Below are positions 1 through 64,000 of a stretch of 64,000 nt of DNA, one piece after another. Every line of letters begins with the position of its first letter. Position 1 is the first letter of the stretch. Source of the stretch: an uncultured Thermoplasmata archaeon. Its GTDB lineage: Archaea; Thermoplasmatota; Thermoplasmata; Lutacidiplasmatales; UBA184. The DNA is taken from positions 908,163-972,162 of the forward strand of contig CAVZDD010000005.1 of the NCBI GenBank assembly GCA_963773945.1, written 5' to 3'. Under the pieces are notes generated by a model that saw only the letters and a list, made by a program, of their open reading frames with translations, was not told the DNA's origin and did not search any database. The position numbers and the translations under genes were made by a program.

Positions 1-1552
1 CCGCCTCGGCCTTCTGGGTGGATTCGGTTTCAAGCTGCTTGACCGAAAGGTCGCGGATGGTCAACGCCTGCTCCCGCCGACCCAGTTCGTCGCGGGCCTT
101 CTTGGCCTCCTCGAAGGAGCCCTCGAGCTGCTTGGTCCGGGACGTGAGGGCTTGCCGCTCTTCCTCGAGACGGGCGCGAAGCTGGGACAGCTCCACGTCC
201 CGCTTCGCCACCTCCTGGGTCTTCGCGGCGAGCGAAGTCCGGTCCGCGGAGGCGACCGACGCGAGACCTTCCCGGCCGCGCAGGTCGCTTTCGAGTTTCA
301 TCATCTCGGCCGTCTTCGCCTCGAGCTGGGCTTGACGGCTGGTGAGGCGCGCCTCGAGCACCTTGAGTTCGTCGACCTTCTGCAACTGGTCGTCGCCGCG
401 CGACTTGACCTCCAGCTCCCGGCGCCCGAGGTCCGACTCGCGGTCGCCGACCGACCGTTCGCGCTCGATGAGGCGCTGCTGCCGACTGGCCAACTGTTGG
501 ATCTGGAGCTTCAGCGTCGCTTCCTTGTCCTCCGCGGCCTGGCGGGTCGCGTCCGATTTCGCGGCGTCGAGTTGGACAGCCTGCTCCCGCTGGACGACTT
601 CGGAGCCCCGCTTGCGCACGTCGGCTTCGAATGCGTCGAGAGCCGCCTGGTCATTCTCGTGAGCGCGGGTCCGGTCGTGAAGCGCCGCCTCGCTGCTCTC
701 CACGTCCGCTTCCCGGCGAATGAGCGTTTGTTCGCGGAAGGAGAGGGCCTGGTCGCGGCGTTGGAGCTCCTCCGCGAAGGCAGAGAGCTGACCTTGCCCG
801 CCTTGCATGACCTCACGTTCGTGAACTTCGGTGCCCGACGAGATCAGGTGGAGGAACGAGCCCGCGGTCTGGAAAAGCGCGGCGCCCACGAAGAACGTCG
901 TCGCGAGTCCGCTCGCGGCCGCCGTCGGATTCTTCGTAACTTCGGGGAGGTAGAGGGCGAGCGCGAGCGGCACCGGGATCGCCGACGCGACGATGGAGGC
1001 GATCTTGCGCTGGCTCCAGTCCTGCCAAGTCAGGGCCATGCCGATGAGCGGCAGGGCGATCCCGAGCAGAGCCAGCGGGTAGAACGTCGGGAGTAGGCTC
1101 CAGTGTTGGGTAGGTCCGACCTGGGCCAACCGAGCGAAGAGGAGGAAGGCCAGGACGATGTTGTAGGCCAGCGCGGCCCACGACACGATGAAATGCGGCT
1201 CGGCGTGCGAAAAGCGTTCGGACTGCCACTTTACTTGGACCCCGATGCCGGCGAGAATCAGGCCGGCTCCGAGTGGGAAGAGGGCGGGGAAGAGCGTCTT
1301 CAGGAGCGGGGCGGCGGTGATCTGGAGGCCGGGCTGCAAGTAGAGTACGAGGAATCCGTCGAGCAGGAGGGCGATAGTGACCACGACGCTGTAGTAGTGC
1401 GCCGAGCGCCCGATCTTGAGCTGGATGAGGGCATCCTGTCTTGCGCGCTCGAGCTCCGCGGCGGAGGGCCGGACCGGGCCTCGCGCCGCCGGAGCCGGTG
1501 CGGTTGCTGAGGTAGAAGGGCCAGGGGTGGCCCGGGACCGTTGCTTGGCCAC
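1..1552 (-). CDS. Partial gene (3' end beyond the window start): N-terminal multi-pass membrane domain followed by a long coiled-coil. Probable GTG start at 1552..1550 immediately after an in-frame TAG.
   Basis: Manual translation of the minus strand (frame with high coordinate = 1 mod 3) gives ...VAKQRSRATPGP...QDALIQLKIGRSAHYYSVVVTIALLLDGFLVLYLQPGLQ... then RARLEEERQALTSRTKQLEGSFEEAKKARDELGRREQALTIRDLSVKQLE... The ORF runs off the window edge, so it is missing from the ORF track. The plus-strand ORFs 152..1096 and 1103..1510 are its antisense shadows. Confidence 0.5.
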   Translation of the reverse strand, partial: MAKQRSRATPGPSTSATAPAPAARGPVRPSAAELERARQDALIQLKIGRSAHYYSVVVTIALLLDGFLVLYLQPGLQITAAPLLKTLFPALFPLGAGLILAGIGVQVKWQSERFSHAEPHFIVSWAALAYNIVLAFLLFARLAQVGPTQHWSLLPTFYPLALLGIALPLIGMALTWQDWSQRKIASIVASAIPVPLALALYLPEVTKNPTAAASGLATTFFVGAALFQTAGSFLHLISSGTEVHEREVMQGGQGQLSAFAEELQRRDQALSFREQTLIRREADVESSEAALHDRTRAHENDQAALDAFEADVRKRGSEVVQREQAVQLDAAKSDATRQAAEDKEATLKLQIQQLASRQQRLIERERSVGDRESDLGRRELEVKSRGDDQLQKVDELKVLEARLTSRQAQLEAKTAEMMKLESDLRGREGLASVASADRTSLAAKTQEVAKRDVELSQLRARLEEERQALTSRTKQLEGSFEEAKKARDELGRREQALTIRDLSVKQLETESTQKAEA

Positions 1553-1618
1553 GGAGTCCGCCTACACTTGAGAGCGGTGGCGCCGTTACTTAATCACTCG
1601 CTTTTTCGAGGCCCGCCC

Positions 1619-2551
1619 TCAAGGAGGCGGCCGCTCCGCAGCGACCAGAAGAGCGGCTGCATCCGACTGCCGGTTCGGCTCGCGGCCAATGGCCTCTTCG
1701 AGCTCCAAGAGGTGTCCCCAAGCACGGGGGGCGGCTCGAATCGCGGTGAGCCGGCTGGCATCGTTCCCGAGACAAGGCGCCACCGCCACCGTTTCTTTGA
1801 TCTCGAATCCGGCGGCCCGGAGACGGGCCTGTACGTCGGCGGTAGCGAACCGGCGGAACCGGCGCGCCCCGGTGTCGCGCTCGCGCACGGGTTCGAACCC
1901 CTCCCTCAGCACCCTCGGTTGGAGGGCCCGGACCGGGGCCGCGAACAGTCGTGCAATCGCCCCCGTGGGCAATCGGTGGAGGTACTTCGACCGCTCCCCT
2001 CCGCCCGCGACGAACTCGATCAGCAGCCTGCCCCCCGGAGCGACAAGTGCGCAAGCTCGCTTCAGGAGCTCCGGCGCGTCACGCTCGGCGAAACCCAAGA
2101 CGTTCCCGAGCATGGCCACGCGGTGGAACCGCATCGGTCGAAACGGCGGAGCAACCGCATCACCCTGGACGAGGTCGAATTCGAATCGGGCATTCCGGGG
2201 GGAGTCCGCCCGCACCCGTTCGAGCATCGCGCGAGAGAGTTCGAGAAGGGTCACTCGGTCATCCGAGTGGCCGATGCGCCGCGTGAACCGACCGGGACCG
2301 GGACCGATCTCAAGGCTTCGGCCCGGATGGAAGGGCCGATGACGAGCGAGGAATCGCTCCCGGAGCTCCCGGTAGAGGTCGCGGAGCGGGCTCCCTTCGT
2401 ATCGCTGCCACTCGCGATCGACGCGGTAGTCGTCCCACTCGAGGAAGCGGTGCCGACCAGGGGGGTTGGAGCTTTGGATCCTCCGCGCCGCCGAGAGGGC
2501 GACCCCATGAGGGCGGGGTGGATTCTGAGGGGACTTTCGGGGCGTCGTCAT
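1619..2551 (-). CDS. Class I SAM-dependent methyltransferase
   Basis: Motif I LEIGPGPGRFT and a typical post-I/II Rossmann-fold MTase layout; start uncertain. Confidence 0.6.
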   Translation of the reverse strand: MTTPRKSPQNPPRPHGVALSAARRIQSSNPPGRHRFLEWDDYRVDREWQRYEGSPLRDLYRELRERFLARHRPFHPGRSLEIGPGPGRFTRRIGHSDDRVTLLELSRAMLERVRADSPRNARFEFDLVQGDAVAPPFRPMRFHRVAMLGNVLGFAERDAPELLKRACALVAPGGRLLIEFVAGGGERSKYLHRLPTGAIARLFAAPVRALQPRVLREGFEPVRERDTGARRFRRFATADVQARLRAAGFEIKETVAVAPCLGNDASRLTAIRAAPRAWGHLLELEEAIGREPNRQSDAAALLVAAERPPP

Positions 2552-2584
2552 GCCGAGGGTTGGTTACCTCCGCGCTCCCGGTGC

Positions 2585-2591
2585 TTATAAA
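2585..2591 (+). promoter_or_regulatory. Archaeal TATA box (TTATAAA) about 35 bp upstream of the 2626 ATG
   Basis: AT-rich heptamer in otherwise 65% GC DNA, correctly spaced for a short-leader transcript; GAGG 9 nt upstream of the ATG. Confidence 0.4.
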
Positions 2592-2625
2592 GCCCCGACG
2601 CACTCCCGCTTCGAGGAATCCTGGG

Positions 2626-2784
2626 ATGCCATACTACGAATGTCCGAAGTGCGGTGGCGGATACGTCATCGATGTTCCCCCTAGCTCTCGACCGACCTGC
2701 GATCGCGATGGCGCGCGCTTGAAGCGTGCCAGCGATGCCTCGTACAGCAAGTACGCCCGAGACAAGGAACTCCGCAAGAAGTAG
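2626..2784 (+). CDS. Small zinc-ribbon protein (52 aa, CPxCG...C-x-x-D)
   Basis: MPYYECPKCGGGYVIDVPPSSRPTCDRDG...; internal ATG of track ORF 2518..2784 preceded by a TATA box. Confidence 0.5.
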   Translation: MPYYECPKCGGGYVIDVPPSSRPTCDRDGARLKRASDASYSKYARDKELRKK

Positions 2785-2789
2785 GCTCC

Positions 2790-3224
2790 TCACGAGGGGC
2801 GAACGCCCCGACCGCTCCGCCGGATCCTCCGCGCATCGTCCAGGATCTGGTCGTGGTCGAACGCGAGCCCGCGAGCCTGTTTCAAGGGAATCCAGCGGGC
2901 TTCGTAGGCGTCGGAACCCCCGGTAGGGATCCCCGGTCTCCCGCGCATCCGAAACGCCACGGAAACCGTGGGGCCTCTAGGGTCCCGGCCGATTTTGGAG
3001 TACACCCCCGCCAGCGCCCGGACGGTGGCTCGGAGCCCTGTCTCCTCTTCGAGCTCACGGACGACGGCCTCTTCCACGGTTTCGCCGACCTCGACAAACC
3101 CCCCAGGGAGCGCCCAACGTCCGCGGAATGGTGGGCGTCCCCGACGTACCAGGAGAACCTTTCCCCGGACGACCCAAACAGCGTCGACCGTCAGGGAAGG
3201 ACCGGGATACTGCCGCCGCGCCAC
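2790..3224 (-). CDS. NUDIX hydrolase
   Basis: Nudix box GGFVEVGETVEEAVVRELEEETGL. The N-terminus is trimmed to an in-frame GTG because the track ORF would overlap the divergent gene starting at 3277. Confidence 0.7.
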   Translation of the reverse strand: MARRQYPGPSLTVDAVWVVRGKVLLVRRGRPPFRGRWALPGGFVEVGETVEEAVVRELEEETGLRATVRALAGVYSKIGRDPRGPTVSVAFRMRGRPGIPTGGSDAYEARWIPLKQARGLAFDHDQILDDARRIRRSGRGVRPS

Positions 3225-3244
3225 TTGGAACCCAAGACCACGGG

Positions 3245-3250
3245 TATATA
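3245..3250 (+). promoter_or_regulatory. TATA box (TATATA) 27 bp upstream of a GTG start at 3277 (leaderless)
   Basis: gggTATATAggg motif in GC-rich DNA at the expected distance from the start. Confidence 0.4.
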
Positions 3251-3276
3251 GGGCGAGACTTCGCGTGTATACCGCC

Positions 3277-5103
3277 GTGGTCAAGGCCGAACCTCCCTCC
3301 CGCCGTTCGGGCACGGTCGCGAAATCCCCCGCCAAGGGGGGCAAGCCGGCGCTGTCGCCGGGCCCCCGTGTACGGAAGGAGCCCACCTTCGACGAACTGG
3401 CGAAACGGGTCTCCGCGGCGCAAGGTCCGCGCCGCGGGTCGGTGGTTCAGCCGCCCTCGGCCTGGCAGCCCGACGAGGTCACGCTCTCGTTCGCCCTACG
3501 CTGGCTCGAAGACGGTAGCCACCAGGAACTTCCCGCACCCATCGTCCTCGCGACGATCCTGATCGCGGTGGAATCCGAACGCCGCCGGTTCCTCCACATG
3601 CTCACGTCCGGCGGCAACGAGGAGATCGAATCCATTGCGAACGTGTTCTGGCCTCTGATTGTACTCCCAGGACCCAAGCCGCCGCAGGTCGCGATTTTCG
3701 ACGGGACCGGTGTCTGGACCCGCACGTTCCGCTACACGTTGCTCCCCCCGATGGACCAGGTCCACTCGTTGCTCGAGCGTCCCGGCACCGCCGCCGACTT
3801 CGCGGCCCAGTCCCGGAACCTGCTCCCGCTCTTCGGCCACGACCCGGGGGCCGAGAAGCTCACCGTGGAGGGCTTCCTTCCCGTGGACCCCCCCCTGATG
3901 TTCGACGTGCTATCGCACAGCGACTTCCGAAGCGATCCCCAGGTACCGCATGCCGGGTTCCTTCCCGCGCGGCACGATGCCGCCTGGTACCGGGATGTGG
4001 TGAGCCAGATGCAACGGTGGCTCGACCGCTTTGAACAGGACCTGGCCACCCTCGGCGCCGTGCGCGAGCGGGCTGCGCAGCGGGTGGCCCAGCTCAATGC
4101 GGAACTCGATGTCGACCTCCGCCGCCTGGAGACCGATGTTCAACAGCAACGCCAACAGACCATTCAATCGATCGAAGCCGAGATGCAGTCCATCGAAGCC
4201 CGGCATCAGCAGTCGGTCCGGCGACACCTGGAAGGCATCCGCCTCGCCCAGGCGCAGGGCGCTCACGCCCAGGCCTCGGCCTCCACCGCCGATGCGCTGG
4301 TCCAACGCGCGAAGCACCGCCAGGCCGAATCGGACCACCACGCGGCCCGCGCCCGCGACGCCGACCGGGTAGCCCGTCAGGCGGACCGGGACGTGGAAGA
4401 CCTTCGTCGCGAGCTCGAGCGGGTGCACACTCAAGAGCGCGCTGAGCTCGAGCGGTCGATCGCGCGGGCGGGCCAGGTCGAGCAAGAACACGCCCGCCGG
4501 CTATCGGAGCGCGAACTGGCCCGGGATGATTTCACGGCCGGGGGGGCCGACCTGATCAAAGCGATCGACGGGCAACTCGCGGCACGCTCGATGCAGAAGA
4601 ACCTACTCGCCGGCTACTTCCTTCCGCTGGAGTCGCTGGTCGACGTTCGGGTGATATGGTTCCCCCTCTGGACGGCCACGCTCCGGGGGCCCCGCGGCAT
4701 TCGGCAGATCGTCTATCCGCCCATGCAAGTGCGGACCGGCACCGGGATCGTCGACACGATCAAGAGCCTCTTCGGGGGCGTGGTGCTTCCGCTCGAACCG
4801 AAGACCGCCCAGTTCGACAAAGTCCTCCGGACGACCATGGAAGAGTCGCTCCAGAAGGACCCCTGGTTGAGCGTGGCGACCCAAGAACTCAGTCGGGCGG
4901 CCGACGTTCTCGTCGACCCGGACCTGATGTCCCGCTTCGATGAAGGACTCACGGAATTGAGGACCGCGGGCTGGATTTCGCCGAAGCAGGCCGCGGATTT
5001 CCGACGGGCGTACTCTAGCCGCGCGAGCCGACACAGTGGAGGCGCTCCTCATTCAGGCGGCCTGCCTCCCGGTGCGGTCGCGGAACCCTACCGACCCTCG
5101 TGA
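3277..5103 (+). CDS. Hypothetical 608-aa protein with a central long coiled-coil
   Basis: Track ORF 2968..5103 trimmed to a GTG downstream of the TATA box. The central ~250 aa are heptad-like and Q/E/R/A-rich (RLETDVQQQRQQTIQSIEAEMQSIEARHQQ...); no recognisable catalytic motif. Confidence 0.5.
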   Translation: MVKAEPPSRRSGTVAKSPAKGGKPALSPGPRVRKEPTFDELAKRVSAAQGPRRGSVVQPPSAWQPDEVTLSFALRWLEDGSHQELPAPIVLATILIAVESERRRFLHMLTSGGNEEIESIANVFWPLIVLPGPKPPQVAIFDGTGVWTRTFRYTLLPPMDQVHSLLERPGTAADFAAQSRNLLPLFGHDPGAEKLTVEGFLPVDPPLMFDVLSHSDFRSDPQVPHAGFLPARHDAAWYRDVVSQMQRWLDRFEQDLATLGAVRERAAQRVAQLNAELDVDLRRLETDVQQQRQQTIQSIEAEMQSIEARHQQSVRRHLEGIRLAQAQGAHAQASASTADALVQRAKHRQAESDHHAARARDADRVARQADRDVEDLRRELERVHTQERAELERSIARAGQVEQEHARRLSERELARDDFTAGGADLIKAIDGQLAARSMQKNLLAGYFLPLESLVDVRVIWFPLWTATLRGPRGIRQIVYPPMQVRTGTGIVDTIKSLFGGVVLPLEPKTAQFDKVLRTTMEESLQKDPWLSVATQELSRAADVLVDPDLMSRFDEGLTELRTAGWISPKQAADFRRAYSSRASRHSGGAPHSGGLPPGAVAEPYRPS

Positions 5104-5133
5104 GCCCCGGCCGGGCGTCGCGAATCCGTTCCG

Positions 5134-6306
5134 TTGGCCCCCCGATCGGTCCGGAGGGCCCTCAAGGACTCCCCGGTGAGCTCCGACAGCTTGAATTCCC
5201 TCGAAGGGGCATCTACTAGGTTAGGGCGAGACACCCCTCACGGGGCCCCCCTCCTGCAGATGGACGCCGATACTTCACTCGGGACCCGGTCGCCTCGACG
5301 GCACCGGAGCCTGCCCAACGTCCGCATGGAGGAGGACCCTGCTGCTGGCCGCCCAGTGCCTTCGGTGCGGTTCAGCGAGGAAGTCGTCCCGCGAGCTCTC
5401 CGGCGGCGCGCCAGTTCCGACTCTCCCCGGACGAGTAACCTGGCCGCGAGCTTCCCGCTCTTTTTCTTTGGCGCCGGTTGTGTCGCGTCGGCGACTTTCG
5501 TCCTGCTGGAGGGCTCCCGGGCCGCCATTGGCCGGATTCCGCTGTGGCTCCCTTTCCTCGCCCTCGGGGTGATCGCGCTCGTCGGCGGGACCCTATCGGT
5601 TTTCGCCGAGCCCGACGAGCCGACCGAGGGGCCGCCACTCCCACCCCGGCCTCCGACGGTCGCAAACCGGACCCCGGCCTATTCCGGGAGGACACGCCCG
5701 GTCCCGGCCCGGGTTTCTTCCGTGCTACGACCCACCCGACCAGCACCGATTCCGAGCGCGGCCCCCCGACCGGCGCCGTTGCCCGTGCGACCCCCAGTCT
5801 CGGTCCCCCCACCTGAACTTCCCGTTTTCAAGGCATTGAGCCCGGCCGCGCCGCTGACTCCGCGCATGGTCGACGACGCTTCTTCCCTGCTCAGAGAGAT
5901 CGACCTGATCGACGCCGACCTTCACCCCACCCGATTCAAGCGCGCCGCCGCACCACCGACTTCTGGAGCCCGCGCCCCCATATCGACCCCGCAGGCTGCC
6001 ACGCCGTCGGGACTCGTCGTTGGCGGGCCAGTACGCAGGGATTCCTGGTCGCCTTCCGCGGAGGGGAAGGAACGACGGGGATCGGAGGCGCCTCGTCAGG
6101 TCGCGCATTGCGTCGGATGTGGGTCCGTCATCCTGCACTCGGGCACGGCCGCGCAATGCCAGGTCTGCGGCGAGCCCCTCTGCTCGGATTGCCGGGACCG
6201 CTCGCTGTCCGAAGGAAAGCCGAATCTCTGCCCTCTCTGCTCCCTCCTAGATTCCGTACACTCGAAAGGAACCTCGGCGGCCCGCGTGACGCGTCCCCGG
6301 ACTTGA
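5134..6306 (+). CDS. Hypothetical membrane protein: two TM helices, a Pro-rich linker, and a C-terminal double zinc ribbon (4x CxxC)
   Basis: FFFGAGCVASATFVLL / LWLPFLALGVIALVGG hydrophobic segments; PPRPP repeats; C-terminus CVGCG...CQVCG...CSDC...CPLC. Start uncertain. Confidence 0.35.
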   Translation: MAPRSVRRALKDSPVSSDSLNSLEGASTRLGRDTPHGAPLLQMDADTSLGTRSPRRHRSLPNVRMEEDPAAGRPVPSVRFSEEVVPRALRRRASSDSPRTSNLAASFPLFFFGAGCVASATFVLLEGSRAAIGRIPLWLPFLALGVIALVGGTLSVFAEPDEPTEGPPLPPRPPTVANRTPAYSGRTRPVPARVSSVLRPTRPAPIPSAAPRPAPLPVRPPVSVPPPELPVFKALSPAAPLTPRMVDDASSLLREIDLIDADLHPTRFKRAAAPPTSGARAPISTPQAATPSGLVVGGPVRRDSWSPSAEGKERRGSEAPRQVAHCVGCGSVILHSGTAAQCQVCGEPLCSDCRDRSLSEGKPNLCPLCSLLDSVHSKGTSAARVTRPRT

Positions 6307-6312
6307 ACCGGT

Positions 6313-6870
6313 CTAGGTAGAGCGCGGCACGGCGCCGGCCCACGCGACGGAGCTGACCTCGGCGAGAACAGTTTGGCCGGGAAGTTCCTCCCGGGTGGCG
6401 CATCGTTCGGGCACGAATCGGACCCCCAGACAGACGGCGCACACATGGCCCGCCCGCGTGCAGCGCGCGCACAGCCCGCTTCCATCGCATCGGGGGCAAA
6501 GTGCCATCCGACCCCAGGTCGAGGTGGCCCGGCTCGCCCGGCGGTAGCGAGCCTCGGACGACTTCGCGTCGTGGCACGCGGCGCAGAGCGATTGGAGATT
6601 CTCAAGGTCGAACGGGGCGCCCCCGTCGATCAGCTCAATCCGATGGTCAACGTCGGTCGCCGGTCGCCCGCAGCGACGGCACCTGGAGTGGCCGCGGGCG
6701 AACGCCGCCTTCCGGACGCGGCGCCAATCTGGCGTAGTGCGAGGATCGGGCCGATACCGGTGCGGGGTGAGACCGGGAAGGAAGGTGCTGGGCCCGGCGA
6801 CCACGGCTCCGTCCGCCGCTGCGTCCCCGATGGGAAGTTCGCTTTGATGACGACGCCGCATCGTTATCAC
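6313..6870 (-). CDS. HNH endonuclease
   Basis: CRRCGRPATDVDHRIELIDGG...NLQSLCAACH (HNH core with Zn ligands) plus a Cys-rich C-terminal tail. Confidence 0.65.
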   Translation of the reverse strand: MITMRRRHQSELPIGDAAADGAVVAGPSTFLPGLTPHRYRPDPRTTPDWRRVRKAAFARGHSRCRRCGRPATDVDHRIELIDGGAPFDLENLQSLCAACHDAKSSEARYRRASRATSTWGRMALCPRCDGSGLCARCTRAGHVCAVCLGVRFVPERCATREELPGQTVLAEVSSVAWAGAVPRST

Positions 6871-7851
6871 CGGTCGGGCACGAGAGACCCACCCTCGGAA
6901 ACCCCAGGGCGACTTCTAAGTACGCTCCACGATGACCCCCGCAAGGTCCTTTGTCCCTCCGGCGATGCCCCCGACGTGGGCGCCGAAGTCCGTACCGGGA
7001 CGTCCTCGTGGACCTCCGAAGCGTGGTGGGGCCGCGTCTATCCGGAGGGAACCCCACCGGCAGACCGTCTCGGGCTCTATGCGCGGCTGTTCGATTGTGT
7101 GGAAGTCGACGCGACGTACTACACCCTTCCGACACGACACATGGTGGAGGCCTGGTACTCGCGAACGCCGGCGGAGTTCCTGCTCACCCTGAAAGTGACC
7201 CGCGACCTCCTCGACCCAAAGAAACCGGTGGACGCCGAGAAACTCACGGGATTCGTCTCCGCCGCGCTGATCCTCCAGGAAAAACTGGGACCCCTCCTCC
7301 TGCAGTTTCCACCGTGGGTCAAGCCGGGACGAAGCACGGGGTTCCTCTGGGATCTATTGTCGGCGCTGCCGTCGGGTCCCAAGTATGCCGTAGAGCTCCG
7401 GGACGCTGGATGGTATGCCGGGGAGACGCGGGACCGGCTCTTCCGCGAGCTCCGGGACCGGCAGATGATCCTGACCTGGTCCAGCCTTACCTACGTCGAC
7501 ATCCCACCCGAACTGACGACCGACGAGGTGTATCTTCGGTTCATCGGTGATCACACGACCATTCCGGCCGAAACTCACGGCGAAATCCGCGCCGACCGGA
7601 CCGCCGAGACGAAGCGCTGGGCCGACCGGCTGAAGCGCGTATCGAACGACTTGCGCCGGGCCCTGGTGTTCTTCAACAACCATTACGCCGGATTTGCGCC
7701 GGAGTCGGTCAAAATCTTTCGGGAGTTACTGGGTCTCCCCCCCGTGGACTACGGTCGCTGGATGGCCGAAGGCCGAGGCGGGAGGCCCGTTCCGTCGGAG
7801 CACTCGCCGGCCCGACCCCGGTCGTCGCGGCGCCTCGATGAGTTCGGCTGA
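6847..7851 (+). CDS. DUF72 (UPF0759) family protein
   Basis: VRTGTSSWTSEAWWGRVYP matches the DUF72 N-terminal signature (IGTSGWsY..W.G.FYP). Start uncertain; the track ORF begins at 6373. Confidence 0.6.
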   Translation: MTTPHRYHRSGTRDPPSETPGRLLSTLHDDPRKVLCPSGDAPDVGAEVRTGTSSWTSEAWWGRVYPEGTPPADRLGLYARLFDCVEVDATYYTLPTRHMVEAWYSRTPAEFLLTLKVTRDLLDPKKPVDAEKLTGFVSAALILQEKLGPLLLQFPPWVKPGRSTGFLWDLLSALPSGPKYAVELRDAGWYAGETRDRLFRELRDRQMILTWSSLTYVDIPPELTTDEVYLRFIGDHTTIPAETHGEIRADRTAETKRWADRLKRVSNDLRRALVFFNNHYAGFAPESVKIFRELLGLPPVDYGRWMAEGRGGRPVPSEHSPARPRSSRRLDEFG

Positions 7852-8040
7852 CTCGACGCGGAGCCTCTGTCGATCGATCATCGGCACGCCAGTGCGGCGA
7901 CGCAACGTTTTTCGATTTTCTCCGCATGGTCATGGCCCCGATAGTCTCGTCTGAAGCCAGGTGCTCACAAGCTTGGTCTGGATAGACTGTTGGTACCAGG
8001 CCGGGCATTCGGTCGTGAACGGGCCTCGTGGGTATCGACG

Positions 8041-8403
8041 ATGCGAAGGTTCTATTCGCCCAGCCGCTTCGGGCCGCACGTGGTCCAGTCGATCACTACG
8101 ACCGAGTTGGCCGAGCTCCTGAAGCACGACACCAAGAGCATCGTACTGCTCGACGTGCGGGAGGATGATGAGCGGGCGGTTGCGCTCATCGAGCCCTCTA
8201 TCCACATCCCGATGAACACTGTACCGGACCATCTCGGGGAACTTCCCCGGGACCGCCGCGTCGTGGTCTACTGCCACCACGGAGGCCGTTCCTACGCCAT
8301 CGCCGGCTACCTCGAGACCGAGGGATTCACGAACGTATCGAATCTCACCGGGGGGATTGACGAGTGGTCCCGAATCGTCGACCCTTCGGTTCCTCGCTAC
8401 TAA
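8041..8403 (+). CDS. Rhodanese-domain sulfurtransferase
   Basis: Active-site loop CHHGGRS and typical rhodanese length; internal ATG of ORF 7990..8403. Confidence 0.7.
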   Translation: MRRFYSPSRFGPHVVQSITTTELAELLKHDTKSIVLLDVREDDERAVALIEPSIHIPMNTVPDHLGELPRDRRVVVYCHHGGRSYAIAGYLETEGFTNVSNLTGGIDEWSRIVDPSVPRY

Positions 8404-8535
8404 GGGTCGGATATCTCTCCGGCGTAGTCGTCGGAAACTTCCCGTTGTTTCCTGTTTTTCTATCGGACGACGAGCGGTGGAACCGTCCAAGGCCTCGCCG
8501 ATAGGTTTTTGACATAGGGGAGGGTCCTCGCGCGC

Positions 8536-9567
8536 ATGTCGGGAGAGTTCCCATCCTCCCCGCGCGCGCCCGGGCGAATCAATCGGCCAAACCCACGGGG
8601 CTTAGTCGTCCTCCTGGGCACATCGGCCGTCGTTGCCTTGATCGTGGTCGGAATTTGTCTAGCATCCACGGGACTGACGACCGGGCGAAGTGAAGCTTCC
8701 GTCCTCTCCCTCCGTTCCTCCTCCCTTCCCCCCGCGGCGGCCCCTTTCTCTGTGGTGAATCTCACCGCAAACAACACCACCGTCGACGTCTCGATGGCGT
8801 TCAACGTAAGCGTGGACGTCGTGAACTTGACGGGTGGTGCCCTGAACGCCTCGAACTTCACATTCGTTTGGGCGGGACTGCCGGTTTTCGTACCGGGGAC
8901 CCCCGGCTCCGGGTGCTACGGTCTGAACCCGGACAACAATTCATCGGTGCTCAACTGCACCGCGGCGTCATCCGGCGCCCTCACCGTGTCGGTCACCGCG
9001 ACTAACTATACGAGCAGTCAAAGCAACGTTTCGACGTCGTTGTCCATCCAGGTCAACGTGCTCCCGACGGAGTCCGCCTTTACGGTGAGCACTTCGGGGA
9101 TCGCCGCCACGGATCATGTATCGGTGGCCGTGAACGCCAGTATCTCGTTCAGCGTCACCGCCTCGGGAGGTACGGCTCCGCTGTCGTATTCGTACTCGGG
9201 CCTTCCGCTCGGTTGCTCGAGCACCGCCGCTTCGTTCTCTTGCATGCCGAATCGAGCGGGGATTTACAACGTGACCGCCACGGCCACGGACGGGAACGGT
9301 TACAGCACGGGCGAGATGAACGTCACGGTAACCGTGACTGCCCCGAAGACAACGACCACCTCGGCGGGAATCGGAACAACGGGCTGGGGAATTGTCATCG
9401 GCATCCTCGTGGTCGGCGCCCTGGTGACGGTGGCACTTCTCGTACAAGCGAGGCGAGAAGAACGTCGCGGTCGCATGGGCATGGAGGAAGCCACCCAGCA
9501 GTCTTCGAGCGAATCCGGCGGGTCCCCGCCCATGGGCGGCTCACCGCCCTCAGGTCCTCCAAGCTGA
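8536..9567 (+). CDS. Secreted/surface protein: N-terminal signal anchor, many N-glycosylation sequons, C-terminal TM anchor
   Basis: N-terminal LVVLLGTSAVVALIVVGICLA; more than 15 NxS/T sequons (NLTANNTTVDVS, NVSVDVVNLTGG...); C-terminal GWGIVIGILVVGALVTVALLV followed by a basic tail. Confidence 0.55.
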   Translation: MSGEFPSSPRAPGRINRPNPRGLVVLLGTSAVVALIVVGICLASTGLTTGRSEASVLSLRSSSLPPAAAPFSVVNLTANNTTVDVSMAFNVSVDVVNLTGGALNASNFTFVWAGLPVFVPGTPGSGCYGLNPDNNSSVLNCTAASSGALTVSVTATNYTSSQSNVSTSLSIQVNVLPTESAFTVSTSGIAATDHVSVAVNASISFSVTASGGTAPLSYSYSGLPLGCSSTAASFSCMPNRAGIYNVTATATDGNGYSTGEMNVTVTVTAPKTTTTSAGIGTTGWGIVIGILVVGALVTVALLVQARREERRGRMGMEEATQQSSSESGGSPPMGGSPPSGPPS

Positions 9568-9633
9568 GCGCTCCCGTCCCGCTGGCGACAAAGCCGCGAC
9601 AAGGGCTAAGGGGCTGAACGAGACGTGCGGGGT

Positions 9634-9708
9634 GGGCGTGTGGCCTAGTCTGGATAGGGCATCGGGTTCCTAACCCGAGGGTCGGGGGTTCAAATCCCCC
9701 CACGCCCG
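9634..9708 (+). tRNA. tRNA-Arg (anticodon CCT)
   Basis: Hand-folded cloverleaf: acceptor GGGCGTG/CACGCCC (7 bp), D-stem GCCT/GGGC, anticodon stem TCGGG/CCCGA with loop TTCCTAA, T-arm GGGGG-TTCAAAT-CCCCC, discriminator G; no encoded CCA. Confidence 0.85.
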
Positions 9709-9856
9709 ATTGGATTCGAACCCCCGGGCGGTTTGACTTCATCCACACACTTTCGTCTGTTTTGTGCGGGGTGTCTGCTGCATGCAGGCGTTCAAGCGTT
9801 GGGTCGCCCGAACGGGTCTGCCCCCTCCGGCAAGGGGTGGTTATATTTCCCTGAGG
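9684..9856. repeat. Copy 1 of an imperfect ~180-bp direct repeat (tRNA-Arg 3' end plus downstream sequence)
   Basis: Roughly 70-75% identical to 13606..13790, e.g. ggattcgaacccccgggcggtttgacttc vs cgattcgagctcccaggcggtctgactctc, and ttcaagcgttgggtcgcccgaacgggtctgcc vs ttcaagttggtgaaacccgaacaggtctgcac. Confidence 0.5.
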
Positions 9857-9980
9857 TCGTCGCGCCGGCGCGATGCCCGCGCACTTCACACCTCGGTCAA
9901 CAAGGTCCGCGGCGTCGTACGGTATGCTGCCGAGGGGGTCACCGAGGTGGCGGCTACACCGAAAGGGAGGTCCCTGCCAG

Positions 9981-12575
9981 ATGAGCGTTCGAGTAGTTCT
10001 GTTCCCCGCCCTGTTGGCAGCTCTGGTCGTTGCCCTCCTTCTGGTCAGCGGAGCAGTGAACGTCGCAGAGCCGGGGACCCCCCCGTCGGGGCCTTCCTCG
10101 ATCTCGTCCCTTGCTTCCACCCCCTCTGGGAAGGTGGTAGTCGGTGCCTTCTCGTCGGCCGTTCCCATCTCGCCGGAATTCTGGGGCGTCAACGTGGTAG
10201 CGAACCGACCATTCACGAACACCGATGCCGCCGACATCATGGCCACTCCCGCGCAGTACGTCCGGTTTCCCGGGGGAATTCTCGGGGAGGAGCTCAACTA
10301 CACCTCCGGGGCGATTACCTTCACGAATGGGAATCAAAGCCACGCCGTAACTTCCGTGAAGGCCTTCGTCGCCTCGTGCGAAGTGATCGACTGCAAGGCG
10401 ATCATGCAGCTCCCTACGGAGATCGATTCCCCGTCGACGGCCGCGTACTATGCTAGCTACGTGGTCCACAATCTGTCCTACCAGCCTGCCTACTGGGATC
10501 TCGGCGACGCGCCCGCCGGCTGGACCCATTACGGCGTCCCGTGGTCTGAGTGGGGCACCGAGGGTGGGGGGAACACGACCCCCGCCCCCTTTGCCAACGA
10601 GGTCCACGCGTACATTCAAGCAATCCTGCTGGTCGACCCGACCGCCAAGTTCGTCGCCCTGGGTGCGGGACTAGCCCAGCCGGACTACTCGATGCCGTGG
10701 GTGGAGGAGCTGGCCAAGGTGGATGGGCATGAACTCTCCGGCATCTCGGTGCATTCCTACGTCCTGAAGGGTCCCCCTAACCCCACGGATGCCGAACTGT
10801 TCGCGAACCTTTCAGGGCCGTACTCGCTGCCCGACCAGATCTCAGCCGATCGCTCGTTCATCCAAACCGCGTGCCCGAACTGCACAAACCTCCAAGTGTT
10901 CGTCACTGAGATCAACGCGGCCGAGGATGGATGGTTCGAGACGCTCATCGGGACGTTCGCGGGCACGTTGTACCTTGCGGCCGAGACGGTCCAGGGACTC
11001 GCGCTTAACGCGACCAACCTGGACTGGTTTTGCTATGATTGCAACTACTCGGGTGCCTGGTCGGAGGCACCACAAAAGTGGCAGACGCAGTACTTCCTGT
11101 TCAGCGACATCATGACCCATCTCTACGCGGAGACCCTTCCCACGATCGTGACCGGTCCTTCGACACTCTACGGAATTGCAACCTACAACGGTTCCGGACT
11201 CGCTCTTTTGCTCGTGAACGTGAACACGACCTCGGCCGTGAGCGTCAACGTCGAGCAGTCGGGATTCAATATGGACCAGCCCGGCATCACGGAGTACTCG
11301 TGGGTAAATGGCTCCGAGCCGCCGACGAACTCCACGGTCACCCTCAATGGGACGGTGACGCTTTCGCCCATGTCCCTGATGCTGCTGACGACCGGGCTCT
11401 CGTCTGTCCCCCCGTACGAAGTGACGTTCGCAACAAACCCCTCGACATGTGGGACGATCACGTTCAACGGGACGGGTTACACGAACGGCCAGTTGGTTCA
11501 GGTCACGGCCGGTACGTATCCGGTCTCAGCAACGGCCTGCACGGGCTACACGCTCGAGAGCCTGGTCGGGAGCGGGTCGGTGACGGTGAGCTCGGGGACC
11601 GCGACGGTGAGCGGGGCCGGGGAGATCACGGCGACGTTCGTGCCGAATCCCCCGCCGACGTACACGGTGTCGTTCACGGAGACGGGCCTCCCGTCGGCCG
11701 CCCCATGGTCGGCGACGCTCGGAGGGATTCAACACGCCTCAACGACGAACACAATCACATTCACAGAGCCGAACGGGACCTATGCCTACACGATCACCGA
11801 CATCTCGGGCTGGCATCAAACGTCGCTTCCCTATACCGGAACAGTCACCGTTTCGGGAGTGGCCGTCACGGAGCCGACGTTTGTGTTCACCCAGGTCACC
11901 TACACGGTGGCGATCAGCGAGTCGACGTTGCCGTCGGGCCTGGGCTGGTCGATCGCGCTGAACGGGACTACGGAGTCGTTGACGACGAACGGCGGGACGG
12001 GCACGCTGACCTGGACGGGGTTGGCGAACGGGACGTACAGCTACAGCATCACGGACATTTCGGGCTGGCACCAGACCACTCTCCCCGACAGCGGCACGTT
12101 AACGGTGAACGGCGGGACGAACAGCATCAGCGGGTCGGGGATTGGCTACTCGAAGACGCTCGTCTACACGCAGGTCACCTACACGGTGACGTTCACGGAG
12201 ACGGGACTCCCGTCCGGTGCCGAGTGGTGGGTGAACCTCACCAACGAACAGACGTACAGTTCCGTGTCGACGACGATCACATTCAGTGAGCCAAACGGGA
12301 CGTACGACTACACGGTGGCGACGGAGGACAAGCCGTATGCGCCGACACCGGCGAGTAGTTCGTTCGGAGTGAGTGGGGCGTCGGTCAGGGAGTCGGTAAC
12401 GTTCAGCCTGATCACCTACACGGTGACGTTCACGACGAGCCCGTCGATGTGTGGAACGATCACGTTCAACGGGACACCGTACATGGATGGCCAGTCGGTG
12501 CTGGTGACGGCCGGCACGTATCCGGTGCTCTGCGACGGCCTGCACGGGCTACACGCTCGAGAGCCTGGTCGGTAG
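9981..12575 (+). CDS. Large secreted repeat protein, N-terminal portion: signal peptide, ~450-aa globular domain, then tandem beta-sandwich repeats. Truncated by a frameshift.
   Basis: ATG at 9981 preceded by aagGGAGG. Signal MSVRVVLFPALLAALVVALLLVSGA. Three ~80-aa repeats of type YTVTFTETGLPSG..W...L.G.......TITF.EPNGTYSYTV, and ~77-aa repeats of type YTVTFTTSPSTCGTITFNGT.Y.DGQSVLVTAGTYPVSA.ACT.YTLESLVGSGSVTVSSGTATVSGAG.ITATF. The ORF ends in the out-of-frame peptide LCDGLHGLHAREPGR*. Confidence 0.6.
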   Translation: MSVRVVLFPALLAALVVALLLVSGAVNVAEPGTPPSGPSSISSLASTPSGKVVVGAFSSAVPISPEFWGVNVVANRPFTNTDAADIMATPAQYVRFPGGILGEELNYTSGAITFTNGNQSHAVTSVKAFVASCEVIDCKAIMQLPTEIDSPSTAAYYASYVVHNLSYQPAYWDLGDAPAGWTHYGVPWSEWGTEGGGNTTPAPFANEVHAYIQAILLVDPTAKFVALGAGLAQPDYSMPWVEELAKVDGHELSGISVHSYVLKGPPNPTDAELFANLSGPYSLPDQISADRSFIQTACPNCTNLQVFVTEINAAEDGWFETLIGTFAGTLYLAAETVQGLALNATNLDWFCYDCNYSGAWSEAPQKWQTQYFLFSDIMTHLYAETLPTIVTGPSTLYGIATYNGSGLALLLVNVNTTSAVSVNVEQSGFNMDQPGITEYSWVNGSEPPTNSTVTLNGTVTLSPMSLMLLTTGLSSVPPYEVTFATNPSTCGTITFNGTGYTNGQLVQVTAGTYPVSATACTGYTLESLVGSGSVTVSSGTATVSGAGEITATFVPNPPPTYTVSFTETGLPSAAPWSATLGGIQHASTTNTITFTEPNGTYAYTITDISGWHQTSLPYTGTVTVSGVAVTEPTFVFTQVTYTVAISESTLPSGLGWSIALNGTTESLTTNGGTGTLTWTGLANGTYSYSITDISGWHQTTLPDSGTLTVNGGTNSISGSGIGYSKTLVYTQVTYTVTFTETGLPSGAEWWVNLTNEQTYSSVSTTITFSEPNGTYDYTVATEDKPYAPTPASSSFGVSGASVRESVTFSLITYTVTFTTSPSMCGTITFNGTPYMDGQSVLVTAGTYPVLCDGLHGLHAREPGR

Positions 12576-13135
12576 CGGGTCGGTGACATTCAGCTCGGGG
12601 ACCGCGACGGTGAGCGGGGCCGGGGGGATCACGGCGACGTTCACGGCGATTCCGTATACGGTGACGTTCACAACGAGCCCATCGACTTGTGGAACGATCA
12701 CGTTCAACGGGACGGCGTACATGGATGGCCAGTCGGTGCTGGTGACGGCCGGTACGTATCCGGTCTCAGCAAAGGCCTGCACGGACTACACGCTCGAGAG
12801 CCTGGTCGGGAGCGGGTCGGTGACGGTGAGCTCGGGAACAGCGACGGTGAACGGGGCCGGGGGGATCACGGCGACGTTCAAGGCGATTACTGTGCCGACG
12901 CATAAAGTCACGTTCACGACGAGCCCGTCGACGTGTGGAACGATCACGTTCAACGGGACGTCGTACACGGACGGTCAGTCGGTGCTGGTGACGACCGGTA
13001 CGTATCTGGTGTCTGCGACGGCCTGCACGGACTACGCGCTCGAGAGCTTGGTCGGCAGCGGGTCGGTGACGGTGAGCTCGGGGACCGCGACGGTGAGCGG
13101 GGCTGGGAAGATCACGGTGGCGTTCACGACCACTT
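12418..13135 (+). repeat. Three near-identical tandem ~243-bp units (period = one 77-aa protein repeat, plus linker in some units); a fourth diverged unit lies at ~11416..11650
   Basis: Units starting at about 12418, 12655 and 12903 are about 90% identical at DNA level (e.g. acgatcacgttcaacgggac recurs). Confidence 0.7.
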
Positions 13136-13326
13136 CCAGTTCCGCGGCCCCTGGATTTCTGGGCTTTTCCGGGAACCTGGGCTACTATCTCCTGGGGGGG
13201 ATTGTGGCGGCTGTACTGGTGGCGATTGTGAGTTTTGTGGCCGCCTACCGAACGAAGGGCAAGCCCTACGAGGGAGCTTCGAGGTCGGGCCCTGGAGGCA
13301 CTCCGTCTCCTTCAGGGCGACGGTAG
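12583..13326 (+). CDS. C-terminal continuation of the same repeat protein (two and a half more 77-aa repeats plus TM anchor), separated from 9981..12575 by a 1-nt insertion
   Basis: Starts inside a repeat (MTFSSGTATVSGAGGITATF...). C-terminal GYYLLGGIVAAVLVAIVSFVAAY followed by a basic tail. Confidence 0.5.
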   Translation: MTFSSGTATVSGAGGITATFTAIPYTVTFTTSPSTCGTITFNGTAYMDGQSVLVTAGTYPVSAKACTDYTLESLVGSGSVTVSSGTATVNGAGGITATFKAITVPTHKVTFTTSPSTCGTITFNGTSYTDGQSVLVTTGTYLVSATACTDYALESLVGSGSVTVSSGTATVSGAGKITVAFTTTSSSAAPGFLGFSGNLGYYLLGGIVAAVLVAIVSFVAAYRTKGKPYEGASRSGPGGTPSPSGRR

Positions 13327-13605
13327 GCAATCAGCTCGGTGGCGAGATCGGGTATCGGATTCGCATTAAGGAACGGGCCCTGCCGGAACGCTTCGGGTCG
13401 AAGAATGAATCGTGTCGGGAAGCGAACTGGCGGCTGATTCCTTACGTGCTCCGCCGGGCCTCAGTGTGCGCAATGGGCGAGTTCTGCGATCGCGGGCAAT
13501 AGTCAGATTACTTGGACCGATCTCTAACGACGGGGTTGCGTAATGGGAAGTTTTCCCTTGATTATGGCCGAACACTGATTCTGCCGCAAACGTCGATATT
13601 CGAAA

Positions 13606-13790
13606 CCCCAGGGGGTTCAAATTTCCCCAGGCCCGGTCCGATTCGAGCTCCCAGGCGGTCTGACTCTCCCGGACATGTTCTTCGATTTATTGCGGAGTGT
13701 CCGCGGCGTATCGACGTTCAAGTTGGTGAAACCCGAACAGGTCTGCACCCACACTCCGGAAAGGGGTGGGTGAACAACACGGTGCGGATT
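13606..13790. repeat. Copy 2 of the ~180-bp direct repeat; begins with a tRNA T-arm/acceptor-3'-half-like segment (ccagggggttcaaatttccccaggcccg) but no complete tRNA could be folded
   Basis: See copy 1 above; no matching 5' acceptor strand was found within 200 nt upstream. Confidence 0.45.
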
Positions 13791-14045
13791 TTGGAGGGAA
13801 CATTCGACACCAAGACGATGTCGATACGGGCGAAGATCTACCTCTGCACAAGCGACTCGAGCAAGCCCTAAAGCGAACCATCAGGTCCGTTTAGTGGCAA
13901 AGGAGGTTGCGAGTCGCACGCTTCCCGCACTCTTCACACGGGACGCCTGGCGCTGCGCGGCCCTGATCCTGCTTTCTGACCGGGTCGCACCGCGGTGAGG
14001 CCTGGGCGCAAGATTTACGTCCAAGACCTCTTACCGGGGCTCGGA

Positions 14046-14534
14046 ATGTTCGCAGGAGACGACCGGCCTCTTCGTGGCACTGCCTTGTTTGGATTGGCGG
14101 CGATCGCTGTCGTGCTCGGGATTGGACTAGTCGCCTTACCCCTCGCATCGGCTGAGTCGGCCATTATGACAACGTCGGTTTACGCGTTGCAAGTTTCCGT
14201 GAATCCATCGTCGCACACGTACACTGTCGGCCAATCGCCCGGTGTCACCGCGACGGAGAAGAACACGGGTTCATCCACCTTCAAGGCGACGGCCTGCATC
14301 GTGTCGGTCGAGGTGCCGGGATCGAGGACGTTCAAGTCCGGTGCTTGTCCCGGATTCAAGGCGTTCTCGGTGAAAGCGGGAGCCAGCGCGAGTCAGAAGT
14401 ATAGTGTGTATCCGTACAAGGTCACGAGCACGACGCCCAAGGGGACCTATCACCTGAAGGGATACTTCAAAGGGACCGTCGGCGGGAAGGCGTACGTCAG
14501 CAAGACTGTGTCATTCACGCTAACGGTCGCGTAG
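14046..14534 (+). CDS. Small secreted protein (signal peptide plus ~130-aa S/T/K-rich domain)
   Basis: MFAGDDRPLRGTALFGLAAIAVVLGIGLVALPLASA, then a beta-rich sequence; internal ATG of ORF 13995..14534. Confidence 0.45.
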   Translation: MFAGDDRPLRGTALFGLAAIAVVLGIGLVALPLASAESAIMTTSVYALQVSVNPSSHTYTVGQSPGVTATEKNTGSSTFKATACIVSVEVPGSRTFKSGACPGFKAFSVKAGASASQKYSVYPYKVTSTTPKGTYHLKGYFKGTVGGKAYVSKTVSFTLTVA

Positions 14535-15452
14535 CCGAAGGTCCGCCAGCGCGTCGGCAGTCGTACGAGAAAGGTGCGTTCGAGCCGGCGTCTGGACGAG
14601 CACTCCTGGACTCGAACGGCCGACCGAAGAGCGGGAACCGTTCGACGAGAATTCACGAGCACTTCGGCTCTATGTAAGGGGGCAGGGCCCGGGAACCCAT
14701 CAGAGAAGGGGCAACAACCCTTGGTGGATGCTTGTCCTCACGACGGGTGAACGTCGCTGCGGGGCTGGCCGGAATCGTCCGCCATGTAACATCTCGTAAG
14801 GACAAGTCTGCGGCGCCTAGATTGCTGTTAGATGGCGGAACGAGTCGCTTACGGTCTTGCCCGAACCTGTCGCCGTCGGGGGTTCGGTGAAACCGCGCTT
14901 GGGCCTCGCAACTTCCCCCGATCTGATGCCCCCTCGTTCTCAAACCTCGTGCCTAATCTAACCCGAGCTGATATTCCGCCATGACCAATCGCGGACGGAA
15001 ACCGCTTACTGCCTACGTGAATTCGGGCTCCGACGGGCCGGATTTGGGGTTTTTCCTCGGCGGAGAGCGCGCTACTCTAAACACGCAATGAAGATTGCCC
15101 CTTCTGGAGGCGCCGATCGCTCTGTTCGTCCGGAAATGGGTGGTCAAAGGAAGAATCCTCTTTAGGTCGTCTAGCCACGCGCATTGGACAACCGATCTTC
15201 CTTCTCCGCTCCGATGAATTCAGGGGTCGCATTCGCTCGATGAGTCCGCGCGCGGTCCACACTCGGTGCGAGGTCCAGGGAACCGGCCACTCCTTTCGGA
15301 CACTAGCGTGAGGTCGTACGCACCTGAAGTGAGAACTGCCCCCAGCGGAAGAGTTGCATTGGACCAAAGTATAAGCGAGGTCGCCCGCGGAGGAACCCTG
15401 CTGTGACGCAAGCGGATCTTCCGACGAGATCCCTGACCGTCGGGCTCTCACC

Positions 15453-16463
15453 ATGGCCCTTTATTTCAAACGGTTAGACGGAGCCCGCCGGACTCACGTC
15501 CGCACCCTCGCAGGACTTCTCGTCTCGATTACGATCGTAGCGCTGGTCTGGCTCGCCCTCGCCCCGGCTGTATCTGGCCCCATCGACCGCGCGGTGGTGC
15601 CGGCGACCTCCGCTCTGCCGACGGCGATCCACCACATCATTCTCATCATGATGGAGAACGAGGGTGTTGACCAAGTCTACGGAAAGCTACCCTACGAGAC
15701 GGGGTTGGCCAATACGTATGCGTGGGGCGGCGATGCTGTTAGCCACCCCGGAGCCAATGGTTACTACGCCCTCTGCCATCCTTCGGCGCCAAACTACCTT
15801 GGTGTTACCTCGGGCCAGACCTTACAGTGCGGGTCCGACGCCTTCCACCACTACTCTGTGCAGAACATTGGGCACGAAATGCAGACCGCGGGGATATCCT
15901 GGGTGGCGTACGAGGAGAGTGCGAGGACCGCCTGTCAGGAGACGAGCGGCGGGAACTATGCTGTCCCTCACAATCCCTTCCCGTACTACAGCGATCTCGG
16001 AGGGAATACGGCGGGTTCGGTTTGCATGAAACACGTGCTCCCCATCGCGAACCTCACCGTCAACTACCCGTACTCGACGAACCCCCCGGCGTTCACCTTC
16101 ATCGCGCCGAACCTCCTGGACGATGGCCATTCTTCCTCCGCGTCATTTGGGGACCACTGGCTCTCGACCTTCTTGCCGGAGCTGACGAAACAGGGCTGGT
16201 TCTCCAGCGCCGTGATCTTCATCGTCTACGACGAATCGTACGGAGCGAAGCCAAACAGCGGCTACGACGGCACCCGGGGCGGTCCGGTGTATATGGTCGC
16301 GGTGAGCCCTTTCACGAAAGGCATCGGTGCACTCCCGAACGATACCTCGCACTACAACATGCTCTCGACGTTCGAGTGGCTTCTCGGCCTACCCCCTACA
16401 GGCACAGGACACGACGGGACACCGAGCTTCCCGGCGATGAAGAAGCTCTTTAGCTTCTCTTGA
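15453..16463 (+). CDS. Phosphoesterase family protein (PLC/AcpA-like acid phosphatase fold), membrane-anchored or secreted
   Basis: N-terminal TM LAGLLVSITIVALVWLAL; HHIILIMMENEG matches the phosphoesterase-family metal-site motif (IVVLMqENRSFD); DDGH motif present. Confidence 0.6.
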   Translation: MALYFKRLDGARRTHVRTLAGLLVSITIVALVWLALAPAVSGPIDRAVVPATSALPTAIHHIILIMMENEGVDQVYGKLPYETGLANTYAWGGDAVSHPGANGYYALCHPSAPNYLGVTSGQTLQCGSDAFHHYSVQNIGHEMQTAGISWVAYEESARTACQETSGGNYAVPHNPFPYYSDLGGNTAGSVCMKHVLPIANLTVNYPYSTNPPAFTFIAPNLLDDGHSSSASFGDHWLSTFLPELTKQGWFSSAVIFIVYDESYGAKPNSGYDGTRGGPVYMVAVSPFTKGIGALPNDTSHYNMLSTFEWLLGLPPTGTGHDGTPSFPAMKKLFSFS

Positions 16464-16710
16464 GCGGCCCCGGGTCTGTCGATGTTTACGGTCCTCGCGT
16501 TCGGTTCTCCGAATTCGCCGACTGTTAGTAGGACCCTGTCTGGAAGGAGTCCCTACCGTCACGCAGGATCAACTGGGCTCCACGGATGAATAACCCCTTT
16601 TGAGTCACTCCCAGCATTGAACCGCTCCTGCAGCAGGAGTCGCGGACACGTTTGTCAGAACGAGCTGGCACGATGGCTGTTCACGAAAGGGAATCACTCG
16701 TTCGAGCGTG

Positions 16711-17775
16711 CTATTCGCGGTTCGATGGGATCTGAGGGACAGTTGAGCCGGGCAAGGGTTCTCCTCCTCCCTTCGGAGTGGCCCCACCCTGGGGGGACAC
16801 GTCGATGACGGGCACGTTCGGGTCGCCGTCAGTAGTGGCGGGGGGAGCGACCCGAGCGGCGGAGAGGCGGAGATCCACTCGCTCCCGCGCGGCGGGAAGT
16901 GGAGCATCCACCAACTTTCGGGCGCCGGGTAGCCGGTAGAGTGAGTAGGAGGCCAACGCGACGACGATGACCGCAAGCACGCCGAAAACTAAGTCGCCTA
17001 AGCTCGACCCCACCCACTTCAACTTCACGATCACCTGCGAGAGACCAAAGGAGACCACCAGCCCGTCCATCGCCATAACGAACCGCGTGAATGCGTCTCT
17101 GGAGACGCGGCCCACCAACCAGGTGCCTGCCGGTACGCCGATCAGGACGGGTATGAGGAGGAACGGGATGAGCCCGAGCGAGGGCGCCGATATCAGGTTG
17201 GACCCGAGGAACGCCGTGAACAAGAAGTAGGTCGTCAGGGTGAGGCTCGACTCCGCAACCCGCACCTGCGCCAGAGTGCATCGGAACTCGTTCTTTGACA
17301 GGCCCTGGTTCCGGAAGAAGACGGCCAGCGGCGGGCCCGAGATCGTCGTTAAAGCGTACAGGAACCCGATCCCCGGACCGATTATCGACCCGCTGCGGCG
17401 CTCGTTGGTGAACGGCCGTCGGAGCCCCAACAGCTGGACGACCACCATCGGCAGGAGCACCACGTAGACGGCGACCTTGACGTCGTTGACCGCGAGGTAA
17501 CTGAGCCCCAGCGTACCGAGTAGGACTCCGGGCAGCAGCGTCGTTACGACGGGCATCGCCCGGCTCTTTGTCGCCGGAATGTATGCGCGTTCCCGGTACA
17601 GGAGCGCGACATTGACAAGAAGTTCGACGCTGACCACCGCGGGGTTCAGGACCTTGTTCGAGAACCAGAGAAGCGCGATCGGCGTGACGATGGAGGAGAA
17701 TCCGTAGCCGATCGCCCCGTTGATCAGAGAGGCACCCAGGGCGACGATGGCGAGCCAGATACTCGACAGGTCCAT
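16711..17775 (-). CDS. TauE/SafE (DUF81) family membrane transporter
   Basis: Starts MDLSSIWLAIVALGASLINGAIGYGFSSI; 7-8 predicted TM helices with G-rich helix starts typical of TauE; long hydrophilic C-terminal tail. Confidence 0.65.
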   Translation of the reverse strand: MDLSSIWLAIVALGASLINGAIGYGFSSIVTPIALLWFSNKVLNPAVVSVELLVNVALLYRERAYIPATKSRAMPVVTTLLPGVLLGTLGLSYLAVNDVKVAVYVVLLPMVVVQLLGLRRPFTNERRSGSIIGPGIGFLYALTTISGPPLAVFFRNQGLSKNEFRCTLAQVRVAESSLTLTTYFLFTAFLGSNLISAPSLGLIPFLLIPVLIGVPAGTWLVGRVSRDAFTRFVMAMDGLVVSFGLSQVIVKLKWVGSSLGDLVFGVLAVIVVALASYSLYRLPGARKLVDAPLPAARERVDLRLSAARVAPPATTDGDPNVPVIDVSPQGGATPKGGGEPLPGSTVPQIPSNRE

Positions 17776-18601
17776 GTTGGAGACCCGGATGGGGCCAGAG
17801 GTGGGCGCGCATACGTACTTACTGATATCGGTGCCCCACCGACCGAGGAAACAGAGCCCGGGAGGAGGGAGATGCCTCCATCTCACAGCGCGAGTGACCC
17901 GGCCAATTCCCGGAGCGCGACGGAGCCCCCAGCGGCCAAGAGAGCGGAGAGCGGTCATTTGTCCACGGGTCTCTCAGCCACCAGTTCTGGTTCTCTTCTC
18001 ACTCTCGATTTGTTCGAGCGAATCTTGCCAGGTCGGCCTAACTACGAAACACGTTGAAGTCGACGGTCGAGGGAGTCGCCACGCCTTCGGGGCCCACGAG
18101 GCGCTTTGAGGCAGAGGGGGGAGCCGCAAGTTTCAGCGAACTGGCCCTTGCCCCTTGCCGCGTGAGCGCGGTCAGATTAGAGCTGCTCGCTCGGTCCGGA
18201 ACGATCCTTGGCCTGGCTACCGAAAACGGGCTGCTTCCGTAACGTGGGGCCGCGTAGTTGACCGCTCGGACCCTTTTGTAAGCGCCGGGTCTTGTAACGG
18301 GAGGTCGGGCGAGACGAGATGCCTGAGGGTTTCGCGGGCATCGAAACCCACCTTCAGGCCGGATTCGACCCCCAACCGCCGCCGGTGCTTTGGGAACGGA
18401 GGGATCCTCTGACGGTGAATGGGCCAGGTCGGACCCACCGTGCCGGTGGGTGGGAAGGGGTGCGGGAGTTCAGTTTGGTTCGGGCCGCCATCTTGGATTC
18501 GCAACCCCCACTCCCCCGAGAGCGGAGTGATTCCAACCACGCGGGAGACGCGCCCGCAACTATTTCCGCTAAGGCTGATTTGCGGGCGTTAGGGGGAACA
18601 C

Positions 18602-20023
18602 GTGATGAAGGGCAGGATGGCCGATGCCGGCCTCTTCCTCCTGATTTTCCTCCTACTCGCCGCGCCCACGATACCTGCCATCGGCGCGTTGGGCGCGGGG
18701 TCGTCGGCCTCCGCGCGGAGCGGGCGCGGGACCTTCGAAGGAGTCGCCGCCGACCTTCCTGGGAAGTTCGCCTTCGTTTCCAACTTCGAGGACCATCGCT
18801 GGGATGGGTGGACCGTCTCCAAGGGGGTTGCCTCCGTAACGGCGTATCCATCGTACGGTGGTGAGCCGGTACTGAGGTCGTGGGCTGGGTGGGACCCGCC
18901 TCAGATTGACCGCACCGCAGTCGGGTTCGTCCGAAACGATACCTTCCTCTCATTCCAGGCCGATGTCCGGGCCGGATCCGATGGGGTCGGTTTCTTCGGC
19001 CTCGACAGCCCGTCCGGTCCGGTTGCCGTAGTCGGAGTCGGCGAAGGCCAAGTCTGGGCGGGGGCAACCCCCGCCTCGGCGGTCGCCCTCGGTACCATTC
19101 CGACTGGAACGGCCCAGCCGGCGGGGTGGGTCTATCTCCTCGCGAACGTTTTCCAGAAGGGTTCCGGGGATTCGGCCCACTGGACCATGTCGGTATTCAT
19201 CGACCAAACGGCGGCCGTTGCGCGGTGGGGGATTCGGCTGCCAGACGCCGGACAATATGACGGGGCGATCCTCGAGACCGAACGCGGGACGGTGGACTAC
19301 ACTAACCTCATCTTCACGACGTACCAGATCGCGTTGCTCGCCCCGTACTCGATCTACAACCCGATGGATGGCTATGGCCAAGGTATGGGACTCAACGTGC
19401 AGCTCCTTCCGGCGTACACCACACTGTCTGCAGACTTTACCCTAGACAACTGGTCGGTGCCGGTCCATGGCATTCTGAGTTTCCAAATCAATGCCATGAA
19501 TTACATCGGCACGGTGGGCACCAGTTGCCAGGGGTTCTTCCAGATTGGAATCGACTTGGACCCCGGTGGTAAGATTGCTCCCTGGTATGTGTACCGCGGC
19601 TGCAACCCGCACTACTTTGGGCACACGGGGCCCCAGGGGGCCTGGACAGGCTTTCCGTCGCCGGCCGGCACGCGACTCGGCCTCTCGATTCGGGACAACC
19701 TCGCGGCTCAGGCCGTCGAATTCCAGATTGTAGACTGGTCGGTTACCGGTAAGGACCGGTACTGGAACGCAACGATTCCCTACTCCGGCGGTATGTTCTA
19801 CAGCACGTTCACTCAAGTGGAATGGCAGACGTACTCGGGATTCCCTATCGACGCGTACCATTTCAACGGCACCATGCGTGCCCTCACAGTGAGCGGAGGG
19901 GTTCTGAGCAGGCCGATGCGGCTGTCGGCCGAGTACATGCTGCCCATCGTGCTCGACGCACCCCCCTCCTGGAACCTGTTCTACTACGATGACGCCACCG
20001 CCGGCTACCCGCAGCTGTCCTAA
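18602..20023 (+). CDS. Secreted hypothetical protein (473 aa)
   Basis: Signal peptide MMKGRMADAGLFLLIFLLLAAPTIPAIGALGA; Trp/Gly/Tyr-rich beta-type sequence; no motif recognised. Confidence 0.5.
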   Translation: MMKGRMADAGLFLLIFLLLAAPTIPAIGALGAGSSASARSGRGTFEGVAADLPGKFAFVSNFEDHRWDGWTVSKGVASVTAYPSYGGEPVLRSWAGWDPPQIDRTAVGFVRNDTFLSFQADVRAGSDGVGFFGLDSPSGPVAVVGVGEGQVWAGATPASAVALGTIPTGTAQPAGWVYLLANVFQKGSGDSAHWTMSVFIDQTAAVARWGIRLPDAGQYDGAILETERGTVDYTNLIFTTYQIALLAPYSIYNPMDGYGQGMGLNVQLLPAYTTLSADFTLDNWSVPVHGILSFQINAMNYIGTVGTSCQGFFQIGIDLDPGGKIAPWYVYRGCNPHYFGHTGPQGAWTGFPSPAGTRLGLSIRDNLAAQAVEFQIVDWSVTGKDRYWNATIPYSGGMFYSTFTQVEWQTYSGFPIDAYHFNGTMRALTVSGGVLSRPMRLSAEYMLPIVLDAPPSWNLFYYDDATAGYPQLS

Positions 20024-20356
20024 GGCCCCTCCTGGGGGTACCGTTCCTCTCTCCGCGCCCGGACACGCTCGCCGAGCCGCCGGACGGGTCGTTTGATCCA
20101 TTCGTTAACGAGTTTGCGCAACCCCGAAGCAGTAGAGCGTCCAGCCGGACCCATCCGTCAGATGGGCTTAGAAGTGGATTCGTTTCCGCGCACTCCGAAA
20201 ACCTGCGACCGACCGTGCGCTCTCTCCATGCCAGGTTCGTTCCGTCCATCCCGGGCGGATTCCCCTCGCTGATCGCTCAGTCCCACCTAGATTAGACCGC
20301 AGCTTTGGAAAGGGGTCCCCTACCCGCGGGGATATGAACTTCCGGCACCGGCGGCC

Positions 20357-21199
20357 TCAGCCCGGCTTGCGTGCGAAGACGATGACGCCTTCGCCGGGTA
20401 TCGAGAGGCCCTCGGGCGTTTTCCACTGGGCAAGATTCGCTCGGGTCTTGCGAAGGACTTCCTGCTGAATGTCCTCCGATTCCTCCGAGAGCGAATGTCC
20501 GATCGGCGTGGCCTTCAGTATCGCCTGGAAATAGGCCTCCGCGTCGTCGAATTTGAGGGAGTATTGCCGGCGATCCTCGGTAGCGTCCTGGAATCCCGCG
20601 CTTTCGAGGAACGCAACCATCTCCCCCGGCCCCCCGGTTTCGTAGGGAGTCGGAATGTAACCCGTCTCATCCGGCTCGGCGTGCTCGAGCATGGGCCCTA
20701 TGATCGCATGAATCCACGGTACTTTGTCACCGGTACTCCAAACGCTGACTGCGATCCGACCACCGGGCCGAAGCACCCGACGAGCCTCGGCGGCGGCCTT
20801 CTCCGGATCCGTGAAGATCTGGAACCCGAAGCTGCTGACGGCCGCATCATACGTTTCGTCGGGAAAATTGAGCTCCCCGCAGTCCATGGTTCGAAAATCG
20901 ACGTTGTTTACTCCCCGGGCACCCGCCACTCGTTGGGCAATCGACACCATGTTTTCCGAAAGGTCGATGCCAATGACGTGACCCGTAGCTCCCACCCGCC
21001 TCGCGATCGTGATGGCCGGCTCTCCCGGTCCGGTGCCCATATCCAGGATGCGCTCCCCGGCCCGGGGGGCTAATCGAGCCACGAGGTCGGAACGGAACGG
21101 CTCAAGATTCCTCAGCAGTCCGACATACGCTTCGGCGCTTTCATTCCACGTCACTCGGGTGTATTCCCGATAGTACTCGTCAGTGTACTTCCAAGGCAT
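20357..21199 (-). CDS. Class I SAM-dependent methyltransferase (UbiE/COQ5-like)
   Basis: Motif I ILDMGTGPGEPAI, post-I acidic residue (GIDLSENM), motif IV-like region; internal ATG of ORF 20357..21346. Confidence 0.65.
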   Translation of the reverse strand: MPWKYTDEYYREYTRVTWNESAEAYVGLLRNLEPFRSDLVARLAPRAGERILDMGTGPGEPAITIARRVGATGHVIGIDLSENMVSIAQRVAGARGVNNVDFRTMDCGELNFPDETYDAAVSSFGFQIFTDPEKAAAEARRVLRPGGRIAVSVWSTGDKVPWIHAIIGPMLEHAEPDETGYIPTPYETGGPGEMVAFLESAGFQDATEDRRQYSLKFDDAEAYFQAILKATPIGHSLSEESEDIQQEVLRKTRANLAQWKTPEGLSIPGEGVIVFARKPG

Positions 21200-21730
21200 C
21201 TGCAGTCGGGGTCGGGAAGCGTGCCGGCCTATTTTATGGTGCACCTTTTGTGAGGTTCGGGTCGTCGCCGAGCCTACGAATCGACACCGGAAATTAACTT
21301 CGTGGGTCCCCCTACCCCCGAAAAGCATAATGATCGAACAAGACAAGAATCAGACACCCGAACCCCGAGTCTGACCGCTTTGAAGGCGCCATTCGAAAGG
21401 AGTCCAGCGCCTCCAGTCCCCTGAGGGTTTCTCTTTCGAATGTCGTCGCTTGCTGCGTTCACGCGCCCCTGCACCGAGCCCTATAGTTCTTTGGGCTCGA
21501 AGGGGAACGCCCTGCCACGAAGTTGCCGGAGCGCGGCGCGGCGGGGGTAGGACCCCCCCGAGGTTGACGAGCGGGCCCCCGCAAACGGCCACCGGGCAGC
21601 TTGGTGAACACTCCGGTTTGACCCCGACAAAACCTCGGTAGGCGCTTCCGACCGCATCCCAGAAGCAGGTTCAAATGCCGCAAGCACAAGGTAGATACCA
21701 CAGTAGGTTATACGGCGCCTGGGGAACACC

Positions 21731-23929
21731 TTGCTCCCACATGTAGCAAAAGAAGTTAGATGGCTAACCTTTTCAGTCGTAATTTTGGCGACCTTGGCCT
21801 GGGCCGGTTTCGGTTTGGGAACGGGCGTGGCGAATTCGCCTAGTGCGGCGGCGGAAATTGCTCCAACGGCCACGCTCGCGACCGCCTCGGTCCCTGTCCC
21901 ATTGACCGTCACGACATCGAGCCTAGGGGTTTACACACCGACATTCGTCGGGCCCGCGAGCGCCGGTTGTAATTTGCCCGGTTGCTCCTTGCTCACCGGG
22001 CCGTTCGGTCCTTACACTCCGAACAGCAATCCGGTAGTACCGGTAACCCAAAGCAGTGACAACCTCGCGCCTTCCACATCCGAACCCAACACCCCTCAGA
22101 ATACCGCGGACGACATCGATCCTTCGCTACCGGGTTCCGATCCGGGACTCATTCCTGTCATCAGTTGCCAGCCCCAAGGCCCCGGGTGCGACACCATCAG
22201 CGCCTCTTCGGGCGGCGCCACCGGCGTGAAGGGTCTGGACGCGGTCGACAGCGCGACGCTCTACAACGAGGACATCGAGCCGGCGGACCAGGGCCTCTGC
22301 GCAGGGAATGGCTACGCGTTAGAAACCAACAACATTGGCGAGGTCCTAATCTTCAACAGCGCCCTAGCACGCGTGTCCGCGCCCTTGTCCCTGGACAGCC
22401 TTATGGGCCTCACCGAGAGGGGCTGGAGCAGCGGCGGGGACGTTTCCTGCCTCTACGATTACGCCAACGGCGGGCACTGGTTCTTCACGGAAATCGTGTC
22501 GGCCACCAGCGAGTCTATCGGCGGCACCTTTGCGGGATGCTTCGCGGGTGTAGCTGATACCTGCTACGAAGGGATTGCGGTTAGCGAAGGTTCGAACCCC
22601 TTTGGCCCGTACCACAGCTACTTCCTGAACGCGAACTACAATCCGTTCGAGCCGGGCTACCCCTACGAACTGAATGACTTCGCCAAGATTGGGAGCACCC
22701 AGGACGCGTTCCTCGTCTTCTACGACGAGTTCCCGCTGTTCTGCGGTGGGTTCGGCGAAGGATGCTTCAATGGAGCGCAAGAGTTCGCCTTTGACAAGAA
22801 CGCGCTGGAGCTCGCAAAGCCCGCGAAGAAGGTCAACGTCGCCGTCGAGAACATGGGTACCCTACCGACGCCGAATGGAACCTGTCCCTCCGACGACATG
22901 TTCGGCGAGGGAGGGATCACTTGCTGGTACGCCGTGATTCCCGCGCAGTCTCCGGACCCGACCCAGTACGACAACAGCCACGGGGGCTCGGGGTTCATGC
23001 TCGAGTCGCTGGACTTCTATGGCGCGGGAGACAACCGGATCGCGGTCTTCGACTGGACCGGACTCAGCGATCTCAACAGCAAGGGCTGCAGCACCTGCGC
23101 TGGGATCCAGTTTGGTGGCCAGCTGTTCTCGGGCGTGAATTCGTACTACAATCCGGGAGTCATCGCTCCCCAGAAGAGCGGATGGACTCCGCTGGGCCAC
23201 GAGTGCGGAGCCGCGGGCCTCACGAACGCGACCATCGAGCCGAAGTGCCCCGAGGGCGGGATCGCTACCAACGGGGACGACTTCACCCAGGTCTCGTACG
23301 CGAACGGACAGATCTGGGGCTCCCTTTCCACGGTGGTCAGTCAAACGTTCCATAAGGGACCCGGATGCCCGTGCTCCGAATACCACGTCGGCGCCGCGTA
23401 CTACGTGGTCGGCACCAGCTCCTTTGACTCGGGTGGGGGCTTCAGCCTGACCAGCCAGGGGTACGTGACCGCCATGCACGAAGAGATGGAGTTCCCGGCC
23501 ATCGCCGCAGAAGGCACCTTGGGCCAGGACGGCGGAAACGGAATGGCCGTCCTCACCTTCTCGCTCTCCGGGAATGGTGGACCGACCGGGGCGGATAATG
23601 GGGGATTCTTCCCCAGCACCGCGTACGGATGGCTCTCCACCTCTTCCAACGGGCTGGTGGGGTCTGTGGTCTACATTGCCGACCGGGGCCAAGCGGCTCA
23701 GGACGGGTTCACGGAGTACCAGGGCCTGCCCGGTGGTACGCGCCCCCGCTGGGGCGACTACAGCTGGGCGATCTTCGTGCCGTTCTCGGGGGGCACGGTC
23801 TACTTCAGCACTAACTACATCCAATCCCACAACTGCGCGGCCCCGATGTTCACCTTGACCATCGGGACGTGCGGCGGGACGCGGGACGGATACGCCAACT
23901 GGGGGACGTCAGTAAACTACGTCACGTAG
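21731..23929 (+). CDS. Large secreted Gly/Cys-rich hypothetical protein (732 aa)
   Basis: N-terminal signal anchor LTFSVVILATLAWAGFGLGTG; about 20 Cys including CxxC-like pairs (GCSTCAG, CPCSEYH); no recognised catalytic motif. Confidence 0.5.
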   Translation: MLPHVAKEVRWLTFSVVILATLAWAGFGLGTGVANSPSAAAEIAPTATLATASVPVPLTVTTSSLGVYTPTFVGPASAGCNLPGCSLLTGPFGPYTPNSNPVVPVTQSSDNLAPSTSEPNTPQNTADDIDPSLPGSDPGLIPVISCQPQGPGCDTISASSGGATGVKGLDAVDSATLYNEDIEPADQGLCAGNGYALETNNIGEVLIFNSALARVSAPLSLDSLMGLTERGWSSGGDVSCLYDYANGGHWFFTEIVSATSESIGGTFAGCFAGVADTCYEGIAVSEGSNPFGPYHSYFLNANYNPFEPGYPYELNDFAKIGSTQDAFLVFYDEFPLFCGGFGEGCFNGAQEFAFDKNALELAKPAKKVNVAVENMGTLPTPNGTCPSDDMFGEGGITCWYAVIPAQSPDPTQYDNSHGGSGFMLESLDFYGAGDNRIAVFDWTGLSDLNSKGCSTCAGIQFGGQLFSGVNSYYNPGVIAPQKSGWTPLGHECGAAGLTNATIEPKCPEGGIATNGDDFTQVSYANGQIWGSLSTVVSQTFHKGPGCPCSEYHVGAAYYVVGTSSFDSGGGFSLTSQGYVTAMHEEMEFPAIAAEGTLGQDGGNGMAVLTFSLSGNGGPTGADNGGFFPSTAYGWLSTSSNGLVGSVVYIADRGQAAQDGFTEYQGLPGGTRPRWGDYSWAIFVPFSGGTVYFSTNYIQSHNCAAPMFTLTIGTCGGTRDGYANWGTSVNYVT

Positions 23930-23940
23930 GAACCAACTCC

Positions 23941-23976
23941 GGGCGGGCGGTCGTCTACCGCCCGCCCTCTTTTTTT
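23941..23976 (+). terminator. Hairpin plus T-tract terminator-like element after the 21731..23929 gene
   Basis: gggcgggcgg-tcgtcta-ccgcccgccc (perfect 10-bp stem, 7-nt loop) followed by tcttttttt, 12 bp after the stop codon. Confidence 0.5.
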
Positions 23977-25100
23977 CATAGTGGGACCGATCGCGGGTCG
24001 CCGTCAAATTCCGAATGAATTCAATGTCAAATGGGGAACGCGGCCCATAACCGATCTGGTTGCGCAGGGCCGGTCTGTGTATGGACCCCTCTCGCCGTGT
24101 TAGGGCGGGCCTGTTTCAGATCGGGATCTAATCCTTCAGAGACGAACGTCGCTCTCTTTCATGCCCACCCGGCGCCTAGGCCAACGGCCCCACCCATTGT
24201 TAGAGAGGCTGGCCACTCCCCGTGCGAGTGGAAGACCCCCCCGGGCAAATTGGATTCCCGGCACGGAGACCTAGCTCTAACTCGGAAAGACGCCCCAATC
24301 GAGTCGTCCATAGGCGGTTTATTTTACAGCGATGGACCTATGGGGAGTAGATGCCCGGGCAGAATCCGCGGGTCCGAGACCGCTGGGTCCATGACCTCTC
24401 GGAGGATCGCGAGGTTAAGGACCTCCGCGAGCAATCAGGCCGGCGGGACCTAAACCACGACCGGGGGACGCGCGACGTCGTCAACGACCTCGGCCGCCGG
24501 GAGCTCGAACGCCTGGGGGTCAAGGCGGCTTCCGCGCTCATCCTCCCGGCCTCCACGGCAATCTCGGGGGGCGTGCTCAGGGCATTGCCCCGTAGGAAAA
24601 CACGAGGCGCGCGTGGTCGACGTCGCGTGACGAAACAGCGCACTTGAGCTGGGTCCTTCGGAGCGGGAAGAAGCCGTTTAACTGGAGGAGGCCGCCCCCG
24701 CCCTCCGGTCCACAAGCTCGACCCCCTGTACCGTAGCGGGACCCCGCCCCGAGCTCCGGATCTGCCCGACTGGTACTAGGAAACGGGGTTTCCCATGGGC
24801 TCGTCACAAGACCGGGTCTGTCCCAGAACCCCGTCGTCTGCGCACTGCTCCTCTCAGACTGGGGCACTGCTACGGGATTCGGCGGCGCGATGGCGACGCG
24901 TTGCCTACCCTCGCAGCGCCCCACCCCGTGAGCGAGCGCCCTAGCTTCCGACCGACCCCAGGACCACCGACTGGGCGGGCATCGAGAACCCTTTGCCCAG
25001 GTGGGCGATGGTGGTCGTGGTCATTCCCGACGCCGTGAGGGTGTACATCGTCCCCCCGCCCGGGCGAACGTGTCGTGCGCGGCCGGGCAGGACAATGAGT

Positions 25101-26594
25101 CTACCCCACGATCTCGCCCGCGCATTCCGCGAAGACCTTGGTATGACGGTCCACATCGGATCTCCTCGTGGCGGGGCACATCAGGGCCATGTTGTGGAAT
25201 GGCGTTAGAAGGATCCCGCGGTTCAGCGCGTAAAGATGGACGAACCGGTCCAAGTCGGAGTCCTTCGAGGCGATCGCCTCGCCGCCGTTGTGGGCCGGTG
25301 TCGGACGGAAACGATACTCCGCGCGCGCCCCCAATCGAATCACATGCCAGGGTAGCTCAAACTCCCGGATGGTGCGCTCGACTCCGTCCGTCCAACGCTT
25401 CGCCAGCGGGATCATGTGCCGGTAGGCGGCCGGAGTGATCACATGCTCCAGAGTTGCTCGCATGGCGGCGGCGGCCACGGGATTGCCGGAGAGAGTTCCT
25501 CCGATGCCGCTCTCATCCCCTGTGTCCGCTTGGGCCTTCGGAAGGCTGGGCTCTGCGATCCCCGCCCCCATGCCGAAGGCGGCGGCCGGAATGCCACTGG
25601 CGATAGGCTTCCCCACCGTGATCATGTCGGGGTGCAGGCCGTGGGCCCGCGTGTACCCGCCCGGCCCCTCGCAGAGCGTGTGCGTCTCGTCGATGATCAA
25701 CAGGGTTCCGGTTCGGCGAGTGATCTCTCGGAGATGGTCGTGGTAGCCGGGGTCGGGAAGGATGATCCCTTGATTCGTCATCGCCGGCTCGGCCAGCACC
25801 GCCGCGACGTCGCGGGGGGCGAGGGCCTGCTCGAGTGCCGGCACGTCGTTGAACTCGATCAATTTGGTCGTCAGGGAAGGATCGACGGGGGGACCGATGC
25901 TGCCCGGGTTCGGGCCGATCCGGCCATTCTCGAGTTCGACCAGCGCCTCGTCGACGCTGCCGTGATAACAGCCGTTGAAGACCAGGATCTTGGGGCGGCC
26001 GGAAACTTCCCGGGCGATCCGGATGGCAAAACGATTCGCGTCCGTGGCCGTCATGGCGAGCTGCCAGTACGGAAGCCCGAAACGCCGCGACAGTTCGTGC
26101 CCCACCCAGACCGAATCTTCCGTGGGAAGCATCGTGGTGATTCCCCGCCGGATCTGCCGATTGATCGCCCGGACGACGACCGGAGGCGAATGGCCGAACA
26201 TCGCCCCCGTATCCCCGAGGCAGAAGTCCACGTACCGGTGTCCATCGACATCCCAGATTTGAGCTCCGGTGGCCCGTTCCACGAAAACCGGATAGGGACC
26301 GGCCCACCGGGCCATCCAATTCATCGGGACGCCGGCCAACAACGACCGTCGAGCCCGCTCGAAAAGTTCCCGGGACCGAGGGTGCTCCTCCTCAAAGTTC
26401 AGCAGTTCCTTCGCGGTTAATCGAGCGAGTCGAACACGGTCGATCGTTCGACCGCCAGCCACACTTGACGACCGATCCTGAGCGGAAGACCGCGCGGGTC
26501 TTGGGGCGGATTTTCTACTGGGTCGTCCGGCAACGAGGCGGGGCATGGCGACCCTAACGGTCGGCCTATCTAAGTCTCCCGTCCGAAGAGTCAT
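25101..26594 (-). CDS. Class-III (PLP-dependent) aminotransferase, glutamate-1-semialdehyde aminomutase-like
   Basis: GCYHGS, LLIIDETHT, and the PLP-lysine context ITVGKPIASG; ~440-aa core. Exact start uncertain. Confidence 0.7.
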   Translation of the reverse strand: MTLRTGDLDRPTVRVAMPRLVAGRPSRKSAPRPARSSAQDRSSSVAGGRTIDRVRLARLTAKELLNFEEEHPRSRELFERARRSLLAGVPMNWMARWAGPYPVFVERATGAQIWDVDGHRYVDFCLGDTGAMFGHSPPVVVRAINRQIRRGITTMLPTEDSVWVGHELSRRFGLPYWQLAMTATDANRFAIRIAREVSGRPKILVFNGCYHGSVDEALVELENGRIGPNPGSIGPPVDPSLTTKLIEFNDVPALEQALAPRDVAAVLAEPAMTNQGIILPDPGYHDHLREITRRTGTLLIIDETHTLCEGPGGYTRAHGLHPDMITVGKPIASGIPAAAFGMGAGIAEPSLPKAQADTGDESGIGGTLSGNPVAAAAMRATLEHVITPAAYRHMIPLAKRWTDGVERTIREFELPWHVIRLGARAEYRFRPTPAHNGGEAIASKDSDLDRFVHLYALNRGILLTPFHNMALMCPATRRSDVDRHTKVFAECAGEIVG

Positions 26595-26612
26595 GCGGAA
26601 CAGCGACCCAGA

Positions 26613-27046
26613 CTAGAGAGTTGGCGACCAGTACGAGAGTGTCACATTCACGTAAACGCGTCCGCCGGCGGGCTCCACCACCCCGAGCGGGAACGCCCCG
26701 CAAGTTGCAACGATGAACGTCGTAGAGCCGTGGGCGGAGACGCTGCTCCAGAGCAGGGTTCCGGCGGGGTCGTAGATCGTGAAGTGAACTTCAGGGGCCT
26801 GCACGGCCGCGTAGGACGCGTTTGCGCGGGCTCCCGCTGGGCAGAGCGACGCGGCGAAGGTGACGTTCAACAGTCCCGAACCCGACGCCCCATATCCGAA
26901 GGAGGACATCTCCAAGACCGGGACGGTGGCCAACACCGCGGAGACTGCGACCACGGTGGCGACCACGATGACAAAGGCGAGGAGGATCAGCCATCCCCTT
27001 CGGTGGGGTCCCGGGGACCATTGATAATCTAACGCCGCCTTCACGG
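26613..27046 (-). CDS. Small membrane-anchored hypothetical protein, last gene of the znu-like operon
   Basis: WLILLAFVIVVATVVAVSAVLATV TM helix followed by a ~110-aa extracytoplasmic domain with NVT/NAS sequons. Start assigned to an in-frame GTG; low confidence. Confidence 0.3.
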
Positions 27047-27196
27047 GACACGCCCAGGTGCGGGAGAGCAGGGCGGGGAATGCAACGTGCAGCGAGGGAT
27101 CGTCATGGGGGCTCCTACGAAGGGGATCGAGCCGCGGGATAAGATTCTGTGGCCGTGGAGCCCCCTGGCCCATCGACCCGCGATGGACCCGGATTT

Positions 27197-28147
27197 TCAG
27201 GCGGTATCCGTTTCCCCCGTGGGTTCGCCGAGGACGGCGGTTCGGACGGAGGGAGATTTCGAGGCCATTGACTTCGGCGCCCTCTCGGACTTCAACCAGT
27301 GGAAAAACCGCGGCAGCAGGGGGATCACCCGGACAAGAATGTAGGTGACAAACACGATCGTCACGATAAAAAAACTGGTCGGCACCTTGTTCGAGTAGAA
27401 GCCAATGAAGATCCCGGCCCACATGGCACCGAGCGCCACGAGAACGGCAAGGATGACCGCGTAGAGCGGGCGCTTGGCCAGGCGGATCGCGATCGCCGCG
27501 GGCGTCACAGTGAGCGCGAAGATCAGCAGGACGCCGATGATGGTGACCGCGATGGAGATCGCTACGGCGAGCGAGAGCATGAAAATGAGACCCAGCAGCA
27601 GGGTGTGCATCCCCTTGGCCTCGGCCACTTCTTCGTCCAACGAGGCGAATAACAGCTGCCGATAGACGAGCCCCAGCGCCACGAGGACGGGAATCGCAGT
27701 CGCGAGCGTGAACTCCACTTGGCCCGTACTGATGCCGACGATCTCCCCGAAGAGGATCGAGTAAGCTTCGCTCGCAAATCCGTTGTAGTACGCGAGGAAC
27801 AGAACTCCGAGGCCGAGCATGAAGGCCAGCACCGTGCCGATCTCCACATCTCGATGGGAGGCCTTGGAGCCGAGGACGGCGATGCCAGCGCCTGAGACGG
27901 TCGTGAACGCCAGAAGTCCAAAAATGGGGTTGATGCCAAACAGTACAGCACCGGCGGCGCCAGAGAAGCCGACGTGGCCGAGGGCATGGGCGGCGAAGGA
28001 GGATCGGCGCAAAACCACGAGATAACTGACGATGCCGGCGACGACCGCGATGATCGTCCCCGCTTCGAACGCGTTTCGAACGAACTCGAACTGAAGCATG
28101 AAACGAAGGTCGCCGACCAGGTTCCAGCTGAAGCTGTACCCCGTCAT
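27197..28147 (-). CDS. Metal ABC transporter permease (ABC-3 / ZnuB-MntC-TroC family)
   Basis: 8-9 TM helices with typical ABC-3 hydrophobicity pattern; 4-bp overlap with the upstream ATPase gene. Confidence 0.8.
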   Translation of the reverse strand: MTGYSFSWNLVGDLRFMLQFEFVRNAFEAGTIIAVVAGIVSYLVVLRRSSFAAHALGHVGFSGAAGAVLFGINPIFGLLAFTTVSGAGIAVLGSKASHRDVEIGTVLAFMLGLGVLFLAYYNGFASEAYSILFGEIVGISTGQVEFTLATAIPVLVALGLVYRQLLFASLDEEVAEAKGMHTLLLGLIFMLSLAVAISIAVTIIGVLLIFALTVTPAAIAIRLAKRPLYAVILAVLVALGAMWAGIFIGFYSNKVPTSFFIVTIVFVTYILVRVIPLLPRFFHWLKSERAPKSMASKSPSVRTAVLGEPTGETDTA

Positions 28148-28944
28148 GGGTTTTCGTCCTTGTGGGAATCTTCCCCGCCGACGATCACCATGTTGCCACG
28201 GGAATCGTGGAGGACCTCGACTCGGACCCCATAGAGCGCGGTGAGACTATCGGTCGTCAGGACTTCGTTTGGGGCTCCGGTGGCAACGTGGCCGTTGGCA
28301 ATGTAGATGACCTTGTCCAAGCAGTGGATGAGCGGATTGATGTCGTGGGCCACGAGCAGTGTTGCGACGCTCCGAGTGCGCACGAGTCGATTGACCAATT
28401 GAACGAGTTCCTCAGCGCGTCGGATGTCGAGGCTGGCCAGCGGTTCATCTAGCAGCAGCAGTTCGGGACGGCCGGCGAGCGCTTCGGCGAGGAATATCCG
28501 CTGGAGTTCGCCTCCCGAGAGAGCGCCGAGGGATTTCTTCCCGAGTTCCGTGGCGCCTACCGACTCGAGAGCTTCTTCCGCCGCCAGGCGCTCGGCGCGG
28601 AACATCGTCGGGGTTACGTTCGGGATCCAGCGGTTCCCCGAATATCCGAGCCGCACGAGTTGCTCCGCCTCGACGTTGGTGTCCCGGTCCACCGTGTGAC
28701 TCTGGGGGACGTACCCAATCCTCGGGTTGCCCCGGCGAGGGGTGCGTCCAAAGAGCTCTAACTGCCCGGCTTCGGGCCGAACCAAGCCAAGGAGCAGGCG
28801 GAACAGGGTCGTCTTTCCGGCGCCGTTCGGGCCGATGACGGCCACAAACTCACCCCGATTGATTCGAAAATTTGCGTCGCTCCAGACGGTGTGTCCTAGA
28901 TACCCAACTTCGAGGTGGTCGGCGCGGGCGATCTCAACCGGCAC
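28144..28944 (-). CDS. Metal ABC transporter ATP-binding protein (ZnuC/MntB-like)
   Basis: Walker A GPNGAGKTT, Q-loop, signature LSGGELQR, Walker B LLLLDEP, H-loop. Confidence 0.85.
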   Translation of the reverse strand: MPVEIARADHLEVGYLGHTVWSDANFRINRGEFVAVIGPNGAGKTTLFRLLLGLVRPEAGQLELFGRTPRRGNPRIGYVPQSHTVDRDTNVEAEQLVRLGYSGNRWIPNVTPTMFRAERLAAEEALESVGATELGKKSLGALSGGELQRIFLAEALAGRPELLLLDEPLASLDIRRAEELVQLVNRLVRTRSVATLLVAHDINPLIHCLDKVIYIANGHVATGAPNEVLTTDSLTALYGVRVEVLHDSRGNMVIVGGEDSHKDENP

Positions 28945-28982
28945 GGGGCAGGCTCTCCTGCGTCAAGCCTTGGCGCCCCGCA

Positions 28983-30068
28983 TCACTGGCCGAGGGCGTT
29001 GGCGTTGAGTGCGTTCTGAAGGGCGTCTAATTCTCCCATCATCCAGTCCTGGAACGAAACGTCCGGGGGCTGAATGGTCTCGGTGACGCCAAAAGTAGTG
29101 ACGTTGTACTCCGCCGCGATGGCCTTCATGTTCTTCGTGATGGGAGTCACGGTCTGCTCGTTGTAGACCAGCACCTTGACGTTACCACTCTCGAGCTGAC
29201 ACTGAAACTCCACCACGCTAGGGTCGGGGGGATCGTTGCCTTCCGCGATCGCCTCCATGAAGGCCGGCGGCGAGACCAGGTCCAGGTCGGTCGCGTTGGC
29301 CAGATAGACGAAGATGCTCTCTGTCGAAGCGACCTCGGTCCCGTGGAACTGATCCTTGATCTGAGTTACCCGTGAGTACAGCGATCCGAGCGAGGCGGTC
29401 AGGTTGTCATACTGGGCGGTAAAGTAGCCTGTAAGGGACGGGGCGATCGTGGTAAGATTGTGGAACATCCAAGCCACCGTATCGTTCACATACGTCGGAT
29501 TGTACCACAGATGGGGATTACCCGTGACGATCCCGCCGTTGACGCTCACTCCGAGGCTGTCGCCTACGTTCAAAATGGTCTGATTACTGTCGCCATCCGA
29601 TGCGATGAGCCCGGTAGCCCACTGGTCGTATCCCACGTTGTTCACGATCACATACTGGGCGTTCTTGATCGCGATCGCGTCGGAGTCGTTGGCCTGATAC
29701 TCGTGCGGGTCCGTATTGGGGTCGGTGACGATGCTCGTCACGTTTACGTGCGTTCCGCCCAGTTGAGAGACTAGACTCCCCCAGAAGTTCTCGGCCGCAA
29801 CTGCCTGGATCACCGGACCGGGAGTCGCTGGGTTGGCCGGCTCAGTCCGATCGAGCGTCTGGGTAGGTTGAGGCGTGGCACGCACGGCGGTGGGTTCCGG
29901 AGGCCTCGAAGGGGAGCTCGGACCCTTCAAGGCGGGGCTCAACCCGGAGGTTGACTGAGAGCCGCACGGCGACGCCGGCGCACCCAGAACATAGCCCACG
30001 TAGATCCCCGTCCCAACCAGAGCACAGACGATGACCACCGCGACGATGATCTGAGAGTTTCTTTGCAT
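28983..30068 (-). CDS. Metal ABC transporter substrate-binding protein (TroA/ZnuA cluster-9 SBP)
   Basis: DPHEY and NPHLWYNP motifs (metal-ligand histidines of the TroA fold); N-terminal lipoprotein-like signal/TM; internal ATG of ORF 28983..30125. Confidence 0.8.
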   Translation of the reverse strand: MQRNSQIIVAVVIVCALVGTGIYVGYVLGAPASPCGSQSTSGLSPALKGPSSPSRPPEPTAVRATPQPTQTLDRTEPANPATPGPVIQAVAAENFWGSLVSQLGGTHVNVTSIVTDPNTDPHEYQANDSDAIAIKNAQYVIVNNVGYDQWATGLIASDGDSNQTILNVGDSLGVSVNGGIVTGNPHLWYNPTYVNDTVAWMFHNLTTIAPSLTGYFTAQYDNLTASLGSLYSRVTQIKDQFHGTEVASTESIFVYLANATDLDLVSPPAFMEAIAEGNDPPDPSVVEFQCQLESGNVKVLVYNEQTVTPITKNMKAIAAEYNVTTFGVTETIQPPDVSFQDWMMGELDALQNALNANALGQ

Positions 30069-30070
30069 CC

Positions 30071-30502
30071 TCAAGCCCCCGTGTTCCTGTCCGAGCACGG
30101 GGTGATCGGCGCTCCGTGAGGACACACGGAGGGGTGGCCCTCCGCGGCACAGAGTTGTTCCACGGTATGGTGAGAGATGGCGAGATCGACCTCACGCGCC
30201 GCTTCACAAGTGGCTTCGGGAGCCAGGCCCAGCTGACTAAACAGGCTCTCGGCTACGCGGTGATGACGCTGATATTCGACCAAAGTGGTCCGACCCCTCG
30301 GGGTTAGCCGCGACTTCCCGCGATGCCGCGCGATCAGCCCCATCGCTTCGAGTGGGGTCAGGTAGCCCAATGCGGAAGGGGGACTCACCCGCAGCGACGC
30401 GGCCGTGCTTTTGAGGGGGACTCCGTGGTCGGCCGTCTCTCCGCCGGCGATGGCCCGAAGCGCGTCGACTTGGCGGCGAGTCAGGCGTTGAAGCGTCTCC
30501 AT
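30071..30502 (-). CDS. DtxR/MntR-family metal-dependent transcriptional repressor
   Basis: N-terminal wHTH (LKSTAASLRVSPPSALGYLTPLEAMGLI), metal-site residues (HHRVAE...CPHG); located directly upstream of the metal ABC operon. Confidence 0.75.
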   Translation of the reverse strand: METLQRLTRRQVDALRAIAGGETADHGVPLKSTAASLRVSPPSALGYLTPLEAMGLIARHRGKSRLTPRGRTTLVEYQRHHRVAESLFSQLGLAPEATCEAAREVDLAISHHTVEQLCAAEGHPSVCPHGAPITPCSDRNTGA

Positions 30503-30642
30503 TCTTGTTCCCAGGCGCGAACACTATATATCGGTAGTCCTAATTATTAGGTATTGCCGAATTATGGTGACCGGTCTCAGGTGACCCTAATCGGGCAAAG
30601 CGAACTCCCTGGGGAGATCAAATCCGGTCCCTGAGCACAGTC

Positions 30643-31431
30643 CTACGAGTCCAACGGGACACGGAGGGACGGAGTCGGAGTACCTTTTTGGAGCACGCCG
30701 AGCTTGCTCAGCCAGGTCTTGGGACGCTGGCCGGCCTCCGCCGAAAACTCAGAGAACGCAGGAGTCCAGTCGACATCGTCGGACATGAGCCATCCGCCCC
30801 GGGCGACATACGGCCAAGCCGTCCGGTACTCCCAGATCTGGTGGTCGTGGGAGTGGTCCGAGTCGTGGTAGAAGAATCCGACATGGCCGAGGTCCTTGAG
30901 AAGGGCGGGAAGCAGTTCCTTCGCATCTCCAAGCTGAAGCTTCCAACGGCCGGTGAGTCCCATCTGCTTCACCACGACACCGGTCTGGTCCACTTCGGCG
31001 ACGTAACTGCGGTCTGGGACTCCGTCGGCATTCATTTGTCCGCCTGGTGTCATGCAGGGCAGGTCAATCGAGTAAAGTGTTCCTTTCTGGTTCGCGTCGA
31101 GGGCCATGAGCCAGTAGGCGCTCGACATGCCGAAGTGCACACCCGTCTCCACAATGATGTCGGGTTTGGCCAGACGGGTGAAGTTGTAGAGCACCTCGTT
31201 AAGCCAGGGAGAGATGCTGTATCGCTTTTCGAGGCCGCACTCTCGCACGGCCCGATCGACCCTCCGACGACGCTCCCGGGCACCGGGAAGCGGCTTGACG
31301 CCGTACGTGTGGTAGAACTCCCGGTCCAGCCTCCAGGGAACAATGGTCTGGGCCTTGAATTCCCGCCAATAGGCCGCTAGGGTCTGCCCGATACTCGTCA
31401 AGCTCGGCCAACCAGTCAGCCGCCAGCTCAA
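30643..31431 (-). CDS. Class I SAM-dependent methyltransferase, TylF/MycF-like O-methyltransferase fold
   Basis: IIVETGVHFGMSSAYWL matches the E-x-G-V-x-x-G-x-S motif of the TylF family; paralogous to 34242..35045 (RIVIETGVRPGYTTAWIL). Confidence 0.5.
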   Translation of the reverse strand: MSWRLTGWPSLTSIGQTLAAYWREFKAQTIVPWRLDREFYHTYGVKPLPGARERRRRVDRAVRECGLEKRYSISPWLNEVLYNFTRLAKPDIIVETGVHFGMSSAYWLMALDANQKGTLYSIDLPCMTPGGQMNADGVPDRSYVAEVDQTGVVVKQMGLTGRWKLQLGDAKELLPALLKDLGHVGFFYHDSDHSHDHQIWEYRTAWPYVARGGWLMSDDVDWTPAFSEFSAEAGQRPKTWLSKLGVLQKGTPTPSLRVPLDS

Positions 31432-31629
31432 GACGGGCGGGGCATTACCCTTGCGTCAATCACGTCTCAATGACGGGCCGCACTTATCCCACCCCTCCGG
31501 ATTGCTGCCGAACGGGGTCTCATCGTACAGCTTGCGACCAGCTAGGCCAAGAAGGGACGCTGAGAGAATCCGCCTCCTCGGCGAAGTATTTCTCGTAGGC
31601 ACGCTGCTTTTTATACCAGCTGAATGATG

Positions 31630-31636
31630 TATAAAT
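31630..31636 (+). promoter_or_regulatory. TATA box (TATAAAT) ~37 bp upstream of the 31670 ATG
   Basis: Isolated AT-rich heptamer at the expected archaeal promoter spacing. Confidence 0.4.
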
Positions 31637-31669
31637 GCGCATCGGACCGGTCCGGTGCTCGGATAGAAT

Positions 31670-32191
31670 ATGGGTTTCAAACTGCGCCGGAGAAGTGTCT
31701 ACATCGGAACAATTGTCGCGTTGCTTGCAATGGTCGCTGGGCTAGCCGTTGCGGCCGTTTCAGGAATTGTGTTCACCACAGGAACGGGAAACCAGAACTT
31801 CGGATCGATTACAACCGGGAACACGATCTACTCCTCGGCCTCAACCGTCACACTGTCCCTAGTTTCCGGGGACGGACTTACAAATGGATGCCTCCTAACC
31901 ACGACCTATGCGGGATCTGCTGCGAACATCCCCGTAGTCGGAACCGGAACAACTTGCCTTGCGTCAAACGAGTGGTACGACCAGCTGACGTTTACCGGCG
32001 TAAACGTACCGGCCTCCGCTTCGGACACGTTCTGGATTGGGGTCAACGGTGCAGCGGCGGGCGCAGGGTTCACCGTGATCGGTTCAGGGACCGCAATTGT
32101 TGGCGGTACTCTAAACATCTATATCGACGACGGCCCAACGTCGGGCGCTCCGGCCATTACGTCGGTCGACGTAACGGTCACCGGTTCGTAG
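31670..32191 (+). CDS. Secreted Thr/Gly/Ser-rich small protein (173 aa) with an N-terminal signal anchor
   Basis: MGFKLRRRSVYIGTIVALLAMVAGLAVAAV, then low-complexity T/G/S-rich beta-type sequence; not a clear class-III (pilin) signal. Confidence 0.45.
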   Translation: MGFKLRRRSVYIGTIVALLAMVAGLAVAAVSGIVFTTGTGNQNFGSITTGNTIYSSASTVTLSLVSGDGLTNGCLLTTTYAGSAANIPVVGTGTTCLASNEWYDQLTFTGVNVPASASDTFWIGVNGAAAGAGFTVIGSGTAIVGGTLNIYIDDGPTSGAPAITSVDVTVTGS

Positions 32192-32390
32192 AGAGCTGGG
32201 ATGGAACGGCGGCAGGGGCTGACAAGCCCCTGCCTAACCCTCCTTCGAATGCCGGAGAGATCACCCCTTTTCATTTAGGCAGTTAGATTTCCAGCGAAGA
32301 AAATTTCACCGGGGCTCTGGCCGCCTCTGGCGCACGGGACGAATCAGCCGTAAAGGGAGCGCGGTAGGATGCTGAGCTGAGGAGATCCAG

Positions 32391-33689
32391 CTATCCTGGG
32401 GCCGGCGCCGACGTCCGCGCGGTAGAACCCCGCGGTAGGGGGTATCTTAGGATAGCGGCTACCCCGCCAAATGCCTTGGATAGCATCTCGCCCTCTTCGC
32501 TTTCGGCCGACACGAGACGGACAATGGTGCCGGAGTCTGCTGCTTTCCGGAACAGCTGCTCAACGTAATCCTCCTCGGAGACAATCTCCGGTGGAGAGCC
32601 CCCGCATTTGGGGCACGGGGCAGATGCCACCTTCTCCACCTCGGCGTCGGCGAGGGTGCGGGTAAATTCGTGCCCGCAGGAACTGCACTTGAAATGAACC
32701 CGCTTCTTCCGGAGACCCTCGGAAACGAGGAGGGTTTCCACGGCCCCGGCGTCGAGCGCGCCCAGGACTTCCGCCTCCCCATAGGCCGCTAGGCCGACCT
32801 CCGATTTCCGGACCTCGTTCAGGAACCGCTGGACGAGCCGCTTCTCGTCGTGGATCTCGAGGCCGTGCAGCGTCTGCGTCGCCTTCTCGACCAGCTCCTT
32901 CAGCCCATACTCGTCGGTGTAGCCCGTATCGAAGTGGGGTTGCACCACCTTCTGCAGGAGCTCGTAGTGCAGGTAGCCCTCCTTCACTAGCACGTCCTTG
33001 GTGGAGCCGGGGCCGCCGAGCAGGATCCCCTTGAGGACGTCCTTCTTCGGCAGAAATAGCTCGTTCGCCATCTCCCCGACGCGGACGAAGAAGTCGTGGG
33101 CCGCGTGCTCGATGAGGCGCTCGAATCGATGTTGGGACTGACCCCCCCGCCCGTGCTTCGAGGGGACCTGCGACTGCTTGTTCCGGAGCGCCTCGATCCG
33201 CTTGCCGCGCAGGAACCCGAGCGTTACCTCCGCCCGGTCGAGCACGATGAGGCCCCAGAGCTCGGGCTCGTGCACCATCGAGACCAGCGGGTCCAGGAAG
33301 AACGTCGAATCGCAACGGTACAGGTAGGTGTTGAGCGGCTCCGGAGGCTCCACGATGAAGGTGACTGGCACCGATTTGTCGGCCCCGACGGCCTTGCTGC
33401 CCACGAAGAAGGCCACCCCCTTGGAGGGTGCCTCCTTGAACTGCCGGACCCGCCCCATGAGCGACTCGATCGCCCACATCACGTTCTTCCGCGTCGTGCG
33501 GCTCTTGATGTTCGAGCTCTGCGCGTATTCGTTCCGCAGGTAGGCCATCACATCGGAGAGTTGCTTCGCCGGCGGCACGTAGAGCGAGATCAGCTCGGTC
33601 GCCCGGCCGCGGGCGCCGGCGATCTCATCCAGCTTGCGCTTGAAGGTGTACCGGGCCAGCTGCGTGTCCAGCTCGGGGGCGGCGGTCAT
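32391..33689 (-). CDS. prf1: Peptide chain release factor aRF1
   Basis: Full-length match to the aRF1/eRF1 layout: ELISLYVPP, GGQSQHRFERLIEHAAHDF (GGQ motif), NIKS-like SNIKSRTTR, and a C-terminal zinc ribbon CSSCGHE...CPKCG. Confidence 0.9.
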   Translation of the reverse strand: MTAAPELDTQLARYTFKRKLDEIAGARGRATELISLYVPPAKQLSDVMAYLRNEYAQSSNIKSRTTRKNVMWAIESLMGRVRQFKEAPSKGVAFFVGSKAVGADKSVPVTFIVEPPEPLNTYLYRCDSTFFLDPLVSMVHEPELWGLIVLDRAEVTLGFLRGKRIEALRNKQSQVPSKHGRGGQSQHRFERLIEHAAHDFFVRVGEMANELFLPKKDVLKGILLGGPGSTKDVLVKEGYLHYELLQKVVQPHFDTGYTDEYGLKELVEKATQTLHGLEIHDEKRLVQRFLNEVRKSEVGLAAYGEAEVLGALDAGAVETLLVSEGLRKKRVHFKCSSCGHEFTRTLADAEVEKVASAPCPKCGGSPPEIVSEEDYVEQLFRKAADSGTIVRLVSAESEEGEMLSKAFGGVAAILRYPLPRGSTARTSAPAPG

Positions 33690-33758
33690 TCAGGCACCCG
33701 AGGCGCTACGGACCGGGGCGGCAGTCGACGGGAGGGCGCCCGTCCCGGCGCGAGGCAG

Positions 33759-34076
33759 TCACAGCAGCTGTTGGACGTGTTCGGAGATCGTGTCTTCGGG
33801 GTAGGCCCCGACGATCCGGTCGACGAGCTTGCCCTGCTTGTAGAACAGGAGGGTCGGGATGCTCATGATCCCGAGCGCGCCCGCCTTCTCGGAGTTGTCG
33901 TCCGAGTTGAGCTTCCCGAAGGCGACTTTGCCACCATACTTCTCCGCGAGCCGGTCGACGATCGGCGAGACCATCTTGCAGGGGCCGCACCAAGGCGCCC
34001 AGATGTCGATCACGACGGCGTCGTTCTGCTGGGTGAACTTGTCGAAGGTGGCGTTGTCCAGTGTGGAGACTGTCAT
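33759..34076 (-). CDS. trxA: Thioredoxin
   Basis: WAPWCGPCK active site; 105 aa. Confidence 0.85.
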   Translation of the reverse strand: MTVSTLDNATFDKFTQQNDAVVIDIWAPWCGPCKMVSPIVDRLAEKYGGKVAFGKLNSDDNSEKAGALGIMSIPTLLFYKQGKLVDRIVGAYPEDTISEHVQQLL

Positions 34077-34241
34077 GTTGCGATTACTCCCGTGGGGTAG
34101 GTCAACGAGTACGTCCGCCTTTAAACGGTTGCCGTGGAATCGTTGTAACTGGAGGGCGGACGGTGCGGTCTCTCACTCCCGGAAGACTCCGACCGTTCCT
34201 CGGCCAGATGGGTAATGTAGAAGAATGCCATTCCCCGGCTG

Positions 34242-35045
34242 ATGGAACCTGAGTCTCCTCCATCGGTCGTTTCCATGTCGACTGGGGCCTCTTCGATCAC
34301 GCGGCCGCCCTCCCTGCGGAGTCGTCCGCCGGTGCTCCTCCGTCCCGCAATGCGCCGCGCGATCCGGCAGCGAATGGTGCGTTTCCGGCAGCCATCGATC
34401 GACCGTCTGGCGGTGCTAGCCGGACGGTCCGCCTCCGAGATTCAGGGATACCGGCGCGAGCTCGCGTCCAGCGAGATTCCCGATCTGCTGATCCAGCGCG
34501 GTGCCAGCCTGCCGTTCACCCAGGAATTCCCCCAGGCGGGGTTGCTCTATCTCCTGGTGCGGAGTCAGCGCCCAAGAATCGTCATCGAAACCGGCGTGCG
34601 GCCCGGCTACACCACGGCCTGGATCCTGGCCGCTTTGGAAGCGAATAGGGAAGGCGTCCTCCACTCGCTCGGACCCGGTCCCACCGGGCACCGGAGCCAA
34701 GCGGTGCGAGAAGTAACCGTCGGACAATTTGTCCCGCCCTCCCTCCGGGGGCGGTGGACGCTCGTGCTCGGGAACACCGAGGATAACCTCCGCGACCTGC
34801 TGGCGCAGCAGCGGCCGGTCGACCTCTTCCTATCGGACAACGGACCCAATGCCGACTGGGCCCGTTTCGAGCTGCATTCTGCGTGGGGCTCGCTCTCGCC
34901 GCGGGGAATTCTGCTCGCCCACCACGTCGATGCGAACCCGGCCTGGGCCGACTTCTGCCGGGCACAGGGGGTGGCCGAACAGATCCTCGATCCGGGCCCG
35001 CCCCGACTCGGGGCCGTATCGATGGTCCACGGCCCGGGCCGGTGA
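34242..35045 (+). CDS. Class I SAM-dependent methyltransferase, TylF/MycF-like (paralog of 30643..31431)
   Basis: RIVIETGVRPGYTTAWILAAL; similar length and layout to the paralog. Start uncertain. Confidence 0.5.
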   Translation: MEPESPPSVVSMSTGASSITRPPSLRSRPPVLLRPAMRRAIRQRMVRFRQPSIDRLAVLAGRSASEIQGYRRELASSEIPDLLIQRGASLPFTQEFPQAGLLYLLVRSQRPRIVIETGVRPGYTTAWILAALEANREGVLHSLGPGPTGHRSQAVREVTVGQFVPPSLRGRWTLVLGNTEDNLRDLLAQQRPVDLFLSDNGPNADWARFELHSAWGSLSPRGILLAHHVDANPAWADFCRAQGVAEQILDPGPPRLGAVSMVHGPGR

Positions 35046-35059
35046 GCGCGGCGCGGTTC

Positions 35060-35581
35060 CTACCGCTCGAGCTCCTCGATCAGGTGCTGCACCGCGGGCA
35101 GGACGAGCTTTTCGAGCGCGGTACGCACGGCACGTTCCGAGCCCGGCAACGCGAAGACCGGCTTGTCCCGAACGAGAAACAGGGAGGCTCGGCTCAGCAT
35201 CGCGAGCGGTCCGACCTCCTGGTAGCTCAGCGTGCGGTAGAGGTCGCCGAACCCCTCCAGCCGGCGTCCGCCCATCGCTTCGAGCGCCGCAACCGTGAGG
35301 TCGCGGGAGCTCACCCCCGTACCGCCGACGGTGATCGTGGCCTCGACGGGAATCTCCTTGAGGTACGGGTCGAGCTTGTCGCGCACGTCGGCGACACTGT
35401 TGGCGACCAGGTCATAGTGCAGGACCGTGTGGCCGGCCTGACGGAGGAGGTCGCGCGCCAGGTGGCCCGAGGGGTCATCGTCCGGGGTATGAGTGTCCGA
35501 GACGCTCAACACGACGAAGCCGACGGAACGGTCGCCGCCCAGGTGGTGTCGCCCCCCCGCCGGTTTGGTTTCTGTCATCGT
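35060..35581 (-). CDS. moaB: Molybdenum cofactor biosynthesis protein MoaB/MogA
   Basis: GGTGVSSRD (MogA/MoaB GGTG motif), FVVLSVSDT; internal ATG (MTETKPAGG...) of ORF 35060..35692. Confidence 0.75.
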   Translation of the reverse strand, partial: TMTETKPAGGRHHLGGDRSVGFVVLSVSDTHTPDDDPSGHLARDLLRQAGHTVLHYDLVANSVADVRDKLDPYLKEIPVEATITVGGTGVSSRDLTVAALEAMGGRRLEGFGDLYRTLSYQEVGPLAMLSRASLFLVRDKPVFALPGSERAVRTALEKLVLPAVQHLIEELER

Positions 35582-36031
35582 GTTCGTCCCGAGATTGGCC
35601 GTTTCTCCTTCGCCACGACCCGGATGGGTCCGAGTCGGGTCCCCGGATATCCTCCGCCGCGAGTTTTCTCCAGGTACTTGACCATGTCCCATACAGTGAG
35701 AAGGGCCACCGTGGCCCCGACGAGCGCCTCCATCTCAACTCCTGTCCGCCAGAGGGCCTCCGCCTCCGCCTCCACTCGAACTCCCGTTCGGGTCGACCGG
35801 ACCTCGACCCGGCTCGCCGGTGAGCGGGATAGAGTGGCAGTGGGGGATCAGCTCCGGAGTGTGACGCATGGCCATCATGCCGGCGAGTTCGCCCGCGAGG
35901 AGAGGGTCCCCCTTCTCCACCCGCCCGGCGCGGATGGCCTTGCGGCTTTTTTCGGTGAGAAGGAGCGCGCCCTCCACCACCGCCCGGCGGTAGACGACGG
36001 GTTTCTGATGGACGCGGCGTTGGGCGGTCAC
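35575..36031 (-). CDS. moaC: Cyclic pyranopterin monophosphate synthase MoaC, interrupted by a 1-nt frameshift near 35808..35812
   Basis: N-terminal part has ...ELIPHCHSIPLTG (MoaC LIPLCHP motif) in ORF 35735..36031. The C-terminal part VEVRSTRTGVRVEAEAEALWRTGVEMEALVGATVALLTVWDMVKY (MoaC TGVEMEAL...TIYDM motif) is in another frame (ORF 35575..35775). Confidence 0.6.
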
Positions 36032-36035
36032 GGAG

Positions 36036-37031
36036 TTACCGGCTCCGGCCCTTCAGCGTAGCGATGCGAGCGAGTACCGACTCGAGCTGGATCCGGTCGG
36101 AGGCGCCCTGTGCGAGCCGGAAATCCAGGTCGGCGAGGTGCTGGATGAGCAGGATCTTCTCCCCGGCGGGAATAGGCGGTCCCGGTTCCCCCACGACGTA
36201 GCTGTGCAAGGACCGGAGGATATCCTCCCCGCTGGCCCCCCGCTCCACGAACAGGCGGAACAGCTGTTCCCGCGCGGCGAGAAAATCCCCCTCCAAGGCC
36301 GTTCCGAAGATCGCCTCTACCTCGTCGCGCATCGGAGCCGTGACGACGTCGCGGATGGCCGAGATATCGACTCGGTCCCGGAACGTGGCGGCCAGCTGCA
36401 ACAAGTTGATCGCCCGACGGAGGTCCCCGTCACTCGCCTCGATGATCGCTTGGTAGGCATCGGGCGAGACATCCCGTTTCTCCGCCGTGGCGATGCGCTT
36501 CAGCTGGTCCTGGATCTGGTCGGGCGAATAGATACGGAATCGGAAGACGGCGCAGCGGGACTGAATCGGCTCGATGATCCGGGACGAGTAGTTGCAGGAC
36601 AGTATGAAGCGGCACGCGGCCGAGTACCGTTCCATAAGCCGGCGCAGCGAAGCTTGGGCCTCCGCCGTGAGATTATCGGCCTCGTCAAGGAAGAGGATCT
36701 TGAACCCCCCGCCGATCGGCGCGCTGCGGGCATAGCTCTTGATCGTCGTGCGGACCGTGTCGATCCCGCGCTCGTCCGACGCATTCAGTTCCAGGAAGTT
36801 CTGGCGCCAATCCTCGCCAAACAGGTCACGCGCGAGCGCGATCGCGGCCGTGGTCTTCCCCGTGCCCGGGGGTCCAGCGAGCAGAAGATGCGGCATCGAG
36901 CGTTTCTGCGCGTAGGCGCGGAGCACGGGCACAATGCTCTCCTGGCCGACCATGTCGGCGAGGCTCTTGGGACGATACTTCTCGACCCAGACTGTGTCCC
37001 GTTCTTGCGCCGGCATGCAACCCGTGACCAC
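36036..37031 (-). CDS. rfcS: Replication factor C small subunit
   Basis: WVEKYRPKSL, Walker A GPPGTGKTT, SRC-like box, DEAD-like FLDEADNL, arginine finger region; 331 aa. Confidence 0.9.
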   Translation of the reverse strand: MVTGCMPAQERDTVWVEKYRPKSLADMVGQESIVPVLRAYAQKRSMPHLLLAGPPGTGKTTAAIALARDLFGEDWRQNFLELNASDERGIDTVRTTIKSYARSAPIGGGFKILFLDEADNLTAEAQASLRRLMERYSAACRFILSCNYSSRIIEPIQSRCAVFRFRIYSPDQIQDQLKRIATAEKRDVSPDAYQAIIEASDGDLRRAINLLQLAATFRDRVDISAIRDVVTAPMRDEVEAIFGTALEGDFLAAREQLFRLFVERGASGEDILRSLHSYVVGEPGPPIPAGEKILLIQHLADLDFRLAQGASDRIQLESVLARIATLKGRSR

Positions 37032-37127
37032 CGGACCGAACCGCGCACTTAGGGTTTGTCGGGGATTGACCTCGCGTTAGATGGAGGATATATCGCCGGC
37101 TGGCCTCCACCGACCCGGGAAAGCTCC

Positions 37128-37913
37128 ATGCGTCCGTTACTCGCGCACCTTCAATTCCGTGGCACCATCCGCGAACGCTCGGTCGAACCGTACATCCGCA
37201 TTCTGAAGGCGCTTCAGGCCAAGAACCGGGTGCGGGGCGTCCTGCTGGATATCTCGAGCGGCGGAGGAGCCGACATTCCCTCGCAGGATTTCTACATGGC
37301 CGTGAAGCGGCTTAACGCCGTGAAGCCCGTTCTCGCATCGATTGGCTCGGTCGGCGCCTCCGGTGCCTACATGGCGGCACTCGGTGCGCGCAGGATCTAC
37401 GCGTACCCCGAGTCGATTGTCGGCTCGATCGGCGTGGTGTTTCCCCATCTGGCGGTTCGAGAATTGCTCGAGAAGGTGGGAATCCATCTCGAGATGCTCC
37501 ACGAGGGCCGGCACAAGGACGCCTATCAGGGGTTCCGCGACCTCACCGATGAGGAGCGGACCAAGCTTCAGGCCGTGATCGGGGATAGCTATCGGGGCTT
37601 CGTCGAGACCGTGGCCCGCGAGCGTCACCGTCCCTTCGAGCAGATCCTCCCCCTGGCCACCGGCGAGTTTTGGTCGGGTCGAAAGGCCCTCGAACTGGGC
37701 CTCATCGACGCGCTGGGTGACCGGGACGCCGCTCTCCAGGAGCTCTCCCAGATGACCGGGGTTCCCGTCGGGCGCACGGTCCGCGTGGCGCCTCCACGAC
37801 CGTTCATGGAACGGTTCCTGTCGGGCGGAATGAACTTCATCGGCACCCGCGTGCGTGAAGGGATCCAGGACGCCGTCGAGGACCTGGCGTTCGAGTCGTT
37901 GTTCAGCCGGTAG
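37128..37913 (+). CDS. sppA: Signal peptide peptidase SppA (S49 family, short archaeal form)
   Basis: S49 core with catalytic-Ser context SIGSVGASGAYMAA and Lys region; internal ATG of ORF 37056..37913. Confidence 0.75.
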   Translation: MRPLLAHLQFRGTIRERSVEPYIRILKALQAKNRVRGVLLDISSGGGADIPSQDFYMAVKRLNAVKPVLASIGSVGASGAYMAALGARRIYAYPESIVGSIGVVFPHLAVRELLEKVGIHLEMLHEGRHKDAYQGFRDLTDEERTKLQAVIGDSYRGFVETVARERHRPFEQILPLATGEFWSGRKALELGLIDALGDRDAALQELSQMTGVPVGRTVRVAPPRPFMERFLSGGMNFIGTRVREGIQDAVEDLAFESLFSR

Positions 37914-37940
37914 TCTGCCGGCGCAGGTCCCCCATCGGGG

Positions 37941-37947
37941 TTAAATA
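37941..37947 (+). promoter_or_regulatory. TATA box (TTAAATA) 25 bp upstream of the Sec61-beta ATG (leaderless)
   Basis: ggggTTAAATAgcg in GC-rich context. Confidence 0.4.
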
Positions 37948-37971
37948 GCGCCCTCGACCGTAGACCGCCCG

Positions 37972-38136
37972 ATGCCCCCCGAACAGCGCCAGCGCGCTTT
38001 CAGCTCCGCCGCGGGGCTGATTCAGTACTACGACATGGAGGAGACGAGGGCGCTCAAGATCGCGCCCTACTACGTCCTCATGCTTGGGATCGGCGCCGCC
38101 GTGTTGGTGGAAGTTCTCAACTGGAAGTTCGTCTGA
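37972..38136 (+). CDS. secG: Preprotein translocase subunit Sec61-beta (archaeal SecG), 54 aa; absent from the ORF track because it is under 60 aa
   Basis: Hand translation: MPPEQRQRAFSSAAGLIQYYDMEETRALKIAPYYVLMLGIGAAVLVEVLNWKFV*. Matches the Sec61-beta signature (AGLIRYYDEE...KIsP..V....g.....V..L) with a single C-terminal TM helix. Confidence 0.65.
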   Translation: MPPEQRQRAFSSAAGLIQYYDMEETRALKIAPYYVLMLGIGAAVLVEVLNWKFV

Positions 38137-38137
38137 A

Positions 38138-38530
38138 GGAGCGACGCCCACGTCGCGCCCCCGGTTCCGCCTGCATCACGTCCTCGTGGCCGCTCCAGTC
38201 GGGTCGGAAGACGCGGCCCGCCATTTCTACGGCGACCTCATCGGGATGCCCGAGATCCCGAAGCCAGCCCATTTGGCCCGACGGGGAGGAGTCTGGTTCG
38301 ACCTCGACGGTGCCCAGTTCCACGTGGGCATCGAAACGGATTTCCGGCCGGCCCCGAAGGCCCACCCCTCGTTCGAAGTGGACGACCTCGCCGGTCTGAA
38401 GGCCCGCCTGACCCAGGCGGGGATTGAAACCTGGGAGGACGGGCCGTTCCCCAGCCGGGACCGTTTTTACGCCCGCGACCCCTTCGGCAACCGACTGGAA
38501 TTCATGAGTCCCGAACGACCCGAGCGCTGA
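38138..38530 (+). CDS. Glyoxalase/bleomycin-resistance (VOC) family protein
   Basis: RLHHVLVAAP...HFYGDLIGM...FDLDGAQFHVG...E..D..GL..RL (VOC beta-alpha-beta-beta-beta pattern). Start codon unresolved: the track ORF starts at TTG 38084 inside secG; the true start is likely a non-ATG codon after 38136. Confidence 0.5.
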   Translation, partial: GATPTSRPRFRLHHVLVAAPVGSEDAARHFYGDLIGMPEIPKPAHLARRGGVWFDLDGAQFHVGIETDFRPAPKAHPSFEVDDLAGLKARLTQAGIETWEDGPFPSRDRFYARDPFGNRLEFMSPERPER

Positions 38531-38536
38531 ACGCGC

Positions 38537-39499
38537 TCAGGCCACCCCGACCGGGGTCGGCCCGAGCCCCGGGAGGAACCGGCCCTCCTCGCGAAGCCCA
38601 AGCAGGACCACCTTAGAATCGGGCGACTCGTCGAGGATCCGGTACCCCGTCCGCGCCGCGAGTCGACGGGCGAAGGTACGTATCGCCTCGTGCGTGGGAA
38701 CGTGGGCGGATGAAAGTCTCTGGCGCGATTTGCCCATGTAGACGTACCCCTTCGGTTCGATGAAATCCGGCCGGGCCACGGAGTCGAGTTCCGCGTACTG
38801 GTCTTCCCACCCGAGGTTCCAGCCTCTCACCAGCGTGTGGCGGACTACCCGGCGCGTCTTGAGTCCCCGAATGATCTGCAACGACTCCTCGAGTCGTTGC
38901 CAGGCATCCTCGTGCGCCGGGAGAGTAAGCCGGCGGAAGAGGGGCTCATTCGGCGCGGTGACCGAGACGTACAGTTGCGTCGGGAGCGGGTCCAGATGCC
39001 GCAGGGCGTCGGGGTTGGTTCCGTTGGTCACGAGGAACGTGGTGATGCCGCGCTCGTGACAGAGTTCGAGAAACCGGTTCATTTTGGGATAGAGGGTCGG
39101 CTCGCCGGTCAGCGAGATGGCGATATGCCGCGGTTGGCGGGCCTCTTCCCAGCGGATCTCGGGAACCTCGACCTCTCCTTTGAACCCCGAGACGGCCCGG
39201 CGCTGCGCCTCCAAGGAGCGGTCGAGTAGGGTCTCCGGGTCGTCGTACTCGGGCATCGATTCGTCGTTCTCCCAGCCCTGGTTCCGCCAGCAGAACCGGC
39301 AGTGGAGATTGCACGAGTCAATGGCCGGCGACATCTGAACGCAGCGATGGCTCTGGATCCCGTAGAAGCGGCCCTTGTAGCAGTCCCGCCCGTTCAAGAG
39401 CGATTGGCGGGTCCAGTAACACGTCTTGACCGCGCTATGGCGCCCGACGAGCTGGTACCCCTGATTGGACAACTCGGCCGAGAGGTCCTGGTCGCCCAT
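38537..39499 (-). CDS. taw1: tRNA 4-demethylwyosine synthase Taw1 (radical SAM, TYW1 homolog)
   Basis: Radical-SAM cluster CNLHCRFCW, a second cluster (CYKGRFYGIQSHRCVQMSP...C), TYW1-type C-terminal region; 320 aa. Confidence 0.75.
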   Translation of the reverse strand: MGDQDLSAELSNQGYQLVGRHSAVKTCYWTRQSLLNGRDCYKGRFYGIQSHRCVQMSPAIDSCNLHCRFCWRNQGWENDESMPEYDDPETLLDRSLEAQRRAVSGFKGEVEVPEIRWEEARQPRHIAISLTGEPTLYPKMNRFLELCHERGITTFLVTNGTNPDALRHLDPLPTQLYVSVTAPNEPLFRRLTLPAHEDAWQRLEESLQIIRGLKTRRVVRHTLVRGWNLGWEDQYAELDSVARPDFIEPKGYVYMGKSRQRLSSAHVPTHEAIRTFARRLAARTGYRILDESPDSKVVLLGLREEGRFLPGLGPTPVGVA

Positions 39500-39561
39500 G
39501 CGCAGCGGAATCGGGACGTCGAGCGCCGATTAATCCTTTGGGACCGTGCGGAGCCGCCGGC

Positions 39562-40986
39562 TCACGACCCGGCCGAGCCCTCGAGTTCGGAGGCCACGAC
39601 ACCCACACGAGCCACCACACCAGCGGCTCGCCGACGCGCCGTTTCGAGGTCCGGGTCCTCGGAGAAGATCCGGAACAGCGGTTCCGTTCCCGAGGGACGC
39701 AGCAGTACCCACCCTCGACCCGAGTAGGCCTTGACACCGTCCAGGGTAACGACCCGTTCGGCCCCCTGGGCGAGTTCGGCCCCGAGCCGGTCCATCACAG
39801 TGGCCCGCAGAGCCACCGGGCAGGGGACCTTCTCCTTCACGACGTGGTAGCGGGGGAGATCGGCAAGTGCGTCCTCCAGCGACCCGCCCGTGTGCACGAG
39901 GAGGTCCAGGGTGGCCGCGAGGGTCATGGCGCCGTCTCGCGCCAGCTGGAACCGTGGGAAGATGTACCCGCCGTTATCCTCTCCACCGAACACGGCGCCC
40001 CGTTCCTGCATCGCGTGGGTGATGGACGGAGACCCGACGGGCGTGTAGAGGACCTGGCCCCCCTCCGCCCGGACCACGTCTTCGACGCTCTGGGAGGCGG
40101 TCACCGGGATCACGACCAAACCGCCGTGGCGCTGGCGGACATACTCTCGGGCGAACCACGTCAGAATGCGTTCGCCCGGAATGTAGTGGCCCCGGCCATC
40201 GACAAAAACGGCCCGGTCGGCGTCTCCGTCGTGGGCGACCCCGAAGTCCGCGCCGAGGGCCGGAACGGTCCGTACCAGTTCCTGGAGGTTTTGTTCGGTC
40301 GGCTCCGACAGGTGTCCGGGGAAGGTACCGTCGACCTGCCCATTCAGCGTCGTGAACCGGCACCCGAGTCGACGGAGGAGGGAGGGACTCGTCTCGCACG
40401 ACGCGCCGTTGCCGCAATCCAAGAGAACCCGGAAGTGCTTCTCGACGATCGCATCCCGTCGAACCTTCGATAGGATTCCGTGGAGGTACCGCTCGGCCCC
40501 GTGGGCGTCCGAGTGGATGCCGCCGATCCGATCATAGGGGACGCTCCGGAACTTTCCGGATTCCACGAACGCCTCGATGCGTTCCTCTTCACTGCGAGGG
40601 AGCTCCAGACCGTCCGCGGCAATGCACTTGATCCCATTGAACTCTGGGGGATTGTGCGACGCGGTCACGATGACGGCGAGTTGGGCCCCCACCGAGCGTA
40701 CATTGAACTGAATCGCGGGCGTTGGCAGCAACCCTAACTCGACGACCGAGTGACCTGCCGCCGCAAGGGTACCGGAGACCAGGCGGGCAAAGGCCGGACT
40801 CGAAGTTCGTCCGTCCCACCCGACTGCGACGGGGGCGCCGATGGGATAGGCCCCGCCGATCGCGGCCGCAACGGCGGTGACGAACGGGGCGTTCATCCGC
40901 TGTCCAACGACGTCGCGGATGCCGTTGGTGCCGAAGAGCCGCACGACCTCCGTGGGAAGGCGGGACAGATAATCCCTGCGTCGCAT
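39562..40986 (-). CDS. glmM: Phosphoglucosamine mutase / phosphomannomutase (archaeal GlmM-like alpha-D-phosphohexomutase)
   Basis: Active-site TASHNPPEFNGIK, metal loop FGVAHDGDADR, sugar-binding GEDNGGYIF; 474 aa. Confidence 0.85.
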   Translation of the reverse strand: MRRRDYLSRLPTEVVRLFGTNGIRDVVGQRMNAPFVTAVAAAIGGAYPIGAPVAVGWDGRTSSPAFARLVSGTLAAAGHSVVELGLLPTPAIQFNVRSVGAQLAVIVTASHNPPEFNGIKCIAADGLELPRSEEERIEAFVESGKFRSVPYDRIGGIHSDAHGAERYLHGILSKVRRDAIVEKHFRVLLDCGNGASCETSPSLLRRLGCRFTTLNGQVDGTFPGHLSEPTEQNLQELVRTVPALGADFGVAHDGDADRAVFVDGRGHYIPGERILTWFAREYVRQRHGGLVVIPVTASQSVEDVVRAEGGQVLYTPVGSPSITHAMQERGAVFGGEDNGGYIFPRFQLARDGAMTLAATLDLLVHTGGSLEDALADLPRYHVVKEKVPCPVALRATVMDRLGAELAQGAERVVTLDGVKAYSGRGWVLLRPSGTEPLFRIFSEDPDLETARRRAAGVVARVGVVASELEGSAGS

Positions 40987-41030
40987 CTCACTGCAAAAGC
41001 GGTTTATCGCCCACTATCGCTTCGCGGGCG

Positions 41031-41516
41031 ATGGACGAGCCTAAGTGGCTGGTGGACGAGATGCTCGGCCGGTTGTCGCGATACCTGCGCTTCCTTGGCT
41101 ACGACACCGAGTACGTCCATGGTCTAACGGATGACGCGGTCGTCCTGCAGGCTCAGAATACCCATCGGCGAGTTCTCACGCGCGACCACGCCTTGGCGCG
41201 CCGGTCGCCGGATAGCATTCTCCTCACCCACACGGACATCGCGGGGCAGATGCAGGAGCTGGGGCGAGCCTTCCCTCAGCTCCGGCACGACGTTCGATTC
41301 GATCGGTGCTCAGTCTGCAATGGACCGTTGGCGGTCATGGAGAGAGTCCCGCAGGCGGTGACGCACCCCCCGTCGCTGCCTCCGGAGATCCGGGACGGCC
41401 GGATTCCCGTCCACGCGTGTTCGAGGTGTGGGCACCTGTACTGGGAAGGCTCCCACACGCGGGCCGTTCGGTCGCGGCTTACGGGGTGGTTCCCCGTGGC
41501 AACGGTGAGCGGATGA
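41031..41516 (+). CDS. Mut7-C (DUF82) PIN-like RNase-domain protein with a C-terminal zinc ribbon
   Basis: N-terminal LVDEMLGRLSRYLRFLGYDT (Mut7-C signature), C-terminal CSVCNG...CSRCGH. Confidence 0.5.
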   Translation: MDEPKWLVDEMLGRLSRYLRFLGYDTEYVHGLTDDAVVLQAQNTHRRVLTRDHALARRSPDSILLTHTDIAGQMQELGRAFPQLRHDVRFDRCSVCNGPLAVMERVPQAVTHPPSLPPEIRDGRIPVHACSRCGHLYWEGSHTRAVRSRLTGWFPVATVSG

Positions 41517-42544
41517 TTGTCACCGTGTGGCTCTCCGGGGAGAACCATCGACTTGCGCGGGCCGAACTCACCGGAGCGGCTCGGCGGCTCGGAGGACGCG
41601 AGGTCGAACCGTCCGTCGTGGTGGGGGTTCCCGGCCGGGCTACGGTCGAGCTCCCCGACCAGGCGGCGGCGATCCAACTCGCGAGCCGCCTCGCGCTCGC
41701 GCACCGTTGCGCCAAAGCCTGGCCCGAGATGGATCTCGAGGGTTTAGAGTCCGGCTTGAACGACGCCGGCGGGGCCCACAGCCCGGCGGCATTCCAATGG
41801 GTCTCGGGAAGCGCCGGAACGCGACCGCCAGAGATCCTACGACGATTGGGGGCGGCGTACCAGGCCGGGGGCGGCCGCATCTCCCTCGACCATCCCGCGA
41901 GACGGTTCTGGGTCGAACCGACTCCGGGCGATCGTATTCGTCTGTTCGAGGAGGTAGGGATCGTGGACCGCCCTTCGTTCTCCGCCCGACGCACGCCCAA
42001 GCTCCCGTTCCAGCGGCCGGTCACATTGGCCCCGAGGCTCGCCCGAGCCCTGGTGAACCTGGCCCGCGTCGGGCCCGGGGACCGAGTCGTGGACCCCTTT
42101 GTCGGCACCGGATCGCTCCTGCTCGAGGCGGCCCTGGTCGGCGCCCGGACTGTCGGGGTCGATGCGAGCGCCACGATGGTTCGCGGGGCGCTCGAGAACT
42201 TCGCTCATCTCGGGCAGACTCCGGAAATGCTTCGCCAGGCGGATGCCGCAGACGCCGCGGCGGAGTTCCCTCGAGAGGCATTCGATGCGCTAGTGACGGA
42301 CCCGCCGTATGGCCGGGCGTCGGGGACCCGGGGAGAGGATCCTGAACGGCTGTGGAGTCGGGCGCTCGTCGCCTGGTCGGAACGCGTTCGTCTAGGCGGG
42401 CGCCTCGCGATCGTGGTACCGGCGGGCAGCGAGGTTCCCCGGTTCGATGCGCGTCTCGAGCAGGTCATTCCGCAGCGAGTGCATCGAAGCTTGACACGAG
42501 AGTTCCGCGTCTACGTGCGGGAGCCCGTGAGCCTGGCCGGTTAA
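41513..42544 (+). CDS. Putative RNA (guanine-N2) methyltransferase, Trm11/TrmG10-like (UPF0020)
   Basis: VVDPFVGTGSLLLEAALVG (motif I), DALVTDPPYG (motif IV, N2-G/N6-A type), N-terminal THUMP-like region; internal ATG of ORF 41306..42544; 4-bp overlap with Mut7-C. Confidence 0.6.
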   Translation: MIVTVWLSGENHRLARAELTGAARRLGGREVEPSVVVGVPGRATVELPDQAAAIQLASRLALAHRCAKAWPEMDLEGLESGLNDAGGAHSPAAFQWVSGSAGTRPPEILRRLGAAYQAGGGRISLDHPARRFWVEPTPGDRIRLFEEVGIVDRPSFSARRTPKLPFQRPVTLAPRLARALVNLARVGPGDRVVDPFVGTGSLLLEAALVGARTVGVDASATMVRGALENFAHLGQTPEMLRQADAADAAAEFPREAFDALVTDPPYGRASGTRGEDPERLWSRALVAWSERVRLGGRLAIVVPAGSEVPRFDARLEQVIPQRVHRSLTREFRVYVREPVSLAG

Positions 42545-44109
42545 TAGACGAGGACCGAATCGGGACCCGCGACCCCGCTGCCGGCCTCGTTGCAGTACTG
42601 GGAGGCGGTGAAGCCCATCTCCAGACTCGCCGCCTGGGGATTCGTGTAGGTGATGTGAAGGATCCCGCTTTGGCCCGCCGGAAGGGCGAGGAATTCGGTG
42701 GACGGGAGGCTCCACGTGCCGACGCCCGTGAACGTCGTGAGATTCCCGTTGGGAAGGACGATGGTCCAACTCGAATTAGCTAAAAACGCGGACAGCGCCG
42801 GCCCGGAGAGTGGTCCCGCGCTTACATTGACGGTGACCTGAACGACCGCCGCCGTCAGACCGTATGCATGCTGCACCTGGTCGTGGTTCACCACGGTGGC
42901 GTTGATGCTCGCCGCGAGGCCAAACGAGGTCCCATTGATGGGCGCCGAAGAGAGATGTTCGAGGCCAAAACTGTCGGACGGCGTCGAGATAGGGACGAGC
43001 ACGAATCCCCCGATCAGGACCGCCACGACGAGCGCCCCAACGATCCGGCGTTGAACGCCCAGAGGGCTGACATCGTTGAGCGGGGGCGGATGTCGCACCC
43101 CGAGGAGAATGATCAAGGCGGCGAACAGCAGCCATCCCAGATACAGGGTCAGGAAGCCGATGAGGGCTAGGAAGATGACCGCGGCGTAACTCACGTAGCG
43201 GGCTCGATCCTTGAACAGAGCCCGGAAGACGTGGCCGCCGTCCAGTTGCCCGGCCGGGAGAAGGTTGATTGAGGTGACGAGGAGCCCGACCCAGCCGGCC
43301 AGGGCGAGTGGATGAAGACTGATGATGGCGGCGGCATTTGGGACGAAGAGGGAGAAGAAGTTCCAGACCAGGGGCAGGCCGATCAGCAGATCCCCATAGT
43401 TTACCCCCAGGATCGTGGGCCCGCAGTTGAGGGGCGATAGGACGGGGGCGTGGACGCTGAGGAATATTCCCGCGATCGTGACGGGAATCGCCACCACGAA
43501 TCCGGCCAGCGGCCCGGCGGCCCCGATGTCGAAGAGAACCTTTCGGCTGGGGATCGGCTCGCGGAGACTGATGAACGCGCCGAACGTTCCGAAGATCAGG
43601 TAGGGCGGAGGCACCGCCAGAAAGTACGGCAGCGAGGCTTCGACGTGGTGGTGCCGGGCCATCACATAGTGCGCGAGCTCATGGAGACCCAGGATCGCGA
43701 GCAGCGGCGCTGCGAAGTAGATCCCGCCCCACAGAAAGTCCGCAGCCACGAGGGTGGTGCTCCCGACGTAAGAGAGCCAGAAGAAAGATCCCGCGAACGC
43801 GGTCGATACAATCGTGGCCGCGAGAAGGGCAAGGTTGACCCAGAATCCCCAGGTGTTGCGCGGCCCCCGTCGAACGATCTCGATCGAATATTCTCCCTGA
43901 AGGTAGCGGAGCTGCGGGACATAGAACTTCGGCCAGAGGTCCTGCCGGAGGGCGTCGAATTTCTCCTCCAGGGAAGCCGGGTCGGCGTGGACGAGGAGAA
44001 CCAGCGAGACCGGCGTGATCCGGGTCTCGTAGACCGGGAAGAAGCGGGAGACCTCAGCCCGAAGCCAATCGAGTTCGGGGCCCGGCGGGGACGGCAGCGG
44101 CGCCGCCAC
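42541..44109 (-). CDS. Site-2 protease (M50 family) membrane metalloprotease with a C-terminal extracytoplasmic domain
   Basis: HExxH as LGLHELAHYVMARHH within TM helices, downstream LDGG-type motif (AGQLDGGH), multiple TM helices; 522 aa. Confidence 0.8.
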   Translation of the reverse strand: MAAPLPSPPGPELDWLRAEVSRFFPVYETRITPVSLVLLVHADPASLEEKFDALRQDLWPKFYVPQLRYLQGEYSIEIVRRGPRNTWGFWVNLALLAATIVSTAFAGSFFWLSYVGSTTLVAADFLWGGIYFAAPLLAILGLHELAHYVMARHHHVEASLPYFLAVPPPYLIFGTFGAFISLREPIPSRKVLFDIGAAGPLAGFVVAIPVTIAGIFLSVHAPVLSPLNCGPTILGVNYGDLLIGLPLVWNFFSLFVPNAAAIISLHPLALAGWVGLLVTSINLLPAGQLDGGHVFRALFKDRARYVSYAAVIFLALIGFLTLYLGWLLFAALIILLGVRHPPPLNDVSPLGVQRRIVGALVVAVLIGGFVLVPISTPSDSFGLEHLSSAPINGTSFGLAASINATVVNHDQVQHAYGLTAAVVQVTVNVSAGPLSGPALSAFLANSSWTIVLPNGNLTTFTGVGTWSLPSTEFLALPAGQSGILHITYTNPQAASLEMGFTASQYCNEAGSGVAGPDSVLVY

Positions 44110-44112
44110 GGC

Positions 44113-44439
44113 TTAGCCCGCCGCCGCGGCGGCCTTGGCCGCCTTTTGGGCCTTCTTGCCCCGTTCCTTCGCGGTGTACCCGGTCAGCGTCTCCAGGAAC
44201 CGGTTGTAGCGACGCACCGTCTCGGCGGCGACCTCGTTCGAGACTTTGGGATTCATCCGGAGCTCCACGATCAACTCTCCCTTTCCGATGCGCGTGATCA
44301 GGGAACCAATAGCCCCGTACCGGGTGGTCACGGCGTCCGCCGATCGCTCGGAGGCGCCGAATTCGGCATCGGCGGTGGCGGCGATTCGGTCGAGGGTCAA
44401 CTGGGCCCGGACCGCCGGGCGCACGCTGTAATTCCCCAC
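44113..44439 (-). CDS. Hypothetical conserved small protein (108 aa) with a Lys/Ala-rich C-terminal tail
   Basis: Coding-like composition, ends KERGKKAQKAAKAAAAAG; tightly packed between S2P and PPAT; no motif recognised. Confidence 0.4.
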   Translation of the reverse strand: MGNYSVRPAVRAQLTLDRIAATADAEFGASERSADAVTTRYGAIGSLITRIGKGELIVELRMNPKVSNEVAAETVRRYNRFLETLTGYTAKERGKKAQKAAKAAAAAG

Positions 44440-44543
44440 GGTGAGCCGTTCTATCTCTCTCCGACCTTAAGGTTGACCGGGGACTCGCTCCGTGGGTAAT
44501 CCCCCGACAGAGCGGAGGGACCGCTCCGAGGAGGGGGAACGGC

Positions 44544-44765
44544 TCAGACCGTCTCGATCTCGAAGAGAACCTGGTAGCCGCGGAGGAGACGAGTCACCTC
44601 ATCACTGAGGTCGAGCAGCTGGTCGGTCGTGGCCGGGCCGCGCCAGTCGTAGAGAAAATCGTAGTTTCCCTGGGTCGGGACGAATCCAAAGCCCACGAGC
44701 CGGTCCGCGATCTCCGACGGCTTGGCTCCCTCGCTGTGGAAGCTGACGCGGAGGTAGGTTTCCAT
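44544..44765 (-). CDS. Possible small hypothetical protein (73 aa)
   Basis: METYLRVSFHSEGAKPSEIADRLVGFGFVPTQGNYDFLYDWRG... has protein-like composition, but it is an internal start in an ORF that overlaps PPAT in another frame. Confidence 0.25.
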   Translation of the reverse strand: METYLRVSFHSEGAKPSEIADRLVGFGFVPTQGNYDFLYDWRGPATTDQLLDLSDEVTRLLRGYQVLFEIETV

Positions 44766-44791
44766 CGAGCGCACGACGGGCGGACCGTAGA

Positions 44792-45322
44792 TTAACTCTT
44801 CGTCGAAGTGGCTCGCGTACGAGCGGCCCACGTCCGGAGAAGATGCCCGTCCCGGTCGATCTCGCCGGCGCGGATGCGTCGGGAGGCGATCGGTCGACCG
44901 TCCTCCCCACGAACCTGCTGGACCACGCAGACCCGGAGCGGGGCGAGCCCCCGCCGCCGGCGTTCCGCGTTGATGGAACGAGCGGCTCGACGGGTCTCCT
45001 CCGAGAGGACCAGCAGGTCGGCGCCGGGACGGACCGAACCCCCCCACCGGTCGTTCAAGGCCACGATCGACCACCGACGTCGCCCGAACCGTAGCCGGAG
45101 GAACTTTCGAAGCGAGCGACGGCGGGTTTCGTAGGACTGCACGAGTCCGACCAGGGGCTTTCGTTCCTTCCGCACAAACTTGTCGGACGTGAGGCCGATC
45201 TTGACCTCCCTCGCGCGCTGGAACGCGGCCGCCAGTAGCGCGTGATGGCCCGAATGCAGATGGTCGAAGGTCCCGCCGAGAACGGCCACGCGGGACCGAC
45301 GCCCTGGAGTCACTCGAGCCAT
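44792..45322 (-). CDS. Archaeal phosphopantetheine adenylyltransferase (cytidylyltransferase-like, COG1019)
   Basis: VAVLGGTFDHLHSGHHALL (HxGH nucleotidyltransferase motif) and ISS-like region; 176 aa. Confidence 0.75.
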   Translation of the reverse strand: MARVTPGRRSRVAVLGGTFDHLHSGHHALLAAAFQRAREVKIGLTSDKFVRKERKPLVGLVQSYETRRRSLRKFLRLRFGRRRWSIVALNDRWGGSVRPGADLLVLSEETRRAARSINAERRRRGLAPLRVCVVQQVRGEDGRPIASRRIRAGEIDRDGHLLRTWAARTRATSTKS

Positions 45323-45822
45323 GGATGGGTGGGTCCCTGCCGTCCTCGTCGCCGGCGCCCCGGACTATCGACTTGGGGACCGCCGCGAACGCCGGCGCGC
45401 ATTCGGGTCCGCGTCGTCGGAGTCGTCTCCGGTGGGTTCGTCACCGGGCGTCCCCGAGCGGGTGAGCTCGGAGAGCGAATCCAGCTCCCGGTCAAGGTCG
45501 TCGGAAGGCGGTGGGGTTCGGGGCCGGGCCAGGAGCGTGGGGGCGCGGGCCTCCTCCGTGGCTCGGCGTTCCTCGGTCATCTGGGAGAGCTGCCGCACCA
45601 GCGTCAGCCAGACCCGACCCTGGTTGGCGATTGTGCCTTCGACCCGCTCCCGGATCTCCCGGGTCCGATCCGCTAGGTCGGTCTCGATGCGTCGTAGGTC
45701 GTGAGTAAACTCCCGCCGAAGCTGGGCGTACTTGAGGTCGGCCTCCGCCGTGCTGGCGGATCCGCGTTCGAGCTCGGAGAGCCGGGTCCAGGCCTTTCGA
45801 ACGACCGGCACCAGGCGGTCGG

Positions 45823-48549
45823 TCAGTACCACGATCTTTCGGTCGAGCTCCTCGAGTTCGGCCCGGATGGCGTCCTCGAGCCGGGTGTTGTCCCGGCTCG
45901 GTCCGCGACGTCGGTCAGGAGCGTTTCGAGGCGTTGCGTCAGCTCGGCATGTTCCCGGCCGAATCGTTCTTCGACGGCCATGGCCCGCAGGTCGATCAGG
46001 TGCTGAACGTCGGAGCGGAGACTCTCGGTGCTTCGCTGGAACTGGTCCTTGACGATGCGTTCGGTGGCGGCCACATCCGGCGCCTTGTTCAGCGAGGATT
46101 CCGTCTCCCCCTTGAGACGTGCCAGGAGCTCCAGGTACTTTTCGCGCTCCCGGTCCAGGCTCTCCCGGAGCTTCTGGTCGGAGGACCATTGAAGACGGAC
46201 CTGCAATTCGGCGACCGAGTGCATCTCGGAGTCGCGGAGTTCCTCCAGCTTGGCGTCGACCTTCCGGTCCCCGCGACCCTCGAGGACGCCGAGTTGCTCT
46301 TCGACGAGGCCGCTCGTGCGCGACTCGGCCTCCCGCAGGGCGGCGGCGACCTTCTCCTGGACCTCCCGGGCGCGGCCGTCGATCAGGAGGGACAGTCGGC
46401 GCTCGATCTCCTGGAGCTCTTTGGCTCGCCGTTGCTCGGCCTCGGTGATACGACTCTCCGCGGCGCCGCGGAGCTTCTGTTCGAGTTCCTTCCGCTGGGT
46501 CTCGTCCCGGTCCTGGGCCTCTCGCAAGTGGAGGTCGAGCTGGGCGACCAGCGCTCCTCGAAGATCCTCCTCGGAGGCCTGGGCCCGCGTCTTGACATCC
46601 GTCAGGGCCTGGGTCAACGAGTCGCGGAGCTCGGCTCGAATCTGCTCGGCCGACTGCTTGAGGGATTCCTCGCCCCGGGTCCGAAACTCCTGGATCTTCG
46701 GGTCGACGAGGTTGCGCACACCCTGGTCGAGTTCCTGGCTCACGATCGTGCGCAAGTCAGCCTGCACGCGTTCTTCGGTCTGGGTGATCCGCGTCGAAGC
46801 GTCCTGGCTCAGTCGAGCCTCCAGTTCCGCCGTACGGGCGAGCAGCCGGTCCGTGAGGGAACTCAGCGCTTGCTGTTGGAGCGCGGTCCACGTCGTGAAC
46901 CGTTGTTCCATGGAAGAACGGGCCTCCTTGAGCGCCTCGGCCTGGCGCGCCGCTTGGTCCGCCAGCGCCGGCTTGAGATGTTCCTGCACCGCCCCATCGA
47001 TACGGAGCGGGTCGATGGGCTCTGGAGGGCGAGGCGGAGGTATCGCCCGCATTCGCTGCTCGACGACGGTGTTGAAGCGTTCCGCGAGCTCGTCCTGGAA
47101 GGCCTTCGTCCACCCGGCCGGAGGAACGGGGTTGACGTTGGACAATCGCTCGTCGAGGTACCGCATCAGGTCGGCTTCGATCTGCCGACGTAGCGCTCCC
47201 TGATCGATGACGGGCCCGGGGGACGCCGGAGCGGTACCGGGTTCCGGGACTTTCTGAAGGGACGGGTCGTCCTTGACGGACATGGGGACCACCTCGACCT
47301 TGCTAGTGCGCTGGGTCGCCAGAGGACTCGTACCGCCGCGCTGGAGCCAGGGAGGAAGCTGTCCGGCCACCTGGGGGTCCGGCACCGGAACAGGGGGCGC
47401 CGGCGGAAGGTCCGAGGCCCGGATCTCCTCCGCGGGCTCCTCGCCGGCATGCGCCTGGAGGTACTCCTGAGCCCGGCGCGAGAGCTCGGGACTCAGCTCG
47501 AGCCGACGGCCCCGGGGTTTCTGCAAGAGGAGCGCGGTGCTCTCCATCGCGGTGGATAGGCGCCACATCTCCTTCCGACGGTCCTTGCCTCCTTGACGGT
47601 CCGGGTCCGCCAACCGCGCCCGGAGCGTTCGAAGCTCGACCCGGTCCACGCGCTCGGTGACCGGGGTCAGCTTCGCCGTCGACCGCTCACGCACGTACTG
47701 GACGACAAGGGGCGTGATCTCCTTGCCCTTACCGGCCGGGGACGGGATGCCGTCGGTCAGGTCGTAGAGGGTAACCGGCGCCTCTTCCCAGCTCTGCACC
47801 CGCTTCCGGTGACGTTCCCCGCCCGATTCCCCGCGCGGGACGCGCAGGACCGCGAGAGAGAGCGGCGTGGCCTCGGCGAAGTCGGCGAGGTTGGTCTTGG
47901 GCTCCGGTAGGAAATAGGGGAACGCGAGGATGGCCCCCAAGGACAACAGCGAGGCCGGGAGCGTACGAACGTACTCGAAGATCGTCTCCATCGTAGCTTC
48001 CCATTCCTCCGCCGCGATCAGGAGGACGGGCTCGGTCGAGCCCCGGAAGAACAGGAATCCCTCTCCGACCAGTGGGTAGAGCTTGAGGTCGGCGGGTGGC
48101 GGAGGCCGTTGATCGTGTCGGCCGCCGCCCATCGATTCGTACCACTTGAGCAGGGTCTCGCCGAAATTGCCGCTGGCCAGCAGGCGGCCCGTATCGAGGA
48201 CGAGCGTCTTCATGCCGAGACGCGGCCGGTCCTCCGTGGACAGGAACATGCGGCCGAGGCAGGTGTAGGACCCGCCGTACGCCGGATAGAGGAACAGGTT
48301 CCGATAGTACGACAGGGGGAGGGCAGGGTCGGGGTCCCAGTAGTCCTGGGTGTCCGCGACGTTGACGGCGAGGTTGCCGACGATGCGGATTGCGTCGAGC
48401 GTTTCCTGGTACCCCGGGAAATCGTTCGGAAGGGCGGTGTAGCCCGGACTCTCGGCTTCGTTATCGACCTGCCGGCACCAGACCACGGCGATGGGTTCGG
48501 TGGCTCCGCCAGAGGTCGCGTCGGCGGCCTTGGGGCCCGGGGTTGCCAT
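45823..48549 (-). CDS. Giant hypothetical protein: ~330-aa N-terminal alpha/beta domain, Pro-rich linker, >500-aa continuous coiled-coil; last gene of the vWA operon. Probably continues to ~45365 after a 1-nt frameshift at 45892..45896.
   Basis: Start ATG 48549..48547 overlaps the upstream stop (TAATG). Heptad-rich E/R/L/Q/A sequence from ~residue 520 to the end. The coiled-coil continues in frame +1 (DNTRLEDAIRAELEELDRKIVVLTDRLVPVV..., track ORF 45365..46189). Confidence 0.6.
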   Translation of the reverse strand: MATPGPKAADATSGGATEPIAVVWCRQVDNEAESPGYTALPNDFPGYQETLDAIRIVGNLAVNVADTQDYWDPDPALPLSYYRNLFLYPAYGGSYTCLGRMFLSTEDRPRLGMKTLVLDTGRLLASGNFGETLLKWYESMGGGRHDQRPPPPADLKLYPLVGEGFLFFRGSTEPVLLIAAEEWEATMETIFEYVRTLPASLLSLGAILAFPYFLPEPKTNLADFAEATPLSLAVLRVPRGESGGERHRKRVQSWEEAPVTLYDLTDGIPSPAGKGKEITPLVVQYVRERSTAKLTPVTERVDRVELRTLRARLADPDRQGGKDRRKEMWRLSTAMESTALLLQKPRGRRLELSPELSRRAQEYLQAHAGEEPAEEIRASDLPPAPPVPVPDPQVAGQLPPWLQRGGTSPLATQRTSKVEVVPMSVKDDPSLQKVPEPGTAPASPGPVIDQGALRRQIEADLMRYLDERLSNVNPVPPAGWTKAFQDELAERFNTVVEQRMRAIPPPRPPEPIDPLRIDGAVQEHLKPALADQAARQAEALKEARSSMEQRFTTWTALQQQALSSLTDRLLARTAELEARLSQDASTRITQTEERVQADLRTIVSQELDQGVRNLVDPKIQEFRTRGEESLKQSAEQIRAELRDSLTQALTDVKTRAQASEEDLRGALVAQLDLHLREAQDRDETQRKELEQKLRGAAESRITEAEQRRAKELQEIERRLSLLIDGRAREVQEKVAAALREAESRTSGLVEEQLGVLEGRGDRKVDAKLEELRDSEMHSVAELQVRLQWSSDQKLRESLDREREKYLELLARLKGETESSLNKAPDVAATERIVKDQFQRSTESLRSDVQHLIDLRAMAVEERFGREHAELTQRLETLLTDVADRAGTTPGSRTPSGPNSRSSTERSWY

Positions 48550-49250
48550 TACTTGTCTCCGGCCGGCTCCTTGGCGAGCACGCGCTCGCAGATCCGGGCG
48601 AGAGGTAACGGAGTGTTCACCATGACCGGGATACCGGCGCCCGAGGAACCGCCGGGCATGCCCTCCACCGGGGCCGCTTCGGCCGTGCCGGAATCGGTCC
48701 AGAGCAGCGGTCGGCCCTCCCCGGTGGAGACGGCCGAGGAGACCAGGAAGACATCGTCCTTCGTGGAGATCCCCTGCCCGTCGTGGGCAACGAGAATCGT
48801 ACCCATACCGGCCCCGTCGCGGCGGAGCAGGAACTCCTGGGAGTCGAAGGTGCTCTGATAGGCCCTGTCCTTGAGGACATGGTCGATCTCGCCATAGAAA
48901 TCTTTGAGAAGATCCGCCTTCGAGATCGCGATCACGAGCGGGATGTTCCGGGCCTTGACGTACCGGAAGACGCCCCGGGCGAGGTTGACCTGCTGCGCCT
49001 GGTCGCGGAGCGAGGGCAGCGACGGCGACAGCAGGAGGATGATTCCATCGGCTTCCACAACGAACCGGCCGAGCAGGGTCAGTCCTCGACGCCAGAGCTC
49101 TTGCCGGTCCGGTCGCCAGGTCTCGAAGTGGGGGATCACCCGACACATCTTGTCGTCGATCTGGCCGTCGGCGGAGGTGAGCCAGAGCCGGTCGTAGGTG
49201 AAGTAATCCGAAATGATCCCGCCGGCCTCGTCGATCGTGTGCATCATCAT
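48549..49250 (-). CDS. Hypothetical protein with GTPase-like G3/G4 motifs (HTIDEAGG, EADGIILLL, ISKAD); third gene of the vWA operon
   Basis: Start is a triple ATG (MMMHTIDEAGG) overlapping the P-loop gene stop (ATGA). Internal ATG of track ORF 48549..49805; the upstream part of that ORF is the out-of-frame shadow of 49247..49738. Confidence 0.5.
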   Translation of the reverse strand: MMMHTIDEAGGIISDYFTYDRLWLTSADGQIDDKMCRVIPHFETWRPDRQELWRRGLTLLGRFVVEADGIILLLSPSLPSLRDQAQQVNLARGVFRYVKARNIPLVIAISKADLLKDFYGEIDHVLKDRAYQSTFDSQEFLLRRDGAGMGTILVAHDGQGISTKDDVFLVSSAVSTGEGRPLLWTDSGTAEAAPVEGMPGGSSGAGIPVMVNTPLPLARICERVLAKEPAGDK

Positions 49251-49738
49251 CGGCCGGGAACCGGGGCCCCCGGGTCCTTGCTGCCGTATCGGAAGCGCAT
49301 TTTCATCTCGACGAACTGGTTGAATTTCGTCGGTAGCGGATACTTGGTGAGGACGCCCTGCTCGTCGCGGGAGGCGGCCAGCTCGACCCAGAGCTTCTTC
49401 GGGTCCTCCATCGCCCGGTTGACGTAGTAGCGGGTCGTGGCCTCGAGGCTCCCCTCGGGATCCGTGGGGTCGGTGGTCTCGTAGGTTGTCTCCTCCAGGA
49501 TCACGTCCGAGTCGAGGTCGCCGTAGATCGGCATCGAGTTCGAGTCGGCGCGGGCCGGCACGTAGGTGATCGGAAGATTCAGTCCGAAATGGCCGGAGAG
49601 GAACCGGAAGTAGGTCGTCTTGCCCGACGCCGGGATCCCGACCACGGCGATCCGGGCAGCGGCGGCCGACGGCCCGGTCTCGTCCGACTTGCGCGGCGCG
49701 CGCTTGACCTTCGTCTTGGGGGTGGTCTTGACCGTCAT
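49247..49738 (-). CDS. Small P-loop NTPase (163 aa) with a Lys-rich N-terminal tail
   Basis: Walker A IAVVGIPASGKTTY; N-terminal MTVKTTPKTKVKRAPRK. Confidence 0.6.
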   Translation of the reverse strand: MTVKTTPKTKVKRAPRKSDETGPSAAAARIAVVGIPASGKTTYFRFLSGHFGLNLPITYVPARADSNSMPIYGDLDSDVILEETTYETTDPTDPEGSLEATTRYYVNRAMEDPKKLWVELAASRDEQGVLTKYPLPTKFNQFVEMKMRFRYGSKDPGAPVPGR

Positions 49739-49761
49739 CGTTTACGTCCCCCCGAAGCCCC

Positions 49762-51468
49762 TCAACGCATCTCCGCGAGGCATATCTCCATAAAATCCAG
49801 CGCACCGTCGGCGATAGGGTCCCGTTGCGTGTTATTGAGACGTATATCCTGCAATAGCCCGAAGATCTCCTCGACGGAGTTCTCGTGCTGGATGGCGCCC
49901 TCCATCAGGGACTGGTCGTTGCCCCCGACCCGGGCGAGCTGGTAGGTCGTTCGGAGTTCGAGGAGCTTTTCGAAAATGGTCTCCAGCTGATGGCCGAGTT
50001 CCGGTTCCTTGCGCTCCAGACGGTGCTGGGTGTCGTCCATGAACCGGACAAGGGTCTCGGTTTCGGAATCGTTCTGGATCCGGCTCTGGAGGAGGGCGAG
50101 GCGACGGCTGATGCGTCCCCGGGAGTCGGCAGGCAATCGGTCGGCCTCGACCCAGGCATGCAAGAGGGACCGAGCGGCCTCGACCACCTCCCCGCGAGCG
50201 TAGTGGATCCGGGCCTCCCAGTAGAACCGGGTCAACGCGGGCAGGAGCGCCTGCGCACGGAACAGGCGGTTCATCGCGGTCGCGTAGTCGCGCGCGACGA
50301 ATGCCTCGACCACTTCGCCCAAGGGGCCGTACCGTTCCTTGAGATGCGGCGGCAGGGTGCCACCCTGAAGTTCCAGGACGTCGACTTCGGAGGGTAACGG
50401 GCCGGTCCCGGCGTCGGAGGACGGCGGGGGGAGATCCTTCCGGTTCTTGAGTTGGGTCAACGTGGCGTGTTCGCCGGGCGCCTTGAGAGCCTTCGCGGCC
50501 CGGGCGGCGTGTTCCGCCAGCTCCTCAGGATGCAGCTCCTCGAAGGGGCGGGTCCCCTCGTAATCGACGTCGATGAAGGAGTTCACCATTTGGGAGAACA
50601 GGTCGGTGCTCGTGGCGACTTCCTGGTACGTTACTTCGGAGGCGATGCCGGCAGCCTGGGCCCGGCCCCGAAGCTGTTCCACGAGGCCGTTCATCTGCCC
50701 CGAATCGACGCCCTTGTCCCGTTCGGAACCGCTGCCAATCCCGATGATCCGGAGCGTGAGCTGCGAAGAGTTGGGGAGAACGTGAGGCACGAGGTCGATC
50801 CGACGGCTCATCTCGGGCGTGAGCGGTTCGGAAGCGGGGGCCCGGAAGCGGCTCGAGGCGTTGTCCCACCCATCCGTGACCAGGACGAGAGTACCGACAA
50901 CCTCGCCCGACGGCTTGCGGAGCAGGTCCGCTCCGAGTGCGATCCCATCCCAAATCGCGGATCGACCCGAGGGAGCCAGCATCGAGATGAGACTCTCGAT
51001 GTACGGTAAGTTCTCGTGGCGGATTTCGGTGAGCGGCACCGCGACCCGGGCGCTGTCCGTGAACGTCACGAGTCCGAAGAATGCGCCCGTCGCCTCTGCG
51101 TTCTCGAGAATGCGGTACACCGCGGTTCGAGCCACCTCGATCTTCCGACGCTCGCCTTGGATGCCAGAGGGGTCCGGCAACGGAGCGAGCATGCTCTTGG
51201 AAAGGTCGAGCACGAGCACGTGCCGGGGCCGGACCACCGGCACTGGAGGAGTCTGAAGATCGTCTGCGATCATAAGGGGTTGACCTACGAGAAGTCGACG
51301 GCGGCCCGTCGGCGCGTCTCGCTGCTCCCGGTCACCTCTCGTTTTAGGGTCCGAAAGGTATATGGTCCTTGTCCCAGCGGCGGCGTTCGGAATCTGCCCC
51401 TGGCTCGGCGGTAGCAGGCCCCACACGCCGGCGCCGTCCGGCCGCAGATAGGGCTTTAAGGAGGACAC
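49762..51468 (-). CDS. von Willebrand factor A (vWA) domain protein with a C-terminal alpha-helical (TPR-like) region; first gene of the operon
   Basis: MIDAS motif VLVLDLSKSM (DxSxS), downstream T (VTFTDSARV) and D (LVLVTDGWDN) MIDAS residues; C-terminal 250 aa helical (WEARIHYARGEVVEAARSLLHAW...). Confidence 0.75.
   Translation of the reverse strand: MSSLKPYLRPDGAGVWGLLPPSQGQIPNAAAGTRTIYLSDPKTRGDREQRDAPTGRRRLLVGQPLMIADDLQTPPVPVVRPRHVLVLDLSKSMLAPLPDPSGIQGERRKIEVARTAVYRILENAEATGAFFGLVTFTDSARVAVPLTEIRHENLPYIESLISMLAPSGRSAIWDGIALGADLLRKPSGEVVGTLVLVTDGWDNASSRFRAPASEPLTPEMSRRIDLVPHVLPNSSQLTLRIIGIGSGSERDKGVDSGQMNGLVEQLRGRAQAAGIASEVTYQEVATSTDLFSQMVNSFIDVDYEGTRPFEELHPEELAEHAARAAKALKAPGEHATLTQLKNRKDLPPPSSDAGTGPLPSEVDVLELQGGTLPPHLKERYGPLGEVVEAFVARDYATAMNRLFRAQALLPALTRFYWEARIHYARGEVVEAARSLLHAWVEADRLPADSRGRISRRLALLQSRIQNDSETETLVRFMDDTQHRLERKEPELGHQLETIFEKLLELRTTYQLARVGGNDQSLMEGAIQHENSVEEIFGLLQDIRLNNTQRDPIADGALDFMEICLAEMR
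51454..51461 (+). promoter_or_regulatory. TATA-like element (CTTTAAGG) ~29 bp upstream of the S17e ATG (leaderless), in the divergent region shared with the vWA operon
   Basis: gggCTTTAAGGagg. Confidence 0.35.
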
Positions 51469-51485
51469 GGGTCGGCGCGCCGCGC

Positions 51486-51710
51486 ATGGGCAGCATTCGG
51501 CAGACGTACATCAAGCGGGTCGCGATCGATCTGATTCGGCACTACCCCGAATCCTTCAACGGCGACTTCGCCCACAACAAGGAGAAGGTCCTCGAGTTGA
51601 CCGACCTCCGCGTAGACGTCAATGGGACCCCGACGGTCGTCTACAAGAAACTCGCGAACCGCATCGCGGGCTATGCCACGCGGTACGTCAAGCGCCGGCG
51701 CGCCACGTAG
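51486..51710 (+). CDS. rps17e: 30S ribosomal protein S17e
   Basis: MGSIRQTYIKRVAIDLIRHYPESFNGDFAHNKEKVLELT...NRIAGYATRYVKRR, near-canonical S17e; internal ATG of ORF 51369..51710. Confidence 0.9.
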   Translation: MGSIRQTYIKRVAIDLIRHYPESFNGDFAHNKEKVLELTDLRVDVNGTPTVVYKKLANRIAGYATRYVKRRRAT

Positions 51711-52097
51711 AAGGAGCGCGCGCGCGCGTGCCCGGTCTCTCTTCTCCTACGCTCGTTGATTTTCTTGAGGCCGAGCGCGAGCGCCGGGGCTGGGTGGGTC
51801 AGGTCCGTCGTCTTCGCGGAGCCCGTCTCCTGACCAACGCCCGCTATCGGAGGCTCATGTGGGCCAACCAGATACTCGTGGGCACGACGGAACCCCCCGT
51901 CGACTGGCAGGAAATTCAGGCGCAGGCCGAGCCAACGTTCCGATCGCTGGGCGTGAAAGGTCGTCGCGTCATGCTCTTTGGGGACGAGGTCCGGCGCCGG
52001 CTCGGAAGGGCCCTTGTCCGTCGACGGGTTCCGGGAGCGGACCATCTGGCTCCTGGCCTTCCGCGGCCTGACCTCCGCCCAGCCGAATCCCCGGGTG

Positions 52098-52523
52098 ATG
52101 ATCCGTCTCGTGGACCCGTTCCTCCGACCGGCCTGGTTCACGCTCTCCTACCGGGTCGAACAGGAGACCGCCCGACCCGGCGAATCCGTGTCGGACTGGG
52201 CGAGCTTCTACTCGAGCTTAGCGGAACGACCGGCCCACCGGACCTATGCGGGTTTTCTGGGCGATACCATGGTGGGTTCGGTGGACCTCGCGAAGATCGG
52301 CTCTCTCGCCTCGATCGATCACGTCCAGACGGCGCCCGAGTGGAGAGGCCAAGGCGTCGCGACGACGCTGGTGCTCCGGGCCACCGACGAGGCCGTGCGG
52401 GACGGGGCCCGGGGCATCCAACTGACCACGCACTCCCCAGCCCTCACCGAGCAGCTCTACCGTCCCTGCGGCTTCGAGACCATCAGTCGGTTGTCCATTT
52501 TCGAACGGGGGATCTCCGAGTGA
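52098..52523 (+). CDS. GNAT family N-acetyltransferase; a possible ~120-aa N-terminal extension (51728..~51980) is in another frame
   Basis: Acetyl-CoA site VQTAPEWRGQGVATTLV (Q/R-x-x-G-x-G/A) and the beta4-alpha3 region; the core domain starts at MIRLVDP. Confidence 0.7.
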   Translation: MIRLVDPFLRPAWFTLSYRVEQETARPGESVSDWASFYSSLAERPAHRTYAGFLGDTMVGSVDLAKIGSLASIDHVQTAPEWRGQGVATTLVLRATDEAVRDGARGIQLTTHSPALTEQLYRPCGFETISRLSIFERGISE

Positions 52524-52532
52524 CCCCGGGAC

Positions 52533-53198
52533 CTACTCCAGGATCTGGAAGCCTTCCTGGAGATGGACGAACTCAACCGGTGTCGTGAGCGCGCCGGCGA
52601 GAATTCCGCGAGTGTTGGCGGTCACGCAAGCGCCGACGATCGGAACACCGAAATTCGCCGTGGAACGGTGGACCGGCACTTGAAGGGTGTCGCGCAGCAC
52701 GCCCGCCTCGGCTTCGGTAGCGCGGGGATGGACCACGACGCCCTTGTTCGTCGCCACTGCGGCCATTCCGACCGTGCCCAGCCCAGCGACGGTACCCCGG
52801 GCGACCCGGACTCGCAACGCTTCGCCGATTCGGGCGGCGGCGGATTCGGAGAGGCCCGGATGGACCAGCGCACCTAGGTCGTTCGCGAGGACGTTGTTGC
52901 CGAGGGCATTCTGCAGGGTGGGCACAACGGTCAGGGGGCCCATCGAGGCGAGGTGGTGGCGTTCGCGGGCTCCCGGTTCTTCCGCTACGATCGCGCCGGA
53001 CGAATTGAGGGCGAGGAGAGAGCCCACGAGCTCCGAGTCGAGGACCGTCGTCCGGATCACGGGCGCGCCGAACAGGCGTTCGATTTCGTGGCCGAGCGCG
53101 TCGGGCAGAGACGGGGGCGCGACGACGCCGCGTTCGGACACCCGGAGATAGACCCCGAGGTAGGGACTTCCCGCGATCGATGCACGGTTGACCGGCAC
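52533..53198 (-). CDS. eif6: Translation initiation factor 6 (aIF6)
   Basis: Five-fold pseudo-repeat with NRASIAGSPYLGVY at the N-terminus and a full-length eIF6 fold; start assigned to an in-frame GTG. Confidence 0.85.
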   Translation of the reverse strand: MPVNRASIAGSPYLGVYLRVSERGVVAPPSLPDALGHEIERLFGAPVIRTTVLDSELVGSLLALNSSGAIVAEEPGARERHHLASMGPLTVVPTLQNALGNNVLANDLGALVHPGLSESAAARIGEALRVRVARGTVAGLGTVGMAAVATNKGVVVHPRATEAEAGVLRDTLQVPVHRSTANFGVPIVGACVTANTRGILAGALTTPVEFVHLQEGFQILE

Positions 53199-53220
53199 TC
53201 CGTCGCTCCGAGCCGGCGGC

Positions 53221-53517
53221 CTACGTTTCCTCGGCGAGGTCGACTTCAATCAGGCCATCTTCGAACCGGATCGCCTTCACGCGGATCTTCGACGGGATGT
53301 GCGCCGCGCCGTGTTGCCAGATGAACACGTTGAGCCGGGGATCGATCCAGATGTTCTCGGGGGTGCCGTGCATATGGCGGACCATGAACCGGCGCACGGT
53401 CTCCAGAGCGTGCCCGGCCCGCCGGTGGCGAGCGGGGCGGTGCTTGCTCGCCCGGAGCGGGACAACGAACTCGCGTTCGAGTTCTTCGGTGCGCGTGCGA
53501 TCGGGGGTGCGAGCCAT
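53221..53517 (-). CDS. rpl31e: 50S ribosomal protein L31e
   Basis: REFVVPLR...RRAGHALETVRRFMVRHMH...IWIDPRLNVFIWQHG...KIRVKAIRFEDGLIEVDL. Confidence 0.85.
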   Translation of the reverse strand: MARTPDRTRTEELEREFVVPLRASKHRPARHRRAGHALETVRRFMVRHMHGTPENIWIDPRLNVFIWQHGAAHIPSKIRVKAIRFEDGLIEVDLAEET

Positions 53518-53527
53518 CGTTCAACTC

Positions 53528-53686
53528 CTACGGCTGCAGGTGGCCCCGCTTCCAGGTACGTCGCTTGGGGTGACGAGTGACGTGACGGTTCGTCCGTTGC
53601 ATGACCCAGGCCGGAACCCGCCGGTTGCTTTTGACCTTGCGGAACATGCGGGTCTTACGCGCCAAGCTCTTGCGACGTGTTGCCAT
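53528..53686 (-). CDS. rpl39e: 50S ribosomal protein L39e
   Basis: [52 protein letters not shown]; internal ATG of ORF 53528..53782. Confidence 0.85.
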
Positions 53687-53708
53687 CGATGTGCCTTCCG
53701 ATCCTCGT

Positions 53709-54071
53709 TCAACGGCGGGTGATGTGAATCTCCCGCTTTTCCGGCATGATGCGCTCCAAGAGGGCGCGCAGAGTCTCATCATCGATTTGCCGTTGGAGTC
53801 GGCCCGACGCGGCGAGGGACATGATCTGCTGCTCGATCGAAGCGGCGACGTCCGGTTTCGCGAGACGGATCCGGGCCAGTCGTTCCCGGGCCTCCGGCGT
53901 CAGAAGTCGACGCATGACCTCGAATCGTTCCGCCTCTCTCCGCTGCGCCTCCGCGTTCTGCTGGGCGACCGCCATCGGGTCCGGACCTGCTCCGCGGGCC
54001 TGCATCTCTTGGAGTTCGCGAACGCGTCGTTGCCGCAGCGCGGTAAGCTCGGGGTCCTCCTGATACGCCAT
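53709..54071 (-). CDS. PDCD5/TFAR19-like dsDNA-binding protein (MTH1615 family)
   Basis: ...[40 protein letters not shown]...LRALLERI; its conserved position between S19e and L39e. Confidence 0.75.
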
Positions 54072-54103
54072 CGCTCTTCCGTCGTGGGTCAGTTAGGTAC
54101 GTC

Positions 54104-54559
54104 TCACAGATACTTGGCGAGTCGGGTGTCCGTCGCCGCCAGTCCTTTCAGCAATTCCTTGGCCAGTTGGTCGAGCAGCCGGTGACCGTCGGGAGTGAGG
54201 ATCCTCCCACCATTCTTCTGCTTGCGGACGAGGCCCGCGCTCTCGAGCTGCTGGAGAATCTCGCGAATGATCGATCGGGAGCCGCTTCGCGCGTGGTAAG
54301 GCGCCGATCCTCGGTCCCGGCTCCCTCCGTATTCCGAGGACAGACGTTGAACCCCGCGGGCCCCTCGGATGTACAACTTCCGCAAAACCGAAGCGCTCCG
54401 CAAGTACCACCAACCGGTCTGGTAGGGTGCGCTTTGAGTGTGGACCCCCGTGCGGGCGAAGGCGGCCCACTCGGGCGGCCGGACCGCCTTTCGGCTCTCG
54501 AGCTCGTGAGCCAGCCGGGGAAGCAGCAGAGAGGTCGGAACGTCCGTGGGATGAGCCAT
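54104..54559 (-). CDS. rps19e: 30S ribosomal protein S19e
   Basis: PPEWAAFARTGVHTQSAPYQTGWWYLRSASVLRKLYIRG...HARSGSRSIIREILQQLESAGLV; internal ATG (MAHPTDVP) of ORF 54104..54616. Confidence 0.85.
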   Translation of the reverse strand: MAHPTDVPTSLLLPRLAHELESRKAVRPPEWAAFARTGVHTQSAPYQTGWWYLRSASVLRKLYIRGARGVQRLSSEYGGSRDRGSAPYHARSGSRSIIREILQQLESAGLVRKQKNGGRILTPDGHRLLDQLAKELLKGLAATDTRLAKYL

Positions 54560-54725
54560 GCGCGCGGCGCCACCTGCCCCGCCTATATAAACCGACTGGG
54601 GAGCGCACCGTGGCAAACCGCCGGGAACCTACTCGAATGGCCCGGCGGGCCGGGGGAAGAGGAGTCTCCGCAATTCCTAAGCGTCTGAAACAGACCATCC
54701 CGGGTGGTTTGCGGTTGTAATCCCG

Positions 54726-55340
54726 ATGTCGATCGAAAAGGCGGCAGTGGTCCTCGCGGCGGGCGCTTCTACGCGGTTCGAGGGCCGGCCGAAGGCATTG
54801 CTGAGCGTTTACGGCGAACCGGCGGTCGCCCGCATCGTCCGAATCTGTCGAGAGGAAGGGTTCGTTCCCCGAGTCGTCGTTGGGCTTCATTCCGCCGCCA
54901 TCCGCGGGGCTCTGCCCTCGCCCCTTCCAGATGTCATCGAGAATCCCGAATGGGCTCGGGGTCGGACCGGCTCCATTCAAAGGGGGCTAGACGGCCTCGG
55001 CTCGGAGACGCCGGTTCTCTTGTGGCCGGTCGACCATCCGTTCGTTCAAGCTAAGACCCTTCGCCGGCTCCGTACGACAGCGGAACGCGACGCCATGGGA
55101 GTCTGGTTCGTCCCATCGTTCGAGGGTTTCGGAGGTCATCCGGTCTTGCTCGAGCCCCCGGCCATTCAGAGGATCCGTTTCCTCGCTCCGGCGATGCCGC
55201 TGCGAATGCTTCTCCCCGAATTTGGTCCCCAGGTCGTGCGGGTTCCCGTGGACGATCCTGGAGTGAGGGCGAACGTCGACACCGAGGACGACTACCGGCG
55301 CTTCCGGTCGTTACAATCGTCGGGGGCGGATGCGCCGTGA
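54726..55340 (+). CDS. MobA/MocA-like molybdenum-cofactor nucleotidyltransferase
   Basis: VVLAAGASTRFEG (LAAGxSxRxG motif), WPVDHPFV; first gene of the Mo-hydroxylase cluster. Confidence 0.65.
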   Translation: MSIEKAAVVLAAGASTRFEGRPKALLSVYGEPAVARIVRICREEGFVPRVVVGLHSAAIRGALPSPLPDVIENPEWARGRTGSIQRGLDGLGSETPVLLWPVDHPFVQAKTLRRLRTTAERDAMGVWFVPSFEGFGGHPVLLEPPAIQRIRFLAPAMPLRMLLPEFGPQVVRVPVDDPGVRANVDTEDDYRRFRSLQSSGADAP

Positions 55341-56170
55341 ATCGTCGGATCGCCCGGGAGGTAGTGCGATTGATGGATTTGCACGTCCCATTCGTACGGG
55401 CCACGGTCGTGAAGACGGTCGGTTCGGTCCCCGGAAAAGTTGGCGCCACCATGGTGCTGAGACCCGATGGAACCTTCCTCGGCACGATCGGCGGTGCCGG
55501 GCTTGAGGAACAGGTCAAGGACCATGCCCGCTCAGCCTTCTCGAGCGGGAAGAGCGACCTCTACCACTTTGATTTGCAAGCCTGGAAGCCGGGAGGGCTC
55601 CCCAGTCTCTGCGGTGGGTCCGTAGACATCGCCGTGGAGTACATCGCCCCGCGGCCGAACCTCCTGCTCTGGGGCGGCGGGCACGTCGCGGAAGCGATCG
55701 CGGGGCTGCTCCCCACGTTGGAGTACGATTTTAGCGTCGCCGACGACCGCCCGGAATGGGTGACCGCGCAACGATTCCCGGACGCCGACCGACGCGAATC
55801 GGTGACGCCGGCGGAAGTCTGGACCGTGTTTGATCCGGGGGAGTTTTCTCATCTCTACTTGCTCGGCTACGACGCGAAGAAGGACCTCGAGCTCCTCGCG
55901 AGCTCGCTCGACCGGTTCCCCGGATACATCGGGCTCATCTCGAGCGCACCCAAGCGGACGCACATGTTTGCCGAGCTGAGGCGTCGAGGCGTCTCTTCGA
56001 AGGTTCTCGCCCGAGTTCACGCTCCCATCGGCCTGGCCATCGGAGCGGAGAGCCCGGCAGAGATTGCCGTCAGCGTGGTCGGGGAGATCATTCAGTCGCT
56101 TCGGGAACCAGTGAGACGACGTTCGGCCGTGGGCCGGGGCGCCGCTCCGGCGCGGGAGTTGTCGCCCTGA
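55337..56170 (+). CDS. XdhC/CoxI-family molybdenum-hydroxylase maturation factor
   Basis: N-terminal XdhC_CoxI (ATVVKTVGSVPGKVGATMVL) plus a C-terminal Rossmann-like domain (LLLWGGGHVAEAIAGL); 4-bp overlap with MocA. Confidence 0.75.
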   Translation: MNRRIAREVVRLMDLHVPFVRATVVKTVGSVPGKVGATMVLRPDGTFLGTIGGAGLEEQVKDHARSAFSSGKSDLYHFDLQAWKPGGLPSLCGGSVDIAVEYIAPRPNLLLWGGGHVAEAIAGLLPTLEYDFSVADDRPEWVTAQRFPDADRRESVTPAEVWTVFDPGEFSHLYLLGYDAKKDLELLASSLDRFPGYIGLISSAPKRTHMFAELRRRGVSSKVLARVHAPIGLAIGAESPAEIAVSVVGEIIQSLREPVRRRSAVGRGAAPARELSP

Positions 56171-56217
56171 CGACCCAGCAGGTCCTTCGGCTGGACATCA
56201 ATGGCCAACCGATCGAA

Positions 56218-58968
56218 GTGCCGGCTCCGGCCGAGCGGATCTTGCTGGACCTCCTGCGGGAGGACCTCAACCTGACGGGGACGAAACGCGGGTGCGACCT
56301 GGGAACCTGCGGGTGCTGCACCGTCCTGCTCGACGGCCGGCCGGCGCTATCCTGTCTCACCCTGGCGGCGATGGCCGAGGGGAAGTCGATCACGACGATT
56401 GAGGGGGTCTCTTCCGGGACGGAACTGCACCCGGTGCAGAAGGCGTTCGTGACCCATGGGGCGACGCAATGCGGGTTCTGTACGCCCGGCTTCGTCCTCA
56501 GCGCGGTCGCCCTGTTGCGGGATCATCCCCATGCCTCCCGCGAGGAGGTCGTCGACGCGATCTCCGGAAATTTGTGCCGGTGCACGGGTACACCAAAATC
56601 GTCGAAGCCATCCTCGCCGCTCGCCCGGGGGGGAGCGCGTAGCATGGCCGCAACCCCCAAACCCGACCTTCGGTTGCTCGGCGGTTCCATCCCCTACATC
56701 GAAGGTCCGCTCAAAGTGTCCGGTCGGTCCGAGTACACGGACGACCTGAAGCGTCCCGGCATGCTCGTCGGGAAACTCCTTCGCGCCCCGTGGCCCCACG
56801 CCCGTCTCGTCAAGGTCGACGTGACGAAGGCGCGGTCGATGCCCGGGGTCTTCGCCGTGTTGACCGGTGAAAAGTACCCGACGCCTTTCGGCGTGCTTCC
56901 CATCACGAAGGATGAAACGGCGATCGCCGTGAACCGGTCCCGGTACATCGGTGACATCGTCGCGGCGGTCGCCGCCCAGGACGAGCTCACCGCGGAACGA
57001 GCGTTAGCGGCGGTCGAGATCGAGGTCGAGACGCTCCCGGAATATTCGGACCCGCGCGTGGGACGGAACCGGGTGGATGTGCCCATTCACGAGAAAGGCC
57101 TCAACCACTCGAACATCCAGAAGGAGGTCGTTCAACATTTTGGCGATGTGGACGCGGCGTTCCGCAACGCCGCGGCCACCGTACGGGTCCGGGCCTCCTT
57201 CGCCGGCGTAACGCACGCGTTCACGGAACCCCAATGCACCATCGCGGAAGCCACACCGGACGGCCGGCTCACGGTGTGGAGCTCCACCCAGGTCCCGCAC
57301 TATCTCCACCGATCCCTGTCGGAGGTGTTGGGCCTCCCGATGCACCGCATCCGCGTCATCAAGCCGGAGGTCGGCGGAGGGTTCGGGGGGAAGTCCGACC
57401 CGCTTCCCCACGAAATTGCCTGCGCCGCCCTCGCGCTCGAGACCGGCCGCCCGGTCAAGATCCTGTTCGACCGGGACGAGGTGTTCTACACCAATCACGG
57501 ACGTCACCCCACGTTCAACGACGTCCGGATCGCGGCCGACGCCGAGGGGAAGCTGCTCGGCTACGACATCGAGGCCGTCATCGAGGGGGGCGCGTGGAGC
57601 TCTTTCGGTACCGTGACGACGTACTACAACGGCGTGATGGCGATGGGCCCGTATCAGCTACCGAGTTTCCGGTACAAGGGCCAGCGGGTGTTCACCAATC
57701 GACCCCCGTCGGGAGCGATGCGGGCCCACGGGGGGACCAACATCCGATACTCCGTGGAGGTCGGGCTCGACGAGTTGGCCGAGAAGCTCGCGCTCGACCC
57801 GTTCGACCTGCGGTCCCGTAACGCTCTCGCGCCCCATTCTACGACGATCAATGAATTCCGAGTCACCTCCACGTCCTTCCTGCGATGTCTCCAGGCCGTC
57901 CGTGAGCGGAGCGGATGGGCCGAGAAATGGAGGCGACTGCCGTTCGGTCACGGGGTGGGACTCGGCTGCGGGTTCTACATTTCCGGGTCGAACAGCCCGA
58001 TCCACTTCACGCCCAAGATGCCGCAATGCACCGTGCATCTCAAGGCCGACATGGATGGCGGGATCACGGTCCACAGCATGCAGGCCGATATCGGCCAGGG
58101 GTCGAACACGTTACTTGCGGCGATCGTGGCCGAGGTGGTCGGTGTATCGCTCGACCGGATTCACGTGAGCCTGGTGGATTCCGATGTAACGCCGGTCGAT
58201 ATCGGGAGCTATTCGAGCCGCGTGACGTTCATGATGGGCAACGCGGCCCGGAAGGCGGCGGAGAATCTCCGGGACCAGCTGCTCGAAGCGACGCACCAGC
58301 TTACGGGGTACCCCCGGGAGGCGCTCCGGGTCCGGTTGGAACGCTACGAAGTGGAGCACCGACCCGAGATCGGCGCAACGTACATGGAAGCACTCCACCG
58401 GGCCATCCAGGGCTCGGGCGCGCTCCAATCGACCGGGGCGTACACCTCCCCTCCCGTGGGGGGGAGCTTCAAGGGAGCCCGAGCGGGCACGGCTCCGGCC
58501 TACTCGTTCGCGGCGTACGTAGCCCAGGTCTCCGTGGACGACGAGACCGGAGTATTCGAGGTCGAAAAGGTCTGGGCCGCCTTCGATTGTGGCCGGCCGC
58601 TCAACCGGCTCGCCGTCGAGGGGCAGATCCAGGGCTCGATCCACATGGGTCTGGGCCAGTTCATGGGCGAATCGATGGACTACCGGGGCACGCGGTTGAT
58701 GAACCCCTCGCTGCTGGATTACAAAATCCTCATGCCACACCAGATGCCGGAGGTCGAGTGCCTCCTCGTGGGCGCCGACGACCCGGAGGGGCCGTTCGGC
58801 GCGAAGGAAGCGGGGGAGGGACCGCTCGTCGCGACACTGCCGGCGGTGGGCAACGCGCTCTACGACGCGATCGGCGTCCGATTCTGCGACCTGCCGGTCA
58901 CGCCGGACCGGGTGCTGAAGGGGCTGGACCGCCGGCGCGCGGAGTCCCGTGCGTGGAAGGGCCACTGA
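56218..58968 (+). CDS. Molybdenum hydroxylase with the [2Fe-2S] small subunit (CoxS-like) fused to the molybdopterin large subunit (CoxL/XdhA-like); coding probably begins upstream at ~56167
   Basis: Cluster I GCDLGTCGCCTV, cluster II CGFCTPGF...CRCTG, then the aldehyde-oxidase/xanthine-DH a/b-hammerhead and MoCo-binding domains (GGGFGGK). The first ferredoxin beta-strand (VLRLDINGQPIEV) is encoded in frame before the GTG with no canonical start. Confidence 0.8.
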   Translation: MPAPAERILLDLLREDLNLTGTKRGCDLGTCGCCTVLLDGRPALSCLTLAAMAEGKSITTIEGVSSGTELHPVQKAFVTHGATQCGFCTPGFVLSAVALLRDHPHASREEVVDAISGNLCRCTGTPKSSKPSSPLARGGARSMAATPKPDLRLLGGSIPYIEGPLKVSGRSEYTDDLKRPGMLVGKLLRAPWPHARLVKVDVTKARSMPGVFAVLTGEKYPTPFGVLPITKDETAIAVNRSRYIGDIVAAVAAQDELTAERALAAVEIEVETLPEYSDPRVGRNRVDVPIHEKGLNHSNIQKEVVQHFGDVDAAFRNAAATVRVRASFAGVTHAFTEPQCTIAEATPDGRLTVWSSTQVPHYLHRSLSEVLGLPMHRIRVIKPEVGGGFGGKSDPLPHEIACAALALETGRPVKILFDRDEVFYTNHGRHPTFNDVRIAADAEGKLLGYDIEAVIEGGAWSSFGTVTTYYNGVMAMGPYQLPSFRYKGQRVFTNRPPSGAMRAHGGTNIRYSVEVGLDELAEKLALDPFDLRSRNALAPHSTTINEFRVTSTSFLRCLQAVRERSGWAEKWRRLPFGHGVGLGCGFYISGSNSPIHFTPKMPQCTVHLKADMDGGITVHSMQADIGQGSNTLLAAIVAEVVGVSLDRIHVSLVDSDVTPVDIGSYSSRVTFMMGNAARKAAENLRDQLLEATHQLTGYPREALRVRLERYEVEHRPEIGATYMEALHRAIQGSGALQSTGAYTSPPVGGSFKGARAGTAPAYSFAAYVAQVSVDDETGVFEVEKVWAAFDCGRPLNRLAVEGQIQGSIHMGLGQFMGESMDYRGTRLMNPSLLDYKILMPHQMPEVECLLVGADDPEGPFGAKEAGEGPLVATLPAVGNALYDAIGVRFCDLPVTPDRVLKGLDRRRAESRAWKGH

Positions 58969-58984
58969 GGTCCGGAGGCCATCG

Positions 58985-59971
58985 ATGCATCTCGACCCGT
59001 TCGAACTCCACCGGCCTGAATCCGTGAAGGAGACCCTCCGACTCGCCCAGGAGTTCGCGCCGGGGTTCGACTACCTGGCGGGGGGGACGGACCTCCTGCC
59101 GAATTACAAGATGCATCTCAACATCCGGCCGCATCTGATCGCTCTCGACCGGATCCCGGAGCTGCAGGGCTACGACCTAGACCGGATCGGCGCCATGGCG
59201 CGGCTCGCCGACCTGGACAACGACCCTCAGGTCTCGAAGCATTATCCGGCCCTCGGAGAAGCGGTCCACGGAGTCGCCACCCCCCTCGTGCGCGCCAGCG
59301 GCACGGTCGGCGGCAATCTGCTGGTGGAGACGCGGTGCTTTTTCTTCAACCAGAGTTTCTTCTGGCGGGCCAGCCTCGGATTCTGTCTCAAGGCCGACGG
59401 CGACCGATGCCACGTGGTCCCCCAGAAGGAGAAGTGCTACGCAACGTTCTCGGGAGACCTCGCGCCGGCGCTCATGGTGCTGGGCGCGTCCGTTGAGGCC
59501 GCGGGTCCGGACGGAACCCGGCGACTCCCGCTGGCCGACCTGTACTCCCCCGAGGGGGACGGCATCCTGCGGCATCGACTGCGACCGGGGGAGCTCCTGG
59601 TGGCCGTTCACCTGCCGCCGGACGCTCGCCACCGGCGCAGCACGTACCGGAAGCTCCGAGCTCGACCCTCGTTCGATTTTCCCGAGCTCGGGCTCGCCGT
59701 GGCCCTGGTCCGGGACGGAGCCAACCTGACGAATTTGGACATCGCCGCGGGCGGCCTCGAGACCTATCCCCGTCCCTTCGCGGCGATCACCCGGCGGTTC
59801 ATCGGGGGCCCCCTTTCCAGTGAACGGATCGCGGAGCTGGCCTCGGCGGTGCAGGCCGCCGTGCGGCCGGTACACAACACGGCGTATCCACCGGACTACC
59901 GGAAGCGAATGACGGGCGTTTTCGTGCGGAGGGCCGTGACGGCCCTCTGGGAGACTCGGGGGGCCTCATGA
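58985..59971 (+). CDS. Molybdenum hydroxylase FAD-binding medium subunit (CoxM/XdhB-like)
   Basis: LAGGTDLLPNYK, the FAD_binding_5 layout, and a CO dehydrogenase flavoprotein C-terminal domain; internal ATG of ORF 58949..59971. Confidence 0.8.
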   Translation: MHLDPFELHRPESVKETLRLAQEFAPGFDYLAGGTDLLPNYKMHLNIRPHLIALDRIPELQGYDLDRIGAMARLADLDNDPQVSKHYPALGEAVHGVATPLVRASGTVGGNLLVETRCFFFNQSFFWRASLGFCLKADGDRCHVVPQKEKCYATFSGDLAPALMVLGASVEAAGPDGTRRLPLADLYSPEGDGILRHRLRPGELLVAVHLPPDARHRRSTYRKLRARPSFDFPELGLAVALVRDGANLTNLDIAAGGLETYPRPFAAITRRFIGGPLSSERIAELASAVQAAVRPVHNTAYPPDYRKRMTGVFVRRAVTALWETRGAS

Positions 59972-60432
59972 GCCACGCGCCGGAATTTCGCATTGTGGCG
60001 GCCGCGACGCTGCTCCCGCATGAGCAGATTGACCCGGCGGATGTCGAGCGGCTCTCTCATGAGATCCAGCGACAGGGGATGGTCCAGGAACCTATCTGGG
60101 TCAGCCGGGAGGGCGTTATCCTCAACGGACACCACCGGTATGCCGCGCTGCGGAAGCTGGGGGTCCACAGCGTTCCCGCCTGGGTCGTCGATTATCCCGA
60201 CCCGGCCATGGAACTGGCGCGCTGGGGACCCGGCCTGCCGCCCACCAAGGACGAGGTCATCGCCCATGCGCGCGCCGGCGGGCTCTACCCCCCCAAGACC
60301 ACCCGCCACGTCTGGCGCGGGCCGGCGCCGGCCCCGCATCCCACCACGCTCGCGGAGCTTCAGCGCGACGCGCCGGACAACGGGTCGTGGCCGGGCCCGC
60401 CGGCGCCCGCGCGGCGAGACGGCTCCCGGTAA
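59968..60432 (+). CDS. ParB/sulfiredoxin-like N-terminal-domain protein (154 aa)
   Basis: IVAAATLLPHEQIDPADVERL...VILNGHHRYAALRKLGVHSVPAWVVDY resembles the ParB/Srx fold signature (DG-HR). Confidence 0.45.
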   Translation: MSHAPEFRIVAAATLLPHEQIDPADVERLSHEIQRQGMVQEPIWVSREGVILNGHHRYAALRKLGVHSVPAWVVDYPDPAMELARWGPGLPPTKDEVIAHARAGGLYPPKTTRHVWRGPAPAPHPTTLAELQRDAPDNGSWPGPPAPARRDGSR

Positions 60433-61031
60433 GGCAACGGCCACTCCCCTTCGGCGAACCGCGCGATGACCGAATAGAGGGCCACGCGCTCGGCGGCCTG
60501 AACACGGAGTCGGAGCGCGTCGGGGGTGTCACCGGCCTCGACCCGCACTTTCTGCTGCGCGATCACCGGGCCGCCATCGACTTCGTCATTAACGAGGTTG
60601 ATTGAGGCGCCGGTCTCGGCATCGCCGGCCGCGAGCACCGCGGCGTGCACCTTGTTCCCAAAGAACCCCTTCCCCCCGTACCGGGGGAGCAGGGAAGGGT
60701 GAATGTTGATGGCCCGACCCTCCCATGTCTTTACGAACGGCGGAGGAAGGATGGACAGAAAGCCGGCGAGCACGAGCAGCTCAACCCCCGCTTCCGTAAG
60801 GATCCGGGTGGCGTCGTTCGCCCATCGTTCCGGGGGCACTCCGCGCACCGGAAGCACCGCCGTAGCGAGGCCCCTTCGTCGGGCCTTTTCCAGGACCGGC
60901 GCGGACGCCCGGTCGGAAAGGACGAGGGCGACGCGGGCGGGCACGTGGCCGCCGGCCGTTTGTTCGGCGAGCGCCTCCAGCGTCGTGCCTTCTCCCGACG
61001 CGAGCACGCCGAGCACGAGCTGTCGCGGCAT
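60360..61031 (-). CDS. purN: Phosphoribosylglycinamide formyltransferase PurN
   Basis: VLASGEGTTLEAL, INIHPSLLPRYGGKG, VNDEVDGGPVIAQ (formyltransferase N-terminal domain); internal ATG of ORF 60360..61181. Confidence 0.8.
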   Translation of the reverse strand: MPRQLVLGVLASGEGTTLEALAEQTAGGHVPARVALVLSDRASAPVLEKARRRGLATAVLPVRGVPPERWANDATRILTEAGVELLVLAGFLSILPPPFVKTWEGRAINIHPSLLPRYGGKGFFGNKVHAAVLAAGDAETGASINLVNDEVDGGPVIAQQKVRVEAGDTPDALRLRVQAAERVALYSVIARFAEGEWPLPYREPSRRAGAGGPGHDPLSGASR

Positions 61032-61063
61032 CTCGTTCCCTCCCCGGCGGAGGGGTCGGGGGC

Positions 61064-62035
61064 CTATAGCATCACGCGGAGGCCGAGCTTCTCGGTGAGC
61101 TCCTTGTACCGGTTCCGGATCGTCACTTCGGTGACGCCCGCCACTTCGGCGACCTCGCGTTGGGTGCGCCGCTCGCCGCATTGGACGGAGGAGATGTAGA
61201 TCGCCGCGGCGGCGACACCGGTCGGACCCCGCCCGCTCGTCAGTTCACGTTCCGTCGCGAGCTTGAGGATCTCGTTCGAGCGCGTCTGGACCTCGCCCTT
61301 GAGCTTAAGTTCCGAGCAGAACCGTTGGATGTAGTCCTGCGGCCGGGTCGGGAGCAGCTTGAGCTTGAGCTCCCGCGTCATGAACCGGTAGGTTCGACCG
61401 ATCTCCTTGCGGCCGATGCGCGATTTGCTCGCGATCTCGTCCAAGGTTCGGGGCACGTTGCACTGTCGGCAACTGCCGTAGAGGGACGCCGCGACTACGC
61501 CCTCGATCGACCGGCCACGGATGAGGTTCCGCGACACGGCCTTTCGGTAGATCATGGCGGCCGTCTCCCGGACGTTCCGGGGCAGCGCCATGCTGGAGGC
61601 GAGGCGGTCGAGCTCCGCGAGGGCAAACGCCAGGTTCCGTTCCGTGGCGTTCGAGACCCGGATGCGGCGTTGCCATTTCCGGAGCCGGTAGAGTTGGGCC
61701 CGGTTGCGGGTCGGGATGGACTTACCGTACGGATCCCGGTTCTTCCAGCCGATCTCCGTGGACAGTCCCTTGTCGTGGATCGTCAAAGTGGTCGGAGCAC
61801 CGGTCCGGGTACGCTTCTCGCCCTGCTCGGCGTCGAACGCACGCCACTCGGGTCCCTGATCGATCATTCCCTCTTCGAGGACGAGGCCGCACTCGTCGCA
61901 GACGAGTTCGCCCTTCTCGTAGTCCCGGGTCAGATGGGTGGAGCCGCAATTCGAACAGCGGGTGGGCACCACGACGTCACTGGGTCGGTCGGCCGGCTTG
62001 GTTGCATCTCCCGCGACGTTTTCAGGTTGCGCCAT
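61064..62035 (-). CDS. tfb: Transcription initiation factor IIB (TFB)
   Basis: N-terminal zinc ribbon CSNCGS...CDECG, B-reader/linker, two cyclin repeats; 323 aa. Confidence 0.9.
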
Positions 62036-62315
62036 GCATTCCCTCCGCTTCTATCAGAGTCGTTCCTAACAGCAGAGCCGCTTCCGCGTCACGCGGGGGG
62101 CGGCGGGGTCGCACGGAAACGTACGGCCGAGCGACCGGTCCGAACACACGGACGATACGTCCCGAGAACCGTCCCGTCGCATCCACCACGTTGGTTCCCT
62201 CGACCGGTACCCATTTTCCCGCCGTGCGAGCCGTCACATGGCCAGTGGGGGTAATCGCAGTGACAACGCCCACGTCGCGACCTTTGCCACCAACGCGGCT
62301 CTCCCGGCGAGACAA
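62022..62315 (-). CDS. gar1: H/ACA ribonucleoprotein complex subunit Gar1
   Basis: [56 protein letters not shown] (Gar1 beta-barrel signature ...G.V.DVFGPV..PY..VKP); TTG start; overlaps the tfb start; two TATA-like elements lie just upstream. Confidence 0.75.
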
Positions 62316-62341
62316 GGGGTATAAACGACTTGCGATGGGTA

Positions 62342-63313
62342 TTAAAGCGTTACGCGGGGGGCCGTCGGTTCCGGCGCGACCCGGAGTAGGTTACCGCCGG
62401 CTCGGAGGGGGTCGGCTCGGGGTCCGGCGTCTCGATGCCGACGGCCGCCGGGGGGGGGGCCAATGCATCGGTTCGCTCGCGGGCGAGCCGGTCGACCTCG
62501 CCCCATAGCTCTTCCAGCTCTTCTTCGGGGCTCCCATACCGCCGGTCCTCCGACAGGGCGGCACGCACTTGGTTCATGAGTCGGGCGGCGCCTTGTGCAT
62601 CCCGGGCGCGGTACTTCATCCGGTTCGAGCCGGCGCGCCAGGTTCCGCGCTTCGAGCAGGATCTCCTCCTCCTCCCGCTGTTGCATTTTGGGGGGAACGG
62701 CCGGCGCCCGCGGAATCCGGGTCACCGCCCGACGGAGGTCGATGAAGCGCTGTCCAATGTCGGCCAGACGTCCCTCCCGCAGGGCCTGCAAGAGCTGGGC
62801 GAGGCGGACGCCCGACTCCCGGACATCTTCGCCCCGTTCGTTGGCCTCCCGGATCGATTTGGCGAGCTGCTGGGCCTCCTGGGTGTAGAACTTGGGCAGA
62901 GTGTCGTTGAGCACGACCAGGGCCAGGGAGGCGCTCGCCGCTGCCTTCTCGAGCGAACCTTCCGCGAGGGGAAGGGTACGGAGCTGTTGCCGGGCATTTC
63001 CGATCCGCTGGTCCACGACTTCGAGGTCTACGCCGCTCCGGGCGGCCAGGTCCCGAAGCTCGTCGACGCGCGACAGTAGCTCTTTGAGCCAGGTCCAATC
63101 CCGCTGCGTTTTGTCGAGGAGCGCCTCGGCCCGTCGGACGGTGGTGATCGCCGCCGCCAGGTCGTGTTTCGAGATCTGGCCCCGTACCTCGGAAACGAAG
63201 GATGCGGAGTCGTACGGAATCCCTTCGGCCGCTAGGGAGTCCCCACGTCGTACGATGCCGCTGACCCGGGCGGTCAATGCTGAGGTAGTTCCCACCGGTC
63301 GATTGGGGGTCAC
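62342..63313 (-). CDS. Hypothetical alpha-helical protein, disrupted by a 1-nt frameshift at 62601..62606
   Basis: N-terminal ~225 aa in ORF 62342..63313 up to ...RNLARRLEPDEVPRP, then a GC-rich nonsense tail. The protein-like continuation DAQGAARLMNQVRAALSEDRRYGSPEEELEELWGEVDRLARER... is in ORF 62350..62619. Confidence 0.4.
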   Translation of the reverse strand: MTPNRPVGTTSALTARVSGIVRRGDSLAAEGIPYDSASFVSEVRGQISKHDLAAAITTVRRAEALLDKTQRDWTWLKELLSRVDELRDLAARSGVDLEVVDQRIGNARQQLRTLPLAEGSLEKAAASASLALVVLNDTLPKFYTQEAQQLAKSIREANERGEDVRESGVRLAQLLQALREGRLADIGQRFIDLRRAVTRIPRAPAVPPKMQQREEEEILLEARNLARRLEPDEVPRPGCTRRRPTHEPSACRPVGGPAVWEPRRRAGRAMGRGRPARPRANRCIGPPPGGRRHRDAGPRADPLRAGGNLLRVAPEPTAPRVTL

Positions 63314-64000
63314 TGTCGGTCCCTCATGAGCGAGCGGTCAAGCCGCTCCTTCAACTCGAACAGTGTCCTTTCCGCCTCATCCATCTTACGTTCCCGTAAG
63401 AGGTCCGTGGCGTTCCGAATCTCAACGGCCGCTGCGCGGGCGAGGTCGCTGTCGCCCGGGAGTTTCTGAATGCGTGCGGCGAGCTCCCGCGCCTGGGCTA
63501 CTAGGCTCCGGACGGTATCCGAGCGAGGCGTCACGGCCTTTACGGGGGGAGCGGGCGTTACAATCGCTGCATCCCCAGGGCGCGAAGAGACCAGGGCGGG
63601 GGCCGAAAGGGTCGTTGGTGGCCCATAGACGGAAACCGGCCGGTCGATCCGCTCGGCTCGACGAACTGGCGCCCGTTCGGTCGGTCGGGCGAACACCGGG
63701 GCCGCCTCCGGAGCGGGGGCGGGTTCTGCCGCGGCCTCGGGGGCCGGCGGCACGCCGGTGGCGAAGATCAGTTGCTGGAGTTCGGTGGCGCGCTGTGTTG
63801 CTTCAACGAGCCGGTTAGCCCGGAGGAGCTTGTGCGCCTCGCGGTCGAGGTCGGTGCCGTGGCGACGTCCCTCGAAGGCGGGGGGCCAAGAGGTGACTTG
63901 GGACGAAAGGCGGTCAAGGAATTCCTCGAGGGCCAGCGGGAGGGAATCGTGGAGCCGCATGAGCGCTTCGGCGGCGAGTTCGGCCGCGTGGTCGAGGGCG
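63310..64000 (-). CDS. Hypothetical alpha-helical/Pro-Ala-rich protein; the ORF remains open to the window edge, so the start is undetermined
   Basis: Protein-like composition with helical N- and C-terminal regions; 4-bp overlap with the downstream gene. Confidence 0.4.
   Translation of the reverse strand, partial: ALDHAAELAAEALMRLHDSLPLALEEFLDRLSSQVTSWPPAFEGRRHGTDLDREAHKLLRANRLVEATQRATELQQLIFATGVPPAPEAAAEPAPAPEAAPVFARPTERAPVRRAERIDRPVSVYGPPTTLSAPALVSSRPGDAAIVTPAPPVKAVTPRSDTVRSLVAQARELAARIQKLPGDSDLARAAAVEIRNATDLLRERKMDEAERTLFELKERLDRSLMRDRQ

Follow-up and report, generated by a model that had tools for sequence, protein, structure and literature searches.

The enzyme encoded at the locus described here appears to be most closely related to the 4-hydroxybenzoyl-CoA reductase (hereafter 4-HBCR) HcrCAB of Thauera aromatica (PDB 1RM6/1SB3), which is composed of three separate subunits. 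The title of Unciuleac et al. 2004 (a reference of PMC12771579 and PMC3958847) speaks of an additional [4Fe-4S] cluster in 4-HBCR. The three-subunit layout is also that of PaoABC of E. coli (5G5G) and of the Methylobacillus aldehyde oxidase (5Y6Q), two aldehyde oxidoreductases whose FAD subunit likewise bears a [4Fe-4S] cluster, whereas other branches of the family carry the Mo and Fe-S parts in one chain. The latter include families that retain a separate FAD subunit (TIGR03313 with TIGR03312, and the selenium-dependent xanthine dehydrogenase TIGR03311) as well as the single-chain MOP-type aldehyde oxidoreductase (NF045668/1SIJ). We take XdhD-YgfM of E. coli to be a member of the group with a fused Mo/Fe-S chain and a separate FAD subunit.

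In an archaeon, genes whose stop and start codons overlap by 4 nt have been shown to be translationally coupled through termination-reinitiation (Huber et al. 2019, PMC6728339), a mode of coupling that is also the subject of PMC10666635, and near-cognate codons make up about 30% of the putative alternative initiation sites in Ribo-seq data from Haloferax (PMC7261190). CTG or CUG is not mentioned in PMC6728339, PMC7261190 is likewise silent on CUG reinitiation in archaea, and the literature consulted offers nothing specific on this subject.

Architecture of the locus

The window analysed here is a stretch of 64,000 nucleotides from an uncultured Thermoplasmata archaeon of the Lutacidiplasmatales (contig CAVZDD010000005.1). 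The features of the locus, with S, L and M denoting the genes of the small, large and medium subunits, are as follows.

54726..55340, plus strand: mocA-like gene, putative molybdenum cofactor cytidylyltransferase, 204 aa; Pfam NTP_transf_3 (MobA-like NTP transferase), 8.8e-26
55337..56170, plus strand: gene of a maturation factor of the XdhC family, 277 aa if counted from GTG 55337; Pfam XdhC_CoxI and XdhC_C
56154..56158, plus strand: GGGAG, Shine-Dalgarno-like motif 8 nt 5' of the CTG; putative ribosome-binding site
56167..56169, plus strand: CTG in the place of the ancestral start codon of S, forming a CTGA overlap with the stop of xdhC
56167..56642, plus strand: S, gene of the [2Fe-2S] small (gamma) subunit; 158 codons in all other assemblies, broken in the window by a missing G
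56586..56588, plus strand: G-run, three G in the window against four in every other population assembly, CACGGG(G)TAC; from the difference list and direct comparison with L094-L097
56644..58968, plus strand: L, gene of the molybdopterin-binding large (alpha) subunit, 774 aa, with its own ATG one base past the S stop
58985..59971, plus strand: M, gene of the FAD-binding medium (beta) subunit, 328 aa, HcrB-like; Pfam FAD_binding_5 and CO_deh_flav_C
59339..59440, plus strand: four-cysteine insertion in M (Cys119, 135, 143, 152), from residue-by-residue alignment to 1RM6_B
59968..60432, plus strand: small ParB_N/SerK-N-like gene, 154 aa, overlapping the M stop by 4 nt; synteny conserved

The locus is an ordinary operon of the order mocA - xdhC - S - L - M, in which the S product would carry two [2Fe-2S] clusters, that of L the Mo-pterin, and that of M FAD and a [4Fe-4S] loop. 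The original prediction had instead joined S and L into one 916-aa protein lacking a canonical start codon and had seen in this a less usual architecture. We regard it as very probable that the operon is of the plain three-subunit type, that the 916-aa fusion is an artefact and that the lack of a canonical start codon in S is real. As to the claim of novelty, the layout is the common one, and fused Mo/Fe-S proteins with a separate FAD subunit are in any case already curated in NCBIfam.

The genes flanking the subunits had been recognized correctly, as the Pfam matches agree with mocA-like and XdhC genes on the 5' side and a small ParB-like gene on the 3' side. The mocA-like product scores 79 bits against the NCBIfam model TIGR03310 (MocA/YgfJ), which is under the model's cut-off, and its gene is unchanged in length and position in L001, L002, L004 and L005. 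Alternative starts proposed by gene callers for xdhC lie 12 codons downstream. The ParB_N/SerK-N-like product reaches 26.3 bits with Pfam ParB_N, right at the cut-off, and matches NCBIfam SerK in part, with 67.8 bits; the position of its gene is kept in L001, L002 and L004. The exact S protein is present at NCBI as MFZ0831239.1 and that of L as MFZ0831238.1 and MGA7846303.1, and the M protein is found in identical form on four other contigs.

Relationship to 4-hydroxybenzoyl-CoA reductase

All three parts of a CoxSML-type enzyme of the xanthine oxidase/molybdenum hydroxylase family are present, and S, L and M are separate genes in the seven other assemblies of this population as well as in 79 relatives at species level. 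The small subunit comprises Fer2 and Fer2_2 (Pfam), and the intact 158-aa protein aligns over its full length with the small subunits of 1RM6, 5Y6Q, 1T3Q and 1N5W. The large subunit matches Ald_Xan_dh_C (3.9e-24), MoCoBD_1 (5.5e-75) and MoCoBD_2 (4.7e-61). The separate FAD subunit had been seen correctly, and its Pfam domains bear this out; its description as CoxM-like identifies it as an FAD subunit but is incomplete, since the protein is HcrB-like and contains a four-cysteine [4Fe-4S] loop.

Among structures in the PDB the large subunit is by far nearest to HcrA (1RM6_A, 603 bits), with the next family at 258 bits, PaoC at 194 and 5Y6Q_C at 170. The FAD subunit likewise matches 1RM6_B best (198 bits, full length), followed by 5Y6Q_B and PaoB, whereas for the small subunit 5Y6Q_A (167 bits) ranks before 1RM6_C (160 bits). 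An N-terminal extension like that of PaoA is not seen in S, which aligns with PaoA from chain residue 63. The subunit sizes are close to those of the Thauera enzyme (gamma 158 versus 161 aa, alpha 774 versus 769, beta 328 versus 324), and the mocA homologue, as another likeness to HcrCAB, implies a molybdopterin-cytosine-dinucleotide cofactor. The four loop cysteines of M at positions 119, 135, 143 and 152 align with Cys122, 138, 146 and 155 of HcrB (1RM6_B numbering), so that M possesses the extra four-Cys loop of 4-HBCR, which is predicted to bind a [4Fe-4S] cluster. In HcrB these cysteines are the ligands of its [4Fe-4S] cluster.

The 4-HBCR models of NCBIfam are the best for the FAD subunit (beta) and by far the best for the large subunit (alpha). 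However, all three subunits stay under the equivalog cut-offs (alpha TIGR03194, 790.7 bits against 994.55; beta TIGR03195, 293.5 against 404.55; gamma TIGR03193, 160.3 against 257.8, a tie with the XdhC-type small-subunit models). Because of these scores we do not file the enzyme as a 4-HBCR, even though 4-HBCR appears to be its closest family. The locus further differs from HcrCAB in that its host is archaeal and that in the syntenic locus the genes called next to it encode ribosomal proteins, eIF-6 and TFIIB, without any for aromatic catabolism among them. On the model of 4-HBCR, electrons would be transferred between an external carrier, the [4Fe-4S] cluster, FAD, the two [2Fe-2S] clusters and the Mo cofactor, and a sulfurated molybdopterin-cytosine-dinucleotide cofactor would be supplied by MocA and XdhC. 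Of 80 related loci, 71 are Thermoplasmata/Poseidoniales-type archaeal records with a 4-HBCR-like enzyme and a putative [4Fe-4S]-bearing flavin subunit. The Lutacidiplasmatales genome paper (PMC9287336) contains no discussion of such an enzyme.

The start codon of the small subunit

The N-terminus of S had been proposed to lie upstream of GTG 56218, at CTG 56167, which overlaps the xdhC stop TGA (56168-56170) as CTGA. Both the position and the overlap are borne out. In the S frame, no ATG, GTG or TTG precedes 56218 within the 111 open codons that reach back to the stop ending at 55833, and a canonical start hidden further upstream is thereby dismissed. The codon homologous to the CTG is GTG in four related lineages (L001, L002, L007 and L087/L088), and in the closest species this GTG overlaps the xdhC stop as GTGA at exactly the codon of the CTG. 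All other orthologues start with ATG or GTG, 10-13 codons ahead of the NG motif, and Met1 of HcrC aligns with residue 3 of the CTG-started protein. Alignment of the orthologues thus places the start codon at 56167, a position where S has CTG and not one of the three canonical codons.

The alternative that a sequence error at the junction between xdhC and S had created this situation does not hold, because the CTG is found in eight of eight assemblies (the window, L003, L004, L005 and L094-L097). The same agreement disposes of a start in another frame combined with a second indel, since no assembly differs from the others at the junction and the GTG of the orthologues matches the CTG codon for codon. 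Nor would a frameshift at CCC UGA join XdhC to S: judged from the sequence, slipping by +1 would enter the wrong frame, and for a slip by -1 there is no codon to re-pair with. We therefore conclude that the ancestral GTG of S became CTG in this archaeal species. When JGI metagenome contigs were scanned for further CTG alleles, two contigs were found, both from a different species (79-80% identity) and both with GTG.

But is the CTG used? The likeliest reading of the sequence is that S is initiated at CUG, possibly coupled to the termination of xdhC. The hexamer CGGGAG 5' of the start is invariant between the window, L001 and L002 (alignment A1) amid divergent flanks, and many orthologues have GGAGG 4-10 nt ahead of their ATG. 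The conserved GGGAG 8 nt upstream could thus aid initiation at the CUG. Moreover, ribosomes that end xdhC at the overlapping UGA could reinitiate there on the CUG. The arrangement resembles the 4-nt coupled pairs in that the stop of xdhC and the start of S share an overlap of 4 nt and in that both products belong to one maturation and enzyme system, and differs from them in that the overlapped start is CTG instead of ATG or GTG. S would then still be made, at lower efficiency. The more specific proposition that an indispensable S is made from a CUG which has replaced the ancestral GUG, upheld by the GGGAG, by reinitiation at the CUGA, or by both, we consider to stand at even chances.

The main competitor, which we think rather unlikely, holds that the CTG is unused and that S either starts internally (at ATC 56197 or GTG 56218) without the first beta-hairpin or is left untranslated in a recently silenced operon. 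CUG is a weak initiator in E. coli. That CTG is poor at initiation would speak for this reading, as would the fact that no other CTG start occurs among about 85 orthologues. Gene callers are also divided, and public records give the identical S gene as 158 aa (from the CTG), 148 aa (from the ATC) or 141 aa (from the GTG), so that the current annotation offers three N-termini for one gene. On the other hand, a start at 56218 would cost the residues aligned to HcrC 1-15, with which the ferredoxin fold would lose its first strand and turn, and no orthologue is so short at its N-terminus. In addition, a GGAG-like motif is not seen in the roughly 20 bases ahead of 56197 or 56218, whereas the one ahead of the CTG is conserved. 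As for silencing, the open reading frames of S, L, M, xdhC and mocA are unbroken in the population, and S appears to be under strong purifying selection (dN/dS 0.02-0.07, with 0.04-0.05 for L), although dS is saturated (>1) and a recent loss of expression is therefore still compatible with these values. Initiation of S at the CUG thus remains the reading we favour. If it is true, the locus would be a natural, population-fixed case of archaeal termination-reinitiation tolerating a near-cognate start codon; even by itself the population-wide CTG offers a modest case in which near-cognate initiation or reinitiation in archaea could be put to the test.

The apparent fusion of the small and large subunits

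An unbroken open reading frame of 916 codons does exist in the window, beginning with GTG 56218 and reaching its stop at 58968, and its conceptual product shows Fer2 and Fer2_2 followed by Ald_Xan_dh_C, MoCoBD_1 and MoCoBD_2 (Pfam). The original prediction was correct in that this frame holds both the 2Fe-2S and the MoCo domains, but wrong in taking it for a natural gene, as it owes its existence to a 1-nt deletion private to the window. In alignment A1 of the window with L001 and L002 there is just one gap, CACGGG-TAC, at the G-run near the 3' end of S, and the Fer2_2 match ends at profile position 69 of 75, the site of the frame shift. On three-frame translation CRCTG stands in one frame, while the next has the canonical YTKIVEAILAARPGGSA followed by a stop; the original frame of S picks up again with TAC 56589 and closes with TAG 56640-56642. 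Read in this original frame, the peptide after the gap is nearly unchanged between the window (YTKIVEAILAARPGGSA), L001 (YTKIVEAILAARPGGAP) and L002 (YSKIIEAILAARPAGTA).

The four-G form is present in all seven other assemblies of the population (L003, L004, L005 and L094-L097; 99.7-99.9% identical). There the [2Fe-2S] subunit is a separate protein of 158 aa that ends in YTKIVEAILAARPGGSA and TAG, with the ATG of the 774-aa large subunit one base on; the intact translation of S was confirmed in L004 and L005, and the public calls for these assemblies also give S as a gene of its own beside a 774-aa L. A single base separates the stop of S from the ATG of L, and the two genes are in adjacent frames, so that a -1 indel there reads S into L. 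Loss of one G from the GGGG would thus let S be read straight into L and give rise to the 916-aa frame.

What, then, removed the G? The window contains four further private 1-nt indels within about 42 kb (at 24771, 35815, 49262 and 52003), three of which disrupt genes that elsewhere are whole (a 396-aa hypothetical protein, an acetyltransferase and moaC). Because such private indels disrupt conserved genes including moaC, an assembly error is the likely cause of the missing G.

That the deletion is a true mutation of the assembled strain, which would leave either a defective S-L chimera without the last Fe-S helix or a non-functional enzyme and an incipient pseudogene, we consider very improbable. 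The unusual CTG start might lend some colour to it, as two lesions in one gene of 477 nt could suggest decay, but of these the population has just the CTG in common. The original frame is perfectly kept 3' of the deletion, the sibling assemblies uniformly retain the fourth G, and the private frameshifts in three more conserved genes have the profile of errors. Moreover the private indels of L003, another long contig, form a different set, and one of them likewise gives the appearance of an S-L fusion.

That the [2Fe-2S] and Mo subunits were joined in evolution while the FAD subunit stayed separate, as first envisaged, can be ruled out for practical purposes. The length of the open frame and the existence of fused family branches such as TIGR03313 with TIGR03312 had made it conceivable, and a conceptual product of 933 aa does align over both parts of the fused-family profiles, yet with 342-482 bits against 791 for 4-HBCR. 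But the continuity between the Fe-S and Mo parts in the window rests on about 17-18 out-of-frame codons (TPKSSKPSSPLARGGARS), so that no in-frame linker joins the domains: these codons are the misframed end of S, whose canonical C-terminus and stop lie intact in the neighbouring frames together with the L ATG at 56644. S and L are, different from the fused Mo/Fe-S families, separate genes in this species, and no fusion is found in the same-population assemblies, in any of the 79 species-level relatives, at whatever distance sampled, or among the 120 best protein matches, all of which are 756-796 aa long and lack Fer2 domains.

Equally negligible is a restoration of the S C-terminus at ACG GGU ACA by programmed ribosomal frameshifting (-1) or by slippage during transcription: a -1 shift after GGU would indeed yield exactly CRCTG-YTKIVEAI, but the site lacks an X XXY YYZ slippery heptamer, three consecutive G are too few for the polymerase to slip, and recoding is needless where the fourth G is encoded in all other assemblies.

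With an assembly error as the likely origin of the 916-aa frame, the window is unfit for mining novel domain architectures unless checked against sibling assemblies; tightly packed subunit genes in adjacent frames easily give rise to false 'fusion proteins' in indel-prone assemblies.

The S-L fusion is a frameshift product

The 916-aa ORF that begins at GTG 56218 and stops at 58968 is open for 111 further codons on its 5' side, where the preceding stop ends at 55833 and where no ATG, GTG or TTG lies in frame. A CTG at 56167-56169 overlaps the xdhC TGA (56168-56170), and translation from this codon yields a product with the Pfam domains Fer2 and Fer2_2, then Ald_Xan_dh_C, MoCoBD_1 and MoCoBD_2. 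Around it, Pfam identifies these genes.

54726..55340, + strand, MobA/MocA-like NTP transferase
55337..56170, + strand, XdhC
58985..59971, + strand, FAD_binding_5 / CO_deh_flav_C protein (FAD subunit, M)
59968..60432, + strand, small ParB_N / SerK-N-like protein, 154 aa

As a description of this sequence the original prediction was accurate; it further claimed that the [2Fe-2S] small subunit (S) is fused to the Mo large subunit (L) while the FAD subunit stays separate. By our results this fusion is not real, and the ORF is the product of a frameshift. In a three-frame translation, the ORF reads TPKSSKPSSPLARGGARS-MAATPK past the ...GNLCRCTG motif, and the neighbouring frame gives a canonical small-subunit end, YTKIVEAILAARPGGSA, followed by TAG 56640-56642, one base, and ATG 56644. 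The orthologous loci L001 and L002 of related species have unfused genes for S (158 aa), L (774 aa) and M (328 aa), and DNA alignment with them places one gap in the window, at CACGGG-TAC. On the 3' side of this gap the differences between window and orthologues barely alter the peptide of the original frame; because that peptide is nearly unchanged, the stretch has evolved as the C-terminus of a small subunit and not as a linker.

The gap is private to this assembly. It lies in a G-run (listed as 56585 in the full list of differences), and the G is present in L003, L004 and L005, three other assemblies of the same population; CACGGGGTAC is also found in L094-L097, four short-read contigs of other runs. 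The intact 158-aa small subunit translated from L004 and L005 is NCBI MFZ0831239.1, the 774-aa large subunit of the window is identical to MFZ0831238.1 and MGA7846303.1, and its FAD subunit recurs with identical sequence on four other contigs that match the window at 99.7-99.9% DNA identity. Moreover, the best 120 database relatives (up to 92% identity), which come from Thermoplasmata archaeal MAGs, are all 756-796 aa long, cover the Mo part alone and lack Fer2 domains throughout. S has its own stop in all 79 assessable species-level loci (146-189 codons from the tblastn match start) and is fused to L in none; the L start lies -35 to +54 nt from the S stop in 77 of them and was not found in L010 and L029. 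In any case, a fused S-L protein with a separate FAD subunit would not be an unusual architecture, since NCBIfam curates fused Mo/Fe-S subunits that pair with separate FAD subunits (TIGR03313 with TIGR03312).

Comparison with the sibling assemblies revealed other private indels in the window.

49262, 1-nt deletion, breaks a 396-aa hypothetical gene
52003, 1-nt insertion, splits a 264-aa acetyltransferase (51728..52523)
35815, 1-nt insertion, splits moaC (about 35576..36032, minus strand)
24771, 1-nt insertion, intergenic
39569, 3-nt in-frame deletion

With the G-run gap included, about five private single-base indels fall in 42 kb, four of them within genes that are intact in the sibling assemblies. 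This pattern is a signature of residual indel error and not of biology, and we infer a long-read origin for the assembly; given these indels, its remaining odd ORFs deserve suspicion. L003 (a 2-Mb contig, ENA ERZ25039507 contig_6243) carries private indels of its own: it lacks one G of the G7 run aligned to window 56621-56627, just 5' of the S stop, whereupon S reads into L, which is then broken by a second indel at 57676. Because a single base separates the S stop from the L ATG, such false fusions recur, and the S-L junction is structurally prone to them.

Start of the small subunit

But where does the small subunit begin? A sequence error at the start junction, offered in the original prediction as one explanation for the missing canonical start, is refuted by the seven sibling assemblies (L003-L005 and L094-L097), all of which agree with the window at the CTG and on either side of it; position 56167 is absent from the list of differences. 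Met1 of HcrC, the gamma subunit of the Thauera aromatica enzyme 4-HBCR (4-hydroxybenzoyl-CoA reductase; 1RM6), aligns with residue 3 of the CTG-started protein, so that initiation at GTG 56218 would cost the ferredoxin fold its first strand and turn. The related-species loci L001, L002, L007 (closest species, 92% amino-acid identity) and L087/L088 carry a GTG in place of precisely this CTG, and it forms a GTGA overlap with the xdhC TGA. An ATG or GTG stands 10-13 codons 5' of the conserved NG motif in 80 of 80 species loci, and a CTG start in none. The predicted N-terminus at the CTG, with no canonical start, is thus borne out by the orthologue and HcrC alignments and holds across the population. 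We conclude from these comparisons that an ancestral GTG mutated to CTG, which is now fixed in the window's population, and initiation most likely takes place at the CUG.

Such initiation may be aided by a Shine-Dalgarno-like motif, by reinitiation after termination of xdhC, or by both. A CGGGAG hexamer 8 nt 5' of the CTG is invariant in three species while its flanks have diverged, and many orthologues have GGAGG before the ATG. Termination-reinitiation at 4-nt overlaps has been documented in an archaeon (PMC6728339), and near-cognate initiation sites have been observed in Haloferax Ribo-seq (PMC7261190). The dN/dS of S is 0.02-0.07 against three relatives and that of L comparable (0.04-0.05), but dS is saturated, so a recent loss of S expression could go unnoticed in these values. 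Public records disagree on the N-terminus: for the identical S gene, starts are called at CTG 56167 (158 aa), ATC 56197 (148 aa) and GTG 56218 (141 aa) among MFZ0831239.1, MGA7846302.1 and the Logan contigs L094-L097. The population-wide putative CTG start is a minor, testable curiosity.

Enzyme class and genomic context

Best matches of the three subunits

Large (alpha): TIGR03194, 4-HBCR alpha, top NCBIfam, 790.7 bits (cut-off 994.55); 1RM6 chain A 603 bits, next family 258
FAD (beta): TIGR03195, 4-HBCR beta, top NCBIfam, 293.5 bits (cut-off 404.55); 1RM6 chain B 198 bits
Small (gamma): TIGR03193, 4-HBCR gamma, top NCBIfam, tied with NF043084 XdhC at 160.3 (cut-off 257.8); 1RM6 chain C 160 bits, second to the Methylobacillus aldehyde oxidase 5Y6Q_A (167)

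The FAD subunit had been called CoxM-like. It is indeed a separate subunit, but the label misses an HcrB-type insertion (window 59339..59440): the protein can be aligned with Thauera HcrB over its full length, and Cys119, 135, 143 and 152 correspond to HcrB 122, 138, 146 and 155, which we take to be the [4Fe-4S] ligands of Thauera 4-HBCR. The extra [4Fe-4S] cluster is the 4-HBCR hallmark that Unciuleac et al. 2004 (cited in PMC12771579 and PMC3958847) report. Judged by these similarities of the three subunits, the enzyme is predicted to be a Mo enzyme of the 4-HBCR clade. We do not file the enzyme as 4-HBCR because it scores below all three equivalog cut-offs, and its genomic neighbours further disfavour this assignment: they include the genes for S17e, S19e, L31e, L39e, eIF-6 and TFIIB, and no aromatic-catabolism genes are among them.

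By record title, 71 of the 80 related loci are archaeal (Thermoplasmata, Lutacidiplasma(tales), Poseidoniales/Poseidoniaceae/Poseidonia, Methanobacteriota, euryarchaeote) and nine are bacterial MAGs. The Poseidoniales / MGII orthologues form a distinct sub-clade. Their small subunits are longer (about 179-189 codons, counting from where the match begins; L063, L068, L070-L078, L081-L086) and share a conserved tail, HP(D/N)PHP...MPPGHA(K/R), and their large subunits mostly have 936-947 aa as against 774 aa.

The operon lies amid translation and transcription genes (about 50670..63530), unusual surroundings for a catabolic enzyme, and this synteny is kept in L001 and L002 at about 78% nucleotide identity. 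The ParB_N / SerK-N-like gene has a 4-nt overlap with the FAD-subunit stop and one of about 73 nt with a convergent formyltransferase gene (60360..61031, - strand), an arrangement also kept in these two loci. Some 20 kb 5' of the operon, the region 35576..36600 (L089 2118..3088) holds the Moco biosynthesis genes moaC and MoCF_biosynth (MoaB/Mog-like).
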